From Minisyncoccota bacterium (GTDB lineage Bacteria; Patescibacteriota; Minisyncoccia; Phycocordibacterales; UBA12079): a stretch of DNA of 58,602 nt. Within the stretch, counting starts at the first letter, position 1, and every line of letters starts with the position of its first letter. The stretch is from NCBI GenBank assembly GCA_023129575.1, contig JAGMBS010000001.1, forward strand, positions 1-58,602. The letters run 5' to 3'. Position numbers and translations under genes: made by a program. The notes beneath the pieces were generated by a model. The model had not been told where the DNA came from, searched no databases, and worked only from the letters and a program-made list of their open reading frames with translations. Below are positions 1 to 58,602 of the stretch, in pieces.

Positions 1-50
1 CTATCGCTATTGTCTTTTTCAAAAATAAGGGCTATTCTATATATAATAAA

Positions 51-1571
51 ATGAACGATGTCAAGAACATTATTTCCTCAATGGAAGAATCCGGCGAGCA
101 GGATTTGTCCTTAATCGCCAAGGCCTATAATTTCGCTGAAAAAGCCCATACAGGCCAGAAAAGATATTCCGGCGAGCCGTATTTTAATCACGCCTACGCG
201 ACCGGCAAAAATTTGGCCGAGCTGGGAATGAGCGCCACCGTCATCGCCGCCGGCCTCTTGCACGATGTTGTGGAAGACGCCGACATCACGCCGGAAGAAA
301 TAGAAAAAGGATTTGGAAAAGAAATTCTTTTTCTTGTGGAGGGTGTCACCAAATTGGGAACTATCCGTTTCCAAGGGTTAAAACGGCACGCCGAAAGTTT
401 AAGAAAACTGTTTATCGCTTCCTCCCAAGATATTCGTGTTCTGATTATCAAATTAGCCGACCGCGTCCATAATATGGAAACACTCCAATATGTCCCCGAA
501 GTAAAACAACTTCGCATCGCCACCGAGACATTGGAAATTTTTGCCCCGCTGGCTTACCGCTTGGGAATGGGAATTCTAAATCGCAAACTGGAAGACCTCT
601 CTTTTCCTTTTGTTTATCCTAAAGAAAATGAAAAGGTCCGGGAAATAATAAAGGAAAGAAAAAATGAAAATATAGAATCGTTAAAAAAAGTGGACCGCGC
701 CATAAAAAAAAGATTGGCCCGAGACGGCATCACGAATATAAAAACCAATTACAGAACCAAGGGCTTATACAGTTTGTATAAAAAACTGGAGCGGAAACAT
801 TGGGATATTGATAAAATTTATGATGTGGCCGCCTTAAGAATTATCGTTCCGACGCCCAGCGATTGTTATAAGGTCTTGGGAATTATCCACGGTTTTAGAA
901 GACCTTTGCCGGGACGAATAAAAGATTATATCGCTTTCCCAAAACCAAACGGCTACCAAAGCATCCACACCACTATTTTTACCCGTTTTGGAACCATAGT
1001 GGAAATTCAATTGCGAACGGCCGAAATGCACCGGGAAGCCGAATATGGAATTGCTTCGCATTTGTCGTATAAAGACGGAATCAGCCATGATAATAGAAAA
1101 AATATCAGCAATGTTTGGATAAAGCAATTTTTGCCTTATATTTATAAACTCAATGACGCAAGCAAAAACCAAAGCCAACGCCAGAACGGCGAAAATATTC
1201 CCGACTGGATTAAAAAATTAGCCAACCAACAAGGCAATGCCAAGTCCAAAGAATTTATAGAGGAATTAAAAAGGGATTTTTTTGAGCACAGAGTTTTTGT
1301 TTTTACTCCCAAGGGCGATGTGATTGACTTGCCGGCCGATTCCAGCCCGGTTGATTTCGCTTACGCCATTCACTCCGATATTGGCGACCATCTGCACGGC
1401 GCCAAAGTTCACGGCAAATTGGTTTCCCTTGACACTAAACTGCAAAACGGCGATATTGTGGAAATTGTGACTAAAAAAGACATCACGCCTACCCAAAAAT
1501 GGCTTGAGGTGGTAAAAACCGCCGACGCCAAAAGACATATCAAATCCTTGCTGAAAAAAAGGGAAAACTAA
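51..1571 (+). CDS. rel: RelA/SpoT-family (p)ppGpp synthetase/hydrolase (HD + synthetase + TGS, no ACT domain)
   Basis: 506-aa ORF. HD hydrolase motif LLHDVVED, synthetase core GYQSIHTT / VEIQLRTAEMH, and TGS domain VFVFTPKGDVIDLP...GDIVEIVT. The ORF ends soon after TGS. Confidence 0.9.
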   Translation: MNDVKNIISSMEESGEQDLSLIAKAYNFAEKAHTGQKRYSGEPYFNHAYATGKNLAELGMSATVIAAGLLHDVVEDADITPEEIEKGFGKEILFLVEGVTKLGTIRFQGLKRHAESLRKLFIASSQDIRVLIIKLADRVHNMETLQYVPEVKQLRIATETLEIFAPLAYRLGMGILNRKLEDLSFPFVYPKENEKVREIIKERKNENIESLKKVDRAIKKRLARDGITNIKTNYRTKGLYSLYKKLERKHWDIDKIYDVAALRIIVPTPSDCYKVLGIIHGFRRPLPGRIKDYIAFPKPNGYQSIHTTIFTRFGTIVEIQLRTAEMHREAEYGIASHLSYKDGISHDNRKNISNVWIKQFLPYIYKLNDASKNQSQRQNGENIPDWIKKLANQQGNAKSKEFIEELKRDFFEHRVFVFTPKGDVIDLPADSSPVDFAYAIHSDIGDHLHGAKVHGKLVSLDTKLQNGDIVEIVTKKDITPTQKWLEVVKTADAKRHIKSLLKKREN

Positions 1572-1601
1572 AAAGCGTTCGCCTGCGGCGAACGCTTTTT
1601 T
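1571..1601. terminator. Bidirectional rho-independent terminator between convergent genes
   Basis: AGCGTTCGCC-tgc-GGCGAACGCT perfect 10-bp stem, flanked by an A-run on the left and a T-run on the right. It lies between the rel stop and the stop of the minus-strand gene. Confidence 0.8.
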
Positions 1602-1635
1602 AATTTATCTGATTGCGAATTTTGCCCAATCTTTT

Positions 1636-2241
1636 TTATAATTTTCGCAAATTACTTCTTTTGTAATTTTTGTAAGTTTCCTCTTTGTCTTTTTTTACCA
1701 ATTCCAGCACTTTTGCCACCAGCTTTTTGGGGTCGGAATCAAAAACAATTTTATCGTTTGGCCGATGGGCTTTTTCAATAATCGTCTGAATAATTTCGTC
1801 TGTCGCCCATTCGCCCTCCAAAATTCCAATTGGCTTGCCGTCCTCAAAAGCCACGGTAAATTCGTGAATAGTCCCAACTCGGCCGCAACCGAGCAAAACC
1901 GCATCCACGGATTTTGTGAGAAGCAAATCCCGGCCCGGATATCCAAAACCGGTGTAGATAATAAAATCCATATATTCGGTGGGAAGTTTGTAAAAATTAA
2001 TATGTTCCGCTTCCGTATCCGCCGGCGAAAATCCGATTGACACGCCGCCCTCTTCTTTCGCTCCCTTCGCCGCCCACAGAGGCAAACCGGTCGTCGCGCC
2101 GGTTATTAAAATACCGCCTTGGCGCGTGACCTCGCGTCCCAATTCTTCCATTTTAACGCTCGCTTCCGGACCGCAATGGCTGCTTTCCGCCGCGCCCGAC
2201 ACGCATATTTTCGGCTTTAAAAAATTTCCTTTTTTATCCAT
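1636..2241 (-). CDS. TIGR00725 / LOG (SLOG) superfamily Rossmann-fold protein
   Basis: 201 aa. ICVSGAA...GGILITGATTGLP...VLLGCGRVGTIHEF pattern typical of TIGR00725/lysine-decarboxylase-like (LOG) proteins. Confidence 0.7.
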   Translation of the reverse strand: MDKKGNFLKPKICVSGAAESSHCGPEASVKMEELGREVTRQGGILITGATTGLPLWAAKGAKEEGGVSIGFSPADTEAEHINFYKLPTEYMDFIIYTGFGYPGRDLLLTKSVDAVLLGCGRVGTIHEFTVAFEDGKPIGILEGEWATDEIIQTIIEKAHRPNDKIVFDSDPKKLVAKVLELVKKDKEETYKNYKRSNLRKL

Positions 2242-2281
2242 AGTTTTTTAAGTAATTAGTTTTTAGGTATTTAGGCATTTA

Positions 2282-2312
2282 GGAGGAAAATTTGCTTCGC
2301 AAATTTTCCTCC
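2282..2312. repeat. Perfect palindrome GGAGGAAAATTTGC-ttc-GCAAATTTTCCTCC (intergenic hairpin/terminator), related to 58250-58298
   Basis: 14-bp perfect stem read directly. The core GAAAATTTGC/GCAAATTTTC recurs between rpmI and rplT at the other end of the window. Confidence 0.7.
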
Positions 2313-2343
2313 ACCTTTAACTTTTCACTATAATATCAATTTT

Positions 2344-2778
2344 TTATCTTTTCGCAAGTATATATTTTTTAGAAATTAAAAGATATCCCACACTACCTCC
2401 GATAATATCCATCAATAAATCCAAACAGGTGTCCAAAATATGCCCCGTTTTAGGGACAGCCCCCATTACATACTCAAACACTTCCCACAAAACACCCACT
2501 CCGATAACAAGGACTAAAATAAGAATTGTAATCGAATATTTTTCTTTCACTTTTTTAAATTTTCTTTTGTAACCGGAAAAAAATAAAATGTAATAAGAAA
2601 CTAAAGCTATCCACAAGCCGCCCAAAAAATGCAACACCATATCAAACCACCAAAATCGCCAATACAGAAAATATTGGCCGGCCGCCAAATCCAAAGCAAA
2701 AATAATATAAATCAAAACTAATAAAATAATTGAAAATGATTTCTTTTGCATAATTAAAATAATTATAACACAATTCAA
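2344..2778 (-). CDS. Hypothetical integral membrane protein (about 4 TM segments)
   Basis: 144-aa ORF dominated by hydrophobic segments (LLVLIYIIFALDLAA, HFLGGLWIALVSYYILFF, ILILVLVIGVGVLW, LMDIIGGSVGYLLI). No family recognised. Confidence 0.55.
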   Translation of the reverse strand: MNCVIIILIMQKKSFSIILLVLIYIIFALDLAAGQYFLYWRFWWFDMVLHFLGGLWIALVSYYILFFSGYKRKFKKVKEKYSITILILVLVIGVGVLWEVFEYVMGAVPKTGHILDTCLDLLMDIIGGSVGYLLISKKYILAKR

Positions 2779-2784
2779 AATTCT

Positions 2785-2964
2785 GAGGTCCGTCTTCTAA
2801 ATTACCACCGAGATTTTGAGATTTGACCCTGCCAGCCGGCAGGCAGGATCTGAAATGTCATTGAATGTAATCGTTTAGCCACCCGAGGTCCGACTTCTGA
2901 ATTATCACTGAAGTTTATGCTCTATTCAGTATTCATTATACTACCACGGTTGAAGTCGGACCTC
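2785..2964. repeat. Three copies of GAGGTCCG(T/A)CTTC (two direct, one inverted) in the leader of the 2344-2778 gene
   Basis: Copies at 2785-2797, 2885-2897 and, inverted, 2952-2964. The first two sit in about 30-bp direct repeats. A small CCTGCC-agcc-GGCAGG hairpin lies between them. Confidence 0.7.
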
Positions 2965-3228
2965 TTTTTAATCAATATTCATTATTTAACCACTTTTGAG
3001 ATAGGACTTCTTTTGTCGCCATGAATTTAGTATCCTCTTTATTCAAAACCAAAAAAGTGGAAAAAGAACCCAAATATAGTACAATTATTGTTATATGAAA
3101 AATAATCTTACCGTCATCAAACCAAAAAAAACTTTCAGCTGGAATGACTTCAAAGAAATATAATATCACCCACCAAAAAGGTAGCTATGTTGCTATGCGA
3201 GATGTAATGGCGAAACTGACATATACGC

Positions 3229-3256
3229 TTGACAAATATTTGCATTCTGCTATATT
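3229..3256 (+). promoter_or_regulatory. Sigma-70-like promoter (TTGACA, 16-nt spacer, TATATT)
   Basis: Consensus -35 TTGACA at 3229-3234 and a -10-like TATATT at 3251-3256, read directly from the sequence. Confidence 0.5.
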
Positions 3257-3272
3257 TAAATCAACTAAAACC

Positions 3273-3310
3273 ATCCGCTCTGTGTCCTTCGGGGCGCACG
3301 GCGGATTTTT
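3273..3310 (+). terminator. Hairpin with TTCG tetraloop plus T-run (terminator or short structured transcript)
   Basis: ATCCGCTCTGTGTCC-TTCG-GGGCGCACGGCGGAT (15-position stem with 3 G-U pairs and 1 mismatch) followed by TTTTT. It starts about 17 nt downstream of the promoter -10 element. Confidence 0.5.
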
Positions 3311-3316
3311 AATTAT

Positions 3317-3537
3317 ATGATTGATAAAAAAAGAGTTGCCATATATATTGACGGGAGTAATTTTTACTTTAAATTAAAAACCCCTAAAATAAACATTAAA
3401 AAAATACGACCAAATTTGATTATAGAAAATTTTCTGAATGGCTCGCGCGCAAAAGAAGTATTGTTTCCTGCCGTTATTATATTGGAGTAGTTAAAGCGAA
3501 AAACGAAAACGAAAAAGGTCAAAAACTTATTTCCTAA
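3317..3537 (+). pseudogene. NYN/LabA-like domain gene remnant (frameshifted and 3'-truncated)
   Basis: Frame 1 gives MIDKKRVAIYIDGSNFYFKLK (typical NYN N-terminus). After an A7 run (3398-3404) the homology continues in another frame (KFDYRKFSEWLARKRSIVSCRYYIGVVKAK). It stops after only about 73 codons. Confidence 0.6.
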
Positions 3538-3949
3538 ATAATGCCAAAAATACAAAACTCTGTGTGGCTTGCTACTCACAAACCGTGAACCATAAACAAC
3601 ATCCACTCTACCATTTATTAATGGCCGGAGAAGATGATTGTATTCCTCTGGATCGTATTCCAAATCAGCATCTTGCACGACAATATAATCCCCCGTACTT
3701 AATAAAAATCCTAATCTTAAAGCTGAGCCCTTCCCCTCATTCTTTTCTTTGAAAAGAATTTTATACTTATCCGTCAATTTTTGTAGGATTTTTCTAGTGC
3801 CATCAGTAGAACAATCATCAATAATAATTGATCTCTTTTTTTATACCCTGTAATTCAACTTTTTCAACCAAATCTAACAATTCGGTAATTGTCTTTTCCT
3901 CATTATAAACAGGAATAATAATTGACAAAGTTTTTTCTTTGGAATTCAT
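3514..3949 (-). pseudogene. GT2 (Dpm1/polyprenol-phosphate glycosyltransferase-like) pseudogene, frameshifted and 3'-truncated
   Basis: From ATG at 3949: MNSKEKTLSIIIPVYNEEKTI...ELQGIKKE. A frameshift follows in a 7-nt homopolymer (T7 on the plus strand, 3836-3842). The next frame reads IIIDDCSTDGTRKIL...QDADLEYDPEE...GSRF...GNKFLTF. GT2 similarity ends near 3514, where the NYN remnant runs antisense. Confidence 0.7.
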
Positions 3950-3970
3950 ATGATCATAAATTAGTTAATT

Positions 3971-5785
3971 TTATATTTTCATATTATAAACCTTTGAAAA
4001 ATAAGTTCCTTTTTGTTCCAAGAGCTTATCGGGTTTTCCTGACTCAATAATCTGACCATTTTCTATAACAAACAATTTATCTACATTTCGCACAGTAGAT
4101 AATCTATGAGCTATTGTTAAAATAGTTATTTTTTTATCTTTTTCTTCAAAAACTTTTTGAATAATTTTTTCAGATTCACTATCTAAAGCACTAGTAGCTT
4201 CATCTAGTAAAATAATTTGTGGTTTTTTAGCTAATGCTCGAGCTACCACAATTCTTTGTTTTTGCCCTCCAGAAAGCATCAATCCTCTTTCTCCTACTAC
4301 AGTATTTAATCCTTCTGGAAGTTCTTTTATAAAATTATAAATATAAGCTGATTTTGCTGCTTCAATTATATCTTCTTCACTTATTTTTTTATTTCTAAAT
4401 TTTATATTCTCTCTGATAGTATCATTTAATAAAAATATATCTTGTGGAACATAAGCTACATTTTTTCTCCAATCTTTTATTGAAATTTCTTTTATGTTTT
4501 TATTATCAAGAAGAATTTCTCCTTCCGTTGGATTAAAAAATCGCAATAACAAATCAAATAATGTAGATTTTCCTCCACCAGAAGGTCCAATAAAACCAAC
4601 CATCTCCCCTTTTTTTATTTCTAAATTTATTTTTTTAATAGCTTTTTTCCCACTTTCATATTCAAATGAAACATTTTTTATTTTAAGAGAATCTTTAAAC
4701 GAAAAATTATCTTCTCCATTTTCCATTTTCTTTTCTTCAAACTGAGTCGCCATTTCTTGATATTTTAAAACCTCTCTTACATAAGGAATAGACCCACTAA
4801 GTGAATGGAAGCTACTTAAAATATTTTGAATGAAAGAAAAGATTTGTCTAATCAAATAGACAACAGCAATTAACGCCCCGAGATTATATGCTGTCTGATA
4901 ATAAGCAAAAGCAACAACACAAGAAATAAAAATAACTCCTACTGGTTCTGTTATTATTCCAGAAACTCTTTGTGTTAAAAATGTTTTAATCTGCAAAAAA
5001 CGAAACTTTCTAAAAAGTTCCCCCCCAATTGACCCTACTTCTCCTTCTACCCCACTAGCTTTAACTGTCTTAATCCCACTAATATGTTCATTAATATGTT
5101 GCGCCACTTTTTTATTCAAAGATGCTATTTGCTTTGAATACTTTTTAGTTAACCCAAATAATGGTTTAAGAACTAAAATTAGAATCAAACCCAAAGAAAT
5201 AGTCATAAGGGTTATCGTTTGAGAAATATTTAAAGCAACAATAATATATACCAATAAATTTATTCCGACTATTAATAAACTAGCTAAAAGATCTATTACT
5301 CCTGTGCTAACAGCAACATCAGTCCGAATAACAGTTTCTAAATATCCTATTTTTTGTTTCATTAGGTATGACCAATCAGCCCGAAGAGATTTTTTAAAAA
5401 CTTTATCCATCATATCTTGCTGATATCTTGTTTTTATATGAATTCTTATATAATCAGAAAGATAAAGGACTCCGGCTTTTATAATAAATAAAATTGAAAT
5501 TAAAATTAAAACAGAAACCAAAGAAAAAGGAATACCTGCAAATAAAAAAGAATCCTTAATAAACCGCGAAATGACATCTGTTCCTGCTGAGGCTTCTCCT
5601 CCTTTTATAAAAAAAGAAAAAACAGGAATTAAAGCATTAATACCTAAAGCACTAGCAAAACTACTTAATATTCCAAGAAAAAAAAGAACGACCATATATT
5701 TTCTATATCCATCAAAAAGTGTCCAACCTATGTTAAGAATCTCTTTAAATTGATTAACTCTTAATTTTATATTAATATTAAACAT
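3971..5785 (-). CDS. Fused TMD-NBD ABC exporter (MsbA/PglK-like lipid-linked glycan or lipid flippase)
   Basis: 604 aa. N-terminal 6-TM region, Walker A GPSGGGKST, signature LSGGQKQR, Walker B ILLDEATSALD, H-loop TIAHRLST. Confidence 0.9.
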   Translation of the reverse strand: MFNINIKLRVNQFKEILNIGWTLFDGYRKYMVVLFFLGILSSFASALGINALIPVFSFFIKGGEASAGTDVISRFIKDSFLFAGIPFSLVSVLILISILFIIKAGVLYLSDYIRIHIKTRYQQDMMDKVFKKSLRADWSYLMKQKIGYLETVIRTDVAVSTGVIDLLASLLIVGINLLVYIIVALNISQTITLMTISLGLILILVLKPLFGLTKKYSKQIASLNKKVAQHINEHISGIKTVKASGVEGEVGSIGGELFRKFRFLQIKTFLTQRVSGIITEPVGVIFISCVVAFAYYQTAYNLGALIAVVYLIRQIFSFIQNILSSFHSLSGSIPYVREVLKYQEMATQFEEKKMENGEDNFSFKDSLKIKNVSFEYESGKKAIKKINLEIKKGEMVGFIGPSGGGKSTLFDLLLRFFNPTEGEILLDNKNIKEISIKDWRKNVAYVPQDIFLLNDTIRENIKFRNKKISEEDIIEAAKSAYIYNFIKELPEGLNTVVGERGLMLSGGQKQRIVVARALAKKPQIILLDEATSALDSESEKIIQKVFEEKDKKITILTIAHRLSTVRNVDKLFVIENGQIIESGKPDKLLEQKGTYFSKVYNMKI

Positions 5786-5843
5786 ATATATTTGTACATC
5801 TGGATTATAACAAATAATTCATTATAACTAAATACCAAAAAAA

Positions 5844-6329
5844 ATGGAAATAAAAAATTTTATTTTAGATATTGATGGGGTTTTTACAACTGGTCAATTT
5901 TTATATACAGCTAATGGGAAATTTGCAAAAGTCTTTGGGGCTCATGACAATGATGGAATAAAACTTATACGGAAATATTTAAACATTCATACAATTACAG
6001 CTGACAAGAGAGGTTTTGAAATCACTAAAAAAAGAATACATAACGATATGAAACTTAAATTTGACATAATCCCCGAGAAAGAAAGACTTTCGTGGCTTAA
6101 AGAAAATTTTGACTTATCAAAATCTGTGTACATGGGAGACGGAATTTATGATGCTGAAATATTTAAACATGTAGCTTATAGTATAGCCCCTAATAGCGCC
6201 TTTTATAAAGCCAAAGAAGAAGCAAACTTTGTAACCAGATCTAATGCGGGAGAGGGAGCTGTAGCAGAAGCATGTCTACATATTATAGATAAATTTTTCG
6301 AATTACCTGATAAAATTAAAAAAAACTAA
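5844..6329 (+). CDS. HAD-IIIA phosphatase, KdsC-like (sugar-phosphate phosphatase)
   Basis: 161 aa. ILDIDGVFTTG (DxDGV nucleophile motif), DNDGIK and YMGDGIYDAEIF motifs, as in the KDO-8-P phosphatase family. Confidence 0.75.
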   Translation: MEIKNFILDIDGVFTTGQFLYTANGKFAKVFGAHDNDGIKLIRKYLNIHTITADKRGFEITKKRIHNDMKLKFDIIPEKERLSWLKENFDLSKSVYMGDGIYDAEIFKHVAYSIAPNSAFYKAKEEANFVTRSNAGEGAVAEACLHIIDKFFELPDKIKKN

Positions 6330-6338
6330 CAAAAAAAT

Positions 6339-6893
6339 ATGTTTAAAAATACTTCAAAAAATATACTCGCTGAAATTGATCAAGTTTTATCAAAAACAAA
6401 AGAAGAGAAAGTTTCTCTTTTAATAGAAGAATTGTTAAAAGCTAAAGCAATAATAACCCTTGGCGCTGGAAGAGTAGGAATGGTAGCGAGAGCATTCGCA
6501 ATGAGATTAGGGCATCTTGGACTAAAAGCTTTTATGGTAGGAGATTCAACTGTTCCATCTATTGGAAAAGGAGATTTATTGCTTGTATGCTCTGGCTCAG
6601 GTGAAACACAAACTATCTTTGATCTTACCAAAATCGCGAAAAAAAACAGGGCAGTTATTGTTTTAATAACAGGAAATAAAAACTCAAGAATAGGAAAATT
6701 AGCTGATGTTACCGTAGAAATAAAAGCTCCTTCCAAAACCAAAAAAATTGCCGGATTTAATTCAATACAGCCAATGACTACCTTAAATGAACAATGTTTA
6801 TCAATATTTTTTGACAGTATTGTATTGCAACTTATGCAAGAAATGGATGAAACACACGAAACTATGTGGGCGAGACATTCAAATTTGGAATAA
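6339..6893 (+). CDS. SIS-domain sugar-phosphate isomerase, 6-phospho-3-hexuloisomerase (PHI/HxlB)-like
   Basis: 184 aa. GAGRVGMVARAFAMRLGHLG...LLLVCSGSGETQT matches the PHI-type single SIS domain. Confidence 0.75.
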   Translation: MFKNTSKNILAEIDQVLSKTKEEKVSLLIEELLKAKAIITLGAGRVGMVARAFAMRLGHLGLKAFMVGDSTVPSIGKGDLLLVCSGSGETQTIFDLTKIAKKNRAVIVLITGNKNSRIGKLADVTVEIKAPSKTKKIAGFNSIQPMTTLNEQCLSIFFDSIVLQLMQEMDETHETMWARHSNLE

Positions 6894-6920
6894 AATTTAT
6901 CAGAAATAAAATATTAAAAT

Positions 6921-7613
6921 ATGAATAAAAAAAACAAATCATATAAATTAGCGGCCTCTCTCGTGTGCGCCAATATTTTGAATTTAGAATCAGAAATAAA
7001 AAAACTTGAAAAAGGAAACATTGACTACATCCATTTTGATGTAATGGATGGAAATTTTGTGCCGCGCCTCGGACTTCACCCCGAAATTTTAAGAGCCGTA
7101 AAAACCCTAACAAAAATTCCTGTTGATGTGCATCTAATGATAGAAAATCCTGAGAAATTTATACCAGATTTTGTTGAAGCGGGGGGAGATATAATCGTTG
7201 TTCATGCAGAAACTACCAAGCATTTGCATAATGCCATAAAAATGATACGAGACAGGGGCGCCAAGGCGGGAGTTGCTCTTAACATCGCAACTCCCTTAAC
7301 TGTACTTGATTATCTTTTAAATGATATAGATCTTGTTATGTTAATGGCTATAAATCCCGGGATTCTTGGACACAAACTTATTCCCAAAACTATGGATAAA
7401 ATTAAAGAACTGAAAGAAAAACTTATTGACTATCCTGATATAATGATAGAAATTGATGGCGGTGTAAATCCTGAAAGCGCGCCGGAAATGATTAAAAATG
7501 GCGCTAACTTATTGGTTTGCGGCACTTCAATGATATTTAAGCCGGAGGTCAGTTTAGAAAAGAAAATACAAGAAGTAAGAAATAATATTGACGCAAAAAT
7601 TTACGCCGCATAA
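6921..7613 (+). CDS. rpe: Ribulose-phosphate 3-epimerase
   Basis: 230 aa. SLVCAN...IHFDVMDGNFVP...VHLM...IEIDGGV are classic Rpe TIM-barrel motifs. Confidence 0.9.
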   Translation: MNKKNKSYKLAASLVCANILNLESEIKKLEKGNIDYIHFDVMDGNFVPRLGLHPEILRAVKTLTKIPVDVHLMIENPEKFIPDFVEAGGDIIVVHAETTKHLHNAIKMIRDRGAKAGVALNIATPLTVLDYLLNDIDLVMLMAINPGILGHKLIPKTMDKIKELKEKLIDYPDIMIEIDGGVNPESAPEMIKNGANLLVCGTSMIFKPEVSLEKKIQEVRNNIDAKIYAA

Positions 7614-7622
7614 CATATTTAT

Positions 7623-9197
7623 ATGAAATACAAAGTATTAATAACAACATCAGGCATAGGACAACGTCTCGGTGAAATTACAAAATACACAAACAAAGCG
7701 CTTGTTCGTGTAGGTAAAAAGCCCTCTTTAGCATATATTATAGAATCATACCCTATTGATACATCCTTTATTATTACAATAGGATATTTTGCCAATCATA
7801 TAAAAGAATTTATTTCTCTGGCTTATCCTGACAGGGATATAAAATTTGTTGAAATTGATAATTATAATGGGAAAGGTTCCAGTTTGGGATATTCAATGCT
7901 ACAAGCAAAAAAACTTTTACAATGTCCTTTTATTTACCATGCTTCAGACACTATCGTTACTGAAAAAATACCAGAAGCAAAAGAAAACTGGATAGGGGTT
8001 TTTAAAGGGAAAGATGCTTCACAATACGCTTCTTGGAAAAAAATAAATGGGAAAACCCTTATCTTTAATGATAAAGGGGCTCTTGACTTTGATTATATTC
8101 ACATCGGACTTGTTGGGATAAATGATTATAAAAAATATTGGGAAACTTTAGAAAAGTTATATAAAAAAAATCTTTCTAACAATACATTAAACGATTGCCA
8201 AGTTATTGTCTCTATGTTATCTGATGGAGATAAGTTTAATTTAGTTTCTTTTAAACAATGGATAGACACTGGAAATGTAGCGGCTCTGCAACATGCCAGA
8301 GAACAGATTGCCGATAAATTTAATAATTTAGACAAATTAGAAGAATCAATTTTTTTATTCAACGACTTTGTAATAAAATTTTTTCATGATAAAAAAATAA
8401 TTCAAGACAGAGTTAAAAGAGGAAAATTTCTTAAAGGATTAGTTCCTGATATTGAAGGCGCGACGGAAAATTTTTACAGATATAAATATACAAAAGGAGA
8501 TTTATACGCGAATGTTGCCACACCTTCAAATTTTAATGATTTTTTAATTTGGACAAATAAAAACCTCTGGACTAAAGTTAATGGTATTAATCCAAAATTA
8601 TTTAAGAGAAAGTGCCATGAATTTTATTTTGACAAAACAAAAAAAAGAATCCAACAATTTTTAGAATCTAACAAAATAAAAGACAGGGAGAATATAATAA
8701 ATGGAGAGAAAACGCCTTCAATAGAAAAAATATTGCAAAAAGTGGATTTTGAATGGTTGGCAGATGCCGAACCATATAGATTTCACGGGGATTTTATATT
8801 AGATAATATCTTAAAAACCAAAAATGGATATTGTCTTATTGATTGGAGACATAATTTTGGCGGCTTGCTGGAAGCAGGTGATATTTATTATGATTTATCA
8901 AAACTAAATCATAATTTAACCGTCAATCACGATATAATACATAAAAATCTTTTTTCAATTAAGATAGAAAAAGATGGAAAAATAAATTGTGATATTTTAA
9001 GGAAAAATAATCTCGTTGAATGCCAGAAACTACTTTTTGATTTTCTTAAAAAAGAGGGATACAATACAAAAAAAGTTAATGTATTGACAGGGCTAATTTG
9101 GCTTAATATGTCTCCTTTACACCATTACCCCTTCAATTTATTTTTATATTATTTCGGAAAACTTCATTTATGGCGAGCAATAGGAGAAAACAAATAA
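7623..9197 (+). CDS. Bifunctional sugar-1-phosphate nucleotidyltransferase / APH-fold (choline/anomeric-sugar kinase-like) kinase fusion
   Basis: 524 aa. N-terminal NTP-transferase motif LITTSGIGQRLG...KALVRV. The C-terminal protein-kinase-like fold has the Brenner motif HGDFILDNIL and LIDWRHNFGG. Confidence 0.75.
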   Translation: MKYKVLITTSGIGQRLGEITKYTNKALVRVGKKPSLAYIIESYPIDTSFIITIGYFANHIKEFISLAYPDRDIKFVEIDNYNGKGSSLGYSMLQAKKLLQCPFIYHASDTIVTEKIPEAKENWIGVFKGKDASQYASWKKINGKTLIFNDKGALDFDYIHIGLVGINDYKKYWETLEKLYKKNLSNNTLNDCQVIVSMLSDGDKFNLVSFKQWIDTGNVAALQHAREQIADKFNNLDKLEESIFLFNDFVIKFFHDKKIIQDRVKRGKFLKGLVPDIEGATENFYRYKYTKGDLYANVATPSNFNDFLIWTNKNLWTKVNGINPKLFKRKCHEFYFDKTKKRIQQFLESNKIKDRENIINGEKTPSIEKILQKVDFEWLADAEPYRFHGDFILDNILKTKNGYCLIDWRHNFGGLLEAGDIYYDLSKLNHNLTVNHDIIHKNLFSIKIEKDGKINCDILRKNNLVECQKLLFDFLKKEGYNTKKVNVLTGLIWLNMSPLHHYPFNLFLYYFGKLHLWRAIGENK

Positions 9198-9198
9198 A

Positions 9199-10338
9199 AT
9201 GAAACATTTTACAAATTATATAGAGAGAAATAAAAGTGTAATTACCGGAAAGGAAAATCTCGAGCATCTTTACACTTTTAAAGATTTCCCAATATTTTTT
9301 GGGTGCGTAAATAATCCTCAAGAGCAAGATCTTCTGGCAGATATGGAGTGGGCAATTGATTCTGAAACCGGCGTAATACAACTTACTAAATTAATTCCGC
9401 TTGAAATTTTATATAGAGAGCAACATGTAGACGCTTTTGGAAAAATATGGGAGCAGTATTATAACGACTTCGCGAAATATATTATTTCAAGAAAACAGCC
9501 GAAAATTTTAGAGATAGGTGGTGGCAACGGAAAGTTGGCATTAACAGTCACTAAGACCGCCCCATCCGTTTTTTGGACAATAGTTGAGCCAAATCCACTT
9601 TTCCAAGGAAATAACAGAATTAAAGTTATAAATAATTTTTTTGATAAGAATTTTAAATCTGATAATAATTTTGACGCGGTAATTTTTTCTCAAGTAATGG
9701 AACACGCCTATGACCCCCGCGAATTTTTGGAAAATATCAGCGGCTTTTTAAAACCAGAAGGACATTTAATTTTTGCCTACCCAAACCTGAAATTATGGTT
9801 GAAAAATAAATTTACCAATGCCTTGAATTTTGAACATACTATGTTTTTAACAGATTATTTTGTTGATTACTTATTAGCCAAAAATGGCTTTGTTATTTTA
9901 AATAAAACAACCTATAAAGATCATAGTTTCTTTTATGATGTAAAATTTATCGGGGAAAAACAACCATTTACTTTAGAAAATAAGTATTCTGAGTATAAAA
10001 AACTCTTTATGAATTTTATAAGTTATCATAAAAATATGGTTGAGAAAATAAATAAGAAAATAAATGAGTCGGATGCGCCAATATATCTTTTTGGCGCTCA
10101 TATTTTTTCAACATTCCTTATTGTCTTTGGACTCCAATCTGCTGAGATATCGGCTATACTGGATAATAGCAAATTGAAACAAGGCCGGAGATTGTATGGA
10201 ACCAGTTTTATCGTGGATTCTCCAGAAATTTTAAGGGGCAAAGGAGCAGTAAATGTAATATTAAAAGCAGGAATTTACGACGGCGAAATTAAAAAAGATA
10301 TACTTGAAAACATTAATCCTGATGTTACATTTTGGTAA
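9199..10338 (+). CDS. SAM-dependent methyltransferase with C-methyltransferase-type C-terminal domain (NDP-sugar C-methyltransferase-like)
   Basis: 379 aa. SAM motif ILEIGGGNGKLA. The C-terminal segment IYLFGAHIFSTFL...ILDNSKLKQGRRLYGTSFIVDSPEIL resembles the TylC3-type C-terminal domain. Confidence 0.65.
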   Translation: MKHFTNYIERNKSVITGKENLEHLYTFKDFPIFFGCVNNPQEQDLLADMEWAIDSETGVIQLTKLIPLEILYREQHVDAFGKIWEQYYNDFAKYIISRKQPKILEIGGGNGKLALTVTKTAPSVFWTIVEPNPLFQGNNRIKVINNFFDKNFKSDNNFDAVIFSQVMEHAYDPREFLENISGFLKPEGHLIFAYPNLKLWLKNKFTNALNFEHTMFLTDYFVDYLLAKNGFVILNKTTYKDHSFFYDVKFIGEKQPFTLENKYSEYKKLFMNFISYHKNMVEKINKKINESDAPIYLFGAHIFSTFLIVFGLQSAEISAILDNSKLKQGRRLYGTSFIVDSPEILRGKGAVNVILKAGIYDGEIKKDILENINPDVTFW

Positions 10339-10345
10339 AAATAAA

Positions 10346-11191
10346 ATGACTACTTTAACCATATTTGCAAATTTTTTTATTGACACAGAAGAACGCTTCC
10401 TGAGAATGCAGGACTCTTTTACATCGTTTAAGTCCATTAAGTCTGACAATTGGGTAATCAACATACGTGGTAAATATCGTTTAGAAGCAATGTCTTTTTT
10501 AAAAAATAATTTAGGTGAAAAACTAATTGTATATGAACTTAATAGCCCACAGGGTTGGTTTTATGATACCAAGCAAATGCTTTCAAGTATCAATAACAAT
10601 TACATCCTTTTTTGGATAGAAGATCACATCAATCTTGCTAATACTACGTTATTAGATAAAATTGTTTTAGAAATGGATAAAAATTGCTTAGACGTTATGA
10701 GATACTCATGGTGGTGTCACGGAATACGTTGGAAGAGATATCAAAATATTAAATTAACCCATGGAAAATATATTGATTACTTTGAACAAAACGAGTTGAA
10801 CAACAAAACCATCCAGAAAAATGGTCTTTCACACCTAATAAGCTGTGTAATGGTTTTCAAAAAATCATTATTTCACAAAATTATATTAACTAGTGATCAA
10901 GATATTGAGAATTGGCCCAAAGAAACTCCTTTTAATTTTGAAAAAAAACCTTTTGATATAAAATGGCTTCCAGTAAAGGTGGCCTTACCCCGTCAGGAAC
11001 TTTTTGCTTCGATAGATGATGATGCAGGATTTAAAAATTATTGCCTTCAATCAAGAAATTTATATCCAACAAGAGAAGGGCGGAAATCATATGCTGTCAA
11101 AAACTATGAAAAAAAGTTAAACTTTATACAACAACTATTAAAGATCTTTATTAAAATAAAAACAAAAATTATAGAAAAAACGGCAAAATAA
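10346..11191 (+). CDS. Hypothetical protein (possible GT-A-like fold)
   Basis: The ORF is open from 10304. ATG at 10346 follows the upstream stop more sensibly. No clear family. FWIEDH could be an acidic nucleotide-sugar motif, which is weak evidence. Confidence 0.5.
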   Translation: MTTLTIFANFFIDTEERFLRMQDSFTSFKSIKSDNWVINIRGKYRLEAMSFLKNNLGEKLIVYELNSPQGWFYDTKQMLSSINNNYILFWIEDHINLANTTLLDKIVLEMDKNCLDVMRYSWWCHGIRWKRYQNIKLTHGKYIDYFEQNELNNKTIQKNGLSHLISCVMVFKKSLFHKIILTSDQDIENWPKETPFNFEKKPFDIKWLPVKVALPRQELFASIDDDAGFKNYCLQSRNLYPTREGRKSYAVKNYEKKLNFIQQLLKIFIKIKTKIIEKTAK

Positions 11192-12976
11192 GTGCCAACT
11201 TCTATAAATAACGTAAATATGAATAGAAATATCGCTTTTTTTATCTCTTCAAATAAGGAAAAAAATAAAGATTTTTTAAGTGCAAAAAATCATTTTTTCA
11301 ATATTGCCAATGAATTTGGATACAAAATATTTAGTTTAGAAACTAAAACTCTAAAAATTTTTATTACAGCTGAAAAAAAAGTGACAGTTACCAGAAGAAA
11401 GGATTTTATTAAGTTTCCTGTCGGTAATTTAGGAGAAAATTCTACTAAGAACGATAGATTCTTAGAAATAATCATAAGTGACAATACAGTCACTATTACA
11501 AATGATTATGCTGGAAGTATACCTACTTATTTTTCATTAAAAAAATATATTTCATTATCTAACATTGAACCGTGTGTAATTCTTGACAGTTCCACAAAAC
11601 AAAGCGATATTTCATATGAAAATACTTATGGTTTTATGCGATATTCACATTTTATCTGGGACGAAACATTATACGAACACATATTTACAGTATTACCTGA
11701 TTCTGAATATATTTTCAATGTAAAAAAACTTTCTTTTCATCCAAGATATTTACAAACAGTTAAAAGTAGTCAAACAAACGTTGGACTATCGGACAAAGAA
11801 ATTGCTACAAAACTGAATGAGTTAAATGATCGGTTAATTTATCAATCGTTGTCAAAATATGATCAAATCATATTGCCTCTTTCTTCAGGTTATGATTCAA
11901 GAATGATTTTAGCTTCAGTTTCAAAAAATAAAAACTTAAAAAATAAACTTCAGTGTTTTACCTATGGGTCTATTGGATCTGTCGAAGTTGAAGCAGGAAG
12001 AAGACTTACTAAGAAACTTGGGGTCAAATGGAAATTTTTAGATTTACCTCTGCACTATTTAACAAAAAAATATCTATTTAATACTCATGATATCTTTGGA
12101 TCTTCCTTGCATATGCATGGTATGTACCAACTAGAATTTTTTGACGAAATTAAAAAAATGATAAATGTTCAGAAAAATAGTTGCCTAACCTCAGGTTTTA
12201 TGACAGGTGTCCCCGCTGGCCAACATAACGGGTTACTTTCAATCAATAAATCAACAACAAGCCTAACAGACATAATGAATAAGTTTAGTCAAAGCAGGTA
12301 TTGGACTGATGATGAGTTAATGAAATTAGAAGCTTTTAAAAATAAAAACTACAGGGCAAAAACTGAAGAAAGATTCCAATTAGCATTTAATAGATTTGAT
12401 GGAAAAGTTTATCAAAAAGCTGTTATGTTTGATATATGGACACGACAAAGAAACTTTATTAGTTATTACCCTAGAATTCTAGAATGGAAAATCCCCACTA
12501 TTAGTCCTCATATGAATCCTGATTATGCAAATTTTTTTATGTCTTTATCAAAAAAACATTTAAATAACAGATATGCTGTTGAATTAATGTTTATTAATTA
12601 CTACCCAAAATTATCAAAGATAGTTTCAAATAGTAACGGATTAAAAAGTATTGACGGTCATCTTGATAATATTATGTTTTTTTGTTCTAGAATTTTTAAA
12701 AGATTTAAGATTCATTATTTAATACCTAAAAAATATGCGAAAAATCGTTTTGAATTTGATTTAAGTGCTCTACGGCTTACAGGGAAAGATAGTATTTATC
12801 CACTTTTAAGAAAAGATAAAAAAACGGCTAGTTTTATTAATGAAATAATTATTTATAAAGATATTGATAAATTATATCAAGCAGCCTATAAAGGTAAGCT
12901 TGCTGCATACGGTAAATTACTTACAATTCAATCAATAGCTTTATCAATGCTAAAGATAAAAAAATATGAGTCTTAA
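11192..12976 (+). CDS. Asparagine synthetase-family adenylating enzyme (PP-loop), no glutaminase Cys at the N-terminus
   Basis: 594 aa. PP-loop ILPLSSGYDSRMIL (SGGxDS variant). The N-terminus lacks the MCG nucleophile. The start may be GTG 11192 or ATG 11219. Confidence 0.65.
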   Translation: MPTSINNVNMNRNIAFFISSNKEKNKDFLSAKNHFFNIANEFGYKIFSLETKTLKIFITAEKKVTVTRRKDFIKFPVGNLGENSTKNDRFLEIIISDNTVTITNDYAGSIPTYFSLKKYISLSNIEPCVILDSSTKQSDISYENTYGFMRYSHFIWDETLYEHIFTVLPDSEYIFNVKKLSFHPRYLQTVKSSQTNVGLSDKEIATKLNELNDRLIYQSLSKYDQIILPLSSGYDSRMILASVSKNKNLKNKLQCFTYGSIGSVEVEAGRRLTKKLGVKWKFLDLPLHYLTKKYLFNTHDIFGSSLHMHGMYQLEFFDEIKKMINVQKNSCLTSGFMTGVPAGQHNGLLSINKSTTSLTDIMNKFSQSRYWTDDELMKLEAFKNKNYRAKTEERFQLAFNRFDGKVYQKAVMFDIWTRQRNFISYYPRILEWKIPTISPHMNPDYANFFMSLSKKHLNNRYAVELMFINYYPKLSKIVSNSNGLKSIDGHLDNIMFFCSRIFKRFKIHYLIPKKYAKNRFEFDLSALRLTGKDSIYPLLRKDKKTASFINEIIIYKDIDKLYQAAYKGKLAAYGKLLTIQSIALSMLKIKKYES

Positions 12977-14102
12977 ATTTTTTGCGTGCGGTGATATTGT
13001 TAACTTTAAAGCCAAAAGTGATTTTGTTAATGCAGAATTAAAAAATATTATCCAGAAATGTGACATAGCTATAGGTAATTTTGAGGCCCCGATAAAAATA
13101 CCCAATATGAAACCAATCAAAAAGGCTGGTCCTCATCTATACCAATCAGCTGAGTCCATTAAATACATGAAAACAACTGGTTTTAATTTTGTGTCTTTAG
13201 CAAATAATCATATTTATGATTATGGTCAAGAATCTTTAAAAGCCACAATTGAAGAACTACTAAAATACAAAATTGATTTTGTTGGAGGAGGCCTAAATTT
13301 TGAAGAGGTATACCAACCAAAAATTATTGAGAAAAAAGGTTTAAAAATAGGATTATTGGCTGGATGTGAAAATGAATTTGGGTGCCTATATGAAAATCAA
13401 AAGAGAGGTGGTTATGCCTGGTTATTTCACGAAAAAATAGAAGATCAGATTAGGTCCCTTAAAAAGAGTGTAAACTTTATCGTGCTGATAGCTCATGCAG
13501 GTGTTGAGGACATAGAAATTCCGATAAAAGAATGGAGAGATAGGTACAAGAGACTTTGTGATATTGGTGTTAATGTTATTATAGGTCACCATCCACACGT
13601 TCCGCAGGCATATGAAAAATATCAAAACAGTTTAATTTTTTATAGCTTGGGTAATTTTTATTTCGATAAAGGAGCATTTATCAACAAGAGTGACGATAGT
13701 TATAGTGTTATCTTAAATTTTGAAAAAGAAAAAGATATTAATTTTGAAATAATTTATCATAAAAAAATAAATGGGCAAACTTCATTAGCATGTAAAAATG
13801 ATGTAAATTTTAATTTAAACTCATTGAATAAAATGCTTGGCGATAAGTATAAAAAAAATAATGATGAAATATGTCTAAGACTTTTCAGAAAATATTATTA
13901 TAATTACTATATAAACGCTGTAGGAACATTACCAATGAATGCAAATTTTAGACAGATTATAAAATATTTAATCAAAAGATTGCTTTTTAAAAAAAATATG
14001 ATTGATAATAAAAATCTTCTTTTATTACATAATATAAGAATAGATTCACATCGGTTTGTAGTACAACGAGCACTGAGCTTAATTAGCGAAAAAATAACAT
14101 AA
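12966..14102 (+). CDS. CapA/PgsA-family metallophosphoesterase-fold protein
   Basis: 378 aa. FACGDI, SLANNH, LIAHAGVE, IIGHHPHVPQ and YSLGNFYFD motifs of the CapA family. It overlaps the upstream gene by 11 nt. Confidence 0.8.
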   Translation: MSLKFFACGDIVNFKAKSDFVNAELKNIIQKCDIAIGNFEAPIKIPNMKPIKKAGPHLYQSAESIKYMKTTGFNFVSLANNHIYDYGQESLKATIEELLKYKIDFVGGGLNFEEVYQPKIIEKKGLKIGLLAGCENEFGCLYENQKRGGYAWLFHEKIEDQIRSLKKSVNFIVLIAHAGVEDIEIPIKEWRDRYKRLCDIGVNVIIGHHPHVPQAYEKYQNSLIFYSLGNFYFDKGAFINKSDDSYSVILNFEKEKDINFEIIYHKKINGQTSLACKNDVNFNLNSLNKMLGDKYKKNNDEICLRLFRKYYYNYYINAVGTLPMNANFRQIIKYLIKRLLFKKNMIDNKNLLLLHNIRIDSHRFVVQRALSLISEKIT

Positions 14103-14106
14103 AACT

Positions 14107-14808
14107 ATGAAAATAATCAATAAAATCAAAGTTAAAATAATTTGTATGATTCGTTGTTTTTTTGCTGATGTTGAGTTTTCAAGAAAATCATATTCTCAAT
14201 TTGGAGAAGATTTAGTTTTATCTTCTTTTATTAAAACAAAAGAGAAAGGCTTTTATGTTGATGTTGGAGCATACCACCCAAAAAAATTTTCTAATACTTA
14301 TTTTTATTACACCAAAGGTTGGTGTGGAATAAATATTGACGCAAAACCTGGAAGCATGGAACTTTTTAAGGACAAACGGAAAAGAGATATTAACCTAGAA
14401 ATAGGGGTCTCTAAAAAAGAGAGGGAAACAAATTTTTATATTTTTAAAGAATCTGCTTATAATACTTTTTCAAAAAATTTGGCTGATAGATATATAAATC
14501 AAGGAATATTATTACATAAAAAAATCTCTGTTGAAACAATGAGATTGGAAAATATTCTCGATAAATATTTACCCGCTTATCAAGAAATAAGCTTTATGTC
14601 TGTTGACGCTGAGGGTTTGGATTTAGAAGTCCTCGAATCAAATAACTGGACTAAGTATAAGCCAAAATATATACTATGTGAGAGTCATGATGTTAACATA
14701 ACAAATGTTCAAGAGACTGATATTTATAAATTCTTAGTGAGCAAAGAATATAAATTAATTTCAATAGTATACCTATCATTAATTTTTGAATATGAACCAA
14801 AATCTTAA
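14107..14808 (+). CDS. FkbM-family methyltransferase
   Basis: 233 aa. SQFGEDLVL...GFYVDVGAYHP...INIDAKP...FMSVDAEGLDLEVL pattern of the FkbM domain. Confidence 0.7.
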   Translation: MKIINKIKVKIICMIRCFFADVEFSRKSYSQFGEDLVLSSFIKTKEKGFYVDVGAYHPKKFSNTYFYYTKGWCGINIDAKPGSMELFKDKRKRDINLEIGVSKKERETNFYIFKESAYNTFSKNLADRYINQGILLHKKISVETMRLENILDKYLPAYQEISFMSVDAEGLDLEVLESNNWTKYKPKYILCESHDVNITNVQETDIYKFLVSKEYKLISIVYLSLIFEYEPKS

Positions 14809-15778
14809 TACTCCTGTTTTATTTTTAATCTTTAATCGCCCTGATATTACTCAGAAAGTTTTTGATGTAATTAAAAAAGTCCAGCCAAAACAACTTTTTA
14901 TTGTTGCTGATGGAGCAAGAAATGATGAAGAATGGAAAGAGTGTGATAAAGCCAGAAATATAATTAATCAGGTTGATTGGGATTGTGAAATCCACAAAAA
15001 TTATTCTGACAAAAATCTTGGATGTAAAATAAGAGTATCCTCTGGTATTGATTGGTTTTTTGAAAATGTTGAAGAAGGCATTATTTTGGAGGATGATTGT
15101 GTCCCCCACCAAAGTTTTTTCTATTTTTGTAAAGAATTACTTGATAAATATAAAAATGATGATGAAATAATGTGTATTACCGGAAATAACTTCCAAAATA
15201 ATATAAAAAGGGGAGATTCAAGTTATTATTTCTCTATTTTTAATCATTGCTGGGGCTGGGCATCATGGAGACGAGCTTGGCAACATTTTGATATAGAAAT
15301 GAAAAGTTTCCCTGAATTTGAAAGAAAAAATAAGATAAAGAAGATATCAAATCAAAAAATTGCACAAAAATATTGGCTAAAAAATTTTCAAGCAGCTTAT
15401 GAAAATAAAGTAAACTCATGGGCTTATATTTGGACATATACATGCTGGAAGCAAAAAGGACTAACTTGTTTACCAAATATAAATCTTGTTTCTAATATAG
15501 GTTTTGATGAACAAGCTACCCACACAACGGATAAAAATAGCAAAAATGCGAATATTCCAACCCAAAAAATAATATTTCCTTTATCACATCCCAAATTAAT
15601 AAAAGTAAACAAAAAAGCAGATAATTATACCAACAAATATTACTTTAATATCAGAAGACGGAATGTTTTAACATTCACCACGGACATCCTTAAAAAAATA
15701 CTAAGGAAGTTAAAATTATTTAACATTACAAAAAGAATATACTTAAAAACTTCCAATTATATGATTAAAAAAATATGA
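14786..15778 (+). CDS. GT-A fold nucleotide-diphospho-sugar transferase (GnT-I/HlpA-like)
   Basis: 330 aa. VLFLIFNRPD...LFIVADGARN...ILEDDCVP (EDD motif) resembles the GnT-I-like bacterial family. Confidence 0.65.
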   Translation: MNMNQNLNTPVLFLIFNRPDITQKVFDVIKKVQPKQLFIVADGARNDEEWKECDKARNIINQVDWDCEIHKNYSDKNLGCKIRVSSGIDWFFENVEEGIILEDDCVPHQSFFYFCKELLDKYKNDDEIMCITGNNFQNNIKRGDSSYYFSIFNHCWGWASWRRAWQHFDIEMKSFPEFERKNKIKKISNQKIAQKYWLKNFQAAYENKVNSWAYIWTYTCWKQKGLTCLPNINLVSNIGFDEQATHTTDKNSKNANIPTQKIIFPLSHPKLIKVNKKADNYTNKYYFNIRRRNVLTFTTDILKKILRKLKLFNITKRIYLKTSNYMIKKI

Positions 15779-16596
15779 AAATGATCAATTTAGGTTGTGG
15801 AAAAAGTTATCACAAAGATTGGATAAATATCGATTTTAAATCCAATAATAAAAAAGTAATTCAATATAATTTATTGAAAGGGATTCCTTATCCCGATAAC
15901 TATTTTGATGTAGTATATCATTCACATTTGCTTGAACATTTTTCTAAATCTGATGCAATAAATTTTATTAAAGAATGCTACCGAGTATTAAAGCCGGGAG
16001 GGATTATCAGAATTGCCATACCAAACTTAGAAGAAATCATTAACAACTATAAAAAATATCTAGACCTTGCTATGAAAGGAGATAAATTAGCAATAGCAAA
16101 TTATGATTGGATAATGCTTGAATTATATGATCAATGTGTTCGTAATTATAGTGAGGGTGAAATGGGGAAATATCTAAAAAAGAAACAGATTCCTAATAAA
16201 GAATACTTATATAGAAGAATTGGATATTTCCGTGATGGTAGCAAAAAAGACAGTCTTGTTATCAACAAAACCACTTTTTTGTTTAAAATAAAATCTATTA
16301 TCAAAAAATTTATTCCTGTTAAAAAAATCCGGATTTTTTTAACAAAACTAAAAAATAAAATCCCAAAAGGAAAATATAAACAACTTGGTAAATTTAGATT
16401 ATCAGGTGAGATTCATCAATGGATGTACGATAGATTTTCTTTATCTAGATTATTACAAAATTGTAATTTCAAAAAACTCAAAATATATCAAGCCAATGAA
16501 AGTAACATCCCCAACTGGAATAATTATAAATTAGATATAAACGAAGAAGGAGTTATACGAAAACCTGATTCTTTATTTATAGAGGCAAAAAAATAA
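15775..16596 (+). CDS. Class I SAM-dependent methyltransferase
   Basis: 273 aa. INLGCGKSYHKDWINIDF...FDVVYHSHLLEHF...LKPGGIIRIAIPN. 4-nt ATGA overlap with the upstream gene. Confidence 0.8.
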   Translation: MKMINLGCGKSYHKDWINIDFKSNNKKVIQYNLLKGIPYPDNYFDVVYHSHLLEHFSKSDAINFIKECYRVLKPGGIIRIAIPNLEEIINNYKKYLDLAMKGDKLAIANYDWIMLELYDQCVRNYSEGEMGKYLKKKQIPNKEYLYRRIGYFRDGSKKDSLVINKTTFLFKIKSIIKKFIPVKKIRIFLTKLKNKIPKGKYKQLGKFRLSGEIHQWMYDRFSLSRLLQNCNFKKLKIYQANESNIPNWNNYKLDINEEGVIRKPDSLFIEAKK

Positions 16597-16599
16597 ACT

Positions 16600-17529
16600 A
16601 TGGAAAATAATAATAAAAACATGATTACTAATCCACTAACAAAAACAACAAATATTAAATTGATTGAAAGTATTTCAGCAAATTCTATAATCAAAAATTA
16701 TCAAGAACAATTACAAATTAGTGTAAAAGATTATTTTCAGGGATTAAAAACAATTAAGTTGTATGAATGTCATGATACAGGATATAAATTCTTTTATCCT
16801 CCTAAAATTATGGGGGATGAAAAATTTTATGAAAAACTAAGTAAATTCCCTTGGTATTATATGAACTGGAAATGGGAACATGACATTGTTAACAACATAA
16901 TAAACAAAGAAAATAAAATATTAGAAATTGGTTGTGCCAAAGGTGGTTTTTTAGAAAAAATAAAACTACGAAATAAACAAGTGGTTGGTTTGGAATTTAA
17001 TAAAAAAGCAATAAAAAACTGTAGACAAAGAGGTTTAAATGTATTCAACCAAACAATACAAGAACATTCAAAAAATAATAAAAACTGTTATGATATAGTA
17101 TGTTCCTTCCAAGTAGCTGAACATATTCCAAATATTAATGAATTTATACAATCATCAATAGATTGCCTCAAACCAGGAGGGAAATTAATTATAAGCGTCC
17201 CTAATAATGACACAGAAATGCTTGACAATTCAGCCTTAAACACACCTCCTCATCATATAAATCTTTTTAACATAAATTCACTAATTAAAATACAAAATTA
17301 TTTTAATATAAAAGTTGATTCATTTTATATTGAACCATTACAAAAATATCATACCGGATTTTATAGGAAAGAGATAAAAACAAAATTATCCCAGAAACTT
17401 AAGAAAAAATTCAAAGTTTTCTCTCCTCTATTACAACCATTTGCAAATCGTATTGCTGATTTTGTGATTAGATCATTATCCAAACACATAATAGGTCATA
17501 CTATTTTATTTATTTATACAAAAGAATGA
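16600..17529 (+). CDS. Class I SAM-dependent methyltransferase
   Basis: 309 aa. ILEIGCAKGGFLE...YDIVCSFQVAEHIPN...LKPGGKLIISVPN. Confidence 0.8.
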   Translation: MENNNKNMITNPLTKTTNIKLIESISANSIIKNYQEQLQISVKDYFQGLKTIKLYECHDTGYKFFYPPKIMGDEKFYEKLSKFPWYYMNWKWEHDIVNNIINKENKILEIGCAKGGFLEKIKLRNKQVVGLEFNKKAIKNCRQRGLNVFNQTIQEHSKNNKNCYDIVCSFQVAEHIPNINEFIQSSIDCLKPGGKLIISVPNNDTEMLDNSALNTPPHHINLFNINSLIKIQNYFNIKVDSFYIEPLQKYHTGFYRKEIKTKLSQKLKKKFKVFSPLLQPFANRIADFVIRSLSKHIIGHTILFIYTKE

Positions 17530-18782
17530 AAAAACTAAACATACTCCAAATAGGCACAGTGGATAACAAAGGCGGTGCAGCCCTTGTTTCATACCATTTA
17601 AAACGAAAACTAGAAAAACTGGGGTACATTACCAGTATGTTTGTTAAACGAAAATATTCAGATGATAAAAATATTTTTTTGATTGAAAAACAGAATAAAT
17701 TATTTAAAAAAATATCGCGATTATTAAAAAAAATAACCACAAAAGACATACCTAATTATATAAAAAATAAAATACGCCTTTTCCTCAGTAATGATATAGC
17801 ATTTTTTAATAATAAAAATCTATTAAACTCAGCAGAATTTAAAAATGCTGATATAATCCATTGTCATAATCTGCATGGAAATTATTTTAATCTAAAATTG
17901 TTACAAAAAATTTCTAAAATAAAACCGGTTATTTGGACACTTCACGATATGTGGGCAATAACACCTCACGAAGCATGGATTATTAAAGATAAAAATGATA
18001 TCGTAAAATTTAGTTTAGAAATCAATCCTCCGTTCTCTCAAAAAAAGAAAGTGAAAATATTAAAACAAAAAAAAGAAATTTACAAAAACTCACAACTAAA
18101 TATAATTCCTGTTTCAAATTGGCTAGAAAGACAATTGAAAGAAAGCATACTTAAAAATCAAAATATTAATCTAATTTATAATGGAATAAATAATATTACT
18201 TTTAAAAAAAGTAATAAAATAGAAAATCGGAAAGAACTAAATATTCCGTTAGATAAAAAAATCATTACTTTTTTAGCTAATGGGGGTAGAAATAACAAAC
18301 AAAAAGGGTGGGAGCATATGGAAAAAATAATTAATCATTACAGAAACAACAAAAATATTTTATTTTTATGCATCGGAGGAACAGAAGAATATGAACAATC
18401 TAATAATATTAAATATATTGAATACATAAAAGATGAGTCGCTACTTGCAAAATATTATTCTGCCTCTGATATTTTTCTTTTTACATCTTTAGCTGAAAAT
18501 TTCCCATTAACAATTTTGGAAGCAATGAGTTGCGGAACCCCCATTGTGAGTTTTGATGTCGGTGGCGTTAAAGAGGCGGTAATTCATAAAAAAAATGGAT
18601 ATATTGCTAAATACCAAGATACTGATGACTTAATAGCTGGAATTAAATATATATTTGGGTTAAATGACGACGAATTAAATAGAATGTCACAAAATTCAAT
18701 ACAAAAAATAAAGGAAAATTTTACTTTAGATATAATGATAAACAGTTATATAAAACTTTATAAAAACATTCTAAAAAAATGA
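17526..18782 (+). CDS. GT4-family glycosyltransferase
   Basis: 418 aa. GT-B C-terminal E-x7-E region ENFPLTILEAMSCGTPIVSFDVGG. Confidence 0.85.
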   Translation: MKKLNILQIGTVDNKGGAALVSYHLKRKLEKLGYITSMFVKRKYSDDKNIFLIEKQNKLFKKISRLLKKITTKDIPNYIKNKIRLFLSNDIAFFNNKNLLNSAEFKNADIIHCHNLHGNYFNLKLLQKISKIKPVIWTLHDMWAITPHEAWIIKDKNDIVKFSLEINPPFSQKKKVKILKQKKEIYKNSQLNIIPVSNWLERQLKESILKNQNINLIYNGINNITFKKSNKIENRKELNIPLDKKIITFLANGGRNNKQKGWEHMEKIINHYRNNKNILFLCIGGTEEYEQSNNIKYIEYIKDESLLAKYYSASDIFLFTSLAENFPLTILEAMSCGTPIVSFDVGGVKEAVIHKKNGYIAKYQDTDDLIAGIKYIFGLNDDELNRMSQNSIQKIKENFTLDIMINSYIKLYKNILKK

Positions 18783-19663
18783 AGAAATACCCAAAATTAT
18801 CAATAGTGACCCCATCTCTTAACCAAGGGCAATATATAGAGCAAACGATCAAGAGTGTTTTGTCACAAGAAGGTGATTTTTATATTGATTATATAATTTC
18901 CGATGGTGGATCAACTGACAACAGTATAGAAATTATTAAAAAATATGGTGAGTTGCTAAAAACGAAAAAATACCATATCAAATGTAAGGGTATTTCATAT
19001 CGTTGGTGGTCTGAAAAAGATAACGGACAATCACATGCTATAAATAAAGGTTTTAAAATAGCAAAAGGTGATATTTTAGCATGGATAAACTCAGATGATT
19101 ATTATGAACCGGGTGCGTTTGAATTTATTATGGGAAAATTCAAAGAAAACCCTGGTGTTGATTTAATTTATGGAGATGGCCGTATTATTAACGGAAAAGC
19201 GAAAACCACAAAAATATCATTGCAACCACAAGGAACTTTAAAAAAATTATTAGAAGGAGATTGTTTTATATTTCAACCATCATCCTTTTTTACAAAAAAA
19301 ATATTAACAAATGTTGAATTCTTAAACGAAAATTTACATTATGCAATGGATTATGACTTATGGATTAAAATTTTTAAACAAGGGAGAGCGCTTCATTTTG
19401 CAAAATTACTTTCAAATTTTCGAATTTGGGAAAATTCAAAATCTGGATCTCAACAAAAACAATTTTTATCTGATAGAAAAAAAATATTTAAAAAATATGG
19501 TGGTAACATAATTAGAAGGAGAACAATTTGTAAAATTAAAAACAAACTTCCTGGAATATTTTTTTTCGAAAAACAATTCCCTATACTTTATAAACAAATC
19601 AAAATAATTTTTTATTTTTTTATAAACAAGTTAAAATATAGAATAAAAAACAATAAAACATGA
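18779..19663 (+). CDS. GT2-family glycosyltransferase
   Basis: 294 aa. LSIVTPSLNQGQYIEQTIKSVLSQ, ISDGGSTDNS, AWINSDDYY. Confidence 0.85.
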   Translation: MKKYPKLSIVTPSLNQGQYIEQTIKSVLSQEGDFYIDYIISDGGSTDNSIEIIKKYGELLKTKKYHIKCKGISYRWWSEKDNGQSHAINKGFKIAKGDILAWINSDDYYEPGAFEFIMGKFKENPGVDLIYGDGRIINGKAKTTKISLQPQGTLKKLLEGDCFIFQPSSFFTKKILTNVEFLNENLHYAMDYDLWIKIFKQGRALHFAKLLSNFRIWENSKSGSQQKQFLSDRKKIFKKYGGNIIRRRTICKIKNKLPGIFFFEKQFPILYKQIKIIFYFFINKLKYRIKNNKT

Positions 19664-20760
19664 AAATCTTTATTATTGATGTTTATTATAAAATCTTCCT
19701 GCGAGATTTTTATAATAAAAATCCAAAATTAAAAAACCAAACATACGAGGAGCAAAAAAAGGTTCTTTTGGCTGAACAATTTGGTACAGCTGACTTTTAT
19801 TCTAAAAATCTTAAAAAACTTGGACATCAAGCTGAAGAATTTATAATAAATAATGAAATATTACAAAAACAATGGGCAAAGGAACATAATATTAAATATA
19901 AAAAAAATTATTTTCAAAAAATTCCGAAATTAAAATGGCTTGTAAAATCGGACTGGAAAGAAAAAATATTAAAAGCGCAAATTAAAGATTTTGAACCGGA
20001 TATAATTTATTGCCAAAGTTTAAATGCTTTTAATCCTAATTTCTTAAAAAAAATTAAAAAATACAGCAAATTATTAGTGGGACAAATTGCTTCTTCATTA
20101 CCTGCAAAAGAATATTCCCCGATTTACGACTTAATTCTTACATCATTCCCCCATTATGTTCAAAGATTTAGAAATAGCGGTATTAATAGTGAATACTTCA
20201 AAATAGGATTTGAACAAACAATTTTAGAAAAATTATCAATCTCTCAAAAAAAATATGACACGGTCTTTGTAGGTGGAATTTCAGATTTTCATAGTGCTGG
20301 AACAAAATTATTAGAATTCTTATCTGAGAAGAACAAGTTAGATATCTGGGGATATGGAACTGAAAATTTGCCAACAAACTCATCAATCCATAAAAACCAC
20401 CATGGTTCTGCTTGGGGAATAGAAATGTATAATATTTTATACAATTCAAAAATCGTTATAAATAGACATATTGATACCGCTGAAAACAATGCCAATAATA
20501 TGCGACTTTACGAAACAACAGGAGTAGGCACAATGCTTATCACAGATATGAAAGATAACTTAGGAGAGTTATTTAAAATCGGAGAAGAAATTGAAACTTA
20601 TTCAAATGCAGAAGAATTATCAGAAAAGATTAATTATTATTTAACACACGAGGATGAAAGAAAAAAAATCGCTTTGGCTGGGCAAAAAAGAACATTGCAA
20701 AACCATACTTATAAAATTAGAATGCAAGAATTAGTGGAAATCTTAAAAAAATATCTATGA
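19660..20760 (+). CDS. CgeB/DUF3880-like GT-B glycosyltransferase
   Basis: 366 aa. The C-terminal NMRLYETTGVGTMLITD...YSNAEELSEKINYYL...AGQKR pattern resembles Glyco_trans_1_2/CgeB-like proteins. Confidence 0.6.
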   Translation: MKIFIIDVYYKIFLRDFYNKNPKLKNQTYEEQKKVLLAEQFGTADFYSKNLKKLGHQAEEFIINNEILQKQWAKEHNIKYKKNYFQKIPKLKWLVKSDWKEKILKAQIKDFEPDIIYCQSLNAFNPNFLKKIKKYSKLLVGQIASSLPAKEYSPIYDLILTSFPHYVQRFRNSGINSEYFKIGFEQTILEKLSISQKKYDTVFVGGISDFHSAGTKLLEFLSEKNKLDIWGYGTENLPTNSSIHKNHHGSAWGIEMYNILYNSKIVINRHIDTAENNANNMRLYETTGVGTMLITDMKDNLGELFKIGEEIETYSNAEELSEKINYYLTHEDERKKIALAGQKRTLQNHTYKIRMQELVEILKKYL

Positions 20761-21551
20761 TAAAAAATATTTTGAAAAAAATCCTCCCAAAACCTATTAT
20801 AAAATTATTAAAACAATTTAAATATTGTAGTTTTAATAATCTTAAAAAATCAAAACAAAAACACAGAACCATAATCAAAAATCCTAACTTAAAGGAATTA
20901 AAAAAAATCTATAACAATACTTGGAAAAATAACTCCATTCCACTAAAACAACTTAAAATAACCGAGAAGGAACTACCTAATTTTATAAATAACACCAATA
21001 TGAAATTTTGTGTTGCACTTATTAAAAAAACAAATCTTAAAACCCCAAATCTCTTAGAGATAGGATGTTCTACTGGTTATTTTTCTGAAATCTTTAAAAG
21101 AACAGGAATAAAAGGAAAATATGAGGGATGTGATTATTCTAAAGAATTTATTAAAATTGCAAAACAAAAATATTCAAATATTCCATTTACTATTAATGAT
21201 GCTACTAAATTAAATTATGAAAATAAAAAATTTGATATTGTTATTTCTGGGTGCTGTCTTCTCCATATCATAAATTACCAAAAAGCAATTTCTGAAGCCG
21301 TTAGAGTAAGCAAGGAATTCGTTATATTTTATAGAACTCCAATTTTACATCTTAAAAAAACCATTTTTACAAAAAAAATAGGCTATGATTTAGAGATGTT
21401 AGAAATTTTATTTAATGAAAATGAATTAATTGATTTATTCCTCAAAAACGGTTTACTTATACAATCTGTCAAAACACACTCTCGGTCTTTTATTAAAGAA
21501 ATTAATGAACCTGTTTTTGTTAAAAGTTACTTATGCAAAAAAATAAAATAA
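20757..21551 (+). CDS. Class I SAM-dependent methyltransferase
   Basis: 264 aa. LLEIGCSTGYFSE...GCDYSKEFIKIAKQKY...FDIVISGCCLLHI. Confidence 0.8.
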   Translation: MIKNILKKILPKPIIKLLKQFKYCSFNNLKKSKQKHRTIIKNPNLKELKKIYNNTWKNNSIPLKQLKITEKELPNFINNTNMKFCVALIKKTNLKTPNLLEIGCSTGYFSEIFKRTGIKGKYEGCDYSKEFIKIAKQKYSNIPFTINDATKLNYENKKFDIVISGCCLLHIINYQKAISEAVRVSKEFVIFYRTPILHLKKTIFTKKIGYDLEMLEILFNENELIDLFLKNGLLIQSVKTHSRSFIKEINEPVFVKSYLCKKIK

Positions 21552-21555
21552 TATT

Positions 21556-22524
21556 ATGAAATATCACTTTTGTACATTATTTGATAAAAATTACTTAATA
21601 AAAGGACTCGCTCTGTATAATTCTCTTTGTGAACACATTGATTCTTTTTGTTTATGGATTCTATGTCTTGATGATGAAACTTATTCCATTCTTAATACAA
21701 TGAAATTGCAAAATATGAAATTAATTAAGTTATCCGATTTTGAAACAAAAGAATTGAAAGAAATTAGAAAAACTCGTAGTTTGGCAGAATATTATTTTAC
21801 TTTGGGACCATCATTTATTTCTTCAATCCTTACAAAACCAGAGATTTCTTTAATAACTTATCTTGATGCTGATTTATTCTTTTTTTCTTCTCCAAAACCA
21901 ATTTTTCAGAAATTTGAAAACCATTCTGTCCTCATTACCCCACACAGGATGTCTCCAAAGCAAAAAGATTATGAGGAAAAGGTAGGTAAATATAATGTAG
22001 GATTGCTTGTGTTTAGAGATGACAAAGACGGTCAGGACTGTTTAAATTGGTGGAAAAATGAATGTCTCAAATGGTGTTACCACCGAGCAGAATCTGGTAG
22101 ATATGCAGACCAAAAATACCTTGATTATTTCCCTACAAAGTTTAATAATGTGTATATTCTCAATCAAAAAGGGTCTAATTTAGCTCCGTGGAATATAGAA
22201 CAATACAAAAGCAAATTACACTTAAAAGATAAAAATGTGTATATTGGTAATGACAAACTTATATTTTTCCATTTTGCAAAATTTTCCCTTTATTTTCCAA
22301 AATCTCATATTCGCCCTGATACTCCAAGCCGTTATTATTTAAAGACAGGCATTCAAAAACAATACATTTATTGTCCCTATGCCCAAGCACTTTATAAAGC
22401 CCTTTCTCAGATTAAGATAAAAAATCCATCTTTTTCTGAAGGTATTATTTCCAGACCAGCAAATTATTCTGACATCATGAGTTCAATTAAAAACTTCGTT
22501 AAATCCAAAATAAAAAATGATTAA
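21556..22524 (+). CDS. GT-A fold glycosyltransferase (GT8-like nucleotide-diphospho-sugar transferase)
   Basis: 322 aa. YHFCTLFDKNY...ITYLDADLFFF (DxD) and ADQKYLD motifs. Confidence 0.6.
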   Translation: MKYHFCTLFDKNYLIKGLALYNSLCEHIDSFCLWILCLDDETYSILNTMKLQNMKLIKLSDFETKELKEIRKTRSLAEYYFTLGPSFISSILTKPEISLITYLDADLFFFSSPKPIFQKFENHSVLITPHRMSPKQKDYEEKVGKYNVGLLVFRDDKDGQDCLNWWKNECLKWCYHRAESGRYADQKYLDYFPTKFNNVYILNQKGSNLAPWNIEQYKSKLHLKDKNVYIGNDKLIFFHFAKFSLYFPKSHIRPDTPSRYYLKTGIQKQYIYCPYAQALYKALSQIKIKNPSFSEGIISRPANYSDIMSSIKNFVKSKIKND

Positions 22525-22939
22525 AAAAATAAAAGTTAAAAATTCTGGAATTATAAAATTACAATCTTATGATGATTTTCCTGATGGTAATTTAACTATT
22601 GCTGAATCAAGAAAAAATATTCCTTTTGACATTAAAAGAGTATATTTTATAAATAACTTATTCAATAACAAATCAATTCGTGGGAAACATGCTCATAAAA
22701 AATTAAAGCAGATTATTTTTTGTATTAACGGTCATTTTACTTTGAATTTAGATGACGGAAAAAACAAACAAAAAATTCTAATGAACAATCCATCTTATGG
22801 AATTTACCTTGGTTCAAAACTATGGCATACAATGAATAAATTTTCATCTAATTGTGTAATCTTAGTTTTAGCTGAAGATTATTATACCGAAAAAGATTAT
22901 CTTAGAAATTATAATGATTTTCTAAAGTATATAAAATAA
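22517..22939 (+). CDS. fdtA: WxcM/FdtA-like cupin, NDP-4-keto-6-deoxyhexose 3,4-ketoisomerase
   Basis: 140 aa. RVYFINNL...RGKHAHKKLKQIIFCINGHFTL...GIYLGSKLWH, with the FdtA/QdtA His pair. Confidence 0.75.
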   Translation: MIKKIKVKNSGIIKLQSYDDFPDGNLTIAESRKNIPFDIKRVYFINNLFNNKSIRGKHAHKKLKQIIFCINGHFTLNLDDGKNKQKILMNNPSYGIYLGSKLWHTMNKFSSNCVILVLAEDYYTEKDYLRNYNDFLKYIK

Positions 22940-22941
22940 TT

Positions 22942-24033
22942 ATGCAAATTCCATTTTTTGATTATAAACAACAATTAAAACCCTTAAAACCTGAAATAAA
23001 CAAGGTTATTAATAGTGTGTTAGATTCGGGACAATTGATTTTAGGAAACGAAGTAAGAAAGTTTGAAAACAATTTTGCTAAATTTATAAACACTAAATAT
23101 GGAATAGGAGTAAATTCTGGGACTGATGCAATTAAAATAGCCATGGTAGCATTAGATATTAAAAACGGTGATGAGGTAATAACTGTTGCAAATACAGCAA
23201 TCCCTACCATAAGTGCGATAAGAGAAATTGGGGCTATGCCTAAATTTGTTGATATCAAAAATGATTTTACCATAGATGAAAATAAGATAGAGAAAGTTAT
23301 AACAAAAAAGACAAGGGTTATTTTATCTGTTCATCTATATGGTCAACCTTGCAATATGTCAGTCATAATTAAAATAGCCAAAAAACATAATCTCAAAATT
23401 TTAGAAGATTGTGCTCAATCTCACGGAGCTCAATTAAAAAACAAGAAAGTTGGAAGTTTTGGTGATATTAGTTGTTTTAGCTTTTATCCAACTAAAAATT
23501 TAGGTGCTTATGGCGATGCTGGTATAATTTTAACTTCTAACAAGAAACTATTTGATAAGTGTAAGATGCTACGAACTTATGGAATGAAAAATACTTATTA
23601 TTCTCATATCGAAGGATATAATAGCAGAATGGACGAAATACAGGCAGGAATTTTAAATATAAAACTGAAGCATTTGAAAAAGTGGAATAACAATCGTCGC
23701 CAAATTGCTGAATATTATTTAAATAATATAAAGAATTCTAAAATTATATTGCCGAAAATAAAAGATATAAATAATCATATATTTCATCTCTTTGTTGTTA
23801 GAACCAATCAAAGAAAAAAATTTACTAAATACTTACTTAAACACAAAATAAGATATGGAATTCATTACCAATTCCCTATTCATTTACAAACTGCTTATAA
23901 ATTTTTAAATTATAAAAAAGGCAACCTACCAATTACCGAGAAATTTTCTAAACAAATTGTATCATTACCAATATTTCCAGAATTAACAAAAACAGAAATT
24001 CAGTATATAGTTAATACAATAAATAATTTTTAA
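22942..24033 (+). CDS. fdtB: DegT/DnrJ/EryC1-family PLP-dependent NDP-ketosugar aminotransferase (FdtB/QdtB-like)
   Basis: 363 aa. GNEVRKFENNFA...FSFYPTKNLGAYGDAG (PLP Lys) ...YNSRMDEIQAGIL. Confidence 0.9.
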   Translation: MQIPFFDYKQQLKPLKPEINKVINSVLDSGQLILGNEVRKFENNFAKFINTKYGIGVNSGTDAIKIAMVALDIKNGDEVITVANTAIPTISAIREIGAMPKFVDIKNDFTIDENKIEKVITKKTRVILSVHLYGQPCNMSVIIKIAKKHNLKILEDCAQSHGAQLKNKKVGSFGDISCFSFYPTKNLGAYGDAGIILTSNKKLFDKCKMLRTYGMKNTYYSHIEGYNSRMDEIQAGILNIKLKHLKKWNNNRRQIAEYYLNNIKNSKIILPKIKDINNHIFHLFVVRTNQRKKFTKYLLKHKIRYGIHYQFPIHLQTAYKFLNYKKGNLPITEKFSKQIVSLPIFPELTKTEIQYIVNTINNF

Positions 24034-24039
24034 TAATTT

Positions 24040-24966
24040 ATGAAAAATAACCAAGAGAAATTTCTAAAAATAAACAAACCCCAACATTGTGTCTTTATTT
24101 TATGGAGTAATGGGTTTAAAAATGCTCCTGAAATAATTGATATTATTCGCGATTATCCTGAAATTGAACTTCAAAAGGTTTTTTTATACCAAACAAATAA
24201 TATTAAAAAATTTATTGATCAAGTTTACGCAAGAGACGATGTCCCCCGAGTACATTTGAAGAAAAAAACAAAATACATTAAACGGAGTAAAAACCCTAAT
24301 ATCGCTGTTGTTTTGGCAAAAAACCATAACCCGCAGGAAATATTACGAGGACGGGGAGAATTTCGCCATATAGAATGTCAACGAGTAAAAGATTTGAAGG
24401 ACAAAATACGAAATCAATTCAACCCTAAAAAAACAAACGGCGATAGAACAGAGGAACATGTTATCCATGCGACTGATTCTGAACATCATGTAGATTATCT
24501 TTTAAAAATACTGGGATATAAAGAAGGACTGCAACATTTTACCAAAACATCTAACAGTATTTTATCTGTCCCCCACCATATTAAATCTTTTAGTCATTTT
24601 ACAATAAAAAAAGTTCCAATAAATTCAATCTACTGTCATTTTATCACAGGCACACGGCATTCTTTCTCTACTGAAATTATGCCTTTGGAAGATTCTCCTC
24701 ATTATAAATTTCTTATTGGGCAACCTAAAGTATATGAAAAATATCTCAAAGAATTCCACGGCATTCATATCACTGATGATTATAGCCCTGAAAAGTTTAA
24801 ACAATTAGCTGAAAATTTTTCCTATTTATCCGCCCCGAATCAATTAAATTATATTCTTACTGACGAATTTCAATTAAATAAATATGTAATTAGGAATGGA
24901 CTTCACAGAGCAGTTATCCTTAAAAATCAAGGTTGTAAAGAAATTCCCATTCTTATAAAGCAATAA
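24040..24966 (+). CDS. Hypothetical protein; possible NDK-like N-terminal region and ParB/Srx-like C-terminal motif
   Basis: 308 aa. IAVVLAKNHN...IRNQF...HVIHATDSEHHV is reminiscent of nucleoside-diphosphate-kinase fold motifs. C-terminal VIRNGLHRAVILKNQGCKEIPI resembles the ParB/sulfiredoxin DGxHR motif. Both resemblances are weak and judged by eye. Confidence 0.35.
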   Translation: MKNNQEKFLKINKPQHCVFILWSNGFKNAPEIIDIIRDYPEIELQKVFLYQTNNIKKFIDQVYARDDVPRVHLKKKTKYIKRSKNPNIAVVLAKNHNPQEILRGRGEFRHIECQRVKDLKDKIRNQFNPKKTNGDRTEEHVIHATDSEHHVDYLLKILGYKEGLQHFTKTSNSILSVPHHIKSFSHFTIKKVPINSIYCHFITGTRHSFSTEIMPLEDSPHYKFLIGQPKVYEKYLKEFHGIHITDDYSPEKFKQLAENFSYLSAPNQLNYILTDEFQLNKYVIRNGLHRAVILKNQGCKEIPILIKQ

Positions 24967-24970
24967 AATT

Positions 24971-25690
24971 ATGCCGGATATACCAAAATTAAATATTATT
25001 GATTTTATAAAACAAATTGAAAATCTGAATTATATTATCATCAAAAAACCCGAGCATTTCCCTGATTATTATACCGGAAGCGATTTGGATATTATTTGCG
25101 ATAATAAAAAGGACTTAATACAAAAATTATTGCTCGTTGGCAATGATTATATAAAAAATCATAATTTTGAAATACGAGTGGCTTCCAACGAAAATACTTC
25201 GCACACCAAAGTGGATTTTTATTTTGGGGAAATATTGGAGTTAAGATTTGATGTCCACGAGGGATTGCCTAAATTTAAAAATGTTAAAATTCGGGATGAT
25301 TATGCTAATTCTTTGCTTGAACGCAAACAAAAATTAGAAATAACTGATGGGAAAAGAATATCTACTATCGTTAATACCCCGTCAGATATTGACGAACTTA
25401 TTTTTCGTTATATTGAATATTTTGAATGGTTTGAAAGACGACCAGATAAAATAAAACACTTAGAATATGTTGAACAACATCTAAACAACGACAAGGAGAG
25501 AACTGTCTTTTTTGATCGTTTGCATACTTATATGGATTTAGTCGGCAAAGACGACATTTCAGCTCCTGCCAAACAATTTGGGAAGAATAAATTAACCAAA
25601 ACCGATATTAAAACCAAAATTAAACGAGAATTAAAATATCGCGCGCCTTTGATTTACAAAACACTTATCAAAATTAAAAGAAGATTATGA
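24971..25690 (+). CDS. Hypothetical protein; possible Pol-beta-superfamily nucleotidyltransferase fold
   Basis: 239 aa. TGSDLDIICD looks like the GS-x-D-x-D minimal NTase motif. Nothing else was recognised. Confidence 0.35.
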   Translation: MPDIPKLNIIDFIKQIENLNYIIIKKPEHFPDYYTGSDLDIICDNKKDLIQKLLLVGNDYIKNHNFEIRVASNENTSHTKVDFYFGEILELRFDVHEGLPKFKNVKIRDDYANSLLERKQKLEITDGKRISTIVNTPSDIDELIFRYIEYFEWFERRPDKIKHLEYVEQHLNNDKERTVFFDRLHTYMDLVGKDDISAPAKQFGKNKLTKTDIKTKIKRELKYRAPLIYKTLIKIKRRL

Positions 25691-26595
25691 TAATAATAAA
25701 ACTAAATGGTGGTTTAGGAAATCAGATGTTTCAATATGCCCTTGGAAAAAATCTATCCTATATAAAAAATACTTCTTTTAAATTAGATATTAGTCAATAT
25801 CAAAAAAAAATTGATATCCGACAATATGGATTAAATAATTTTAATATTAGCGAAAATTTTGCAACAGAAGAAGAAATAAAAAAATTCCAAAAACATCGTC
25901 CGCATTTTTCAAAACTTGGGAAAATATATGATTTTTTATTTTCCAATCCAAATAAATATATTAAAGAAAAAACTAGAAACTTTGATTCTAAAATTTTAAA
26001 TTCAAATAATAATGTATATTTAGATGGCTTTTGGCAAAGTGAAAAATATTTTTCCACCCAAAGTGGATCCGCCTTGGGCGGAAAAAATATAAAGCAAATC
26101 CTTCGAAAAGAATTTACTCTGAAAAATCAAACTTCAAAAAGTTTTAATATCTTAAATCAAAAAATTTCTGAATTTGAGAATAATTCAGTAGCTATCCATG
26201 TACGACACGGGGATTATTCTCGTAATCCAAAAGAAGGGGAAAGACACACAGCCCTCTCTCTTGAGTATTACAAAAAAGCAATAGAAAAAATAGACAGAAA
26301 AATATCAAATTCTCACTTTTTTATATTCTCAGATGATATAGAGTGGTGTAAACAACATTTTGATGAACTTAATAACATTTATTTTGTAGATAAAAATTTA
26401 CCGGATTATGAAACTTTAATTGCAATAAGTAAATGCAAACATCAAATTATTGCCAATAGTTCTTTTAGTTGGTGGGGAGCGTGGTTAAATTCAAATCCAA
26501 ATAAAATTGTAATTGCCCCTGCTCAATGGTATAACAATTTAAAAATTAATATAAGTGATCGTTTACCTAAAAATTGGATTAGAATAATTTTTTAA
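25687..26595 (+). CDS. GT11 alpha-1,2-fucosyltransferase
   Basis: 302 aa. IIKLNGGLGNQMFQYALG, HVRHGDY, FFIFSDDIEWCK, NSSFSWWGAWLN are the four GT11 motifs. Confidence 0.9.
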   Translation: MIIIKLNGGLGNQMFQYALGKNLSYIKNTSFKLDISQYQKKIDIRQYGLNNFNISENFATEEEIKKFQKHRPHFSKLGKIYDFLFSNPNKYIKEKTRNFDSKILNSNNNVYLDGFWQSEKYFSTQSGSALGGKNIKQILRKEFTLKNQTSKSFNILNQKISEFENNSVAIHVRHGDYSRNPKEGERHTALSLEYYKKAIEKIDRKISNSHFFIFSDDIEWCKQHFDELNNIYFVDKNLPDYETLIAISKCKHQIIANSSFSWWGAWLNSNPNKIVIAPAQWYNNLKINISDRLPKNWIRIIF

Positions 26596-27502
26596 TGAAT
26601 TTAAATAATCTATACCCCAAACCATTAAACAATAAACTAAAATAATGGATTATGATTATTGGACGAAAATATGTTCTGAAAGTTTTTAAAAACATCTTTC
26701 TTGCTTCTTTGTATCGTCCATCATTACGATAAAATTTCGCCAATAACATCAAGTGCTTAGATAATATCAAAGGCCTTTTTTTAAAATCTTCTTTATATTT
26801 CTCTAACAACATATGTCTCCCTTTAATTCTTTTTTCATATTTAGCTCCTCCTCCAAAATTGTTCCCCATCTGTTCATGACCACTTAATAAATGCATCTTT
26901 ATTAAAGGTTTGTTTATGGCAATCCCTTTATATTCTTTTGTAATTCTAATAACTAAGTCAATATCTGTATGACTTGGAAAGTTCTCACTTAAAAAACCCA
27001 CATTCTCAAAAACTTCTTTTTTTATTATTAAAGTACTAGATAAAAAACCATTAAACTTTCTGAGAGCAAATTCAAAATAATTATCTACCCCTTCAGGAAC
27101 TTGAGAATGTATTTCTCCCTCATCACGAACTTCTGTAATAGCTGTAAAACAAAAACCTGCTTCTGGATATTTTTCAAAAGCATTCATTTGTAATTCTAAC
27201 TTTTTAGGCAACCAAACATCATCATCATCAAGAAAGGCAACAAATTCACATTCTGCATTTTTTATACCTACATTTTTACCTCCAGAACACCCAGTATTTT
27301 TAATTTGGGGTAAATACTTGATCCTAGAATCATTAAAATTTTCTACAATATTTTTAGCAGGTTTATCTATTCCATTATCCACTACAAGTATCTCAAAATC
27401 TTGATATGTCTGATCTAAAATACTTTGAATAGCCAAGGGAATAAACTTTGGTCTATTGTATGTAACAATCACAACACTAACTTTAGGTTTTATATTATTC
27501 AT
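26579..27502 (-). CDS. GT2-family glycosyltransferase
   Basis: 307 aa. VSVVIVTYNRPKFIPLAIQSILDQTYQDFEILVVDNG, FLDDDD. Confidence 0.9.
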   Translation of the reverse strand: MNNIKPKVSVVIVTYNRPKFIPLAIQSILDQTYQDFEILVVDNGIDKPAKNIVENFNDSRIKYLPQIKNTGCSGGKNVGIKNAECEFVAFLDDDDVWLPKKLELQMNAFEKYPEAGFCFTAITEVRDEGEIHSQVPEGVDNYFEFALRKFNGFLSSTLIIKKEVFENVGFLSENFPSHTDIDLVIRITKEYKGIAINKPLIKMHLLSGHEQMGNNFGGGAKYEKRIKGRHMLLEKYKEDFKKRPLILSKHLMLLAKFYRNDGRYKEARKMFLKTFRTYFRPIIIIHYFSLLFNGLGYRLFKFIKKLF

Positions 27503-28083
27503 ATCTTCTTTAATACAAAAAAGTGATAATATGGTTTTTCAAAAACTTTAAACTCCTTTTCTATTTTTAATTTAAGTTTTAATTCAATATCCTTTTTGAA
27601 CTTTTTTACAGATACTTGCTTCGTTCCAAGTTCCCAATAATGAACACCATTATATTTGTGGTTATTATTAAAAGATTTCCAATAAAACCATTTTATTTTT
27701 CTAATAAACGGTAATTTTATATCTATGTATGTTCCTCTTCCTGAATGAGGAACGCTAATTATTATTTTATTTTTAGTAACTCTTTTCATTTCTCTTATTA
27801 CCTGCATAGCATCTTCATAAGGTATATGTTCAATGGTTTGAAAAGAGCAAACTAAATCGAAACTTTTATCTTCAAGTGGTATATCTCTTGCATCTGCAAC
27901 TATATCTATATAGTCTCCTTTATTTATATCTAAAGATGTATATTTTATATTAGTTTGTGTTTTTAAGAAAAACCCTAATATACCATGACCAGCGCCAACA
28001 TTAAGAACATTAACTGGTTTTTCTTTCATTATTTCTTGTATTTGATCCCAAATACTAATCCATCTCCCTTTTTTAAAATACAT
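27499..28083 (-). CDS. Class I SAM-dependent methyltransferase
   Basis: 194 aa. VLNVGAGHGILGFFL...FDLVCSFQTIEHIP. Confidence 0.8.
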   Translation of the reverse strand: MYFKKGRWISIWDQIQEIMKEKPVNVLNVGAGHGILGFFLKTQTNIKYTSLDINKGDYIDIVADARDIPLEDKSFDLVCSFQTIEHIPYEDAMQVIREMKRVTKNKIIISVPHSGRGTYIDIKLPFIRKIKWFYWKSFNNNHKYNGVHYWELGTKQVSVKKFKKDIELKLKLKIEKEFKVFEKPYYHFFVLKKI

Positions 28084-28825
28084 AATTTTTTCTTATTTTA
28101 TGCTTCCTATGTAAAAAATATTTGTTTCTCCTTGAATCTCCTTTTATATAAACAAAATTTAATTTATTTTTCCAAGCTACATAATTAAAACTGAGTTGAT
28201 CTCTACGACTGTGATTTTTAATTTCCTCCCACCAATCTTTCATTGTTTTTATTATATCATTTTCATTATGTTTTCTTAATATTATCATACTAACGACTAA
28301 TCCATTATGCTCAGGATACCCTTCCATTTTATATTTTTCAACCTGTTCTTTCATCAACTCAGGATCGTCTTTATATTTTCCATTTTCTCCATATTCCAAT
28401 AAACTTTTAGCTTCTTCATAAATGCAATCTCTCCAATCTTCAGTATTTTTAACCCAAAAAAGTTTTTTCCATCTTTTTTTATGTTGAGTATGATCAAAAA
28501 TCGCTAAATTAGTTCTTGATAAGTACTTTTTAATTAAATTATTTACATCCCCACGAACTAATAAATTGCCATCTATCCAAATACTAATATCATATTCTGA
28601 TAAAAATTTATGGGGCAAAACTTTATACATTCTTGCATTTCTAACAGGATCTTCAAATTCAGGTTCTATTTTTATTACTTCCCATACATCAGATTTAAAA
28701 TTTTGATCAGTAAAACACACAAAATCACAACCCTTTGGAACAAATTTAGGTTCTATTAAATTGTCTTTTCCGCCAAAAATAGCGGTATAAATTACTGTTT
28801 TATTTTTCATTTTTATTAGCCACAA
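28073..28825 (-). CDS. DUF616-type putative glycosyltransferase
   Basis: 250 aa. VIYTAIFGGKD...CFTDQ...RNARMYKVLPHKF...IWIDGN...RDQLSFNYVAW matches the DUF616 pattern. Confidence 0.7.
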   Translation of the reverse strand: MWLIKMKNKTVIYTAIFGGKDNLIEPKFVPKGCDFVCFTDQNFKSDVWEVIKIEPEFEDPVRNARMYKVLPHKFLSEYDISIWIDGNLLVRGDVNNLIKKYLSRTNLAIFDHTQHKKRWKKLFWVKNTEDWRDCIYEEAKSLLEYGENGKYKDDPELMKEQVEKYKMEGYPEHNGLVVSMIILRKHNENDIIKTMKDWWEEIKNHSRRDQLSFNYVAWKNKLNFVYIKGDSRRNKYFLHRKHKIRKNYVF

Positions 28826-29435
28826 CCACGATGTTTTCGATAAACTTATTTGTGAATAAACCTAAAAATTTATAAATCACATATAGAAATTTCCTTTTTA
28901 TGCTTTGTCTATATTTAGGCCAAACATCATCCAGATACATTTCTTCAGAGACTTTCCAGTTATTTTTCTTTAACAGTTTTCTTAAAACGACAAAATTAAA
29001 ATACATTGTATGATCACTGTTTACGCTTGGTTCTTGCTTAAAAACTTTTTCCACAAAATTAAATAGAATAAAAATATTTGGTGTTGTAATTATAAGACGA
29101 CCATCATCTTTCAAATTTCTTTTACAAGAATCTAAAAATTGACCTAAATTAGAAAGATGTTCAATTAAATCCCCGGCAAAAATCACATCAAACTTGTTAT
29201 CAAAATCAAAGTTTTCAGCTGATTGCTTTTTATAATTCTTTGTATTTTCTAATTTATTTTCATCAAAATATAAGTCTACCCCATAAACTTCTTTTGTTTG
29301 TTTTTTCAACATGTTATGAACCCAATCAGAATCACACGCCTTTATATCCAAACCCCAAAAACCAACATCCAAGACAACATCCTTTTCCGAAATTTGATCT
29401 TCGATTAACCCTCTTTTTGATTTATATATTTTCAT
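28800..29435 (-). CDS. Class I SAM-dependent methyltransferase
   Basis: 211 aa. VLDVGFWG...FDVIFAGDLIEHL...LKDDGRLIITTPN. Confidence 0.75.
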   Translation of the reverse strand: MKIYKSKRGLIEDQISEKDVVLDVGFWGLDIKACDSDWVHNMLKKQTKEVYGVDLYFDENKLENTKNYKKQSAENFDFDNKFDVIFAGDLIEHLSNLGQFLDSCKRNLKDDGRLIITTPNIFILFNFVEKVFKQEPSVNSDHTMYFNFVVLRKLLKKNNWKVSEEMYLDDVWPKYRQSIKRKFLYVIYKFLGLFTNKFIENIVVVANKNEK

Positions 29436-29445
29436 TTTATATTAT

Positions 29446-30117
29446 TTATTTAATTTTGCCCCAAACCTTTTCTCTATATTTTGATATTTTCTCTATCTCC
29501 AAATCAAAATTATCTAGTTTTATTCCTTTTCCTAGATCATGATGAACCTCACCTATTATATATTTTGTGTTCATAGGGTTTTGAATAACTTTATGTTCAT
29601 ATCCTTCTATATCAAACTTTATCAAGTCAAACTTTTCAATAGGTAATTCTATACAGCTTACTTGAGAAAAATTAAAGTTTTCCTCAAACCTATCAACGAG
29701 AGATGACGAAGCCGAACTGTTTCCTAAATACATTTTCTCAATACCTTCTTTGTCACTTATAGCTTTATTATAAATAAATACATTATCTAAATCTTTTACA
29801 TTTCTTTTTAATTTCTTAAAAGTTTCTGGATTTGGTTCATAACCATAAATAATAGCTTTAGGATATTTTGCTTTAAAAAACTGAATAGAGTATCCAACAT
29901 TAGAACCTAAATCTAAAATCTTTTTTGGCTCTCCTAAGTATTTATCATACTCACCTTTTAAAAAAATTTCACGAAAAGTTTGCGCATCTGACATATCTGT
30001 AATATGAGTTTTAACTTTTATACCATAAGCTTTTATAGTAATATCTCTCAATAACCATAAGAATATTTTTTCAAATTTTCTATATTTTATATAAATTTTT
30101 AATATATATATTTTCAT
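29446..30117 (-). CDS. FkbM-family methyltransferase
   Basis: 223 aa. ILDLGSNVGYSIQFF...IYGYEPNPETFKKL...DLIKFDIEGYEHKV. Confidence 0.75.
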   Translation of the reverse strand: MKIYILKIYIKYRKFEKIFLWLLRDITIKAYGIKVKTHITDMSDAQTFREIFLKGEYDKYLGEPKKILDLGSNVGYSIQFFKAKYPKAIIYGYEPNPETFKKLKRNVKDLDNVFIYNKAISDKEGIEKMYLGNSSASSSLVDRFEENFNFSQVSCIELPIEKFDLIKFDIEGYEHKVIQNPMNTKYIIGEVHHDLGKGIKLDNFDLEIEKISKYREKVWGKIK

Positions 30118-30164
30118 TCTTTTTTAAATTTTACTTTGTTTTTGAAAAAATACAAATTATAGTT

Positions 30165-31301
30165 TTATTTTAAAATTCTGTTTTTTATAAATTTGATTAT
30201 ATTTTCTGCTTTCTTTCTCCAAGTATATTTACTTAAAACAATTCGTTTTGCCTTTAAAGTTTTCTCATTAAAAAAACTGGGATTTTCTATCATTTTTTTA
30301 ATCACCTGAGAAAGAGAATCGTAATTACCTGCTTCAAAAGAAGTTGCGCAAGGTTTTAAAATCTCTGCCAATATTTTTAGATTTGAATATATAATTGGAG
30401 TATTACTTACCATATATTCATATACTTTCATAGGAAAACCGTATTCTCGATAATGAAATTTATTTGGATAAGGTATTACCAAAACATCAAGCGCGCGTTC
30501 AAACAAAAAAGCAGTAGCTGGATCTTTTTTTTCAAAAAAAAGACACAAATCACTAACTTTATGTTTTTTTGCTAATTGTTTATATTCTAAAATTTCTTCG
30601 CCACTACCACCAACAAAAACAAATAAAAAAGGATTTTTAGTGTTTTCTTTTTTTAATTTTTTACAAGCCATAATCATAATATCTATACCTTTTTCTTGAC
30701 CAAGTGTTTTAAAAAGCCCCACATAACCAATTAAAAATGTATGAACTGGTAAATGTAATTTTTTCCTTAATTCTAATTCGTTTAATTTTTTATTTTTATC
30801 AAAATCAACATTAATTCCACCATATGCGACAAAAATCTTTTGTCCTGATATATCAAAATTATTTACAATATTTTCTTTTAATCTTTTAGATGTCGTTATT
30901 AACGCTACACTATTTTTAGCCACAAAATTATCTTTCCATTTTTTATCTATCATATGCCAATCAGAAACTATATAAACCTTCTTGAAAAAGACACGCCTCC
31001 AAATAATTACAGCTAACAAAAGAAACTTATCATTAGAAAAATAAATATGACCTTTATTTGTAAATAATACATGTTTTCCAACCCACAGAAAATAAGTTAA
31101 TGAACGAGAACTTCCTTTGGTAATTTTAGGAACTATTACTGATTTTACTCCTAAAATATGTTTATTTTTTTTAACAACAGTTAATGTATAGTTAGTCCCT
31201 AAAATAGAAGAAAAAGCTTTTGAAAATTCTTGAATATAGATAGCATCTGCCGTTTGAACAGGATATTTTTTAAATGTTAAATTAGTAATTTGAAAATTCA
31301 T
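30165..31301 (-). CDS. GT4-family glycosyltransferase
   Basis: 378 aa GT-B-like ORF. GYVGLFKTLGQEKGIDI, FVGGSGEE, PMKVYEYMVSNTPIIYSN. Confidence 0.75.
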   Translation of the reverse strand: MNFQITNLTFKKYPVQTADAIYIQEFSKAFSSILGTNYTLTVVKKNKHILGVKSVIVPKITKGSSRSLTYFLWVGKHVLFTNKGHIYFSNDKFLLLAVIIWRRVFFKKVYIVSDWHMIDKKWKDNFVAKNSVALITTSKRLKENIVNNFDISGQKIFVAYGGINVDFDKNKKLNELELRKKLHLPVHTFLIGYVGLFKTLGQEKGIDIMIMACKKLKKENTKNPFLFVFVGGSGEEILEYKQLAKKHKVSDLCLFFEKKDPATAFLFERALDVLVIPYPNKFHYREYGFPMKVYEYMVSNTPIIYSNLKILAEILKPCATSFEAGNYDSLSQVIKKMIENPSFFNEKTLKAKRIVLSKYTWRKKAENIIKFIKNRILK

Positions 31302-32442
31302 ATATTTTATATTCTTTTATTATTTCTTTAATTTCAAAAATTTGAGATCTTCGCTGTGATTTTTGGCCATATTTTTTAAGTAATTCCTTGTTTTGATATA
31401 ACTTCAAAATTACTCCTGCAATATTCTCTACATCTTGTTTAGCTGCCAAAACTCCATATTCGGCATATTCTATCTTACCTTTTTTTAATTGTTTGTTAAA
31501 GTCAGAATTTGGAGCCAATAATTCTCTTGAACCAGAGCCACAGTCAGTGGCTATTATAGGTAATCCTAAGATTCCAGCTTCAATTAAAACATTTGAAAAT
31601 CCTTCCCAAAGAGACGTAGAAACTAATACATCTGAATTAGCCATATAAAAATATGGATTATCTGTAAAACCCTCTAAATAAACGTCTTTTATATTTAAAT
31701 CTAAAACTAATTTTTCTAATTCCTTTTGCTGTCCCCCTTCTCCCAAAATAATCAACTGGGCATCTGTTTTCTGTTTTACTAAAGCAAAAGTTCTAATTAG
31801 AGTTTTAAAATCTTTTTGTTTTTCTAAACGACCGATTGCTAAAATCGTAAACTTTTTAGGATACAGCCACTCCCCCTTTTTTGATTTTTCCTTAATTTCT
31901 TCTATAAATTTTGGATTGTAGATAACTTTAATTTTATCTTTTGATATTTTACTTGTTTTTATTAAATCGTCAGCAACATTTTTAGAATTAGCAATAATTA
32001 CATCTGCTTTTGGATATAAAACTTTAATTAAAAACGGGATTAATTTATCTCTCTTATTTTTATAATTCTTAAATAAGTCCGAAAAAGTCATTCCAACACG
32101 AACAAAAACTTTTGTTTTTGTTCTAGAAAATATTTTAGCCAAAATTAAAATTAAATTGGCATGTTCAGAAGTTCCTAAAACAAAAACTGGCTTTTCTTTT
32201 CTTAAATATTTTATGATTGGAAGTATAGAAAACAAAATTCTTGAAACATTTAAATCTATAATGTTTATTTGCAAATCAATTCTTTTTTCTAAAACTCCTT
32301 TTCTACTAAATAACAACAAATCTACATCAAAACCATCTTCAGCAAATCCTTTTGCTAAATCTAAAATCACATTTTCCCCTCCCCCTTCATATAGACCTAT
32401 TAGGAAAAATCCTATTCTTTTTTTGTTAGTTTTTTTGTTCAC
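31282..32442 (-). CDS. GT4-family glycosyltransferase
   Basis: 386 aa. GGGENVILDLAKGF...IGRLEKQKDF...SLWEGFSNVLIEAGILGLPIIATDCGSGSRELL. Confidence 0.85.
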   Translation of the reverse strand: MNKKTNKKRIGFFLIGLYEGGGENVILDLAKGFAEDGFDVDLLLFSRKGVLEKRIDLQINIIDLNVSRILFSILPIIKYLRKEKPVFVLGTSEHANLILILAKIFSRTKTKVFVRVGMTFSDLFKNYKNKRDKLIPFLIKVLYPKADVIIANSKNVADDLIKTSKISKDKIKVIYNPKFIEEIKEKSKKGEWLYPKKFTILAIGRLEKQKDFKTLIRTFALVKQKTDAQLIILGEGGQQKELEKLVLDLNIKDVYLEGFTDNPYFYMANSDVLVSTSLWEGFSNVLIEAGILGLPIIATDCGSGSRELLAPNSDFNKQLKKGKIEYAEYGVLAAKQDVENIAGVILKLYQNKELLKKYGQKSQRRSQIFEIKEIIKEYKIYEFSNY

Positions 32443-33473
32443 AACAAAATTTTTCTAAGTTTATCTTTAATAATTTCTAACGGAACATCACCAAGACATC
32501 TCAAAACATCACCACGACAACTTTCTAAATGTTCTCTGCCTTCATAGATATTATGTTGGTAATTATTGATTTTATATAAAATAGTTGCATTTGGATTATA
32601 GTAAGGCAACCAATTAGGTGTTCCATTTTGTGCAATTATAAGTGATTTTTGCCCTAAAAAGGAAGCGATATGAGCCGTTCCTGTATCCACTCCTATAAAT
32701 AGTTCGGAGTCATCTATAACTGTACACAATTCTGACATTTTAGAATTAGTCATAATAATCGCTTTATCTTTAAAATTATTTAAAACTTTTTCATCAGTTT
32801 TTCCACCAGTCAAAACAATCTTGATTTTAGGCAAAAGATTTTTAATAAAATCTATAATTTCATTAATCTCTTTTTCTCTAAAACTTCGTCCTTTTGTTGC
32901 CGCTATGGGGTTAAAAACAATAAATTTTTCTTTCTCTAAACCCAACTCTTTTAGAATATCTTCATCTTTTGTATATTCTAATTTTGGAATTTCTTTTTTG
33001 ACTTCAAAGTCCAATTCGTTTAGCACAGTTTTCAAAAAATCTGGATAAATAATTTTTGTATTGTATTTTAATAATTTTGTATAAATAAATTTATTAATTT
33101 TTTGCCCGTCATCAAACCCCACTAATTCACTTCTACCCAATAAAGAGATTTTTTTAGCTATTATCTTTATATACCAAGAAAGTTTCCCTGGAGTTGGTGC
33201 TGTGATAATTAAATTCTTAGAAAAAGCAAATTTTGATAATTTTAATATTCCCAATAACCCTTTTACACTTTTTCGATTAGCTAAAATTATATTTATATAT
33301 GAATATTTTGCTAAAAATTGTAAAAGTAATTTTTCATTTTTAGGGATAACCACATTTAATTTTATTGAATTATCATTCAGATAAATATTTTCCAAAAAGA
33401 AAATAGTCATCAAAAAATCTCCAATGGAACCATTTTGAAAATAAATTAAATTTTTGTATTTTTTATTAAACAT
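32439..33473 (-). CDS. GT9-family glycosyltransferase (heptosyltransferase-like)
   Basis: 344 aa. GSIGDFLMT near the N-terminus and FIGVDTGTAHIASFLG near the C-terminus, as in ADP-heptose:LPS heptosyltransferases. Confidence 0.7.
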   Translation of the reverse strand: MFNKKYKNLIYFQNGSIGDFLMTIFFLENIYLNDNSIKLNVVIPKNEKLLLQFLAKYSYINIILANRKSVKGLLGILKLSKFAFSKNLIITAPTPGKLSWYIKIIAKKISLLGRSELVGFDDGQKINKFIYTKLLKYNTKIIYPDFLKTVLNELDFEVKKEIPKLEYTKDEDILKELGLEKEKFIVFNPIAATKGRSFREKEINEIIDFIKNLLPKIKIVLTGGKTDEKVLNNFKDKAIIMTNSKMSELCTVIDDSELFIGVDTGTAHIASFLGQKSLIIAQNGTPNWLPYYNPNATILYKINNYQHNIYEGREHLESCRGDVLRCLGDVPLEIIKDKLRKILL

Positions 33474-34509
33474 TTATTTCCTTTAATAATTTTAAAGTAA
33501 TAATTTTTGGAGTACAATTTTTAATAAACTTATTATAAGCATTTTCAACTAATTTTTCTCTTAATTCAACATCTTTTTTTAATTTTAAAATGGCTTTAAC
33601 TAATTCTTGAGAATTTGCTGTTGGAATAAGCATTAGATCACTTTCATCAAATAATTCTCTAATTGCCGACGTGTCTGCTGTAATAACCGGTTTATGACAA
33701 GCAATACATTCATAAACTTTATTTGGAATTACTCTTTGTACTTTATCAGTGTCTCCAAATATTCCAAGACAAACATCAGTTTGGGCAATTTGCATCGGCA
33801 ATTTTTTATACGGAACATTGTCAGTGAAATTTATATTTTTATATTCGTTATTTTGATATTCTCTTTTTATGTTTGTTCCAATTATATTAAATTGAATATC
33901 TGGATATTTTTCAAGCAATTTTGCCGATTCTAAAATGTATTTAATTCCTTGCAAAGAAATATTTGTTCCGTGAAAATGAATTGTGAATTTGCCATTGTTT
34001 TTTAAGTTTTCAATCGGACTAAAAACACGCTCATCCGTTCCAACCAAAACTCTTGCGAATTTTTCTTTTTCAATTCCAAATTCTTGAACAAAATATTTGA
34101 TATGTTCGTTGGTATCCAACAAAACCTTGTCTGCCAATTTGCAAGCCAACCAATCTAAAAACCAAAAATACCTCGCTTTGATACTGTTGGGTTCGGTATT
34201 TTTTCTGTCAAAAACCGTGGAGTCATAAACTGAAAGAAATATATCAAAGATAATTGGTTTCCTTGTTAAAAATTTAGACAAAATCATCGCGTGCCAGCCA
34301 GGGAAAGCCACCAGCAAAACATCATATTCTTTTCGGATTTTCCAATGTTTTTTAATTAAATCAAAATATTTCACAACCCTTTTTAATTCGGTGCGGCACT
34401 CAATTATTTTCACGCCATTTTGTTCCAAACCTCGTTTGAGTATTCTGTTGCGGGAATAATTCGGGTCATAACGACCAAAAAAACAAATTGTTAAATTTTT
34501 TTTATGCAT
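33466..34509 (-). CDS. GT-B fold glycosyltransferase (GT4-like)
   Basis: 347 aa. ICFFGRYDPNYSRNRIL...FHGTNISLQGI...PNKVYECIACHKPVITADTSAIRELF. Confidence 0.7.
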   Translation of the reverse strand: MHKKNLTICFFGRYDPNYSRNRILKRGLEQNGVKIIECRTELKRVVKYFDLIKKHWKIRKEYDVLLVAFPGWHAMILSKFLTRKPIIFDIFLSVYDSTVFDRKNTEPNSIKARYFWFLDWLACKLADKVLLDTNEHIKYFVQEFGIEKEKFARVLVGTDERVFSPIENLKNNGKFTIHFHGTNISLQGIKYILESAKLLEKYPDIQFNIIGTNIKREYQNNEYKNINFTDNVPYKKLPMQIAQTDVCLGIFGDTDKVQRVIPNKVYECIACHKPVITADTSAIRELFDESDLMLIPTANSQELVKAILKLKKDVELREKLVENAYNKFIKNCTPKIITLKLLKEINV

Positions 34510-35140
34510 TGTATTTTTTGCAAATTACAAAATAACCCAAAGGGCAAGGATGTAATTTTTTAATTTTATTCGGCAATATTTTATCTAAAAACAAAGCCAA
34601 CGGATAAAAAATAATATTTAGATATTTCAATTTTCGGAAAGGATTTGCCAAACTAATCGCGCAACTAAATCTTTCTCCAATTTTGTATTTTTTAATATAC
34701 TCAAAACCTGCTTGACGCAAAACTTTATCTATCCCTTGAGAAGTCCAGCGCCAATAATCAACCGGCTCCGACGCTTCGTTAAAAACGAGAGGAAAAGTCA
34801 TAAATAATTTGCCTCGAGGTTTTAAAATGCGATAAATTTCTTTTAAGGAACTGGTCGGATTTTCTAAAATATACACTGTGTTCAAAAAAATCGCATTATC
34901 AAATAACCCGTCGCCTAATTCAATCTTTTTATTCAAATCAATTACCAAATCCGGATTTTTGTTATTATTATAATCTGTTCGCGTCAATTTAATGTCTTTT
35001 TTTAAATATTTAATATAAGAAGGATTTTTTCCACTTCCAAAATCGATAGTCTTGCCGGAAATTGCACCCAAATATTTTTGACAATATTTATTCATCAATA
35101 TCCGTCCCAAACTTTTTCCTTTTAGTATGTCTTTTATCAT
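34502..35140 (-). CDS. Class I SAM-dependent methyltransferase
   Basis: 212 aa. TIDFGSGKNP...FDNAIFLNTVYILE...LKPRGKLFMTFP. Confidence 0.75.
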   Translation of the reverse strand: MIKDILKGKSLGRILMNKYCQKYLGAISGKTIDFGSGKNPSYIKYLKKDIKLTRTDYNNNKNPDLVIDLNKKIELGDGLFDNAIFLNTVYILENPTSSLKEIYRILKPRGKLFMTFPLVFNEASEPVDYWRWTSQGIDKVLRQAGFEYIKKYKIGERFSCAISLANPFRKLKYLNIIFYPLALFLDKILPNKIKKLHPCPLGYFVICKKYNA

Positions 35141-35157
35141 AAAAACTGATTAATTTA

Positions 35158-35892
35158 TTAAATTCTTCCTTTGATAAATTGCAATCCGGAAATTTTGCCT
35201 AAAAATTGAGAAAATGTGGTGGAACTGTCAATTGATAATCGCGGCAACAAAAATATATTATTTTTTAAGCCGATTGCCCCCTCCCGGACGGTAAATGCCC
35301 CCTGATATCCGGCGTTTTTGACCATTGCAACGACAGAATTGTCAAAACAGCCGCTTGGATAAGCAAAAACATCGCATTTTTGTCCCAATTGTTTTTCTAT
35401 AATTTGTTTGCTTTCCGTAAGTTCCGCTCTTAATCGCTCTTTGGAAATTTGATTTAATTTTGGATGGCTTAGTGTGTGGCAGCCAAAATTTACAAATCCT
35501 GATTGTTGCATTTCTTTAATTTCATCCCAATTCAAATATCCTTCCTGCCCGATTAAATCCGTAATTAAAAATATTGTGACTGGGAAATTATATCTTTTAA
35601 GAAGAGGAAAAACAACGGAATAATTATCTTGATAGCCGTCGTCAAATGACAAAACTGCCGTTTTATGCAACATTTGTTTTTTATCTTGAATAGTTTTAAC
35701 TAAATCACCAATTTTAATTACATTAAACTTTTTCTTTTTCAAAAATCTTAATTGTTTTTCAAAATTGACGGACGCAACCGTAAAAAATCTTTTGTCATTA
35801 CTCACCGAATGATACATTAAAACACCCGCCTTGCGAGATCTTATCGCCAACGATAATAAATATTTTTTTAAGCTAATTAAATCCTTAAGCAT
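35158..35892 (-). CDS. Polysaccharide deacetylase (NodB/CE4)
   Basis: 244 aa. VLMYHSV, LSFDDGYQDNY, VTIFLITD, GCHTLSHPKL. Confidence 0.9.
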   Translation of the reverse strand: MLKDLISLKKYLLSLAIRSRKAGVLMYHSVSNDKRFFTVASVNFEKQLRFLKKKKFNVIKIGDLVKTIQDKKQMLHKTAVLSFDDGYQDNYSVVFPLLKRYNFPVTIFLITDLIGQEGYLNWDEIKEMQQSGFVNFGCHTLSHPKLNQISKERLRAELTESKQIIEKQLGQKCDVFAYPSGCFDNSVVAMVKNAGYQGAFTVREGAIGLKNNIFLLPRLSIDSSTTFSQFLGKISGLQFIKGRI

Positions 35893-37000
35893 AATATGAA
35901 TTTATTATATTTTTAATTAAATTGTTCAATCCGTGGCGTTTGATAATTTCTCGTCTTAATTCGGTTTGCGGTTTGTTCTCGTTTGAAATTTTCACTATCT
36001 TTTCCGCCAATTCTTTCGGGTCTGCGTTTTTCAAAATAAATTCGCGAGGCAAAATATTTTGAAATGTTTTATTCAATACAATAACCGGCAACTCGCAGGC
36101 CATCGCTTCTAAAACAACTTTATCCGCTCCGCCGGTCGGACATAAATTTACGCTTAATTTCGCGCCGCAATAATATCTGACAATTTCCGTGTTCGGAACA
36201 GCGCCTTCAAAAAAAATATTTTTCTCTAATTTTTTATTTTTGACTAATTTTCTCAATTCCTCCCGATAAATCCTGTCTTTATCCGACGAAGCTCCGCCGA
36301 CAAATACGGCTTTCAAATTTTCTTGATTTTTTTGATTAACTAAAATATCAACCGCTTCTATTAAAAGTTTCTGATTTTTTATCGGACTTATTCTGCCAAC
36401 GCACAAAACATCAAATTTGTTTTGCCGCCCCGCTTCACAATTATATTTATTCAAATCTATTCCGTGCCCCGTTATTTTTAATTTTTTAGTTTGGAGGCGG
36501 AAAGATTCGGGCGTGGCGGAAAAAATAATATCGGCTAATTTCTCGGCCATTCTTAATTTTAAATTTACCGCTTTGTGCAGATACCACAGGCCGATTTCCT
36601 TCCGCCAAATTTTCCAAAATAATCCGCCTAAAACAACATATTCCGGATTCATATGAACAAAGACGGTGTCATAATTTTTTCGTTCTCGCCAAATATATTT
36701 ATAAAAATTGAAAATGTATTTTTGTCTACTTTTAACTTTATGGACTTTTGACTTTTGGCTGGTACTTTCTTTACCCAAAGAAAGTACCTTCACATTCTGC
36801 GGCAAATCATAGTTCCCCTGTGAAATAGTTTTTCTTTTAGAAAAATTATCGCTTTGCGATATTTCACAGGGTAAGCCCGTTCCCAAAGCAACGACGGTCA
36901 CTTTTTCGCAATATTTGGCAAATTTAGCGATCCAGCCGTGAAAAAAGCCAAGAATATCGTCATTTTTATCCACCTTTTGAGTTAGTATTAATAATTTCAT
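35885..37000 (-). CDS. GT4-family glycosyltransferase carrying an in-frame palindrome plus heptamer-repeat insert
   Basis: 371 aa. VGRISPIKNQKLLIEA, FVGGAS, GGADKVVLEAMACELPVIV. The insert ...LGKESTSQKSKVHKVKSRQK is encoded by 36722-36788. Confidence 0.8.
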   Translation of the reverse strand: MKLLILTQKVDKNDDILGFFHGWIAKFAKYCEKVTVVALGTGLPCEISQSDNFSKRKTISQGNYDLPQNVKVLSLGKESTSQKSKVHKVKSRQKYIFNFYKYIWRERKNYDTVFVHMNPEYVVLGGLFWKIWRKEIGLWYLHKAVNLKLRMAEKLADIIFSATPESFRLQTKKLKITGHGIDLNKYNCEAGRQNKFDVLCVGRISPIKNQKLLIEAVDILVNQKNQENLKAVFVGGASSDKDRIYREELRKLVKNKKLEKNIFFEGAVPNTEIVRYYCGAKLSVNLCPTGGADKVVLEAMACELPVIVLNKTFQNILPREFILKNADPKELAEKIVKISNENKPQTELRREIIKRHGLNNLIKNIINSYYA

Positions 37001-38139
37001 TAATTTAACTTGACTTTTTTGTTTATAGTATCAAACCAGGATTTCTGCAGGGCGTTTAGGTATTCTCCTTCGGTCCGGTATGTTTTTTGAACGAGATCTG
37101 TGTAGGCCTTTTCTTTGAATTGAGACAAAAGCGCCGGATATTGCTGGGCTTTGACGAGATTTCGAACAAAACAGGCCCGGTCGCCAACATCGCACAGGAG
37201 CGAATTATTGCTACTTAATATCTCTCCCGCTATGCCGACCTTAGTAGTCAGAACCGGACAATGAGAAGCAATCGCCTCCACCAAAGAAAGCCCGTAGCCC
37301 TCATAATCCGAGCTTGAGAGAAAAAGATCGGCTGTTTTGTAATATGTGAGCGGGTCATTCGTCCATTTTTTGAAAATAATATTTTCTTCAAGCCCGGCTC
37401 GCCTGACCTGCCGTCTCAATGTCTTTCGTGACGAACCAGCGCCGATAATAATCAGACCGGTTTTGGGAAAAATTGCTGTAACTTTTTGCATCGCCGCAAT
37501 CGCCATTGAAATATTTTTTTCCTTTTCCAAACGGCTCATCATTAAAATAATAAATTTAAACCGAGGATATTGTTTGTGAAGATTTAGACCGACTCTGGTT
37601 TGTTGAATTCGCGCCAGATCCGTAAAAATCGGCAAAACAACCGTTTTTTCTTGAAGTTTTTCGGGCAAAGATTTTTTAATTCTTTTTGAAACCGCTCGGA
37701 GACAGTCCGCTTTTGGCAATAAAAAATTGGCGGCCGCGGACCTCATTCTGTTGGCAATTGAATGTTTTATAAAATAAGGATTAAAAATATCGGTATGAAT
37801 TTGGAATTCCAATTTGGTTTTAAGTTTTTTGGCGATTCGCCAAGCTATCAGCCCAATTTCGTAAGGGTCTTGAGAGGTAACCAAATCAATGTCCCGCAAT
37901 TTGGAAGCGATTTTAACAGCGTCCAACATATAAGCGAATTTACTTGACGAATTTGTGGGAAAGATCCAAATATTTTTGGCTATTTTCATTTCTTTCCCGG
38001 GGGTCGCGTTTTCTGATTTTTTGTTCAAGACAATGATATAAAGCTTATTGACCAACATGCCATAGTTAAACATCCGCTGGCGAACTGCGCTATTTTCGTC
38101 AAATATTTTTTTGTCCACGCTTATCATTAAGATATTCAT
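37000..38139 (-). CDS. GT4-family glycosyltransferase
   Basis: The ORF is open to 38166. ATG at 38139 (MNILMISVDKKIF) is the likely start. MSRLEKEKN, SDYEGYGLSLVEAIASHCPVLTTKVG. Confidence 0.8.
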   Translation of the reverse strand: MNILMISVDKKIFDENSAVRQRMFNYGMLVNKLYIIVLNKKSENATPGKEMKIAKNIWIFPTNSSSKFAYMLDAVKIASKLRDIDLVTSQDPYEIGLIAWRIAKKLKTKLEFQIHTDIFNPYFIKHSIANRMRSAAANFLLPKADCLRAVSKRIKKSLPEKLQEKTVVLPIFTDLARIQQTRVGLNLHKQYPRFKFIILMMSRLEKEKNISMAIAAMQKVTAIFPKTGLIIIGAGSSRKTLRRQVRRAGLEENIIFKKWTNDPLTYYKTADLFLSSSDYEGYGLSLVEAIASHCPVLTTKVGIAGEILSSNNSLLCDVGDRACFVRNLVKAQQYPALLSQFKEKAYTDLVQKTYRTEGEYLNALQKSWFDTINKKVKLN

Positions 38140-38280
38140 CCCGTTAGAGAGAACCCCCCTATGCAAAGAAATTCTCTAAATTTAATTAAAATTAAATAAT
38201 ACCTATTGTTTGAAAATAAATCCCTATTCTCTAACGGGATTCATCTCCCCAGTATATCAAAAACACCCCTATAATAACAT

Positions 38281-38312
38281 AGCGAACGGCTCAACGAGTT
38301 GAGCCGTTCGCT
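38281..38312. terminator. Perfect palindrome AGCGAACGGCTCAAC-ga-GTTGAGCCGTTCGCT downstream of the 38336-39439 gene; core shared with 49774-49803
   Basis: 15-bp perfect stem read directly. The identical 26-nt core GAACGGCTCAACGAGTTGAGCCGTTC occurs again at 49777-49802. Confidence 0.75.
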
Positions 38313-38335
38313 ATGTTTAGGTTGAAAAATAAGGG

Positions 38336-39439
38336 TTATTGCGATTTTTTCAGCAATTTCTCCAAATTATCCAAAGTGTTTTGGATTGAAAATTGTTTTG
38401 ATTTTTGGTAGGCGTTTTGAATAATTTTTTGCCTAAAATTATCGTTTCTGAAAATCTTCAAAACAGCATTTTTAATTTCTTCTTTATTATTCGGCTCAAT
38501 CAAAATCCCTTCTTTATTATTTTCGATCAATTCCGAATTACCGCCTATATTGGTTGTAATAATCGGAACCATAGCATTAGAAGCTTCTAAAAGAAGATGT
38601 GCGAAACCCTCGTATTTCGTATTTAATACAAACATATCCACTTCCCGCATATATTTCAAAACCTCTTTTTTTTCTAATTGCCCCGTTAAAATAACTTTGC
38701 CTTGTAAATTTAATCCGTCAATTGTCTTTTTTAATTCTTCTTTTTGAGGACCGCTTCCCACAATCACCAATTTCGCTTCCGGGATTTCTTTTAGAATATC
38801 CGGCATCGTTTCAATCAAAACTTTAAAACCTTTCCACGGCACCAACCGCCCCACTGACAAAATAATCTTCTCCTCTCTTGGAGGCCTTGTCTCTAACAAA
38901 TTTTGCGGTGTTAATTTTATGCCATTGTAAATTACATTGATTTTTTCCGGCTGAATACTCCAATTGACAATAATTGTTTTGAAATAATGACTGGGGACTA
39001 TCACAACATCCGCCGCTTTGGCAACTTTGGTCTGAATTTTTTTAAAAAGTTGAACAAAAAAAGAATACCCTTTTTGTTTGGCGGAAAAATCATCAAGATT
39101 GTCTTTGACGCCAAATCTTTGAACCCCTTGCTCCCAAGCGTAATCTCCCGCAATCCGAATAAAAAATCTCTTTCTCAAAATTTTATTAGCCAGCATTGTC
39201 GGCAGACCGACACTGACTGGATCTTGCGCGTAAATAATATCCGCTGATTTTCCCCGTTTAAGAACTTTGAAAAAATAGACGATATGCCTGATTATTTTGG
39301 GCAGATGACGGACTTCGCCAAATGACAAAATTTCCACTTCAAAACCGCGTTTCGGTAATTCGTCAAATAACAATTTTGAATAAGTCGCCGGCCCTCCAAT
39401 ATCCGGCGGATATATTCCTGTTGTAATTAAAATTTTCAT
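38336..39439 (-). CDS. GT4-family glycosyltransferase
   Basis: 367 aa. MKILITTGIYPPDIGGPATY, VGRLVPWKGF, YEGFAHLLLEASNAMVPIITTNIGGNSE. Confidence 0.9.
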   Translation of the reverse strand: MKILITTGIYPPDIGGPATYSKLLFDELPKRGFEVEILSFGEVRHLPKIIRHIVYFFKVLKRGKSADIIYAQDPVSVGLPTMLANKILRKRFFIRIAGDYAWEQGVQRFGVKDNLDDFSAKQKGYSFFVQLFKKIQTKVAKAADVVIVPSHYFKTIIVNWSIQPEKINVIYNGIKLTPQNLLETRPPREEKIILSVGRLVPWKGFKVLIETMPDILKEIPEAKLVIVGSGPQKEELKKTIDGLNLQGKVILTGQLEKKEVLKYMREVDMFVLNTKYEGFAHLLLEASNAMVPIITTNIGGNSELIENNKEGILIEPNNKEEIKNAVLKIFRNDNFRQKIIQNAYQKSKQFSIQNTLDNLEKLLKKSQ

Positions 39440-39452
39440 AATAATATTATAT

Positions 39453-39475
39453 TGACGGACGTCCGACGTCCGTCA
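39453..39475. repeat. REP-like palindrome copy 1: TGACGGACG-TCCGA-CGTCCGTCA
   Basis: 9-bp perfect arms. It overlaps the last codons (LTDVGRPSI-stop) of the RayT-like ORF. Confidence 0.9.
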
Positions 39476-39947
39476 GATATCGTTCGTTTTTTATCCATTC
39501 TTCCATCTCTTTTTTATATTCTTCTCCGCTTGTGTGAAATATCTTCAAAAAAAGTTCCCGATTTGATACGTCTGCAAACTCACTATTCCCTTTTCCTATA
39601 ATATCGCGATAATTAGACCAACGATATTCTTCAAGAAATTTTATAGCTCCCTTCGTATCTTTAATTCCTTTTTCTTTCCATTTTGGCTGAAATAAATCAA
39701 GAGGATTGAGATGAATATAAAATGGCAAATATAATAATTGCGCGTCTTTATTTACAAGAACCTTTTTTGATCGCCCTTGAAATAATACCCCGCTTCTATT
39801 ATTTCGCTCATTAAAATATTTTGTGTATCCCCCAAAAATTTTCTTAGAAAAATTACTTATACCTTCTTTTTTTCTTTCCATTACCATAATGTGGGGATGA
39901 TTCGGCATCAAAGCCCAACAAATAACATCAACAATTTTATCTTGTCC

Positions 39948-39970
39948 TGACGGACGTCCGACGTCCGTCA
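39948..39970. repeat. REP-like palindrome copy 2 (identical to copy 1), inside the RayT-like ORF
   Basis: Identical 23-mer, translated in frame as LTDVGRPS between the N-terminal strand and the HUH motif. Confidence 0.9.
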
Positions 39971-40172
39971 GAGAATATTTATCTGCTCTTCTGCGAAAAT
40001 AAGATTGTTCCGCGTTATGTATGCTGTTAAAATCGCCTAAATTGTGAACAAAACGAATACGGTCTTTGTTATCAAGACAAATTTTTCTTTTTTCCACACC
40101 CCTATTAAAAATATGATACAAATCTCCTTTCACCAATTTAATGATACCATATTTGAATATAATGCACCTGCT

Positions 40173-40195
40173 TGACGGACGTCGGACGTCCGTCA
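40173..40195. repeat. REP-like palindrome copy 3 (loop inverted: TCGGA)
   Basis: Same arms with the central pentamer reverse-complemented, so this is the opposite orientation. It lies in the 5' extension of, or upstream from, the RayT-like gene. Confidence 0.9.
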
Positions 40196-40404
40196 AGTGT
40201 GCTCTTGGCAAAAAGCAAAATCCCGCCCAATAAAATTGCTTTTTTGGTATTTAGGCAGTAGTATTAAGATACTTGTGAATAGCAATAATGAACTTTTTAT
40301 AAGAAAACAATTCGCATAAAAACGAGTTAAATCCAATAGCGATTGTAATTAATAATCCCGCCCATTTTGCGAAAGTTTTTAAACAGCAACAGATTAATAA
40401 AAAT

Positions 40405-40749
40405 ATGAAAGTTACAAATTCCAAAATCAGTTTATTTGTTCAATTTATTTTAATTGTTCTCGTCTGGAGTTCTCCTTTTTGGCTAAGTTGGAAACTGATT
40501 TTGGCAGGGATTTTTATTTATTATCTTCAATTAATTGTTTTTAAGGAAGATTTTTTCACAAAACGAAATTTTAATACTAAAGAGCGTGGAGAAATGACTT
40601 TTTATTCTTTTGTTTTGGAAAAAATTGGAATAGGTGTTGATAGAAAGAGAATGCAATTAATTTCAGATTATATTTTTCCTTGGGTAATTTTTGCTGTTAC
40701 TTATTATTGGCAAATTTTTCTTGGGAATTTAGTTTGGTTAAGTTTCTAA
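40405..40749 (+). CDS. Hypothetical small membrane protein
   Basis: 114 aa with 3-4 hydrophobic segments. The only plus-strand ORF in this stretch. No family recognised. Confidence 0.4.
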   Translation: MKVTNSKISLFVQFILIVLVWSSPFWLSWKLILAGIFIYYLQLIVFKEDFFTKRNFNTKERGEMTFYSFVLEKIGIGVDRKRMQLISDYIFPWVIFAVTYYWQIFLGNLVWLSF

Positions 40750-40973
40750 AAACTTTCGCTTTTTCCTGCTCTAAAAATAGCAATCGTTACTTCTCCAATT
40801 TTCTTCGAAAATCTCGACTTTTTGATAAATCAAAAAGGAATTTAACAAGGGATAAAGAGTTTCACCTTCACTTTATCGTTCGGTTCCACCTAAATTCTTT
40901 TCCAGCTCGAGCATGTGAGGTTCCGTTCCAGTCTCGAGGTCAGAAAAATTTTCCTTATCCCCAATGTTGTCTA

Positions 40974-42152
40974 TTATTTAATCATTTTCTCAAAAATATT
41001 CTGCATCTTTTTTGCGATTAAATTCCAATCGTATTTTTGGGCAATTAATTGGGAGGCGTTTTGGGTGAGGGTGTTTGCGAGATTTGGATTGTTTAGGAGT
41101 AATTGGATTTTTTCGGCGATTGATTTTGGATTTTGAACTTCGCAAAAAAGTCCCGTCTCGCCGTCTTTCAAAAAATCAGGGATACCGCCAACCGGCGTTC
41201 CGATTACCGGCGTTCCCGCCGCCATCGCTTCCAAAAAAACATTTCCCAAACCTTCCGAGAGTGAAGGTCTAACAAATACATCCGCCAGAGCATAATAACT
41301 TGGCAATTCGCTGTGGTCAATATGTCCAAGAAAAATTATTTTGTTTTGGAGATTTAATTCTTTCGCCAAATTTTTCAATTTTTCTTCATCCTCCCCCGCG
41401 CCGGCGATTAAAATTTTAAATGGGAAATTCAGATATTGCCCCGCTTTAATCAAATCCTCAATACCATTCTTTTTAACCAATCGTGAAACCGTCAAAATCA
41501 CCTTTTCATTTTCTTTAATCTTTAATTCTTCTCTTAATTTTTGACTTTTGACTTTTGACTTTTGACTTTTGAACTTGTTTATATCTACTCCATTAGGAAT
41601 CACTTCAATCGGACAAGTCGCTCCCATCTTTTTCGCCCAGTCCGCCAAATAAGAACTAATGCATTGAATTCGGTCGGCTCGCCTGAAGATGTTTCTGAAT
41701 TGTTTTTTTATAAAACGAGTTCTTTTTTCAATATGTTCCGGGCTGTCACCTTCTTGAAGCGTGAGCAGAAAGCGGGGGGCGGCCTTTGCCGAAGGCAAAG
41801 GCCGCTTTCTTTCCTTTGAAATAAATCTGGACGCCGCCAAAGCGCCATAACTCGCCATTATCGCCCAAGCGATATCATAATTGTTTTGCCTCTGCAATTT
41901 TCCGGCCATCCGATGGCCGTGGAATGCTAAAAGCAATTTATCTATTTTTGGATGTCCAATCCCAATTCTAAAAACCGTGATATTTCCAATTTTTTCCTGT
42001 TTAGGTAATTTCTTATCCATCCGAGCCGTTATCATATGAAATTCCATATCAGATATTCGGTCCGTAATTTCCTTAACCGCCACTTCCGCCCCGCCGACAA
42101 ACGGGAAATAAGCCGTTGAAAATATAAGAATTTTTTTAGATATTTGGGTCAT
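40974..42152 (-). CDS. GT4-family glycosyltransferase containing a (AAAAGTC)4 tandem repeat and a GC-rich palindrome
   Basis: The ORF is open to 42173. ATG at 42152 (MTQISKKILIFSTAYFPFVGGAEVAV) is the likely start. VSRLVKKNGIEDL, PSLSEGLGNVFLEAMAAGTPVIGTPVGGIPD. Confidence 0.85.
   Translation of the reverse strand: MTQISKKILIFSTAYFPFVGGAEVAVKEITDRISDMEFHMITARMDKKLPKQEKIGNITVFRIGIGHPKIDKLLLAFHGHRMAGKLQRQNNYDIAWAIMASYGALAASRFISKERKRPLPSAKAAPRFLLTLQEGDSPEHIEKRTRFIKKQFRNIFRRADRIQCISSYLADWAKKMGATCPIEVIPNGVDINKFKSQKSKVKSQKLREELKIKENEKVILTVSRLVKKNGIEDLIKAGQYLNFPFKILIAGAGEDEEKLKNLAKELNLQNKIIFLGHIDHSELPSYYALADVFVRPSLSEGLGNVFLEAMAAGTPVIGTPVGGIPDFLKDGETGLFCEVQNPKSIAEKIQLLLNNPNLANTLTQNASQLIAQKYDWNLIAKKMQNIFEKMIK
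41543..41570. repeat. Tandem heptanucleotide repeat (GACTTTT)x4 on the plus strand, (AAAAGTC)x4 in the coding sense
   Basis: Four perfect 7-nt units followed by a degenerate fifth (GAACTTG). It encodes KFKSQKSKVKSQK within the GT4 gene. Confidence 0.9.
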
Positions 42153-43689
42153 TTTTATCCAATTTAACGACAAAAACCATACCGGCTATGGCTATTATGG
42201 TAATACCCAGCAAAGAAAAAGCCCATTTATTAAAAGGAGATTTTTTAGCAGTTTGTTTAGCGATTGGATTTGACGATGTCGGACCCGCTAATGTTAAATT
42301 CGGCGTCAAAGCCGCGCCGGCAATTGCTGCCATTTGATTTGAATTTTCCGCTACAATCGGCTGTTTTTGAACCGCATTCGCATCAAATTGAGGCGGATTT
42401 TGGGTGAATGCGGTTTTTACAACAAAATTGGCGGTTTTCTTAGGAATATCCGGACTAATTTTTTTTGTTTCCGCATATTCAAAAGCCAACCTCCCGTTTG
42501 GGTAAAGTAATTGAATTTGACTATTTTCTCGCGGAAAAAGATTGCTTATTCTGGCTGAAAATTTAATCCGGCTTTTCGGCAAAAGAATGGTATTTTTCGG
42601 AATTGTCCAATAATTATTGTCCGCTCTTAAGCGCCACCAAGACAGATTAAGTTCATAAGCAGAAGGATTATGAAGTTCAATAAAATTATTGTCAAAATTG
42701 GTTCCCAGTTCCGAAATAATGATGTCGGACGGAATAACTTTTATTTTCAAACGGGTGGCAGAGGAGCATTCGCCTGAAATAACTTCCAAAACCGCCATAT
42801 AATCACTTGGATATTGGTAATTGTGCAGAACTTTTTGCCCCGCGGCTTTTGAGCCGTCGCCAAATGTCCATTGGTATTTTGCGTTTTGCAAAGGTCTGTT
42901 TTGAATACCAAAGGCCTGGGCTTCAAAAAGAAAATCCGCGCCCGCGATTGGCGTGTCAGTCGGCGGAATAATCCGGGCGGAAATTCGCGGTTCAATATAT
43001 TCCGGAACGGGTGGAGTTGGATTATCATTTTCAGTTTGCGGAGTTTCGGGAAGGCTTGGCGGGTCAATTTCTTCTAAAAATTTTTCAATGACAACAATAC
43101 CATCAATCGGCAAATTGCAAGTGGTTGCTTCACCGGGGGTTGGAGCGCAAGCGCCCCAGCTTCCGTCACTTATTTTTTGAAATGAATTGCCAATATCTTT
43201 ATTCTCCGCAAAAGGAAAATATGACGCCTGAATAACATTTTTTGAGTCAGAGTCTTTAATAATGAGAGTCTCTCCACTCTCTTTGTTGATTAGAGAACCA
43301 AATTTAGAATTAAGAATTGTACCAGAAAAATTAGGCCAATCTGTTAAAAATGTACTCTCATCTCCATCTTTAATATCCGCCACAATTAAATACTCTTTAG
43401 GTTCCAACGCAAAACTACCCTGAATTACTGAAAAAGGGTGTCCACCGTCCTTATCAACTAATTTCCACCCTGTCAGATTTTCAACTTTCTCCAAATCCGA
43501 ATTATAAATCTCAATCCATTCCCTGCCCCCATCAGCTTTTGAGCCAAGGGCATCTTCGCCTGGGTCATACATTATCTCGGTAATTTCAATTTGGGCAAAA
43601 AGAAAAAGCGGCGCGCAAAAAAGAAAGAAAAGGGCGATTGCCGCAGGCAATCGCCCTTTGTATTTATTTATTTTCCGGTCTTTTAACAT
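42136..43689 (-). CDS. Secreted/membrane-anchored lamin-tail-domain protein (LTD-PKD-LTD, C-terminal TM)
   Basis: 517 aa. Signal-like N-terminus, LTD motifs ITEIMYDP...REWIEIYN and NFIELHNPS...WWRL, PKD-like YQWTFGDGS, C-terminal hydrophobic WAFSLLGITIIAIAGMVFVV. Confidence 0.8.
   Translation of the reverse strand: MLKDRKINKYKGRLPAAIALFFLFCAPLFLFAQIEITEIMYDPGEDALGSKADGGREWIEIYNSDLEKVENLTGWKLVDKDGGHPFSVIQGSFALEPKEYLIVADIKDGDESTFLTDWPNFSGTILNSKFGSLINKESGETLIIKDSDSKNVIQASYFPFAENKDIGNSFQKISDGSWGACAPTPGEATTCNLPIDGIVVIEKFLEEIDPPSLPETPQTENDNPTPPVPEYIEPRISARIIPPTDTPIAGADFLFEAQAFGIQNRPLQNAKYQWTFGDGSKAAGQKVLHNYQYPSDYMAVLEVISGECSSATRLKIKVIPSDIIISELGTNFDNNFIELHNPSAYELNLSWWRLRADNNYWTIPKNTILLPKSRIKFSARISNLFPRENSQIQLLYPNGRLAFEYAETKKISPDIPKKTANFVVKTAFTQNPPQFDANAVQKQPIVAENSNQMAAIAGAALTPNLTLAGPTSSNPIAKQTAKKSPFNKWAFSLLGITIIAIAGMVFVVKLDKNDPNI
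43629..43659 (-). terminator. Perfect 14-bp hairpin plus U-rich tail immediately after the upstream stop codon, inside the LTD ORF
   Basis: AAAGGGCGATTGCC-gca-GGCAATCGCCCTTT. On the minus strand it is followed by TTCTTTCTTTTTT. It starts 5 nt after the stop (43664) of the ATPase gene. Confidence 0.6.
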
Positions 43690-45316
43690 AAAGCATTTTT
43701 TCTAAAACATTTTTTGGAATTTCTTTTTTCTCGCCGCCTGAATTTATCGGACGCGCCGGATGTTCCGTTCGCCAAGTATTTATTTTAGCGGTTGGAACAT
43801 TTAATACCTTTTTCATTTCATCTCCGCTGTTCCCTTGCGTATTTTGAATTGCTTTTGACAGGGCCTCCCTCAATTGGGTTCTGTCGGAACTTATTTTTTT
43901 TTCTGTTTTAATATTGCCAATAGTTTTGAAGTTTTTCTTTCCCTGCAAACTGTTCAGACGAATGCGATTATTATCTTGACGCGGTTTTTTCAGCGCGGGT
44001 TTCTCGTTTTGAACGGGCTTTTTATCAAGCGGTTGATGCCAATCCATTATTTCCTTTTCCACTTCTCTTCTGGGCCGCGTGAATTGCTTGCGCGACATTT
44101 CTATTATTTCCGGCTTATACGAAATTAACGGTTTGGCGATCGGCAGCAAGGTCCGGGCGGAAAACGGCGTTGAACTGATTCCGTCTATCATTAATTTTAA
44201 ATAAACTTGCGCAAAACCCAGATTGACAATATCGTCCATAGTAAATTGGGGCGAAAATTCTTTTTCAAAAATTTCAGCGTCATACGAACCTAAACGAAAA
44301 ATTATCATCGTCCCGATGTTGCCGAAAATGGCGGCTTTTACTTCCTCCTCCATTTGTTCCACATATTGGTGGGCGATTGTCAGATTGAGCTTGTATTTTC
44401 TCGCTTCCGACAAAATATCGGCAAAAGATTTATTGGCGAAAGATTGAAATTCGTCCACAAAAAAATAGAAATTGGGTAATTTATTCAGTTCCTCCTGAGA
44501 AGCATCGGCGCGCGACATCGCCGCCAAATAAATTTTGGTAATCAGCATACTCCCCAATAAATTGGCGCTGGCCTCTCCCACTTGTCCTTTTGACAAATTG
44601 ATTATCAAAATCTTTTTCTGGTCCATTATTTCTCTAATGTCAAAAGAAGATTTTGTTTGCCCGATAATATTTCGCACAATCGGGTTGGACACAAATTGCC
44701 CAATTTTGTTTTGGATAGCCGCGCCGGCTTCCTGCATATAACGGTCGCCGTATTTGGCAAATTCATCCGTCCAAAAGGCCTTGACGGACGGATCGCTCAC
44801 ATTATCCACAACTTTCTGGCGATAATTTTTATCGGACAACATCCGATTAACGCCCAATAAAGTCGCGTCCGGATATTCCAGAAGAGCTAACAAAATATTA
44901 TTCAAAATGTATTGCATCCGGGCCGACCAAGCATCCACCCAAATTTTCTCAAAAGCGCTCATCAAACCGCTCACGACAAGATGTCTTTTATCGGGTTCCA
45001 CATTTTCCAAAACATTGAATGAAATCGGATTTTCCAAGTCAAACGGCGCAAAATAAATAACATCTTCTATCCGCTCTTCGGGAACATAATCCAAAAGCAA
45101 ATCGGCCGTTTTGCCGTGCGGATCCATAAAAGCCATCCCGTTGCCGTTTTTAATGTCCTGCGCCGCCATATTTTCAAGCATTGTGGATTTCCCCATTCCC
45201 GTTTTTCCGATAGTATAAATATGGTTTGTCCGGTCTGACGCTTTAATGCCGAAAGGCATCCTTTTATTGCGGCGATCAACTTCGGCAAAATATGTAATTG
45301 GATTATCGCTATCCAT
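43664..45316 (-). CDS. VirD4/TraD-like (T4SS coupling-protein-type, HerA/FtsK superfamily) P-loop ATPase, soluble, with basic C-terminal tail
   Basis: 550 aa. Walker A GKTGMGKST, Walker B FYFFVDEFQSF, TIAHQY. No N-terminal TM segment. The C-terminal 130 aa are Lys/Arg/Gln-rich and low in complexity. Confidence 0.75.
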   Translation of the reverse strand: MDSDNPITYFAEVDRRNKRMPFGIKASDRTNHIYTIGKTGMGKSTMLENMAAQDIKNGNGMAFMDPHGKTADLLLDYVPEERIEDVIYFAPFDLENPISFNVLENVEPDKRHLVVSGLMSAFEKIWVDAWSARMQYILNNILLALLEYPDATLLGVNRMLSDKNYRQKVVDNVSDPSVKAFWTDEFAKYGDRYMQEAGAAIQNKIGQFVSNPIVRNIIGQTKSSFDIREIMDQKKILIINLSKGQVGEASANLLGSMLITKIYLAAMSRADASQEELNKLPNFYFFVDEFQSFANKSFADILSEARKYKLNLTIAHQYVEQMEEEVKAAIFGNIGTMIIFRLGSYDAEIFEKEFSPQFTMDDIVNLGFAQVYLKLMIDGISSTPFSARTLLPIAKPLISYKPEIIEMSRKQFTRPRREVEKEIMDWHQPLDKKPVQNEKPALKKPRQDNNRIRLNSLQGKKNFKTIGNIKTEKKISSDRTQLREALSKAIQNTQGNSGDEMKKVLNVPTAKINTWRTEHPARPINSGGEKKEIPKNVLEKMLYVKRPENK

Positions 45317-45368
45317 ACAGCAAGTATAAAGTCAAACGATTATAAAGTCCATAAAATTAAAACTGAGT

Positions 45369-45539
45369 AAAAACCCGAAACAAGTTCCTCCAAATAGACT
45401 TTCGGAGCCCGAGCGAGGTCAGGGATTTTGGCTTTTCCAAAATCATTGAGCGAGGGCGAGAAGGAACAAATTTTTTTCAGACCCGTTAGGGAGAAAAAAA
45501 TATTGTGTTCTGTTTGGGGGAAGTTTGTTGAGGGTTTTT
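45369..45539. repeat. Intergenic structured repeat, copy A (family with 49931-50123 and 56430-56618)
   Basis: Nearly identical to copy B outside a central hairpin. The termini AAAACCCGAAACAAGTT / AAGTTTGTTGAGGGTTTTT are mutually complementary. Confidence 0.8.
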
Positions 45540-45568
45540 GCGGATTATAAAAACAAAAATCAGGTCTC

Positions 45569-46771
45569 CTATTCCAATTTTAAGGCGTCTTTCGTGTATC
45601 TATTGGCAGCCGACCAAAGCATCCAACCGTTTAAGCCGGCGTCATAAACCGCCTGAATTTGAGCGCGCACCATCTCCGCGGTATAATCGGCGCCCAAATC
45701 AAAATCTTGCAACCACGGCCTTAATTTATTGGGAGTTGTGCTGGCCCGGCGCGCTTTTTCCACCGCGCAATCCATTGAATATTTAACCACTTCATACGGG
45801 TGTTCCGCCGGATTGGCCAAACCGATAAAATCATTTGGATAATGCGAGGGATAAACCATCGGCGCGACAAAATCAAAAGATAGCAAAGCGTCTTCCAAAA
45901 TCTGTCCGATATTCAAATCATCGCCGTTCGTAGTGGTCATTCCAAATAAATCCACGGACAGAACAGCATCTGTATTCTTTAAACTATTGTCTAAATACAC
46001 AAAAAATTCCCGCAATATTTTGGACTTGCCTTTGTCCGGGTCGGAAATAACTCTGTCTTCGCTGAGAGGATAATAAATTTGCGTCATATCGCCATCAGAA
46101 GGAAAACGGACATAATCAAAATTAATTTCATCAAAACCGATTTGATAGGCCTCTTGAGCCAAAGTAATCATATAATTCCAGACCTCAATTGAACCGGCGT
46201 CCAACCAACTAAGGCCTTTATAGTCCCTCCAAATAGCGCCATTTTTTGTAATTTTAACGGCCAAGTCCGGCCGTTGCTTCACAAAATGCGGGTCCTGAAA
46301 AACCGAAACACGCCCGATGACATAAATATCTTTATTATGTAAATGTTCAAGAAATTCTTTAATATCAGGAATGCGATTTTCAAAAGCGTTATATTTTCGC
46401 AATTTTTTATTTTGCGTCTCAAAAGCGATTTTGCCCGTATAATCTTTTATGTCTATCACGACAGAATTAAGTTCCGTGTTATCTATTAAATCTACCAAGC
46501 GATTTCTGATACTTTTTTCACCGGCTACCCAGCTCGTCATATAAATCGCCTTAACCGGTTTGGGGGTTTGAATATGAGAAACAATTTCGGGTTTCGCTTG
46601 GGAAAAACCTTTTGCGACAGTCGCTTGATTTAAATAATGTTCAACTGTTGAACCAAAATAATAAGTATGCGATAAAATAAAAAAAGCAAAAAAGGCAAAA
46701 ACAAAAACACCGCTCGCGCATATTGCTTTTTTAAAAATTTTAATTTTATTTTTCTTCATTTGGGTAATCAC
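45569..46771 (-). CDS. Putative glycoside hydrolase, COG1306/DUF4015-type TIM barrel, N-terminal membrane anchor
   Basis: 400 aa. KAIYMTSW...NSVVIDIKDYTGKIAF...GFDEINFDYVRFP...RPWLQDF pattern of the GHL-type family. Confidence 0.65.
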   Translation of the reverse strand: MITQMKKNKIKIFKKAICASGVFVFAFFAFFILSHTYYFGSTVEHYLNQATVAKGFSQAKPEIVSHIQTPKPVKAIYMTSWVAGEKSIRNRLVDLIDNTELNSVVIDIKDYTGKIAFETQNKKLRKYNAFENRIPDIKEFLEHLHNKDIYVIGRVSVFQDPHFVKQRPDLAVKITKNGAIWRDYKGLSWLDAGSIEVWNYMITLAQEAYQIGFDEINFDYVRFPSDGDMTQIYYPLSEDRVISDPDKGKSKILREFFVYLDNSLKNTDAVLSVDLFGMTTTNGDDLNIGQILEDALLSFDFVAPMVYPSHYPNDFIGLANPAEHPYEVVKYSMDCAVEKARRASTTPNKLRPWLQDFDLGADYTAEMVRAQIQAVYDAGLNGWMLWSAANRYTKDALKLE

Positions 46772-46970
46772 AATCGCAATTTTCTATAAAAACTCGCCCT
46801 TGCGATTTCTCGCGGTTATCTGATTTAGAATTAATTTCTCCACGACAAGAAAAAGACCTTCCAAATATCACAAGGCCTAAAATTACGAAAATAATGGTTT
46901 TCCAAAAAACCGGAATACCCAAAAATGGCAAAATAGCCACCGCCAACCCCAAAATCGCGATTGTTTTCAT
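46746..46970 (-). CDS. Small two-TM membrane protein (hypothetical)
   Basis: 74 aa. MKTIAILGLAVAILPFLGIPVFWKTIIFVILGLVIFG. It overlaps the downstream gene start by 26 nt. Confidence 0.35.
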   Translation of the reverse strand: MKTIAILGLAVAILPFLGIPVFWKTIIFVILGLVIFGRSFSCRGEINSKSDNREKSQGRVFIENCDCDYPNEEK

Positions 46971-46985
46971 TGCCGCAATTATACC

Positions 46986-47684
46986 TTATTTATTTTGAAC
47001 AACAAAGACAAATTCGCCTTTTATTTTATCCGGATTTTTTTCAAAATATGAAATAAGTTCCGTGATATTTCCGGAAATAGTTTGTTCGTGAACTTTAGTT
47101 AATTCTTTTGCAACCACAATTTTCCGAGTTTGGATTTGATTCATCTCGTCTAATTGAGTTTTTAACATTTTCAAGGTTTTCAAAACACGATGAGGCGATT
47201 CATAAAAAACCGCCGTCCGTTTGGAATTGACAATTTCTTTCAGTAAAGTTTGTTTGCCTTTTTTATGCGGCAAAAATCCCAAAAATAAAAACTGGTCCGC
47301 CGGCAAACCGCTCGCGGACAAAGCCGTAATCAGCGCGCTGGCGCCCGGAATGGGAATGCTTTTTATTTCATCCCCAAATTTTTCTCTGATTTGCGCGACC
47401 AATTGAAAGCCCGGATCTGAAATGGTAGGAGTGCCCGCGTCCGACACTAAAGCCAAGTTTTTTCCTTCTGCCAATAAATCCAAAATCTTTTGGGTTTTGA
47501 AAGTTCCGCTAAAAGAATGATAACTGAGTGTCGGTGTCATAATTTTGTATTTGGCCAAAAGTCGTTTTGTGACCCGTGTATCTTCGCACAACACAAAATC
47601 TACTTCTTTAAGTATCCTTAAAGCCCGCAATGAAATATCCTCCAAATTTCCAATTGGCGTTCCGATTATATAAAAATTATTCAT
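46986..47684 (-). CDS. rsmI: 16S rRNA (cytidine1402-2'-O)-methyltransferase
   Basis: 232 aa. IIGTPIGNLEDISLRALRILKEVDFVLCEDTRVT and GASALITALS motifs. Confidence 0.9.
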   Translation of the reverse strand: MNNFYIIGTPIGNLEDISLRALRILKEVDFVLCEDTRVTKRLLAKYKIMTPTLSYHSFSGTFKTQKILDLLAEGKNLALVSDAGTPTISDPGFQLVAQIREKFGDEIKSIPIPGASALITALSASGLPADQFLFLGFLPHKKGKQTLLKEIVNSKRTAVFYESPHRVLKTLKMLKTQLDEMNQIQTRKIVVAKELTKVHEQTISGNITELISYFEKNPDKIKGEFVFVVQNK

Positions 47685-47688
47685 CCTG

Positions 47689-47761
47689 AGCCACCTGTCA
47701 GATTCGAACTGACGACCTACGCGTTACGAGTGCGTTGCTCTTCCAACTGAGCTAAGGTGGC
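47689..47761 (-). tRNA. tRNA-Thr (anticodon CGU)
   Basis: Manual cloverleaf: GCCACCT/AGGTGGC acceptor, GCTC/GAGC D stem, anticodon loop CTCGTAA, GTCAG-TTCGAAT-CTGAC T arm. 73 nt, no encoded CCA. Confidence 0.85.
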
Positions 47762-47766
47762 AAATG

Positions 47767-47839
47767 AGCCCAGAAGCAGAATTGAACTGCTGACCTCTCG
47801 CTTACCATGCGAGTGCTCTACCAGCTGAGCTATCTGGGC
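47767..47839 (-). tRNA. tRNA-Thr (anticodon GGU)
   Basis: Manual cloverleaf: GCCCAGA/TCTGGGC acceptor, CTCGC/GCGAG anticodon stem, loop ATGGTAA, AGCAG-TTCAATT-CTGCT T arm. 73 nt. Confidence 0.85.
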
Positions 47840-47909
47840 ATTATAATTTATTTCTTCACAAATATTCTCAAATACAATAAACCGCTAATTATTTATATGC
47901 ACCAAAATT

Positions 47910-48773
47910 TTATTGTGAATTTTTGTATGCCGTTTGAAGTAGTTCTGTTAGAAAAACTTGGTTATTCTGGACATCTTTTTCATCTAATCTAAATCTATAA
48001 ATACCCCATTTTTTAAAATATTCTGCATCTTTTATACCACTTTCATCGATTTTCTTTTGAATTTCATCCGAATAAGGCAGTTTAATTTCTAAATTTAACA
48101 ATTTCCTTTTAGGTCGAAAAGTAGCAAAATTGTTGGGTCGTTTATTTTTTGTCAAACCAATATAAAACTTATTATAGTTAAACTCATATCCCTCAGTAAA
48201 ACTTTGTATAAATTCTAAAATTTTATCAGCAGTTTTAACAGTAATTTCAGAACCGTTTTTTATCCAATAATTCCTGTCAGTTATTTCTTTTACTTCATCT
48301 TCTTCATCCGTTCCTAAAACCAATTCATCCAAAACTGTTATAAAATTAAGTCCTATATTTTCACCTATTTGAGAAGCCTGCATCTTAATCGCTATTAAAG
48401 GAATATGTCCATTAAACAAATTTATAATATTAAAAAAACGAGCAGTAATGTCTTCAGCGACAATAACCGCACAATGATCATACTGAGGATATCTTTTTCT
48501 TTCTCTGTCCCAATACTCAATTGTTCTTATAATATGACTTTCATCCACTTTTCCCAATTGTATTTCCACTTCATACCGTCGTTGAGTTTCTGGGTCTTGC
48601 AGTAATAAATCAAGACGACCGGCTTGAGGTTGTATTCTTTCAGTATCCTTTAACACCAAGTCCCCCAATCCTAAAATTGATGGATTTTCCGCTATTTCTT
48701 TTTGAATTATTTGTTCATTTATTTCAGGATTATCAGAAAGACTTATTTTGTTTGGATAAATTATTTTTGACAT
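47910..48773 (-). CDS. Hypothetical protein with PD-(D/E)xK nuclease-like N-terminal half
   Basis: 287 aa. GRLDLLLQD...YEVEIQLGKVDESHIIRTIEYW resembles the D...E-x-K/Q core of the NucS/DUF91/DUF4268-type nuclease fold. It lies between tRNA genes. Confidence 0.4.
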   Translation of the reverse strand: MSKIIYPNKISLSDNPEINEQIIQKEIAENPSILGLGDLVLKDTERIQPQAGRLDLLLQDPETQRRYEVEIQLGKVDESHIIRTIEYWDRERKRYPQYDHCAVIVAEDITARFFNIINLFNGHIPLIAIKMQASQIGENIGLNFITVLDELVLGTDEEDEVKEITDRNYWIKNGSEITVKTADKILEFIQSFTEGYEFNYNKFYIGLTKNKRPNNFATFRPKRKLLNLEIKLPYSDEIQKKIDESGIKDAEYFKKWGIYRFRLDEKDVQNNQVFLTELLQTAYKNSQ

Positions 48774-48824
48774 ATTTTATTTTTTACAAACTATAATAAT
48801 TCTGCTTCTAAATCTTTTGTTTTG

Positions 48825-48897
48825 CGCGAGCGACCGGACTTGAACCGGCGACCTCCGCTGTGACAGAGCGGCGCTCTACCAGCTGAGCTACACCCGC
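48825..48897 (-). tRNA. tRNA-Asp (anticodon GUC)
   Basis: Manual cloverleaf: GCGGGTG/CGCTCGC acceptor (two G-U pairs), CCGCT/AGCGG anticodon stem, loop CTGTCAC, GCCGG-TTCAAGT-CCGGT T arm, discriminator G. Confidence 0.85.
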
Positions 48898-48900
48898 AAA

Positions 48901-49599
48901 TTACTTTGGTTTACAATTTTGTTTTTTCAAAAAATTTTCAAAACAGTTTCTCTTTCTCTGTAAAAATAAACTTGTTTCAAGATTATCATACATTAAGTGA
49001 TATAACAATAATGAGTCATTAACACTAAAACTTAAGTCATAAGCCCCACAATTCTTTTTTTTGCACAAACTCCCGCCTTTCAGACCCTTATTCCTTAATA
49101 ATCTAAACATTTCTTTTAAAAATGCAACCGAGGACGAGGTAAATACAGAACGAATCACAAAAGTTTGAGTTTTTCTATGTTTATGAATATACCCTGACCA
49201 TACATTTCCATCTCCGTCAAAATACCCCCTCACGAAATCACCAAAATATTTTTTAGGGACATTAGGAAAATCCATAGTATAAGTTTTTCTTTCTTCCATT
49301 CCTAATTTTCTTAAATCATTACACATCTCTTTGCTTCCAATCTGCAATCTGTATATATCAGATGTGTTTCCTTCCCCTTTTCTTAACGCAATCTTGTGTT
49401 CCGAATCCAAAACTTCTCTCATATTTTCAAGTATTATTTTGTCGCAAATTTGAATACTTATAAAATGCGCGCCTCGTGGATTTACAGTAATAGATCCATC
49501 AGCCATAAAAAATCCTAAAACATAGGACATCTCTGGAGACCATTTTTTAAAAAAGCTTTTATCAACTCGTTTGTATATTGGCATACTGCCATTATACAT
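48901..49599 (-). CDS. Double-motif LAGLIDADG homing-endonuclease-like protein
   Basis: 232 aa. Two LAGLIDADG motifs, YVLGFFMADGSI and FVRGYFDGDGNV. The stop codon lies 3 nt from the 5' end of tRNA-Asp. Confidence 0.8.
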   Translation of the reverse strand: MYNGSMPIYKRVDKSFFKKWSPEMSYVLGFFMADGSITVNPRGAHFISIQICDKIILENMREVLDSEHKIALRKGEGNTSDIYRLQIGSKEMCNDLRKLGMEERKTYTMDFPNVPKKYFGDFVRGYFDGDGNVWSGYIHKHRKTQTFVIRSVFTSSSVAFLKEMFRLLRNKGLKGGSLCKKKNCGAYDLSFSVNDSLLLYHLMYDNLETSLFLQRKRNCFENFLKKQNCKPK

Positions 49600-49643
49600 T
49601 ATGACAGGACATTATACTAACCATTATTGTTGACAAAAAATTG

Positions 49644-49717
49644 TGTCGATGGGAGGATTCGAACCTCCGATCTGGCGCGTATGAGACGCCCGCTTTAACC
49701 AACTAAGCTACATCGAC
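49644..49717 (-). tRNA. tRNA with CAU anticodon (elongator Met, or Ile2 if lysidine-modified)
   Basis: Manual cloverleaf: GTCGATG/CATCGAC acceptor with G1-C72, loop CTCATAC, GGAGG-TTCGAAT-CCTCC T arm. 74 nt. Confidence 0.8.
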
Positions 49718-49773
49718 ATTAAGTATAATATAGCATAATTGCAACGATTTTTGAATAAAAAACACAAACAAAA

Positions 49774-49803
49774 ATGAACGGCTCAACGAGTTGAGCCGTT
49801 CAT
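49774..49803. terminator. Perfect palindrome ATGAACGGCTCAAC-ga-GTTGAGCCGTTCAT flanked by A- and T-runs (bidirectional terminator shape)
   Basis: Same 26-nt core as 38281-38312. AAAA on the left and TTTTTT on the right. It lies between two tRNA genes. Confidence 0.7.
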
Positions 49804-49819
49804 TTTTTTGCATTTCTTG

Positions 49820-49890
49820 TTGCGGGAGTTTGATTTGAACAAACGCCTGGAGATTATGAGCCTCCCGTGCTACCGCTACACTATCCCGCG
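49820..49890 (-). tRNA. tRNA-fMet candidate (anticodon CAU, C1:A72 mismatch)
   Basis: Manual fold: CGCGGGA/TCCCGCA acceptor with an unpaired C1-A72 (bacterial initiator hallmark), GTGT/GCAC D stem, loop CTCATAA, GTTTG-TTCAAAT-CAAAC T arm. It is short (71 nt) and the anticodon stem lacks the full GGG/CCC. Confidence 0.65.
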
Positions 49891-49930
49891 ATAACCACCT
49901 AATTATACACCAACAAAAACAAAAAACAAG

Positions 49931-50123
49931 AAAACCCGAAACAAGTTTCGCCAAACAGACTTTCGGAGCCCGAGCGAAGTTAGGGCCGAGCCCCTTGAGT
50001 TTTTGTTTCAAAAACTCAAGGGGCTCGGTATTGAGCGAGGGCGAGAAGGAACAAATTTTTTTCAGACCCGCAGGGGAAAAAAATATTGTGTTCTGTTTGG
50101 GGGAAGCTTGTTGAGGGTTTTTT
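49931..50123. repeat. Intergenic structured repeat, copy B (with a 19-bp perfect central hairpin at 49986-50028)
   Basis: It aligns with copy A end to end. The central segment is replaced by CCGAGCCCCTTGAGTTTTT-gtttc-AAAAACTCAAGGGGCTCGG. Confidence 0.8.
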
Positions 50124-50184
50124 GAACTAATTTTATTTTATTACATTGAAAACAGGTAGTTGTTTTAGCAACCCTATATAATTT

Positions 50185-50772
50185 CTAAATATATTTAAAC
50201 TCTTCAAACACTTGCCGATATAAATCAATCGCTTTTTTGGCGGTCCGCTTGGTTAAAATCACATCCGACCCCTCGTGGGCTATCATATTCCTGATTTTAT
50301 GCGCTTCCCAAGCGTTGTTAATAGTATTAAAATCGCTTTTTTCAACTTGTTTTAATTTCTCGCCCAAACCTTCGCCACGATAGCCCGCTTTGTCCATCAT
50401 CTCATCTAAAACAACATCCGCGTCCAAAATAGCCAAACGCCATTCTGACGGAGAAGCGGAATTAATATATTCCAAAATTCTTTCCCAACGCTTGTTTCTA
50501 ATTGGCTGGCCCTTTTCCTCAACGGTCGGCGAAATAATAGTGTCAAAAACCTCCGCGTCTTTTTTTAAAACGATTTTCATTTTTTGACGCAGATAAAAAA
50601 GACCGACTGCCAAAACGGCCGAAATAAAAAGGGAAACCAACATTAGCAAAGGCCAGTATTCAATATAAATATCAGCCCAGCGAATTGGATTTAAATAATA
50701 AAAAAAATTCTTAATGAGAAGGTAAATCCAATAATAAATTTGTTGAATATTTAAAAAATCTATGTTTTCCAT
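50185..50772 (-). CDS. Membrane-anchored hypothetical protein with HEPN/DUF4145-like C-terminal domain
   Basis: 195 aa. One TM (LLMLVSLFISAVLAVGLFYL). The C-terminal helical domain has AHKIRNMIAHEG (R-x4-H). The assignment is tentative. Confidence 0.35.
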   Translation of the reverse strand: MENIDFLNIQQIYYWIYLLIKNFFYYLNPIRWADIYIEYWPLLMLVSLFISAVLAVGLFYLRQKMKIVLKKDAEVFDTIISPTVEEKGQPIRNKRWERILEYINSASPSEWRLAILDADVVLDEMMDKAGYRGEGLGEKLKQVEKSDFNTINNAWEAHKIRNMIAHEGSDVILTKRTAKKAIDLYRQVFEEFKYI

Positions 50773-50810
50773 ACAAACAAGTATAAAGGAGAAAGAAAAA
50801 AGTGGAAAGA

Positions 50811-52247
50811 TTATATTGTTAATAAAGGAACCTCAAAATCTTTTCCGATTCTGAATAATATTTCTTCTTGCATCCGGGGCGCCATAATTTGCAGACCCAC
50901 AGGCAATTTTTTTCCATTTTTCTCCGTCCAACCCGCCGGAACAGACATTGCCGGAACCCCCACGACATTGGACGAGACCGTAAAAATATCCGCCAAATAC
51001 ATTTGCAGGGGAGCATTGGCTTTCTCCCCTATTTTGAACGCGGGCGTCGGCGCGGTGGGAGTTATTATGGCATCTACATTTTCAAAAACTTTTTTAAAAT
51101 CATCCTTAATAATTTCTCTCAAAGCCGCCGCTTTATTATAATAAGCATCGTAATACCCGGCCGACAAAATATAAGTTCCCAACATTATTCGCCGACGAAC
51201 TTCTTTTCCAAAACCGCTTCCTTTTGTCCTCTTATAATCCTCTAAAAGATTTTCACCCCCTCTAAGATAACCATATCTCATTCCATCGTAACGCGCCAAA
51301 TTAGTGGAGGCCTCCGCCGGCATTAAAATATAATAAACAGCCAAAGCGTATTTGATATTTGGCAATTCAATTTCTCTAATTTCATAACCGGCGCCTTTCA
51401 ATTTTTCAAGCGACCCTTCAAAATTAGCTAAAACATCCTCGTCAAGACCTTCTTTCAAAAAATGTCTTGGAATACCAATTGTAATTTTTTCTTTTACATT
51501 TTTTTGCGTTTTTTTATAAATTTCATCAGGAATTGTTGTGCTGTCCATTTTGTCTTCGCCTTTAATATAATCAAATAAAATTTGCGCGTCTTCTGTTGTT
51601 TTCCCAAAAGATCCAATCTGGTCTAAAGACGAACCCATTGCAATTGCTCCATATCTGGACACAACACCATAAGTTGGTTTTAATCCAACCACTCCGCAAA
51701 AACTCGCGGGCTGGCGAATTGAACCGCCCGTGTCCGTTCCCAAAGCCGCCAGCGCCATTTGCGCGGCAACCACCACGGCGGAACCGCCCGAAGAACCTCC
51801 CGGCACCCGCGTTAAATCATACGGATTTTTTGTTACGCCAAAAGCCGAGTTTTCAGTGGAACTGCCCATCGCGAATTCATCCATATTCGTTCCGCCCGTA
51901 AAAACCGCTCCCGCCTCTTTTAACTTTTTAATAACCGTCGCGTCATAAACGGCGCGATAATTTTCCAAAATTTTGGAGCCGGCCGTCGTTCGTTTGCCCT
52001 TGATTAAGATATTATTTTTAATCGCAATTGGAATACCCGTTAATAAAGTTGCCGTCCCATCTTTTATTTTTTTGTCCGCAATATCCGCCTGTTCCAAAAC
52101 ATCGTCAAAAATTTCAATATAGGCGTTCAAATCCGGATTGATATTGTCTAAATAAGCTCGCGCTAAATCGCGTGCCGAAAAATCACCGCTTACCAAATAC
52201 TGATGCGCTTTTTTTATAGTTAATGTCTGCAAATTGATTTTAGTCAT
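50811..52247 (-). CDS. gatA: Asp-tRNA(Asn)/Glu-tRNA(Gln) amidotransferase subunit A
   Basis: 478 aa. Amidase signature GGSSGGSAVVVAA and GTDTGGSIRQPASFCG. Typical GatA length. Confidence 0.95.
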   Translation of the reverse strand: MTKINLQTLTIKKAHQYLVSGDFSARDLARAYLDNINPDLNAYIEIFDDVLEQADIADKKIKDGTATLLTGIPIAIKNNILIKGKRTTAGSKILENYRAVYDATVIKKLKEAGAVFTGGTNMDEFAMGSSTENSAFGVTKNPYDLTRVPGGSSGGSAVVVAAQMALAALGTDTGGSIRQPASFCGVVGLKPTYGVVSRYGAIAMGSSLDQIGSFGKTTEDAQILFDYIKGEDKMDSTTIPDEIYKKTQKNVKEKITIGIPRHFLKEGLDEDVLANFEGSLEKLKGAGYEIREIELPNIKYALAVYYILMPAEASTNLARYDGMRYGYLRGGENLLEDYKRTKGSGFGKEVRRRIMLGTYILSAGYYDAYYNKAAALREIIKDDFKKVFENVDAIITPTAPTPAFKIGEKANAPLQMYLADIFTVSSNVVGVPAMSVPAGWTEKNGKKLPVGLQIMAPRMQEEILFRIGKDFEVPLLTI

Positions 52248-52260
52248 TTTTTAGTATTGT

Positions 52261-52395
52261 TTTGAATAATTTTGAATTTAAAATTTTGAATTTTGATTGA
52301 ATAAATAATGTTTTAATGACTGAATGTTTAAACATTCAAAATTCGGTTATTCAAAATTGAATTGAAATTCAAAATTCATAATTCGAAATTGTTTT
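52261..52395. repeat. AT-rich symmetric motif array (TTTTGAAT ... ATTCAAAA) around an 18-bp perfect palindrome, in the gatA/rpmB divergent region
   Basis: TGAATGTTTAAACATTCA at 52321-52338. There are 3-4 TTTTGAAT-type motifs to the left and 3-4 ATTCAAAA-type motifs to the right. Confidence 0.6.
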
Positions 52396-52469
52396 ATGCT
52401 CTTGCAAAATACGCTTATTATGATAGCATATTTAATTATATTTCGCAGTTTAAAATAATATAAAAAACT

Positions 52470-52712
52470 ATGAGTAAAATCTGTCCCATCACAAATAAAG
52501 GAACCAAAATGGCGGGCCGTTACAGCAACCGGGTTCGCGCCACCCAATTCAATCCGACCGGAAAAGTCCGCCGGCATACTAATCTGCAAAAAAAGAAAAT
52601 TTACATTCCGGAATTGGACAAAACCGTTACGCTCAAACTTTCAACCAAAGCGCTTAAAACCATCAACAAAAATGGTGCCTATCAAACGCTTAAAAAAGCC
52701 GGCTTGATTTAA
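52470..52712 (+). CDS. rpmB: 50S ribosomal protein L28
   Basis: 80 aa. MSKICPITNKGTKMAGRYSNRVRATQF...NLQKKKIYIPELDKTVTLKLSTKALKTI. Confidence 0.9.
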   Translation: MSKICPITNKGTKMAGRYSNRVRATQFNPTGKVRRHTNLQKKKIYIPELDKTVTLKLSTKALKTINKNGAYQTLKKAGLI

Positions 52713-52736
52713 AAAAGATTAATCACTTTTATCAAA

Positions 52737-54377
52737 TTAGCGCGGTTCGGGTAAGGTTCTGTTTGAAATTTCATTGAGATAAATTGTCATCTTTTCATAA
52801 TCTTTTTTATGCCGGTATAAATTTGCCAAACCGGAAAGAGCGTCTAAATTAGCGCGATTTATGCCCAAAGTTTTTTTCCATAATTGTTCCGCTTCGTCAA
52901 TTTGGCCTTTTTTGTAATACAATAAGCCCAAATTATAATAAACATTGCCATAAAAAGGATTTATTTCTATCTCTTTCAGATATTCTTTTTCGGCCTGCTC
53001 ATATTTATTTTGATAGCTGTAAATCAAACCTAAATTATTATGAGCCATTTCTTCAGCGGGATTTAATTTTAACGCTTCTTTAAATTCTTCTTCAGCCAAA
53101 TTCATATTTCCGTCTAAATAATGCATCGCTCCAAGATTGCGGCGCGCCAACGGATAATGGGGCGAATTTTGCGCCGCGTTTTGCCAAAAACTTAACCTAT
53201 CGCTGAAATTAACGCTGTGCGTAAAAGTCAAAAAGCAAAAAATTCCAAGCGCCACCAATATAAAACCGTAATAAATACTACTCAAACGCCAATTTTTAAT
53301 TGGATTTAATTCAATAAGAATAATAAAAAAACCGATTATGGGTAAATACAAACGATGCTCAATAAAATCAGATGACATCATATCCAAATTCGGACAAATG
53401 AAAGAGGGTAACAAAAATAATAAAAACCAAAATAGCCCGAATAAAATATATCGCCATCGTTTATTTTTTTTAAATAAAAATAGAAGTATTAAAAAAATAA
53501 ATGCGCTGATACCGTATATGAAAGAAGTATCTTGGATGGTCGGCAAAACAGACAAATTGAAAGGAAAAATTATTTTCCCGACAAGTTGAACAATCGCAAG
53601 AAGATTAAACAAAACGGATTTTATCATCTCCCCAATATTTGCAAACACGGAACCGCCAAGCGCCAATTGTCTAAGAATAAACCACAAACTCAAAACTAAA
53701 GTCCAACCGATAAAAATCTGTTTCTTTTTATTATTATTTGTGTCTGAATTAAAAAAATACCCGTAAAAAATGAACAGGGGCAAAACAAATAAAGCCGTTT
53801 CTTTGGTAAAAATCGCCATCGCAAAAAACAATAAATGAGCAACAAAATATTTTATCCGAGATCGTCTTAAAAAATTTATGAGACATATAAAAGCGGACAG
53901 AATAAAAACCGTTAGCAAAGAATCATTCCGACCCGGAACCCAAGCGACCGCTTGCGTTAGAACCGGATGCGACAAAAAAACCAAAGACCACAAAAAAGAA
54001 ACATCCCGTTTATATTTTAATTTTTTCAAAAAAACAAACACCAGGCAAGCGGATAAAAGATGCAAAATAATATTGGTAAAATGATATATCAAAGGATTTA
54101 TTCCGCCCATTTGATAATCAAATATAAACGAAATAGTCAGCACAGGCCTGTAATAAGAGGCGGACTGGTCAAGAGCGTGGAAAACATCCGTGCCAAATGA
54201 TTGAAAAACATTAGATAATTTATTCAGAAAAAATTCACTATTTAAAATTAAGGTATTATCATCTAAATAAGTCCAGTCAAAAAATAAAGTTTGGGAATAA
54301 AGCAACAGTCCCAAAATAGCTATAATCGCAAAGGGCTGCCACGATTTGGAAAAAATTTTATTTATGTAAATTTGCAT
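52737..54377 (-). CDS. GT-C fold membrane glycosyltransferase with C-terminal TPR repeats (TMTC/PMT-like)
   Basis: 546 aa. About 10 TM segments with the [14 protein letters not shown] loop motif, then 4-5 TPR repeats ([27 protein letters not shown]...). Confidence 0.75.
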
Positions 54378-55093
54378 TTTAAGAAATTAAATATCCTTTT
54401 CAGAAAAAACTTAAAAGCGACCAGCATAGTTTGCAGGCCGTATTTGACGCTTTTGCTAAAATTTATGGAAGAAGCTTCCGGAAAATAACGAACCGGCACG
54501 GGAATTTCTCCAATCCGATAATTTTTTTCAATAATTTGAAACAAAACCTGGCTGTCAAACACAAAATCGTTTGAATTATTTTCAAAATCTATATTTTCCA
54601 AGACAGCCCTTCTATACGCGCGCATTCCCGTATGCCACTCCGACAAATTATAACCGCTTAAAATATTTTCCCAAAAGGAAAGAAACCGGTTGGAAAAATA
54701 TTTGTAAACCGGCATCCCGCCTTGCAAGGCCTCTTGTCTGGATCTTATTCTATTTCCCAAGACCACATCGCAATAATTTTCTTTAATCAAATTGACCAAG
54801 TATTTTATCAATTTAGGATCATATTGATAATCCGGATGAAGCATAACAATTATATCCGCTCCTTTTTCCAGCGCTTTTTGATAACAAGTTTTTTGGTTAG
54901 CCCCGTAGCCCCGATTTTTCTTGTGATGATAGACCGTCAAATTAAATCGGCGCGCTAATTTTAGCGTTTTGTCACTACTGCCGTCATCCACTAAAATAAT
55001 TTCATCAACAGAATCCGCCGGTATCTCCTTGAGCGTTTTTTCCAAAGTTTTTTCGGCATTATAGGCCGGCAGGACCACAATTACTTTTGACAT
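54362..55093 (-). CDS. GT2 polyprenol-phosphate glycosyltransferase (GtrB/Dpm1-like)
   Basis: 243 aa. [18 protein letters not shown]...[12 protein letters not shown]...NRGYGANQK...[10 protein letters not shown]. Confidence 0.85.
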
Positions 55094-55121
55094 AGCGGCA
55101 TTATATCAAATGTTTCATAAA

Positions 55122-55547
55122 TTAACCCGCGAATTTTTCAAAAGTCACATATTTATGCGCCAAAAAATTTCCAATATAAACCAAAGCGGTGGCGGCAACT
55201 TTTCCAAACATATACCACAAGCCAAGATATTCCGTCAGACCGAACACAATTAAAGCGTTGAGCGATAAAGCGGCCAAACTAATCAGACAAAAAACGGAAA
55301 ATTGGGGCGCGTATCTCCGGCAGCCGTTTTTGAAAGTTAAATTTTTCTGGGATAAATAACTGACAAATAAAGCGCAAATAAAAGCAACCACTAACGAATA
55401 CATATAATAAAAACCGATAAATTCCGTCAAAAAATAAAGCAAAGCAAAATCCACCGCCGTGGGAATTAAGGCCACGACGCCATAGACGATAAATTGCCGC
55501 CAGAGAAGCGATTTTATGCCAATTACATTTTCTAAGATATTGTACAT
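55122..55547 (-). CDS. GtrA-family membrane protein
   Basis: 141 aa, 4 TM. RQFIVYGVVALIPTAVDFALLYFL...SYLSQKNLTFK...FLAHKYVTF. Confidence 0.85.
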   Translation of the reverse strand: MYNILENVIGIKSLLWRQFIVYGVVALIPTAVDFALLYFLTEFIGFYYMYSLVVAFICALFVSYLSQKNLTFKNGCRRYAPQFSVFCLISLAALSLNALIVFGLTEYLGLWYMFGKVAATALVYIGNFLAHKYVTFEKFAG

Positions 55548-55550
55548 AAT

Positions 55551-56408
55551 TTATTCTCCCAAAAATCCAGCCCCGTCGCTTTTAATTATAATTGTTCCAT
55601 CTTCGTCCGTTCGCAAAATTTTTACTTCAAATTTTTTCAAAATATCCAAAACCTCAGGGTGAGGATGACCATATCTATTATTTTTTCCGGCAGAAATAAT
55701 AACAACTTCGGGACTTGTGGCGCCTAAGAAAAATTCCGAGCTGGAAGTCCGCGAGCCGTGATGCCCCAATTTTAACACATCCACAGCTAAATTTTCCGCA
55801 TCCAAAAAAATCAGATATTCTTCAATCGCTTTGGGCGAATCTCCCATCAATAAAAAAGAGTCCTCCCCATAGACCAATTTAAGGACAATTGAAGCCAAAT
55901 TGGTTTCCAAATTAGTCGCGTCTCTGTCCGGAAATAAAACCTCCAAATAAATACCGTCGTCCAAATCAATCACCATCCCCCGCCGCGCGATTTTCTTTTC
56001 TATTCCTTTGTCTTGAATCTGTTTGTCCAGTTTTTCGCAAATTGAATTTTTGCAGAGAACCTCAGATTCCAAAAAGACAGCGACTTCATACGAATTCAGA
56101 ACGGCCGGAAAACCGCCAATATGGTCTTTGTCCGGATGAGTGGCAATCAGCAGATCAAGAGAACGGTCGTAAAAGGGCATTTGTTTCGCCAATTCCCGCA
56201 AGACCTTTTTGTTCGGACCGCCGTCAATTAAAACCTGCTTCCCGCCCGGCGCTTCAATAAAAATAGCGTCGCCCTGCCCCACATCCAAAAACGCCACCGT
56301 CAAAATCCCGCTCCGTTCCTCCGCCCAAACCCCACACCAGATAAAAACGGTCAGTCCCAAAAAAAATCCCAAAAGTATTTTTCTTAATGTTGTTTTTGAA
56401 TTTAGCAT
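55551..56408 (-). CDS. ComEC/Rec2-type metallo-beta-lactamase domain protein with N-terminal signal anchor
   Basis: VAFLDVGQGDAIFIE, LLIATHPDKDHIGG, LKLGHHGSRTS. The ORF is open to 56507, but ATG at 56408 (MLNSKTTLRKILLGFFLGL) gives a normal signal anchor, and the extension is covered by repeat C. Confidence 0.8.
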   Translation of the reverse strand: MLNSKTTLRKILLGFFLGLTVFIWCGVWAEERSGILTVAFLDVGQGDAIFIEAPGGKQVLIDGGPNKKVLRELAKQMPFYDRSLDLLIATHPDKDHIGGFPAVLNSYEVAVFLESEVLCKNSICEKLDKQIQDKGIEKKIARRGMVIDLDDGIYLEVLFPDRDATNLETNLASIVLKLVYGEDSFLLMGDSPKAIEEYLIFLDAENLAVDVLKLGHHGSRTSSSEFFLGATSPEVVIISAGKNNRYGHPHPEVLDILKKFEVKILRTDEDGTIIIKSDGAGFLGE

Positions 56409-56429
56409 TTTCAAAATTTTCTTATTGCA

Positions 56430-56618
56430 AAAAAACTTGAAACAAGTTCCCGAAAAGAACCAAAATCCAAATTGTTCCAAATTGCTCAAATCAAATCCAA
56501 AAACCAAATGTCAAAAAGAGTTTTGGATTTTGTCATTTGGATTTGATTTGGAATACTTTGGATTTTGGGCTTTGAAATTTTATATGTTCTGTTTGGAAAA
56601 ACTTGTTTCGAGTTTTTT
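56430..56618. repeat. Intergenic structured repeat, copy C (divergent member; long imperfect inner hairpin)
   Basis: Termini AAAAAACTTGAAACAAGTT / AACTTGTTTCGAGTTTTTT are complementary and share GAAACAAGTT and TGTTCTGTTTGG with copies A and B. The inner arms CCAAAATCCAAA.../...TTTGGATTTTGG pair over about 50 nt. Confidence 0.7.
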
Positions 56619-56625
56619 ATCACTT

Positions 56626-57396
56626 TTAATTATCGCTTTTCCTAAATCCTTCCAATGCTTTTAGCACTTCCATCGGCACCATCCAAACGGTCGTATTGGA
56701 TTGATCGGAACTTAAGTCGTTAATCGCTTGTAAAGTTCGCAAATGCAAGGCGCCCGGAACCGCGTTTAATTTCCGCGCCGCTTCCGCCAAATTATCCGCC
56801 GCAATTCTGTCGCCGTCCGCTTTGATAATAACCGCCCGTTTTTCCCTTTCCGCCTCGGCCTCTTTGGAAATCGTCCTTTTCAAATCCTCCGGAATAATCA
56901 CATCTTTCAATTCCACCGACTCCACATCAATCCCCCAAGGGTCGGTTAAATTATCCACCCGATTTTTTATCTGCTCGGCAATCTCCGCTCGTTTTTGCAA
57001 TAATTCGTCCAAAGTCCTTTCACCCACTGAATTTCGCATCGTGGTTTGCGCCACTTGAGAAGTGGCGTAATAATAATCTTCCACTTCCAAAACCGACTTG
57101 GACGCGTCCATAATCCGATAATAAACAACCGCGTTAATCCGCACGGGAATATTGTCTTTGGTTATCGCTTCTTGGTCCGGCACATCCACCGCTTTAGTTC
57201 TGATATCAATTTTTCGCAGGGACTGAAATATCGGAACAACAATCCGCCAGCCCGGTTCTTTAATGCCGGTGAATTTCCCGAGAGTGAACATCACCCCTCT
57301 TTCGTATTGATTGATTTGCCGTAAAAACAAAACCGCCACCGCGATGAGAGCGGGAATAAGATAAAAAGGATTAAATAAAATTAATTTTAGAAACAT
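56626..57396 (-). CDS. SPFH/band-7 (stomatin-like) membrane protein
   Basis: 256 aa. N-terminal TM, then YERGVMFTLGKF...RTKAVDVPDQEAITKDNIPVRINAVVYYRI and an EAEREKRA coiled segment. Confidence 0.9.
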   Translation of the reverse strand: MFLKLILFNPFYLIPALIAVAVLFLRQINQYERGVMFTLGKFTGIKEPGWRIVVPIFQSLRKIDIRTKAVDVPDQEAITKDNIPVRINAVVYYRIMDASKSVLEVEDYYYATSQVAQTTMRNSVGERTLDELLQKRAEIAEQIKNRVDNLTDPWGIDVESVELKDVIIPEDLKRTISKEAEAEREKRAVIIKADGDRIAADNLAEAARKLNAVPGALHLRTLQAINDLSSDQSNTTVWMVPMEVLKALEGFRKSDN

Positions 57397-57533
57397 AGTT
57401 TTAATTTAATGATTAAACTAATAATTGTCAGTAGTATGACATAAATTGTTTCAACCTCCAAACAAAAAGTTGATTTTGAAAGGCGTTTGTGATATAAATA
57501 TGCTACATTATTAAACCATATTTTTAATTTAAT

Positions 57534-58046
57534 TTGAATAAATTTGTAAGAATTAACAATCAAATACGAGTTCCCGAGGTCCGAGTAATCGGTTCCAAAG
57601 GGGAAAATTTGGGTGTGATGTCTACCGCTGACGCTTTGAAATTGTCCATTAATTCCGGCTTGGATTTGATTGAAATTTCACCGGCGTCTAAACCGCCCAT
57701 TGTCAAAATAACGGATTACGGTAAATTTCAATACGACCAAAAAAAGAAATTGAGCGCTTCCAAAGCGAGGACGCAAAGAACGGAAACAAAAGTGATTCAA
57801 ATTAAAATTGGCACAGGCGAACACGATCTAAATTTAAAAGCAAAAAAAATATCCGCGTGGCTGGCGGAAGGCAATCGGGTAAAACTGGATTTGTTTTTAA
57901 TCGGACGAACCAAATATATGAAATTGGACTTTTTGAAAGAACGGTTGGAACGAATTTTGCGTTTGGTGTCGGGAGGATATAAAATAGCAGACGGCCCGAA
58001 AAAAAGCCCCAAGGGCTTGACTGTAATTTTGGAGAAACAAAAATGA
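57534..58046 (+). CDS. infC: Translation initiation factor IF-3 (non-AUG start)
   Basis: 170 aa. INNQIRVPEVRVIGSKGENLGVMS...DLIEISP...PIVKITDYGKFQY. The frame opens with TTG at 57534 and has no in-frame ATG near the N-terminus. Confidence 0.9.
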   Translation: MNKFVRINNQIRVPEVRVIGSKGENLGVMSTADALKLSINSGLDLIEISPASKPPIVKITDYGKFQYDQKKKLSASKARTQRTETKVIQIKIGTGEHDLNLKAKKISAWLAEGNRVKLDLFLIGRTKYMKLDFLKERLERILRLVSGGYKIADGPKKSPKGLTVILEKQK

Positions 58047-58228
58047 AAACAAATAAATCATACACGAAACGGCTCAGGGTTACCAAAAAAGGAAAAATTT
58101 TGGCGCGGAAACCGGGGCAATGCCATTTTAACGCCAAAAAAAGTGGCTCTTTAACTATGAGAAAAAAAAGAAATACCGTTTTGAAATTATCAAACAGAAT
58201 TATCCGCCGATTTTTACCGAGAAAATAA
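58043..58228 (+). CDS. rpmI: 50S ribosomal protein L35
   Basis: 61 aa. MKTNKSYTKRLRVTKKGKILARKPGQCHFNAKKS. 4-nt overlap with infC. Confidence 0.9.
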   Translation: MKTNKSYTKRLRVTKKGKILARKPGQCHFNAKKSGSLTMRKKRNTVLKLSNRIIRRFLPRK

Positions 58229-58249
58229 CAACTTCATTAAAAAAACAAG

Positions 58250-58298
58250 AGTGTTAAAACAAAGAAAAATTTGCGAAGCAAATTTTTCTCCTAACACT
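58250..58298 (+). promoter_or_regulatory. Hairpin between rpmI and rplT (AGTGTTA...AGAAAAATTTGC-gaa-GCAAATTTTTCT...TAACACT)
   Basis: 12-bp perfect inner stem (58263-58289) plus a 7-bp outer stem. The core is related to the palindrome at 2282-2312. Confidence 0.6.
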
Positions 58299-58328
58299 TA
58301 ATTTACCAAATAATTAACCAACTAAATC

Positions 58329-58602
58329 ATGACAAGAGTTAAAAGAGGAACAACTTCATTAAAAAGAAGGCGAAAAATCCTTAAATCAGCCAAAGGTTAC
58401 CGTTACGGTCTTTCTACCAAAGAACGGCAGGCAAAAATGGCGGTTATTCACGCGGCAATGCACGCTTTTCGGCATCGCCGCAAGAAGAAAGGCGATTTCA
58501 GGCGCTTGTGGCAAGTGAGAATAAACGCCGCCATTCGAGGATTGGGTTGGTCTTACAGCAAATTGATAGACGCCTTAACTAAAAAAAATATAAAGTTAAA
58601 CC
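58329..58602 (+). CDS. rplT: 50S ribosomal protein L20 (3'-partial at window end)
   Basis: MTRVKRGTTSLKRRRKILKSAKGYRYG...AFRHRRKKKGDFRRLWQVRINAA. It runs off the end of the window. Confidence 0.9.
   Translation, partial: MTRVKRGTTSLKRRRKILKSAKGYRYGLSTKERQAKMAVIHAAMHAFRHRRKKKGDFRRLWQVRINAAIRGLGWSYSKLIDALTKKNIKLN

Follow-up and report, generated by a model that had tools for sequence, protein, structure and literature searches.

A widely conserved gene cassette built around a cellular homologue of phage AfhE-type enzymes is a candidate route to an NDP-activated rare sugar

The window, the whole 58,602-nucleotide stretch of Minisyncoccota DNA that was analysed, carries at 5844–9197 a cassette of four genes that were found together again in dozens of unrelated genomes. 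The cassette is a real and widely conserved operon whose members co-occur far beyond chance. Its core enzyme, a fusion of a nucleotidyltransferase (NT) with an APH-fold kinase, is a cellular homologue of the phage AfhE-type enzymes over both domains. Together with a methyltransferase and a protein of unknown family, U295, the four genes on balance appear to form an operon for an NDP-activated rare sugar, with UDP-D-arabinofuranose as the leading candidate. The sugar is most likely destined for surface glycans and used by glycosyltransferases encoded in the low-GC glycan island around the cassette. No specific name for the cassette was found in reference databases.

The four ORFs, all on the plus strand, encode proteins of 161, 184, 230 and 524 amino acids, are separated by gaps of 9, 27 and 9 nt and are divergent from an ABC exporter (3971–5785, minus strand). 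Their adjacency, coordinates and strand were exactly as given in the initial annotation, and all four of its domain calls (KdsC-like HAD, PHI-type SIS, Rpe and NT/APH-fold fusion) proved right in family scans, with AlphaFold models bearing out the folds of the fusion. The first protein (5844–6329) is a KdsC-like HAD-IIIA phosphatase with DxD ('LDIDGV') and GDxxxD ('GDGIYD') motifs that scored 69.9 bits against the KdsC subfamily model TIGR01670, under its cutoff of 107. The second (6339–6893) is a single-SIS-domain sugar-phosphate isomerase. Profile HMMs placed it in the PHI/HxlB family, with 199 bits against the 6-phospho-3-hexuloisomerase model TIGR03127 (equivalog cutoff 160) and a phmmer E of 4e-35 against B. 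subtilis YckF (1m3s), while scores were low against arabinose-5-phosphate isomerase models (KpsF/GutQ/KdsD, 21–39 bits only) and GmhA models (20–24 bits; cutoffs 209–276). The third (6921–7613) is a ribulose-phosphate 3-epimerase, scoring 224.3 bits against TIGR01163 (cutoff 212.6), in which the H-x-D, DVHLM and DGG motifs align.

Gene neighbourhoods were surveyed at 53 fusion-related loci with adequate flanking sequence, partners being scored within 6 kb of the fusion. SIS and Rpe lay directly 5' of the fusion and on the same strand at 32 of these, the upstream SIS gene always having an Rpe partner. At 19 of the 53 loci a GatZ-like epimerase took the place of the pair, accompanied in 16 cases by a PMI-like cupin, and the two front ends were mutually exclusive, never occurring together. 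A HAD orthologue was present at 47 of the 53 loci, mostly directly after the fusion, and the commonest cellular order was SIS, Rpe, fusion and HAD. Hosts included Patescibacteria, in which the cassette was common, as well as Bacteroidota, Proteobacteria, Bdellovibrionales, Verrucomicrobia, Firmicutes and DPANN archaea. Pairwise divergence of each partner was correlated with that of the fusion (Rpe r 0.76, SIS r 0.71, HAD r 0.51; Mantel p 0.001). The survey and this co-divergence bear out the earlier proposal of a cassette conserved as a unit and dedicated to a nucleotide-sugar pathway.

The fusion protein (7623–9197) consists of an NT domain at residues ~1–230 and an APH-fold kinase domain at ~235–524, as delimited by its AlphaFold2 model and fold searches. 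Family scans gave weak signals for NTP_transferase at the N-terminus and for APH at residues 367–428; the models displayed a nucleotidyltransferase fold and an APH/protein-kinase-like fold with a pLDDT of 88.7 over the full length and 92.5 over the kinase domain. The motif HGDFILDNIL quoted in the initial annotation was present at residues 388–397, its His, Asp and Asn being invariant in 26 homologues. The family spans 616 clusters at 50% identity (E<=1e-30). Alignment of the cellular family with five Straboviridae AfhE-type fusions by hhalign gave a probability of 99.6% and an E value of 4.3e-23 over 479 columns, and the motifs HGDxxxxN, D(W/P)RxxFG and YDxAK were common to both groups. The cellular-family HMM matched phage fusions at 35–123 bits, including ORF047 of Enterococcus phage 9183 (123 bits, full length), cyanophage S-SRM01 (71 bits) and gp80 of Acinetobacter phage DLP1 (43 bits), and Foldseek superimposed the fusion on RB69 ORF052c with a TMt of 0.65 and an rmsd of 3.7 Å. 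Identity to the phage family was only ~19–25%, and substrate specificity may therefore differ. The core enzyme of the cassette is a cellular relative of an enzyme only recently found in phages that arabinosylate their DNA, and the pathway logic already has a precedent in the phage pathway published in 2025–2026.

In the phage UDP-D-arabinofuranose pathway for DNA arabinosylation, HY126 employs an arabinose-5-phosphate isomerase, AfhE and the HAD phosphatase AfhF, with homologues in RB69 (gp55, gp52:53 and gp51) and DLP3 (gp83, gp82 and gp81). According to PMC13326640, HY126 AfhE acts both as an arabinose-5-phosphate kinase and as a UDP-arabinose pyrophosphorylase; it phosphorylates the sugar 5-phosphate at C1, after which the 5-phosphate is taken off by the HAD protein, AfhF being a bisphosphate phosphatase. 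The phage pathway and the cassette have in common a single polypeptide with an N-terminal NT and a C-terminal APH-fold kinase, the gene order SIS isomerase, fusion and HAD, and entry from the pentose-phosphate pool. They differ in the isomerase, which is PHI-type in the cassette and KpsF/GutQ-type in phages, and in the phosphatase, a KdsC-like HAD as opposed to a small EcbF/BcbF-type HAD. The cassette adds Rpe, the methyltransferase and U295, has the alternative GatZ-like/cupin front end and lies in a cellular glycan locus that also includes glycosyltransferases and an exporter, whereas the phage genes lie in a DNA-modification cluster. The suggestion of NDP-D-arabinose as one candidate product in the initial annotation gains real support from the homology of the fusion to AfhE-type enzymes, whose gene neighbours likewise include a SIS isomerase and HAD phosphatase.

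In contrast to the phage pathway, the product and nucleotide of the cassette are predicted, as are its substrates and the order of kinase and phosphatase. By analogy, the route probably runs from ketose phosphate via aldose phosphate, 1,5-bisphosphate and sugar-1-phosphate to an NDP-sugar. Rpe would equilibrate xylulose-5-phosphate with ribulose-5-phosphate (Ru5P), and the PHI-type isomerase would turn the ketose phosphate into an aldose phosphate, our best guess being Ru5P to D-arabinose-5-phosphate; in geometry this would be the PHI reaction on a substrate without the C1 hydroxymethyl group. The kinase domain would then phosphorylate the furanose 5-phosphate at its anomeric hydroxyl, yielding the 1,5-bisphosphate, the HAD would take off the terminal (C5/C6) phosphate and the N-terminal NT would form the NDP-sugar. 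D-arabinofuranose is the leading candidate for the sugar on the strength of the phage analogy.

The GatZ-like/cupin front end complicates this assignment because a C4 epimerase cannot yield D-arabinose, and the variant does not fit that sugar. The GatZ-like protein retains the His/Glu/His metal triad of the GatZ C4-epimerase, it and the cupin both occur elsewhere fused to the NT-kinase protein, and the two variants, which are intermixed in the fusion-protein tree, share orthologous methyltransferases and HADs. The intermixing points to one shared product other than arabinose or, alternatively, to a back end that is tolerant. It is possible, if unlikely, that the same architecture makes a different sugar, a C4-epimerised hexose, in the form of NDP-tagatofuranose or, via the cupin isomerase, NDP-talose or NDP-galactose. 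PHI would in that case make 3-hexulose-6-phosphate from fructose-6-phosphate, Rpe would epimerise C4 and PHI would return tagatose-6-phosphate, which the GatZ-like protein would make directly; the kinase/NT protein and HAD would follow. This was the only scheme found that gives one intermediate from both front ends, and it fits their strict exclusivity (32 versus 19 loci) and intermixing. It is also consistent with the score of the SIS protein as a true PHI, the intact metal triad, the fusions and the orthologous HAD and methyltransferase; 3-hexulose-6-phosphate and Ru5P share a keto-diol-phosphate substructure. Against it, Rpe would have to act on 3-hexulose-6-phosphate, for which we know of no precedent, and tagatose and talose residues are to our knowledge not established as glycan components. 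The cassette Rpe is closer to Rpe than to AlsE, with 181 bits against potato chloroplast Rpe (1rpx) versus 128 against AlsE (3ct7) and 224 versus 173 bits against the NCBIfam models, and the SIS+Rpe variant has no counterpart of the cupin. Furthermore, the sole characterised homologue uses a pentose phosphate, according to PMC13326640.

A different order of steps was proposed in the initial annotation, namely through a free sugar. The HAD would dephosphorylate the aldose phosphate (or xylulose-5-phosphate) before an anomeric kinase, as in AmgK/NahK or the trypanosomatid arabinokinase, and finally the NT would act. KdsC-type phosphatases normally take monophosphates, such as KDO-8-P and KDN-9-P, and free sugars are known substrates of some APH-fold anomeric kinases; the structural neighbours of the fusion include maltokinase and glucosamine kinase. 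This order is also listed for the DLP3 and RB69 homologues in Table 1 of PMC13326640; its text gives the bisphosphate order, in which AfhE phosphorylates arabinose-5-phosphate and AfhF dephosphorylates a bisphosphate. The free-sugar order is distinctly doubtful because this characterised relative acts on arabinose-5-phosphate. An Arg beside the metal-binding Asp (DWR/DPR), conserved in cellular and phage proteins, may moreover bind a substrate phosphate. The bisphosphate order is that of the GmhA/HddA/GmhB/HddC heptose route, and the supposed novelty of the step order is thus probably wrong. Both follow the same chemical logic, probably in the same order: ketose phosphate, aldose phosphate, anomeric bisphosphate, loss of the terminal phosphate and NDP-sugar. 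The heptose route differs in its GHMP kinase, that of the cassette being APH-fold and fused to the NT; the cassette SIS scores low against GmhA and its HAD is KdsC-like.

Pairs of an APH-fold kinase with a small LicC/MurU-like NT are also known from AmgK/MurU, the MurNAc/GlcNAc anomeric kinase and uridylyltransferase, and from LicA/LicC, the choline kinase and phosphocholine cytidylyltransferase that are fused as LicCA in Treponema. A LicC/LicA-like reading would have the cassette produce a CDP-linked sugar, alditol or alcohol phosphate for phosphodiester-linked decorations rather than glycosidic residues. LicC (1jyk; profile E 8e-9) and inositol-1-phosphate cytidylyltransferase are among the best solved relatives of the NT domain, the kinase domain has ethanolamine and choline kinases among its structural neighbours, and some databases name homologues 'choline kinase'. 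LicC was nevertheless matched in score by MurU (4y7t, also among the best structural matches) and RmlA, and APH(2''), maltokinase and glucosamine kinase were as close as the choline kinases (TM 0.4–0.55), no kinase in the PDB exceeding a TM of 0.56. Neither a Choline_kinase Pfam match nor a DxEY motif was found in the fusion, and no LicD/LicB-family match was found among the window ORFs scanned (3971–40211). The kinase domain does not group with choline/ethanolamine kinases, nor does it have a specific affinity to AmgK/NahK. The partners of the fusion are sugar-phosphate isomerase/epimerase enzymes and a phosphatase, and its strict linkage to isomerase/epimerase pairs, together with the AfhE homology, points to an anomeric sugar phosphate, making a phosphodiester decoration quite improbable.

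That PHI and Rpe are housekeeping RuMP/pentose-phosphate enzymes placed beside a glycan locus by chance is effectively refuted by the survey, for although both are genuine family members by score and a single copy might serve both roles in what is probably a small-genome Patescibacterium, they adjoin the fusion in many phyla, Bacteroidota and Proteobacteria among them, co-diverge with it and are swapped as a pair for another epimerase/isomerase-type pair. At the sequence level they are members of the RuMP module (HxlA 3-hexulose-6-phosphate synthase and HxlB PHI) and the pentose-phosphate pathway, embedded here in a nucleotide-sugar cassette. No 3-hexulose-6-phosphate synthase-family match was found among the window ORFs scanned, and the cassette survey turned up no additional conserved family of genes.

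Two genes immediately downstream of the fusion, missed in the initial annotation, were co-conserved with the cassette. The first (9199–10338, plus strand; 379 aa) encodes a class I SAM methyltransferase whose C-terminal domain is of the C-methyltransferase type (PF13489, PF08484); an orthologue of this protein was present within 6 kb of the fusion at 35 of the 53 loci, normally adjoining the fusion or HAD. The second, U295 (10346–11191, plus strand; 281 aa, with ATG 10346 as its likely true start), was present at 17 of the 53 and had no match in Pfam, NCBIfam or the PDB. Some of its members have a C-terminal cupin, and in a 1087-aa Geobacter protein it makes up the N-terminus; U295 is a candidate transferase for the cassette product. 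The divergent exporter is MsbA/PglK/HepA-like (NCBIfam HepA 366 bits and MsbA 327 bits, both below cutoffs) and has homologues within 6 kb of the fusion at several loci, including those of C. concisus, Marinomonas and Wolinella, making it a recurrent neighbour and loose member of the cassette. Glycosyltransferases, methyltransferases and the exporter make up the surroundings of the cassette, and the GT9-like ORF noted earlier at 32439–33473 is real, with a match to PF01075.

The cassette opens a long plus-strand gene array, divergent from the gene for an ABC exporter at 3971-5785, and its four co-oriented open reading frames are tightly packed, with intergenic gaps of 9, 27 and 9 nt. Each of the four domain calls of the initial annotation was confirmed by profile scans. 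The first gene (5844-6329, plus strand) encodes a KdsC-like HAD phosphatase whose scores on TIGR01670 (69.9 bits, cutoff 106.95) and PRK09484 (53.4 bits, cutoff 208) both lie below the family cutoff; the protein resembles KdsC in fold and size only. The single-SIS protein that follows (6339-6893, plus strand) matched the 6-phospho-3-hexuloisomerase (HxlB/PHI) model TIGR03127 at 199 bits, above the equivalog-domain cutoff of 160, and two further cassette copies scored 174 and 195 bits. In a comparison to the PDB it aligned to B. subtilis YckF at E 4e-35. It remained below the cutoffs for arabinose-5-phosphate isomerases (KdsD 38.7 bits against 505, kpsF 29.3 against 203.7, GutQ 20.6 against 481) and scored 21-24 bits on GmhA models. 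No HPS/OMP-decarboxylase-family partner for the PHI was matched among the window ORFs scanned (3971-40211) and the neighbourhood survey of cassette loci returned no further conserved gene family; the cassette lacks the synthase partner of the RuMP module. The third gene (6921-7613, plus strand) encodes a ribulose-phosphate 3-epimerase (Rpe) that scored 224.3 bits on TIGR01163, above the equivalog cutoff of 212.6, and that keeps the catalytic and metal-binding motifs HxD, DVHLM and DGG when aligned with 1rpx. The PDB comparison gave 181 bits to plant Rpe versus 128 bits to AlsE. Two other cassette Rpe copies fell just under the cutoff (193 and 207 bits) and scored high on AlsE (161 and 163 bits).

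The fourth gene (7623-9197, plus strand) encodes a 524-aa nucleotidyltransferase-kinase fusion, in which profile scans gave a weak nucleotidyltransferase signal in the N-terminal part and a weak APH signal at residues 367-428. Its relatives number more than 2000, with 56-70% identity among the best matches, mainly in Patescibacteria MAGs, and a scan of every representative protein resolved the family into 616 clusters at 50% identity (E<=1e-30). These relatives carry generic database names only, NCBI naming the isolate homologues merely 'phosphotransferase' or 'nucleotidyltransferase family protein', and NCBIfam and Pfam hold no specific name for the family. Only unrelated Haloferax nucleotidyltransferases were returned from a plasmid collection. 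As a sequence-only PDB search was weak for the kinase domain, its sole match being maltokinase at E 0.5, structure prediction was needed, and as a fold search with the full-length fusion yielded nucleotidyltransferases only, the C-terminal domain was predicted alone. In the AlphaFold (AF2) models a nucleotidyltransferase resembling LicC, RmlA and MurU precedes an APH/protein-kinase-like domain (pLDDT 88.7 for the full length and 92.5 for the C-terminal domain). Foldseek related the N-terminal domain to LicC, RmlA and MurU and the C-terminal domain to the folds of APH, choline kinase and maltokinase. Among the fusion homologues there is no variation in the Brenner motif HGDFILDN or in the metal-binding Asp downstream of it. 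The kinase domain lay at the same distance from ethanolamine/choline kinases as from APH(2''), maltokinase, glucosamine kinase and fructosamine kinase (TM 0.4-0.56, 10-16% identity), and its matches to maltokinase and glucosamine kinase were as weak as those to APH and choline kinases. The best PDB kinases reached E 4e-6 and TM <=0.56, mostly at rmsd 6-11 A, and among the top 50 PDB matches there was no entry named AmgK or NahK.

Conservation of the gene set was evaluated by a neighbourhood survey combining tblastn, ORF clustering and family HMMs. Relatives of the fusion numbered 212, 80 loci were fetched from species-level genomes, and counts were taken over the 53 loci that extend at least 3 kb upstream and at least 2.5 kb downstream of the fusion. 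That the four genes belong together, as the initial annotation had supposed, was borne out by this survey: SIS and Rpe stood together on the same strand immediately upstream of the fusion in 32 of the 53 loci, and the HAD gene was present in 47/53, mostly directly downstream of the fusion. The hosts comprise many Patescibacteria lineages as well as Bacteroidota, Gamma- and Alphaproteobacteria, Bdellovibrionales, Verrucomicrobia, Oscillospiraceae and DPANN archaea. In pairwise comparisons Rpe, SIS and HAD diverge in step with the fusion (r 0.76, 0.71 and 0.51, respectively; Mantel p 0.001), which, together with the recurrent neighbourhood, excludes chance co-location of housekeeping genes.

Further genes accompany the cassette. 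The 379-aa methyltransferase that comes next in the window (9199-10338) has an orthologue behind the fusion or the HAD in 35 of the 53 loci. Its C-terminal domain is of the C-methyltransferase type (PF08484), and through it the product may be a methylated or branched sugar. The protein that we refer to as U295 (10346-11191; the ORF spans 10304-11191, with the likely true start at 10346) was found in 17/53 loci and had no match in Pfam, NCBIfam or the PDB. Seven of these 17 members bear a C-terminal Cupin_2 domain, and at a Geobacter locus (L078, 12737-16000) U295 makes up the N-terminal part of a 1087-aa protein. U295 is a candidate transferase for the cassette product. An MsbA/PglK/HepA-like ABC exporter adjoins the cassette in the window (3971-5785, minus strand), and exporters of this type recur next to it in loci from Campylobacter concisus, Marinomonas, Wolinella and other hosts (among the loci L070, 5491-7206, and L079, 11655-13319). 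Such recurrence suggests that a glycan bearing the cassette sugar is exported or flipped by the exporter. Seven loci (L007, L011, L037, L038, L042, L043 and L044) have an extra, lone copy of the nucleotidyltransferase domain (~240 aa) just before the full-length fusion.

The closest known system to the cassette is the phage AfhE/AfhF pathway. PMC13326640 (NAR 2026) describes how phages make UDP-D-arabinofuranose, with which 5-hydroxycytosine in DNA is arabinosylated. The route includes an arabinose-5-phosphate isomerase and a bifunctional enzyme (HY126 AfhE, RB69 gp52:53, DLP3 gp82) whose N-terminal part is a nucleotidyltransferase and whose C-terminal part is a kinase. According to the same paper, HY126 AfhE phosphorylates arabinose-5-phosphate to its 1,5-bisphosphate and, at a later step, forms UDP-arabinose, the 5-phosphate being removed by the HAD phosphatase AfhF. 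The structural neighbours named there (4y7t, 1jyk, 3ham and 6hwl) are those found for the window fusion.

In our phage comparison, RB69 and DLP homologues stood in for HY126 AfhE. A tblastn search with the window fusion gave no match reaching RB69, and single-sequence hhalign against phage was weak (E 4.5e-4 and 2.9e-3), so that homology to the phage fusions is clear only with family profiles. An HMM of 80 cellular fusions matched ORF047 of Enterococcus phage 9183 over its full length at 122.7 bits, an 'NDP-sugar synthase' of cyanophage S-SRM01 at 71 bits, and Straboviridae-type proteins of DLP1 (gp80, 43 bits), Thanatos-2, PWKp16 and JS98 (35-41 bits). Profile alignment of the cellular fusion with five Straboviridae proteins by hhalign covered both domains (probability 99.6%, E 4.3e-23, 479 columns), and the motifs HGDxxxxN, D(W/P)RxxFG and YDxAK and a C-terminal IW(L/I) helix are common to both groups. 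Against viral models, Foldseek ranked full-length viral nucleotidyltransferase-kinase fusions first (E 7e-23), and the kinase domain was nearer to RB69 ORF052c (E 2e-11, TMt 0.65, rmsd 3.7 A) than to any PDB kinase. The gene order isomerase, fusion, HAD is found in RB69, DLP1 and S-SRM01, and the usual cellular order of SIS, Rpe, fusion and HAD matches it. Unlike this usual order, the HAD gene stands first in the window, where it has moved to the front.

On sequence and models, the fusion shares with AfhE-type enzymes their architecture, homology, structure and neighbourhood, while its identity to the characterised phage family is low. The accompanying enzymes differ in subfamily. Phage isomerases are of the KpsF/GutQ type (88-112 bits on KpsF/GutQ/KdsD models) whereas that of the cassette is PHI-type, and phage HADs match TIGR01689 and escape detection by the model of the KdsC-like cassette HAD. 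In Synechococcus phage S-SRM01 (L085, 2769-5181) an arabinose-5-phosphate-isomerase-type SIS, a nucleotidyltransferase-kinase fusion and a small HAD adjoin GDP-fucose synthesis genes, a fucosyltransferase, a GT2 and an FkbM methyltransferase, which is the context of a glycan and not of DNA modification. A record named 'Marine virus AG-345-E15' (L089, MH319741.1, 8640-11480) carries a cupin, a fusion 48% identical to that of the window and a GatZ-like gene; it may come from a virus that bears the cellular cassette, or it may be of cellular origin and classed as viral by mistake.

We propose that the cassette is a cellular form of the AfhE-type pathway. Beyond the homology itself, which is observed, we infer its substrates, step order, nucleotide and product as follows. 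Rpe would draw on the xylulose-5-phosphate pool in order to supply ribulose-5-phosphate, and the SIS protein would convert the ketose phosphate into an aldose phosphate. 3-Hexulose-6-phosphate is ribulose-5-phosphate with a hydroxymethyl group on C1, and the PHI reaction toward fructose-6-phosphate therefore equals the arabinose-5-phosphate isomerase reaction atom for atom. Reasoning from these known structures, it is reasonable that a PHI-type enzyme acting on ribulose-5-phosphate would give the D-arabino configuration. The kinase domain would then phosphorylate the anomeric hydroxyl, the HAD would take off the terminal phosphate and the nucleotidyltransferase domain would form the NDP-sugar, which the methyltransferase, U295 and nearby glycosyltransferases would modify or use. 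The bisphosphate order is proposed because the characterised relative is reported in PMC13326640 to work in this way, and it contradicts the free-sugar intermediate put forward in the initial annotation. The free-sugar order is kept as a rival since Table 1 of PMC13326640 gives it for the DLP3 and RB69 homologues.

An alternative front end bears on the identity of the sugar. SIS and Rpe were absent from 19 of the 53 loci, where a 330-390-aa protein (c7) stood in their place, accompanied in 16 of the 19 by a 115-aa cupin (c8); SIS-Rpe and c7 never co-occurred. By profile comparison c7 is a member of the GatZ/KbaZ family (E 1e-7 to E. coli GatZ, 2fiq), and it keeps the metal triad His88, Glu171 and His257, a His/Glu/His triad that a 2025 study assigned to GatZ as a fructose-6-phosphate/tagatose-6-phosphate C4 epimerase. 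The c8 protein scored 33 bits on PF01050, the cupin domain found in type II phosphomannose isomerases. An HMM search for a hidden cupin in the SIS-Rpe loci found none, apart from the cupin domain carried by some U295 proteins, which is only a distant relative. Metagenomic proteins join c7 or the cupin to either end of the fusion. The two variants were interspersed in a neighbour-joining tree built for the fusion protein, and the front ends have thus been swapped repeatedly, making the exchange a clean natural experiment in non-orthologous replacement. This front end supports the general logic of an epimerase and an isomerase that ready a sugar phosphate for the kinase and nucleotidyltransferase. 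From central ketose phosphates, a GatZ-type C4 epimerase leads to tagatose-6-phosphate or L-pentulose phosphates, not D-arabinose. As the kinase-nucleotidyltransferase, HAD and methyltransferase are orthologous in both variants and the variants intermix, the two must either share one product, a sugar other than arabinose, or have a back end that accepts different sugars.

Attempts to reconcile the front ends on paper covered D-arabinose, D-lyxose, L-arabinose, altrose, heptoses and tagatose, and in this reasoning only a tagatose-6-phosphate scheme converged for both. PHI would convert fructose-6-phosphate into 3-hexulose-6-phosphate, Rpe would act at C4 and PHI would return tagatose-6-phosphate, equal to the GatZ reaction. 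PHI-Rpe and the GatZ-like enzyme would then be interchangeable routes to the same intermediate, and the product a never-described NDP-tagatofuranose or talose-type sugar. The scheme is attractive, being the only one we could construct that unites the two front ends, but we know of no precedent for the Rpe activity that it needs. It is ranked as the main rival on this account and we regard it as improbable. If true, PHI and Rpe would constitute a previously unknown two-enzyme C4 epimerase, and such a sugar would occur widely on cell surfaces, in Patescibacteria, DPANN archaea, Campylobacter concisus and other organisms.

The GmhA/HddA/GmhB/HddC heptose route is resembled by the cassette in logic only, as the latter has no GHMP kinase and scored 18.5 bits on HddC (cutoff 300) and 20.8 on gmhA (cutoff 209); its proteins fall outside the KdsD, KdsC, GmhA and LicA families. 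Phosphocholine activation of the LicA/LicC type is unsupported because profile scans gave no Choline_kinase family match in the fusion, which carries DWR at the place of the DxEY motif; choline kinases were no closer than other APH-fold enzymes, and no LicD or LicB family match was found among the window ORFs scanned (3971-40211).

Literature on C. jejuni capsule precedents (xylulose in HS:53, CDP-6-glucitol in HS:5) gave nothing matching the cassette, and the searchable literature held no description of the cellular cassette. For this reason, and since NCBIfam and Pfam do not name the fusion family specifically, the cassette is counted as a new form of a recently described pathway. Descriptions of a route to nucleotide-activated D-arabinofuranose have hitherto been confined to phages, which decorate DNA with it; the cassette would be the cellular equivalent of this route and perhaps its origin in evolution. 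Most of the fusion family is found in Patescibacteria and DPANN archaea, groups with very little-studied surface glycans, and the hypothesis is testable as the cultivable Campylobacter concisus and Marinomonas carry family members. Identification of the product would better annotate hundreds of glycan loci and could expose a new sugar donor.

The cassette lies in a low-GC region (25-29% GC, ~4000-34000) between flanks of 35-42% GC. This region is a glycan-assembly island, encoding seven GT4, two GT2, GT9-like, GT11, GT8-like and TOD1/MUCI70-like enzymes, at least nine SAM methyltransferases (two of the FkbM type), PGA_cap and a polysaccharide deacetylase. At 22517-24033 an FdtA-type 3,4-ketoisomerase sits beside a DegT aminotransferase, a pair that marks a 3-amino-3,6-dideoxyhexose pathway; among the window ORFs scanned, neither the RmlA nor the RmlB family was matched. 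Just outside the island, at 42136-46771, a TraD-like coupling-protein fragment (43664-45316) lies beside two large ORFs that had no match in NCBIfam, the collection with which the flank ORFs were scanned, and this stretch may be the remnant of a conjugative element. Among metagenomic homologues of the fusion, a 724-aa protein (P0325) joins a GIY-YIG-like N-terminal domain to the fusion, which hints at a mobile or phage origin of this copy.

Follow-up and report, generated by a model that had tools for sequence, protein, structure and literature searches.

A candidate REPtron-like unit of Patescibacteria with copies of one palindrome upstream of, within and at the end of its transposase gene

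Introduction

The TnpAREP enzymes of E. coli, Stenotrophomonas and Marinomonas bind, cleave and rejoin REP hairpins in vitro. In the 58.6-kb stretch of patescibacterial DNA that we analyzed (hereafter the window), a first-pass annotation made from the sequence alone described a gene for such an enzyme, bracketed by its own palindrome and interrupted in frame by a further copy of it. This locus raises two questions. Is the internal copy a private accident of one gene or part of an arrangement shared by its relatives, and is the palindrome a dispersed REP or a sequence confined to this locus?

Results

Identity of the transposase gene

The palindromes lie in or beside a minus-strand open reading frame at 39447..40211, which is the maximal open frame and spans 254 aa. 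The probable true coding sequence of this gene (tnpA) is shorter (39447..40133, minus strand; GTG start, 228 aa, stop codon TAA at 39447-39449) and would encode a RAYT-like Y1 HUH enzyme. The HUH motif N-H-P-H is encoded at 39891..39902 (minus strand), and its residues H105 and H107 are invariant across 31 aligned sequences. The catalytic tyrosine motif YIHLNP, of the Y---NP type, is found at 39702..39719 (minus strand); in the same alignment P163, Y165 and N169 are invariant and P170 is kept in at least 90% of the sequences. The protein also contains the motif YHIFNRG and retains all 39 family-invariant residues in an intact ORF.

Profile searches returned weak matches. The Pfam family Y1_Tnp (PF01797) scored 19.4 bits against the window protein, under its gathering threshold of 23 bits, and was matched by 12 of the 31 family members at E <= 0.01. 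The NCBIfam equivalog REP_Tyr_transpos (NF047646) scored 27.5 bits, under its curated cut-off of 80. By sequence, neither the protein itself nor a profile of 31 sequences found a match in the PDB; the link to RAYT came from the comparison of folds only. When the AF2 model of the protein (pTM 0.77) was compared with Foldseek, the best match was 4er8_A (E = 3.6e-4; probability 1.0), and the TnpA proteins of IS608 and ISDra2 came next (matches 2-30). The 4ER8 structure is that of the E. coli REP-associated tyrosine transposase (RAYT; YafM) in complex with a REP hairpin. For the isolated C-terminal domain, Pfam gave no credible match, and no HTH or DNA-binding domain was recognisable in it. Homologues are numerous (7390 found) and come mostly from Patescibacteria.

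The enzyme is a member of the HUH Y1 superfamily (TnpAY1), as indicated by its NHPH and YIHLNP motifs and its RAYT/IS608-type fold. The Y1 HUH identity proposed by the first-pass annotation is upheld by the conserved HUH and tyrosine residues, the match to 4ER8 and the weak profile matches. In the published classification, Y---NP defines the class 2 TnpAREP and Y---Q defines IS200 (PMC6006769); judged by this motif, the protein belongs to TnpAREP/RAYT, class 2 of Quentin et al. (2018).

Three copies of a perfect palindrome

A search of the window with the pattern TGACGGACGNNNNNCGTCCGTCA, allowing up to three mismatches, returned exactly three matches (39453-39475, 39948-39970 and 40173-40195). 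None was expected by chance, and none was found in 100 dinucleotide shuffles. The shorter core CGGACGTNNNACGTCCG, also with three mismatches allowed, gave nothing beyond the same three sites in the 58.6 kb, which indicates that the window is devoid of degenerate copies. The claim that the palindrome occurs three times and nowhere else in the window was therefore correct. The window also holds a second repeated palindrome, present in two copies. Rfam recognized no family at the tnpA locus, and its matches in the window were five tRNAs only (47.7-49.9 kb).

The three copies share the layout TGACGGACGT-C(G/C)G-ACGTCCGTCA, a perfect odd palindrome whose central base is G or C. Their flanks extend the symmetry (T…A, C…G, A…T), and with these flanks included the 3', internal and 5' copies are palindromes of 23, 25 and 27 nt with stems of 10, 11 and 12 bp, respectively. 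Folded as ssDNA, all three present energies of -12 to -14 kcal/mol (z = -4.2 to -5.3). The GT[AG]G tetranucleotide at the hairpin foot, by which cleavage of canonical REPs is guided, is absent from their flanks. The 5' copy had been described as having an inverted loop; it does differ from the others, but the difference is the single central base of an odd palindrome. Loop orientation across the 5', internal and 3' copies was dropped as a defining feature, all four patterns being found among loci.

The 5' copy (CTTGACGGACGTCCGACGTCCGTCAAG on the gene strand; 40171..40197, minus strand) has a 12-bp stem around the core at 40173-40195 and forms a conserved island amid upstream DNA that is otherwise unalignable among four related loci. 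The internal copy (CTGACGGACGTCGGACGTCCGTCAG; 39947..39971, minus strand; 11-bp stem) encodes LTDVGRPS, residues 81-88 in the 254-aa numbering. The predicted structure, which had been suggested as a check on this copy, places it in frame in a low-confidence loop between helix 71-76 and strand 94-101. The 3' copy (39453..39475, minus strand) is fused in frame to the last codons of the gene (…Y-LTDVGRPS-I-stop) after a lineage-specific deletion. In the frame of ORF 39447..40211 the copies do read LTDV(R/G)RPS, as first described.

Start codon, promoter box and ends of the gene

Homologues begin with MKG(D/N)(L/I)(Y/F)H at the position of GTG 40133, and locus L112 presents an ATG there, as does an 89% relative. 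Residues 1-24 of the long ORF were modelled with pLDDT <50. From these comparisons GTG 40133 is the probable start codon, and the 5' copy, which ends 37 nt upstream of it, is most likely untranslated. Across the family, the frame is open through the 5' hairpin in only ~19 of 46 loci, and gene callers often extend these ORFs too far, through the 5' palindrome. Translation of the 3' copy is limited to the window and L112, where ~45 nt comprising the ancestral tail and stop codon are deleted; the copy is read in frame because this deletion took away the ancestral C-terminal tail and stop. Only the internal copy, by this comparison, appears to have been translated ancestrally. Translation of every copy, initially presented as a property of the unit, does not stand as such: the 5' copy lies upstream of GTG 40133 and the 3' copy is translated through a deletion.

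A putative extended -10 box (TGgTATCAT; 40141..40149, minus strand) matches the consensus and ends 7 nt before GTG 40133; a transcript from it would be leaderless or nearly so. We spotted the extended -10 geometry by eye and then counted it by script, as a consensus-level match. Across loci, a -10-like box ending 4-12 nt before the start codon was found in 32 of 42, with at least 5/6 matches in 24; in 20 of the 32 the box begins -3 to +7 nt from the hairpin end. In most relatives the -10-like box falls downstream of the 5' hairpin and ahead of the start codon. In the window, the 5' copy is 24 nt from the putative -10 and does not adjoin it. A scan for sigma-70 promoters and terminators yielded no meaningful hit close to either the 5' or the 3' copy and did not flag the putative -10 box.

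Hairpins across the gene family

We surveyed 85 homologous genes of other Patescibacteria and compared hairpin scores in the segment of residues 66-98, which covers the αA-β2 loop, with those of five control segments of the coding sequence of equal size. The best hairpin scored at least 16 in this segment in 54 of the 85 genes, against 3-9 of 85 in the controls, and a score of at least 20 was reached in 43 genes against 0-4. Among the 54 genes with an internal hairpin, the same arm (at most one mismatch) was found on the 5' side in 46 and on the 3' side in 43, and the palindrome was present at all three sites in 36. Another 7 genes present matched 5' and 3' copies without an internal copy. Genes flanked by cognate palindromes, as is the window gene (copies 40171-97 and 39453-75), thus amount to 36 + 7 of 85, and the REPtron-like bracketing that had been proposed is supported.

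The loop was found to carry a palindrome even in distant relatives: homologues down to 33% identity present their own cognate palindrome there, and paralogues of a single genome (L019) that are 30-50% identical each have their own hairpin. The internal copy is therefore not the private 8-codon insertion that it had been taken for. Homologues do carry equivalent residues at this site, which had been named as an observation that would speak against an insertion, but they carry the palindrome there too.

The internal hairpin occupies the same upstream codon position in the window and in loci L112, L113 and L001. Its register is otherwise variable, with two reading frames and distances to the conserved anchors of 0-57 and 17-71 nt, which suggests that its history includes re-insertions or indels. 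In a DNA alignment of four loci, the hairpins stand out as invariant islands. Selection on the internal copy and continual homogenisation would both fit these data. Overall, the survey indicates that the three-copy layout is a co-evolving trait common to the whole gene family and not a one-off insertion.

Covariation of the stems

Stems are identical within a locus and different between loci. The family core is GGAnGT-nnn-ACnTCC, and the outer stem pairs are lineage-specific. For inner pairs 1-8, 97% of cells are Watson-Crick; with a shifted partner the share is 17-18%. All 43 of 43 hairpins have G-C at pair 5, and each of pairs 3 and 6-10 uses all four Watson-Crick pair types. Outer pairs 8-10 vary freely and are yet paired in 79-98% of the hairpins, and some loci present stems of 15-22 bp; this combination fits selection or mutation acting on pairing itself and not on half-site contacts.

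The window and L001 have the core GGACGT/ACGTCC and L003 has GGAGGT/ACCTCC, in each case in every copy of the locus. The syntenic locus L003 therefore presents a compensatory C:G→G:C swap in all three copies. Among these three loci, the hairpin codons keep 7/8 and 6/8 of their third positions, against 0.45-0.58 elsewhere in the gene. A test for a preference for G·T on the sense strand of imperfect hairpins, which would be expected of a structure formed in RNA, gave small and noisy counts that favor neither outcome (internal, 1 vs 4; 5', 8 vs 8; 3', 12 vs 5). The palindromes are symmetric, often beyond the core, so that recognition of dsDNA by a dimer would fit the covariation as well as hairpin recognition.

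Dispersed copies

The exact palindrome was found on 32 metagenome contigs, 28 of which lack tnpA. A single sample, in which the tnpA-bearing locus L083 is also found, accounts for eight of the 32 contigs. Solo intergenic copies exist in relatives. Outside the units, we estimated ~1 copy per 75 kb (677 kb of relatives' flanks), and the window has no copy outside the gene. REPIN-like doublets in L015 were excluded as evidence of dispersal, the contig being a mirror-symmetric fold-back. The palindrome is thus confined to the locus within the 58.6 kb, but in related populations it also occurs as solo copies on contigs without tnpA. Since the dispersed population is very small, with no member outside the gene here, REP mobilisation may not be the selected function.

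Synteny and divergence

The gene stands between two GT4 glycosyltransferase genes, as first noted, one downstream (38336..39439, minus strand) and one upstream (40974..42173, minus strand). Their orthologues occupy the same positions in L001/L083 and in L003, the upstream one immediately next to tnpA; we used both as synteny anchors lying outside the element. The order GT4-tnpA-GT4 is kept in the three species (window, L001/L083 and L003), among which identity is 48-51% for the GT4 proteins and 59% for tnpA; the divergence of tnpA is no faster than that of its neighbours. Loci of Kaiserbacteria have 14-32 flanking ORFs in common. In L112, the start of the downstream gene is partially duplicated across the unit. 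The conserved GT4 synteny and a divergence no faster than that of the neighbours suggest the pattern of a domesticated RAYT and not that of an active IS. Its low copy number, absence of identical duplicates and vertical inheritance also suggest that the unit behaves like a RAYT.

Comparison with known systems

With the REPtrons of E. coli (YafM/4ER8), Stenotrophomonas (REPtron Sm) and Marinomonas (Ma and Mb), the unit shares the Y1 HUH fold, the Y---NP motif and the bracketing of the gene, as well as low copy number, vertical inheritance, housekeeping-like divergence and a palindrome proper to each paralogue. REPSm is likewise a perfect palindrome of 8 bp with a 3-nt loop, and in Marinomonas the REPs cluster beside tnpAREP (PMC8266576). 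The unit differs from these REPtrons by its fully symmetric palindromes without a GT[AG]G foot, by its tiny dispersed population (~1 copy per 75 kb outside the unit and none in the 58.6 kb), by a longer protein (about 225 aa) with a helical C-terminal domain, by the proline in the middle of its HUH motif (NHPH) and by the third copy inside the CDS of about two thirds of the genes. It also differs by its host: Patescibacteria do not figure in the two classification papers that were searched, and a literature search for RAYT or IS200 with Patescibacteria or CPR found no relevant paper.

A REP inside its own transposase gene had been considered unusual, but Quentin et al. (2018; PMC6006769) had already reported in-frame REPs inside tnpAREP genes, in subclass 2.4. 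Throughout this subclass (Bertels group 4), the transposase gene predominantly harbours cognate REPs, which leave the frame intact and occupy a variable region at its periphery (PMC6006769). The copy described here differs in its position, the αA-β2 loop, which precedes the HuH motif. The motifs of subclass 2.4 are NH[IFV]H, WQ and YIxNNP, in contrast to NHPH, FQ and YIHLNP here; its REPs have GT[AG]G and are either long or of the "double-foot" type, and its hosts are Cyanobacteria and Bacteroidetes. REPs within their own gene are thus seen, as far as these sequences indicate, outside subclass 2.4 and at a second, unrelated position of the fold, a similar arrangement being already known in 2.4.

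By motifs only, the closest published set is that of subclass 2.1, or TIRYT (Quentin et al. 2018; Di Nocera et al. 2013, PMC3733652), which presents NH[YF]H, FQ and Y[IV]HLNP, a median length of 238 aa and an extra C-terminal domain, similar to the protein found here. Of these features, FQ, YIHLNP and the length agree, whereas the middle HuH residue is P. The C-terminal domain of subclass 2.1 is HTH- or DnaA_C-like, and none of this kind was found here with Pfam. Subclass 2.1 has TIRs in its flanks and no reported REP-like sequences, in contrast to the hairpins that flank the genes studied here.

The IS200/IS605 elements (IS608, ISDra2) also combine a Y1 HUH core with a CDS bordered by hairpins, which in their case are recognised as ssDNA. 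They differ in their Y---Q motif, many identical copies, imperfect hairpins with guide tetranucleotides and, often, tnpB, none of which is found here. By analogy with the characterized enzymes, we infer that the protein may cleave REPs in a sequence-specific manner as ssDNA and transfer the strands.

Ogata and colleagues reportedly described, in 2000, Rickettsia palindromic elements that are in-frame palindromic insertions in protein genes. As in such elements and in other intragenic REPs (PMC3733652), the palindrome is translated as a surface peptide and the host protein is kept. Those elements, however, are insertions scattered over unrelated genes, and the CGTC-type repeats lack a dedicated transposase. 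Here, the gene that hosts the palindrome presumably encodes its cognate enzyme, and one site is used repeatedly throughout a deep family.

Discussion

We favor, with a probability of roughly 0.65, the reading that the window unit is one of a large, Patescibacteria-wide family of REPtron-like units in which a domesticated RAYT/TnpAREP-like gene is associated with its cognate palindrome in three niches. The first niche would directly precede the -10 box and start codon; the second would be the variable αA-β2 loop at the protein surface, ahead of the HUH motif, where the copy is in frame; and the third would coincide with the stop codon or follow it closely. We expect the enzyme to bind hairpins extruded in ssDNA, and probably also to cleave and rejoin them, and either this activity or short-tract gene conversion may hold all three copies to the REP variant of the moment. 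Persistence of the internal copy may reflect that this loop is the sole place of the protein that tolerates the 7-9 encoded residues, and the promoter-proximal copy could offer the enzyme a handle on its own transcription.

Alternatively, the palindromes could be regulatory sites of the host gene, either dsDNA operators or RNA/DNA hairpins, bound by a dimeric protein or another factor. The 5' copy would then be the main operator, and the internal and 3' copies would be auxiliary, as in the looping between lac O1/O2/O3, or would act as RNA roadblocks or stabilisers; half-sites that co-evolve symmetrically would explain the seemingly compensatory changes. Several observations are in line with this explanation: most 5' copies abut a -10-like box with the ATG 6-7 nt further on, the perfect palindromes have no asymmetric foot, the core GGAnGT/ACnTCC is conserved family-wide as a protein recognition site would be, and very few copies exist elsewhere in the genomes. 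However, the freely varying but paired outer pairs 8-10 and the stems of 15-22 bp are difficult to reconcile with it, as are the solo copies far from any tnpA and the C-terminal half in which Pfam recognised no DNA-binding domain. As a full account, we consider regulation unlikely, although it is compatible with a domesticated RAYT unit.

An active IS of the IS200/IS605 type is considerably less probable. Under this hypothesis, the 5' and 3' palindromes would be the LE and RE subterminal hairpins by which the whole unit transposes as a single strand ("peel and paste"), and the internal copy an accident or an alternative end, as the succession of hairpin, Y1 gene and hairpin, the fold matches to IS608 and ISDra2 TnpA and the hint of rearrangement given by the partial duplication in L112 could suggest. 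The tyrosine motif, however, is of class 2 (Y---NP) and not the Y---Q of IS200, the gene occupies the same chromosomal site in three species while diverging no faster than its neighbours, and no identical multi-copy units were found among the loci, the paralogues being 30-50% identical with their own hairpins. The absence of a tnpB gene, the perfectly symmetric hairpins without guide sequences and the solo palindromes scattered without the gene also argue against it.

It is very improbable that a dispersed REP without any role was recently inserted by chance as a private in-frame stretch of 8 codons. REPs can land in frame in unrelated genes (PMC3733652), and the copy is indeed in frame within a low-confidence loop, but the same loop holds a cognate hairpin in 54 of the 85 homologues, and syntenic orthologues have kept the hairpin with neighbouring genes of only ~50% identity. 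Finally, a repeat that arose by chance and an inconsequential, decaying pseudogene can both be set aside: the Pfam and NCBIfam scores do fall below their curated thresholds, but shuffled sequences contained no copy, the intact ORF keeps its 39 invariant residues and the model has a confident RAYT-like fold.

The domesticated RAYT unit that we favor may be taken one step further, although we regard this extension as speculative and rather doubtful: the three palindromes, instead of being passengers that are tolerated, could form a functional, self-addressed system in which the enzyme binds all three sites, possibly with nicking and rejoining, and thereby autoregulates or reversibly rearranges its gene and copy-corrects its sites. 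Active copy-correction would explain how a compensatory stem change appears at once in all the copies of a locus, and such a system would explain why a perfect palindrome of 23-27 nt is kept inside a CDS across a phylum-level radiation of minimal genomes.

The RAYT-REP systems characterized to date have hundreds of REPs per genome. In these genomes of ~1 Mb, the palindrome has few copies, three of them tied to the gene at fixed niches, and covariation is clean. With so few copies and such covariation, specificity switching and homogenisation become testable with few synthetic genes and oligonucleotides. If such a self-addressed system does exist, this family would provide a minimal, easily handled model of how RAYTs and REPs co-evolve, its "population" being only 3 to about 20 elements, and a protein whose coding sequence holds its own recognition site under selection.

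Palindrome and transposase in the window

The RAYT-like gene tnpA occupies, in its maximal frame, positions 39447..40211 of the minus strand (254 aa from a TTG) and encodes the motifs YHIFNRG, NHPH and YIHLNP. Its product matched the Pfam Y1_Tnp and NCBIfam REP_Tyr_transpos profiles weakly (19.4 bits, cut-off 23, and 27.5 bits, cut-off 80), and sequence searches of the PDB with this protein and with a 31-sequence profile gave no match. However, the AlphaFold model, computed with 31 homologues as input (pTM 0.77), had as its best Foldseek match 4er8_A (E 3.6e-4; probability 1.0), the REP-associated tyrosine transposase of E. coli with bound REP hairpin, followed by the TnpA proteins of IS608 and ISDra2. 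In the protein alignment, H105, H107, Y165 and N169 are invariant and P170 is present in at least 90% of the sequences; the Y---NP motif is the signature of class 2, or TnpAREP (Quentin et al. 2018; PMC6006769). The first-pass annotation of a RayT-type Y1 HUH transposase is thereby supported. The family comprises 7390 matches, mostly of ~225 aa, and those with a named source are mostly labelled Patescibacteria or Parcubacteria; the same applies to almost every one of the 79 genome loci.

We searched the window for the palindrome TGACGGACG-NNNNN-CGTCCGTCA with 3 mismatches allowed and found exactly three matches (39453-75, 39948-70 and 40173-95), as first reported; a shorter core returned the identical three, and the pattern was absent from 100 shuffles of the window. 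Including flanks, the stems measure 10, 11 and 12 bp and enclose a loop of 3 nt; the predicted folding energy of the three copies as ssDNA is -12 to -14 kcal/mol (z = -4 to -5). Since the element is an odd palindrome without mismatches, the inverted loop described for the 5' copy amounts to a single central G/C difference. Two long GC-rich palindromes with 19- and 17-bp stems and the common core GAACGGCTCAACGAGTTGAGCCGTTC were also observed: one at 38276-38317, ~20 nt past the stop of the GT4 (glycosyltransferase) gene 38336..39439, and one at 49770-49807, between the tRNA genes 49644-49717 and 49820-49890 (five tRNA genes are clustered on the minus strand at 47689-49890). These two may be terminators of a common type or belong to a further family of repeated hairpins.

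The internal copy across the family

The internal copy had been interpreted as an eight-codon insertion, and a reading as an insertion private to this gene does not hold: where the window encodes LTDVGRPS, the protein alignment shows (L/M)(T/S)D(V/I/M)x(R/C)P(S/T) in homologues that are 50-70% identical. In some over-extended gene calls, the hairpin peptide recurs N-terminally or in the tail at the C terminus, with peptides alike within one protein. We then scanned the DNA of 79 homologous loci fetched from GTDB genomes (85 genes) for hairpins. A strong hairpin (score of at least 16) was present in the residue 66-98 window of 54 of the 85 genes, against 3-9 genes for five other equal-sized windows of the CDS; at a score of at least 20, these counts were 43 and 0-4. 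Among the 54 genes with an internal hairpin, a matching arm (at most 1 mismatch) was found just 5' of the core in 46, at or after the stop in 43 and at all three sites in 36. Seven further genes present matched 5' and 3' copies with the internal one missing, and 12 genes have a GC-rich perfect-stem hairpin in neither flank.

The hairpin centre uses two of the three codon phases (35 read xDVxRPx and 18 read GRxTS) and lies at variable distances from the conserved anchor residues (R75, 0-57 nt; D95, 17-71 nt), which indicates that members of the family share the loop that holds the hairpin but not the exact codon. In the subfamily of the window (its own locus and the homologous loci L112, L113 and L001), the internal hairpin has an identical position on its upstream side. 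The structure prediction proposed in the first-pass annotation places LTDVGRPS (81-88) in loop 77-93, between helix 71-76 and strand 94-101, with low confidence in the loop (pLDDT <50 at 76-78 and 80-84); pLDDT is also <50 at residues 251-254 and over the N-terminal residues 1-24, the stretch with the 5' hairpin peptide.

Stem divergence and covariation

Stems differ between loci (TGACGGACGT, ACGGAGGT, GTGGACGT, GTCGGGAGT, GTCGGCTAT, TGTAGACGT, ATGGATGT and others) and are the same within a locus. The inner eight pairs of 43 internal hairpins with a three-nt loop are Watson-Crick in 97% of cells (17-18% in a control with shifted partners); selection by pairing score biases the inner six or seven pairs towards pairing, but pairs 8-10 and the match between copies of a locus are free of this bias. 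The family core is GGAnGT-nnn-ACnTCC, pair 5 being G-C in 43/43 hairpins; at each of pairs 3 and 6-10, all four Watson-Crick types occur. Given the symmetry of the element, recognition as a double-stranded operator accounts for the covariation equally well; as a sole explanation, it is at odds with outer stem positions that vary freely yet stay paired and with the very long stems of some loci. A check of wobble tolerance, as a mark of structure in the RNA, gave no clear signal.

Between the window and its syntenic orthologue L001, stems are identical in all copies, with third codon positions elsewhere in the gene 45-53% identical. In L003, the internal copy carries GAC→GAG and CGT→CCT, and the same C:G→G:C swap is found in all three copies; these six coordinated changes imply copying between sites (gene conversion or element replacement) rather than independent mutation. 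Many copies, solo and gene-linked, extend past the core with locus-specific outer pairs, reaching stems of 20-22 bp even within coding sequence (L101 3068-3086, L105 355-373, L107 2970-2988, L109 578-596, L062 10211-10253 and L004 9952-9998), which suggests that the palindrome either inserted into hairpins already present or was extended by a templated process.

Likely start codon, putative promoter and translation of the copies

Since homologues begin with MKG(D/N)… and L112 (89% identical) has an ATG at the window's GTG 40133, the likely CDS is 39447..40133 (228 aa). All three copies had been described as read in frame, and this is true of the internal one. The 5' copy lies upstream of the likely start, 37 nt away, and the frame is open through this hairpin in only about 19/46 loci by our tally, close to what chance would give. 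Translation of the 3' copy is confined to the window and L112, because ~45 nt with the ancestral tail (…GYKxDFSxFE) and stop are missing there; L113, L001 and most homologues have their stop ahead of this hairpin. The public gene calls P0008, P0017, P0018, P0066, P0067 and P0070 have their start codons within the 5' palindrome or upstream of it (N termini such as MTDVARPS and MSDIACPT) and are probably over-extended ORFs, as an in-frame NTG is frequently found at the beginning of the palindrome.

Of 42 relatives with a 5' hairpin, 32 have a -10-like hexamer whose end lies 4-12 nt ahead of the start codon (by tally, 24 with at least 5/6 matches, for which chance is about 13% by hand estimate, and 12 with an upstream TGn); in 20 of these, it starts -3 to +7 nt from the hairpin. 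These consensus matches suggest that transcripts are leaderless and that the hairpin occupies the zone of the -35 box and spacer. In the window, the -10-like TGgTATCAT (40149-40141, minus strand) lies 7 nt before the GTG, with the hairpin 24 nt further upstream. The outer arm of the palindrome reads (T/C)TGACG and resembles a -35 box. On the 3' side, a perfect TATAAT (39446-39451), 1 nt past the palindrome and overlapping the tnpA stop codon, ends 6 nt before the ATG (39439) of the downstream GT4 gene, the same layout of hairpin, -10, short gap and start as on the 5' side of many family members.

Synteny and dispersal

The unit lies between GT4 genes (38336..39439 and 40974..42173, minus strand), as first described, and this order is shared with L001/L083 and L003 (GT4 orthologues 48-51% identical, tnpA 59%); L113 has the same neighbours. 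The Kaiserbacteria loci L036, L037, L038, L039 and L043 have 14-32 collinear flanking ORFs in common at ~55% identity, and paralogues within one genome are divergent, each with its own hairpin (L019). Such behaviour corresponds to the pattern that Bertels et al. (2017) describe for RAYTs and not to that of IS200. In L112 (99-165 and 926-947), a 66-nt fragment just upstream of the 5' palindrome is equal to codons 1-22 of a GT4 gene and is a near repeat of the beginning of the GT4 gene past the 3' palindrome; absent from the window, it may have been left by a duplication or rearrangement that spanned the unit. In the window, ~760 nt more separate the tnpA unit from the upstream GT4 gene, filled by a 114-aa hydrophobic ORF (40405-40749, plus strand); L001 and L003 lack this segment, and there the GT4 gene extends directly to the 5' palindrome.

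Whether the palindrome is dispersed or confined to its locus had been left as a question. With any loop, the exact palindrome occurs in only 32 contigs among 241 million metagenome records; 28 of the 32 lack tnpA, and eight come from one groundwater sample, also the source of the tnpA-bearing L083. Most of these solo copies lie between genes, and nine extra copies were counted in 677 kb of flanking sequence from relatives, about one per 75 kb. On these counts, the palindrome is a dispersed REP-like family, but of very low copy number and strongly concentrated at its own gene. Contig L015 is mirror-symmetric throughout, with two mirrored gene copies around an inverted doublet of the cognate hairpin (6066-6119); the contig is probably an artefact of fold-back during assembly, with the palindrome as its seed.

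Relation to known systems

A REP inside its own transposase gene had been considered unusual. In-frame REPs are documented within tnpAREP genes of subclass 2.4 and were called unique to it (Quentin et al. 2018), but the present family differs in its motifs (NHPH/FQ/YIHLNP), in its insertion site (before the HuH motif), in its REP (a symmetric perfect palindrome without GT[AG]G foot) and in host phylum. The nearest motifs are those of subclass 2.1, for which no REPs were found (PMC6006769). Marinomonas and Stenotrophomonas provide precedents for REPs concentrated beside tnpAREP and for 8-bp perfect palindromes with 3-nt loops (PMC8266576). Our literature search for RAYTs and Patescibacteria found no paper linking the two.

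Beyond the observed architecture, covariation, catalytic conservation, synteny and low-copy dispersal, a mechanism can be proposed by analogy with characterized TnpAREPs. The enzyme would recognize the palindrome as an extruded single-stranded hairpin, then cleave and rejoin it; this activity, or short-tract conversion, would homogenize the copies, the αA-β2 loop would be the permissive site in the protein and the promoter-proximal copy could permit autoregulation. We consider it unlikely that the intragenic and flanking sites constitute a selected, self-addressed regulatory or copy-correction system. The family is a variant of an established kind of system, whose most striking feature has published precedent, and the family-level picture is richer than the single locus had suggested.

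What the first reader, a model, noticed from the sequence alone, without database searches (positions are those of the whole stretch)
41543..41576. Perfect heptanucleotide tandem repeat (AAAAGTC)x4 inside a GT4 gene: a candidate phase-variation switch
Four perfect 7-nt units, plus a degenerate fifth, lie in the coding sequence of the 40974-42152 glycosyltransferase. They encode KFKSQKSKVKSQK in the variable segment just before the C-terminal Rossmann domain.

The unit length is not a multiple of three. Gain or loss of one unit by slipped-strand mispairing would therefore frameshift the enzyme and switch it off or on. This is the established mechanism by which surface-glycan genes phase-vary in several pathogens.

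The same heptamer appears in a second GT4 gene at 36743-36757.
Basis: partly seen in the sequence, partly recalled or inferred. Interest (0 to 1): 0.65.

Follow-up and report, generated by a model that had tools for sequence, protein, structure and literature searches.

The report
Heptamer repeat switch in glycosyltransferase
A perfect 7-base tandem repeat sits in the hinge of a sugar-transferase gene of an uncultured ultra-small bacterium; the same hinge carries such repeats across the whole phylum, and in related organisms otherwise identical strains differ by whole repeat units that leave the gene intact or broken, so it is very likely a slippage-driven on/off site.

Summary
Window 41539-41572 is a perfect period-7 array, (AAAAGTC)x4 plus partial units on the coding (-) strand. 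It encodes residues 195-205 of a 392-aa GT4 glycosyltransferase (40974-42152, -), in the connector between the two Rossmann domains. Adding or removing one unit gives a stop within 1-8 codons.

Read-level heterogeneity could not be tested here, because the read tool refuses the repeat. Three assemblies of this organism all carry four units.

The comparative evidence is strong. Among 79 species-level Patescibacteria orthologues, 17 carry perfect period-7 arrays in this same linker, with different unit sequences. That is 2.18 per kb against 0.22 per kb elsewhere, and 3n periods are almost absent.

Two pairs of near-identical metagenome contigs differ only by whole units:
- L097 and L003 show 0 mismatches in 2694 nt and differ by 2 units.
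- L094 and L116 differ by 11 units.
In each pair one allele is in frame and the other is frameshifted.

The window's tract is therefore a short member of a phylum-wide, position-conserved class of slippage-prone heptamer arrays in GT4 genes. The phase-variation reading is supported as a mechanism. Its switching rate and adaptive value in this organism remain unproven.

The parts
41539..41572 (-). Perfect heptanucleotide array: (AAAAGTC)x4 at 41543-41570 plus partial units, 4.9 copies in all. It encodes residues 195-205 (KSQKSKVKSQK).
   Evidence: TRF; sequence; 14-mer statistics; in-silico unit changes.
40974..42152 (-). GT4 (GT-B, BshA/MshA-like) glycosyltransferase gene of 392 aa. It is highly conserved in Patescibacteria, at 58-67% identity to hundreds of homologues.
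   Evidence: Pfam; homologues; PDB profile hit BshA 2jjm, E 3e-40; AF2 model with pLDDT 91.7; identical protein on GCA_030639765.1 and two other contigs.
41512..41526 (-). Second small heptamer tract, (ATTAAAG)x2.1, 12 nt downstream of the main array in the same linker (encodes ELKIKE).
   Evidence: TRF; python lag scan.
36728..36757 (-). Decayed array of the same unit: two perfect AAAAGTC at 36743-36756 plus degenerate copies. It encodes SQKSKVHKVKSRQK in a hypervariable N-domain loop of a second GT4 gene.
   Evidence: TRF row with period 7, 4.0 copies, 80%; alignment of 50 homologues shows this loop is an insertion hot spot that also holds heptamer-encoded peptides such as NFQFSIFNFQ and LRIKNYDLRIKNF.
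35885..37000 (-). Second GT4 gene (371 aa), which carries the decayed array.
   Evidence: Pfam; homologues.
35158..42152 (-). Surface-glycan gene cluster, all on the - strand: polysaccharide deacetylase, four further GT4 genes and one RAYT-like ORF, ending with the array-bearing GT4.
   Evidence: ORFs; Pfam; NCBIfam.

Best explanation
The tract is a slipped-strand-mispairing hot spot. It is a heptanucleotide simple-sequence repeat in the interdomain connector of a conserved Patescibacteria GT4 glycosyltransferase.

With four units the gene is in frame (ON). Gain or loss of one or two units shifts the frame, so translation stops just after the N-terminal domain (OFF). A later slip restores the frame.

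It is one instance of a phylum-wide class. The same linker, and a few other loops of neighbouring GT4 genes, carries heptamer arrays whose unit sequence differs between lineages. Their unit number differs between otherwise identical strains.

Shown:
- the array and its position;
- the frame consequences, computed in silico;
- the site-specific enrichment of period 7 across species;
- unit-number polymorphism with in-frame and out-of-frame alleles at orthologous arrays.

Inferred:
- that this 4.9-copy tract still slips at a useful rate;
- that the switching is reversible;
- that it is adaptive, for example by varying a surface glycan seen by phages or by the host cell.
For: 1. The array is perfect and non-triplet, and it lies in the GT-B connector. 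In the AF2 model, residues 195-197 are loop and 198-209 are the helix before C-domain strand 1. This block has the lowest pLDDT (79) of the central part of the model; only the first two N-terminal blocks are as low.
2. Only 1, 4 or 7 units are in frame. With 3, 5 or 6 units a stop comes 1 codon after the array, and with 2, 5-type shifts or 8 units 8 codons after it.
3. In 79 GTDB species-level orthologues there are 20 perfect period-7 tracts, in 17 loci, within 9.2 kb of linker. That is 2.18 per kb against 0.224 per kb in the remaining 316 kb. Periods 3, 6, 9 and 12 give 1, 1, 0 and 0 tracts in the linker.
4. Pooled autocorrelation of the linker peaks at lags 7, 14 and 21 (0.372, 0.358, 0.339) over a baseline near 0.29. 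The N- and C-domain controls give 0.265 and 0.267 at lag 7.
5. The units differ between lineages: GTCAAAA, AATTTTC, AAATATC, TTCACAG, AAAGTTT, ATTTCAG, TCGGATG and others. This is concerted evolution, which requires ongoing slippage.
6. L097 (JGI) and L003 (ENA) show 0 mismatches over 2694 nt and one 14-nt gap, equal to 2 AAATATC units. L097 is intact and L003 is split into two ORFs.
7. L094 and L116 have flanks 100% and 99.6% identical and differ by 77 nt, equal to 11 TCGGATK units. L094 is in frame and L116 is out of frame.
8. In runs X2 and X4, from the same cold-seep study, contigs with 2/129 and 3/62 mismatches to the window run into a different heptamer array at this site (AAATTCC AAATCAC AAATTCC AAATTAC).
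9. Across 327 kb of these loci, long perfect tandem tracts are almost only of period 7 (29) or 14 (10), against 9 for all other periods from 2 to 15.
10. There is a precedent: Neisseria pglE, a glycosyltransferase gene, phase-varies through a genic heptamer CAAACAC of 5-34 copies (PMC5953494).
Against: - No read-level or between-assembly length variation was seen for this tract. Three contigs encode the identical protein, and the read tool refuses the repeat.
- With 4.9 copies the tract is short. Known heptamer switches have 5-34 copies, and slippage rates fall steeply with tract length.
- None of the 80 GTDB representatives is frameshifted in the linker, and only 1 of about 33 JGI orthologues is. 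OFF alleles are therefore rare at consensus level, unlike classical contingency loci.
- The gene is unusually conserved, about 60% identity across classes. That suggests a core function, which is atypical for a phase-variable decoration gene.
- The array is in the middle of the gene, whereas frameshift SSRs tuned for switching tend to lie near N-termini (PMC3315296).
- Linker length is mostly fixed at 111 nt.
- The 154-nt array of L094 is longer than typical short reads, so its exact unit count may be an assembly estimate.
Confidence: 0.6

Rival explanations
1. The array is a neutral by-product. Replication in these organisms slips preferentially by 7 nt, and arrays survive only where the encoded peptide is tolerated, in linkers and surface loops. 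Out-of-frame alleles are ordinary deleterious mutations or young pseudogenes. There is no selected, reversible switching.
For: - Heptameric SSRs are reported as over-represented in many bacterial genomes, with a proposed link to the DNA polymerase footprint (Mrazek 2007, as cited in PMC4692102).
- The linker is clearly permissive. In homologues it accepts GC-rich palindromic insertions of 9-60 aa.
- OFF alleles are rare.
- The gene is highly conserved.
- Arrays also occur in intergenic DNA, for example CGCATAA x3.4-8.3.
Against: - In a merely tolerant loop, selection should favour 3n periods. Periods 3, 6, 9 and 12 are almost absent there, while period 7 is enriched about 10-fold.
- Building or homogenising a 7-nt array without changing linker length requires passing through frameshifted intermediates, so lineages repeatedly survive OFF states.
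- Two OFF alleles have no other lesion and flanks 99.6-100% identical to ON alleles.
Confidence: 0.3
2. It is a conserved lysine/serine-rich flexible linker selected at the protein level, and the DNA periodicity is incidental.
For: - Many homologues have K-rich peptides here, such as KFKNQKSKIK and KFKIKNEKFKINELK.
- The linker has the family's standard length.
Against: - A 7-nt period reads the unit in all three phases. Protein-level selection therefore cannot produce 34 nt of perfect DNA identity.
- The closest homologue (67% identity) has an unrelated peptide, QHFSQIYPEDELNE.
- Orthologues encode quite different peptides from different heptamers.
Confidence: 0.03
3. The tract acts at the RNA or translation level, by programmed ribosomal frameshifting or transcriptional slippage, to make both a full-length and an N-domain-only product.
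For: All three frames are open inside the array, and a shift gives a defined short product.
Against: - There is no slippery X XXY YYZ motif, no long homopolymer and no downstream structure requirement was seen.
- The variation observed between strains is in the DNA.
- Rfam gave no match, but it was searched only on nine orthologous loci, not on the window.
Confidence: 0.03
4. The array is an assembly or sequencing artefact.
For: Repeats can be mis-assembled, and Logan unitigs break around this site.
Against: - At 34 nt the array is far shorter than a read.
- The identical protein is on three contigs from different assemblies.
- Analogous arrays occur in dozens of independent MAGs and metagenomes.
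Confidence: 0.02

Closest known systems
Neisseria pglE pilin-glycosylation glycosyltransferase, phase-variable through a genic heptanucleotide repeat CAAACAC of 5-34 copies (PMC5953494)
   Same: Heptanucleotide unit inside the ORF of a glycosyltransferase that builds a surface glycan. Changes in unit number shift the frame between ON and OFF.
   Different: - The copy number here is at the bottom of that range (4.9).
- The array sits in the GT-B interdomain connector and is position-conserved across a whole phylum, with lineage-specific units.
- The organism is an environmental, uncultured Patescibacterium, not a host-adapted pathogen.
- Switching has not been observed experimentally.
Haemophilus influenzae LOS glycosyltransferase genes with tetranucleotide repeats, and Campylobacter jejuni poly-G tracts in capsule/LOS transferases (PMC2651432, PMC8437040, PMC6321876)
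   Same: Slipped-strand mispairing in non-triplet SSRs inside surface-glycan transferase genes. Several such genes occur per glycan cluster.
   Different: - Unit sizes there are 4 or 1 nt and the tracts are longer.
- From my own knowledge, those tracts usually lie near the 5' end.
- OFF alleles are common among their isolates, whereas here they are rare at consensus level.
Haemophilus influenzae hmw1A/hmw2A heptameric repeats (PMC8262952, PMC12721329)
   Same: Heptameric SSR whose unit number varies and changes expression.
   Different: Those repeats lie upstream of the gene and grade transcription. They do not frameshift the protein.
[quoted passage not shown]
   Same: Period 7 dominates the long SSRs in these Patescibacteria loci.
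   Different: The cases described there (Xanthomonas, Nostoc) are G-rich and intergenic. Here the arrays are A/T-rich, lie inside ORFs and concentrate at defined loops of GT4 enzymes.
Hypervariable 9-mer (PTD) repeat gene of a Gracilibacterium (PMC6851277)
   Same: It is the only repeat-based hypervariable locus of a CPR bacterium found in the literature searches. Variation is local within an otherwise clonal population.
   Different: The 9-nt unit is in frame, the peptide is conserved and there is no ON/OFF frameshifting.

Membership tests
SSR-mediated translational phase-variable gene (contingency locus) | Tandem simple-sequence repeat with a unit length not divisible by 3, located inside the ORF | tested here: met
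   Period 7, 4.9 perfect copies, codons 195-205 of 392.
SSR-mediated translational phase-variable gene (contingency locus) | Gain or loss of a unit shifts the frame and abolishes the product | tested here: met
   In silico, with 2, 3, 5, 6 or 8 units the protein ends at residues 203-221, and with 1, 4 or 7 units it is full length.
SSR-mediated translational phase-variable gene (contingency locus) | Unit-number polymorphism among near-identical genomes at this very tract | tested here: inconclusive
   Three contigs carry the same four units. Read laying refuses the repeat. Near-identical contigs in X2 and X4 carry a different heptamer array at the site.
SSR-mediated translational phase-variable gene (contingency locus) | Unit-number polymorphism with ON and OFF alleles at the orthologous tract in relatives | tested here: met
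   L097/L003 differ by 2 units and are otherwise 2694/2694 identical. L094/L116 differ by 11 units. In each pair one allele is in frame and one is frameshifted.
SSR-mediated translational phase-variable gene (contingency locus) | Tract long enough for high-frequency slippage (known heptamer switches: 5-34 copies) | tested here: inconclusive
   4.9 copies against the pglE range of 5-34.
SSR-mediated translational phase-variable gene (contingency locus) | High-frequency, reversible switching within a clonal population, with a phenotype | not testable with these tools
   The organism is uncultured. Only Logan contigs, not raw reads, are available for the runs that hold it.
GT4 retaining glycosyltransferase (GT-B fold) | N-terminal Glyco_transf_4 domain plus C-terminal Glycos_transf_1 domain above the Pfam thresholds | tested here: met
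   PF13439 at 51.5 bits (cut-off 28.5) and PF00534 at 165.1 bits (cut-off 26.4).
GT4 retaining glycosyltransferase (GT-B fold) | Two Rossmann-like domains, and the E-x7-E motif in the C-domain | tested here: met
   The AF2 model shows alternating strand-helix elements in both halves, with pLDDT 91.7. E300 and E308 are invariant in 35 homologues. That E-x7-E defines GT4 is from my own knowledge.
BshA (N-acetyl-alpha-D-glucosaminyl L-malate synthase) equivalog | Score above the NCBIfam TIGR03999 cut-off | tested here: not met
   140.8 bits against a cut-off of 273.7. BshA is only the nearest solved relative.

The most novel reading that the evidence does not exclude
Patescibacteria (CPR) maintain a phylum-wide, position-conserved set of heptanucleotide contingency arrays in the interdomain linker and surface loops of their GT4 surface-glycan transferases. 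This would be a heptamer-based 'phasome' that stochastically varies the cell-surface glycan of these episymbionts, for instance to escape phages or to modulate attachment to host cells. The window's (AAAAGTC)4.9 tract would be one live member.
Probability: 0.4. Interest if true: 0.75.

Novelty: new variant of a known kind. Interest (0 to 1): 0.66.

Why it matters
SSR phase variation is textbook biology for a handful of host-adapted pathogens. It has essentially not been described for the Candidate Phyla Radiation: four literature searches found only an in-frame 9-mer repeat in one Gracilibacterium.

If the heptamer arrays are real switches, they would do three things:
- give a concrete, testable mechanism for cell-surface heterogeneity in ultra-small episymbiotic bacteria;
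- explain why these GT genes fragment or look like pseudogenes in MAGs;
- offer simple population markers, since unit counts can be read directly in metagenomes.

One feature stands out. A non-triplet period is conserved at one structural site over phylum-level divergence while the unit sequence turns over. That is an unusually clean signature of selection, or of a strong mechanistic bias, for slippage itself.

Tried and rejected
   - Laying the two flanks separately gave only short Logan unitigs. None spans the array.
2. **Runs for the orthologous pair.** I did not resend that sequence.
3. **Search for near-identical truncated fragments.** A 150-aa query around the linker returned only proteins of 188-259 aa. 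None was close to the window, but the search led to the split homologue P0128 (L003).
4. **JGI metagenome scan with the window protein.** It found no relative above 63% identity, so there is no strain-level comparison for this species.
5. **Apparent insertions in nine GTDB orthologues.** The roughly 570-600-nt 'insertions' are adjacent N-terminal fragments of a paralogue, not insertions. Rfam found nothing there.
6. **GACGTCC tracts.** Three period-7 tracts (GACGTCC x2.1 at 39458, 39953 and 40176) are halves of a 24-nt palindrome, not SSRs.
7. **L084 (P0134).** It ends in the linker with stops in all frames, but the contig stops 20 nt later, so it is uninformative.
8. **Protein-level explanation.** A protein-level heptad repeat was rejected, because a 7-nt period changes reading phase at every unit.

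Full report
**1. The observation**

- Tandem Repeats Finder reports a single perfect array at 41539-41572: period 7, 4.9 copies, 100% matches, score 68. It is the strongest short-period repeat in the window.
- On the - strand it reads caagttc-(AAAAGTC)x4-aaaaatt.
- The 14-mer AAAAGTCAAAAGTC occurs four times against 0.13 expected, and no shuffle reached four. The heptamer alone is not enriched, 21 against 16.6.
- The array lies in the ORF 40974-42152(-). This is a 392-aa protein with Pfam Glyco_transf_4 and Glycos_transf_1 domains.
- The array encodes residues 195-205, KSQKSKVKSQK.

**2. Source and gene**

- The exact protein is on contig DAOWKT010000001.1 of MAG GCA_030639765.1 and on two further contigs. 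The runs that hold the DNA are cold-seep and hydrothermal-vent metagenomes.
- Homologues are annotated as Patescibacteria GT4 proteins. They are remarkably conserved, at 58-67% identity.
- The nearest solved relatives are BshA enzymes (2jjm, 3mbo, 5d00; E about 1e-40). All NCBIfam equivalog scores are below cut-off, so the donor and acceptor are unknown.
- An AlphaFold model (pLDDT 91.7) places residues 195-197 in a loop and 198-209 in the helix before the first strand of the C-terminal Rossmann domain. This stretch has the lowest confidence of the central part of the model.
- The array therefore lies in the GT-B interdomain connector.
- The gene closes a run of genes on the - strand: a polysaccharide deacetylase, other GT4 genes and, on the far side, an LTD/PKD surface protein.

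**3. Frame consequences**

I replaced the four units by 0-8 units. Only 1, 4 and 7 units give a full-length protein. All other numbers end the protein 1-8 codons after the array, which leaves the N-terminal domain alone.

**4. Direct test in this organism**

- This test failed for technical reasons. The read-laying tool refuses the repeat.
- The flanks recruit only short unitigs.
- One lead emerged. In runs X2 and X4, contigs with 2/129 and 3/62 mismatches to the window upstream of the array continue into a different, imperfect heptamer array: AAATTCC AAATCAC AAATTCC AAATTAC. It is in frame as KKFQITNSKL.
- A close strain therefore has another array at the same place.

**5. Orthologues**

I fetched 80 species-representative loci from GTDB genomes and 49 JGI metagenome loci, about 33 of them orthologues. 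In each I located the linker between the conserved PNGV and (T/V)SRL motifs.

- *Enrichment in the linker.* In 79 GTDB loci the linker (9.2 kb in total) holds 20 perfect period-7 tracts in 17 species.
  - That is 2.18 per kb, against 0.224 per kb in the other 316 kb.
  - About 2 would be expected at the background rate.
  - Periods 3, 6, 9 and 12 give 1, 1, 0 and 0 tracts in the linker.
- *Different units in different lineages*:
  - AATTTTC x4.3
  - AAATATC x4.4
  - TTCACAG x3.0
  - AAAGTTT x2.9
  - ATTTCAG x4.4
  - CAATTTT x4.9
  - TCGGATG, up to about 22 units
- *Periodicity in decayed arrays.* Pooled autocorrelation of the 63 nt after PNGV peaks at lags 7, 14 and 21 (0.372, 0.358, 0.339). 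Controls in the two domains show no lag-7 peak.
- *Family peptide motifs.* Motifs such as NFQFSIF and KFQISNF are simply the three-phase translation of such heptamers.
- *Linker length.* It stays at 111 nt in most orthologues, including array-bearing ones. The window protein aligns without a gap.

**6. Unit-number polymorphism with ON and OFF alleles**

- L097 (JGI Ga0210057_1001250) and L003 (ENA k141_955832) are identical over 2694 nt except for one 14-nt gap, equal to two AAATATC units.
  - L097 encodes an intact enzyme.
  - In L003 the gene is split into a 240-aa N-domain ORF and a C-domain ORF. Removing one unit or adding two restores the frame.
- L094 and L116 have flanks 100% and 99.63% identical and differ by 77 nt, equal to 11 TCGGATK units. 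L094 is in frame and L116 is not.
  - The L094 array (about 154 nt) may be longer than the reads, so its exact count is uncertain.
  - The L116 array and the L003/L097 arrays are well within read length.
- Other contigs with flanks at least 98.8% identical carry entirely different linkers. Examples are L086 against L094, and L085 against L089.
- The site is therefore hypervariable relative to the rest of the gene.
- None of the 80 GTDB representatives is frameshifted in the linker.

**7. Beyond this linker**

- In 327 kb of the GTDB loci, perfect tandem tracts with at least 11 matched positions have period 7 (29 tracts) or period 14 (10). All other periods from 2 to 15 together give 9.
- A second hot spot lies 65-128 nt after the SRL motif, in the ITNYELP loop.
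- Further arrays sit in an N-domain loop of neighbouring GT4 or GtrA-GT4 genes and in upstream intergenic DNA.
- The window's second site belongs to that N-domain loop class.
  - Homologues have either no insert, the conserved peptide SQKSKVYKV(K/E)SK, or other heptamer-encoded peptides such as NFQFSIFNFQ and LRIKNYDLRIKNF.
  - With only two perfect units it is a decayed array and unlikely to be active.

**8. Interpretation**

- A 7-nt period cannot come from selection on the peptide, because each unit is read in a different phase.
- A merely tolerant loop should accumulate 3n repeats, and these are absent.
- Perfect arrays with lineage-specific units at a fixed site and a fixed overall length are what repeated gain and loss of units would produce: homogenisation through OFF intermediates.
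- Two OFF alleles with no other lesion show that such intermediates reach consensus frequency in nature.
- I conclude that the window's tract is a slippage-prone frameshift site of the classical contingency-locus type.
- Uncertain points:
  - The rate is unknown, and 4.9 copies is short.
  - Adaptive value is unproven, because OFF alleles are rare and the gene is highly conserved.
  - The array is mid-gene, whereas tuned switches tend to be N-terminal (PMC3315296).
- The main rival is a polymerase-intrinsic heptamer slippage bias, as proposed by Mrazek 2007 (cited in PMC4692102), with the OFF alleles being plain deleterious mutants.

**9. Comparison with known systems**

- The closest precedent is Neisseria pglE, a glycosyltransferase gene with a genic CAAACAC repeat of 5-34 copies (PMC5953494).
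- H. influenzae and C. jejuni glycan transferases use tetranucleotide and poly-G tracts.
- The H. influenzae hmw heptamers act on transcription.
- For CPR bacteria, the searches found only an in-frame 9-mer repeat in a Gracilibacterium (PMC6851277). They found nothing on SSR phase variation.
- I therefore rate this as a new variant of a known kind. The mechanism is known. The new elements are a new phylum, conservation at a structural site, and a heptamer-only SSR landscape.

Noticed in passing
window 39447-40211 (-), with palindromes at 39452-39475, 39947-39970 and 40172-40195: An ORF of 224-254 aa with no Pfam hit gives a weak match to REP-associated tyrosine transposase (RAYT): NF047646, 27.5 bits, below cut-off. 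It is flanked and interrupted by three copies of a 24-nt GC-rich palindrome, TGACGGACGTC[C/G]GACGTCCGTCA. This looks like a RAYT with its REP-like elements, sitting in the middle of the GT cluster.
   Followed up: partly
L088, L089 and L091 linkers; proteins P0020, P0036, P0044, P0065, P0098, P0100; L045: In several orthologues the heptamer array is interrupted by GC-rich, hairpin-forming insertions translated in frame. Examples are PASPSEAGRA, SPPWRDPAHTDYNKVAG, PSSRAQVEG and VIPAKAGIQ. The same insert recurs in different linkers, which suggests small REP/MITE-like elements that target or are tolerated in these arrays.
   Followed up: partly
L006, L114, L029, L030, L033, L034, L086-L094, L098-L100: 65-128 nt after the SRL motif: There is a second heptamer-array hot spot in the same GT4 family, in the loop encoded as ITNYELP or QITNYKLP. 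Units include GAATTAC x4.0, AAACTAC x4.9, AGTTACC x3.9 and ACAAATT x3.3. The window's gene has no insert there.
   Followed up: partly
L058 about 351, L094 about 420, L092 about 477 (upstream intergenic DNA): An intergenic heptamer array, CGCATAA, has 8.3, 6.4 and 3.4 copies in related contigs. This is a possible promoter-spacing repeat upstream of the gene cluster.
   Followed up: no
window 52268-52296 and 52365-52390: Imperfect heptamer arrays (AATTTTG x4.1 at 81% and AAATTCA x3.7 at 84%) lie in the AT-rich intergenic region between ORFs 50811-52247(-) and 52737-54377(-), upstream of the former.
   Followed up: no
L012, L023, L068, L082 (and L045, L059, L072, L077, L080): The long tblastn spans that looked like 570-600-nt insertions are a full orthologue preceded by an N-terminal fragment of a paralogous GT4 (residues about 6-110 to 6-176, 30-44% identity). 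These are possibly remnants of truncated copies. Rfam gave no hit.
   Followed up: yes
window 42136-45316 (-): Directly upstream of the GT4 on the same strand are a 517-aa protein with Lamin-tail and PKD domains, probably a surface protein, and a 550-aa TrwB/TraG-like coupling ATPase.
   Followed up: no
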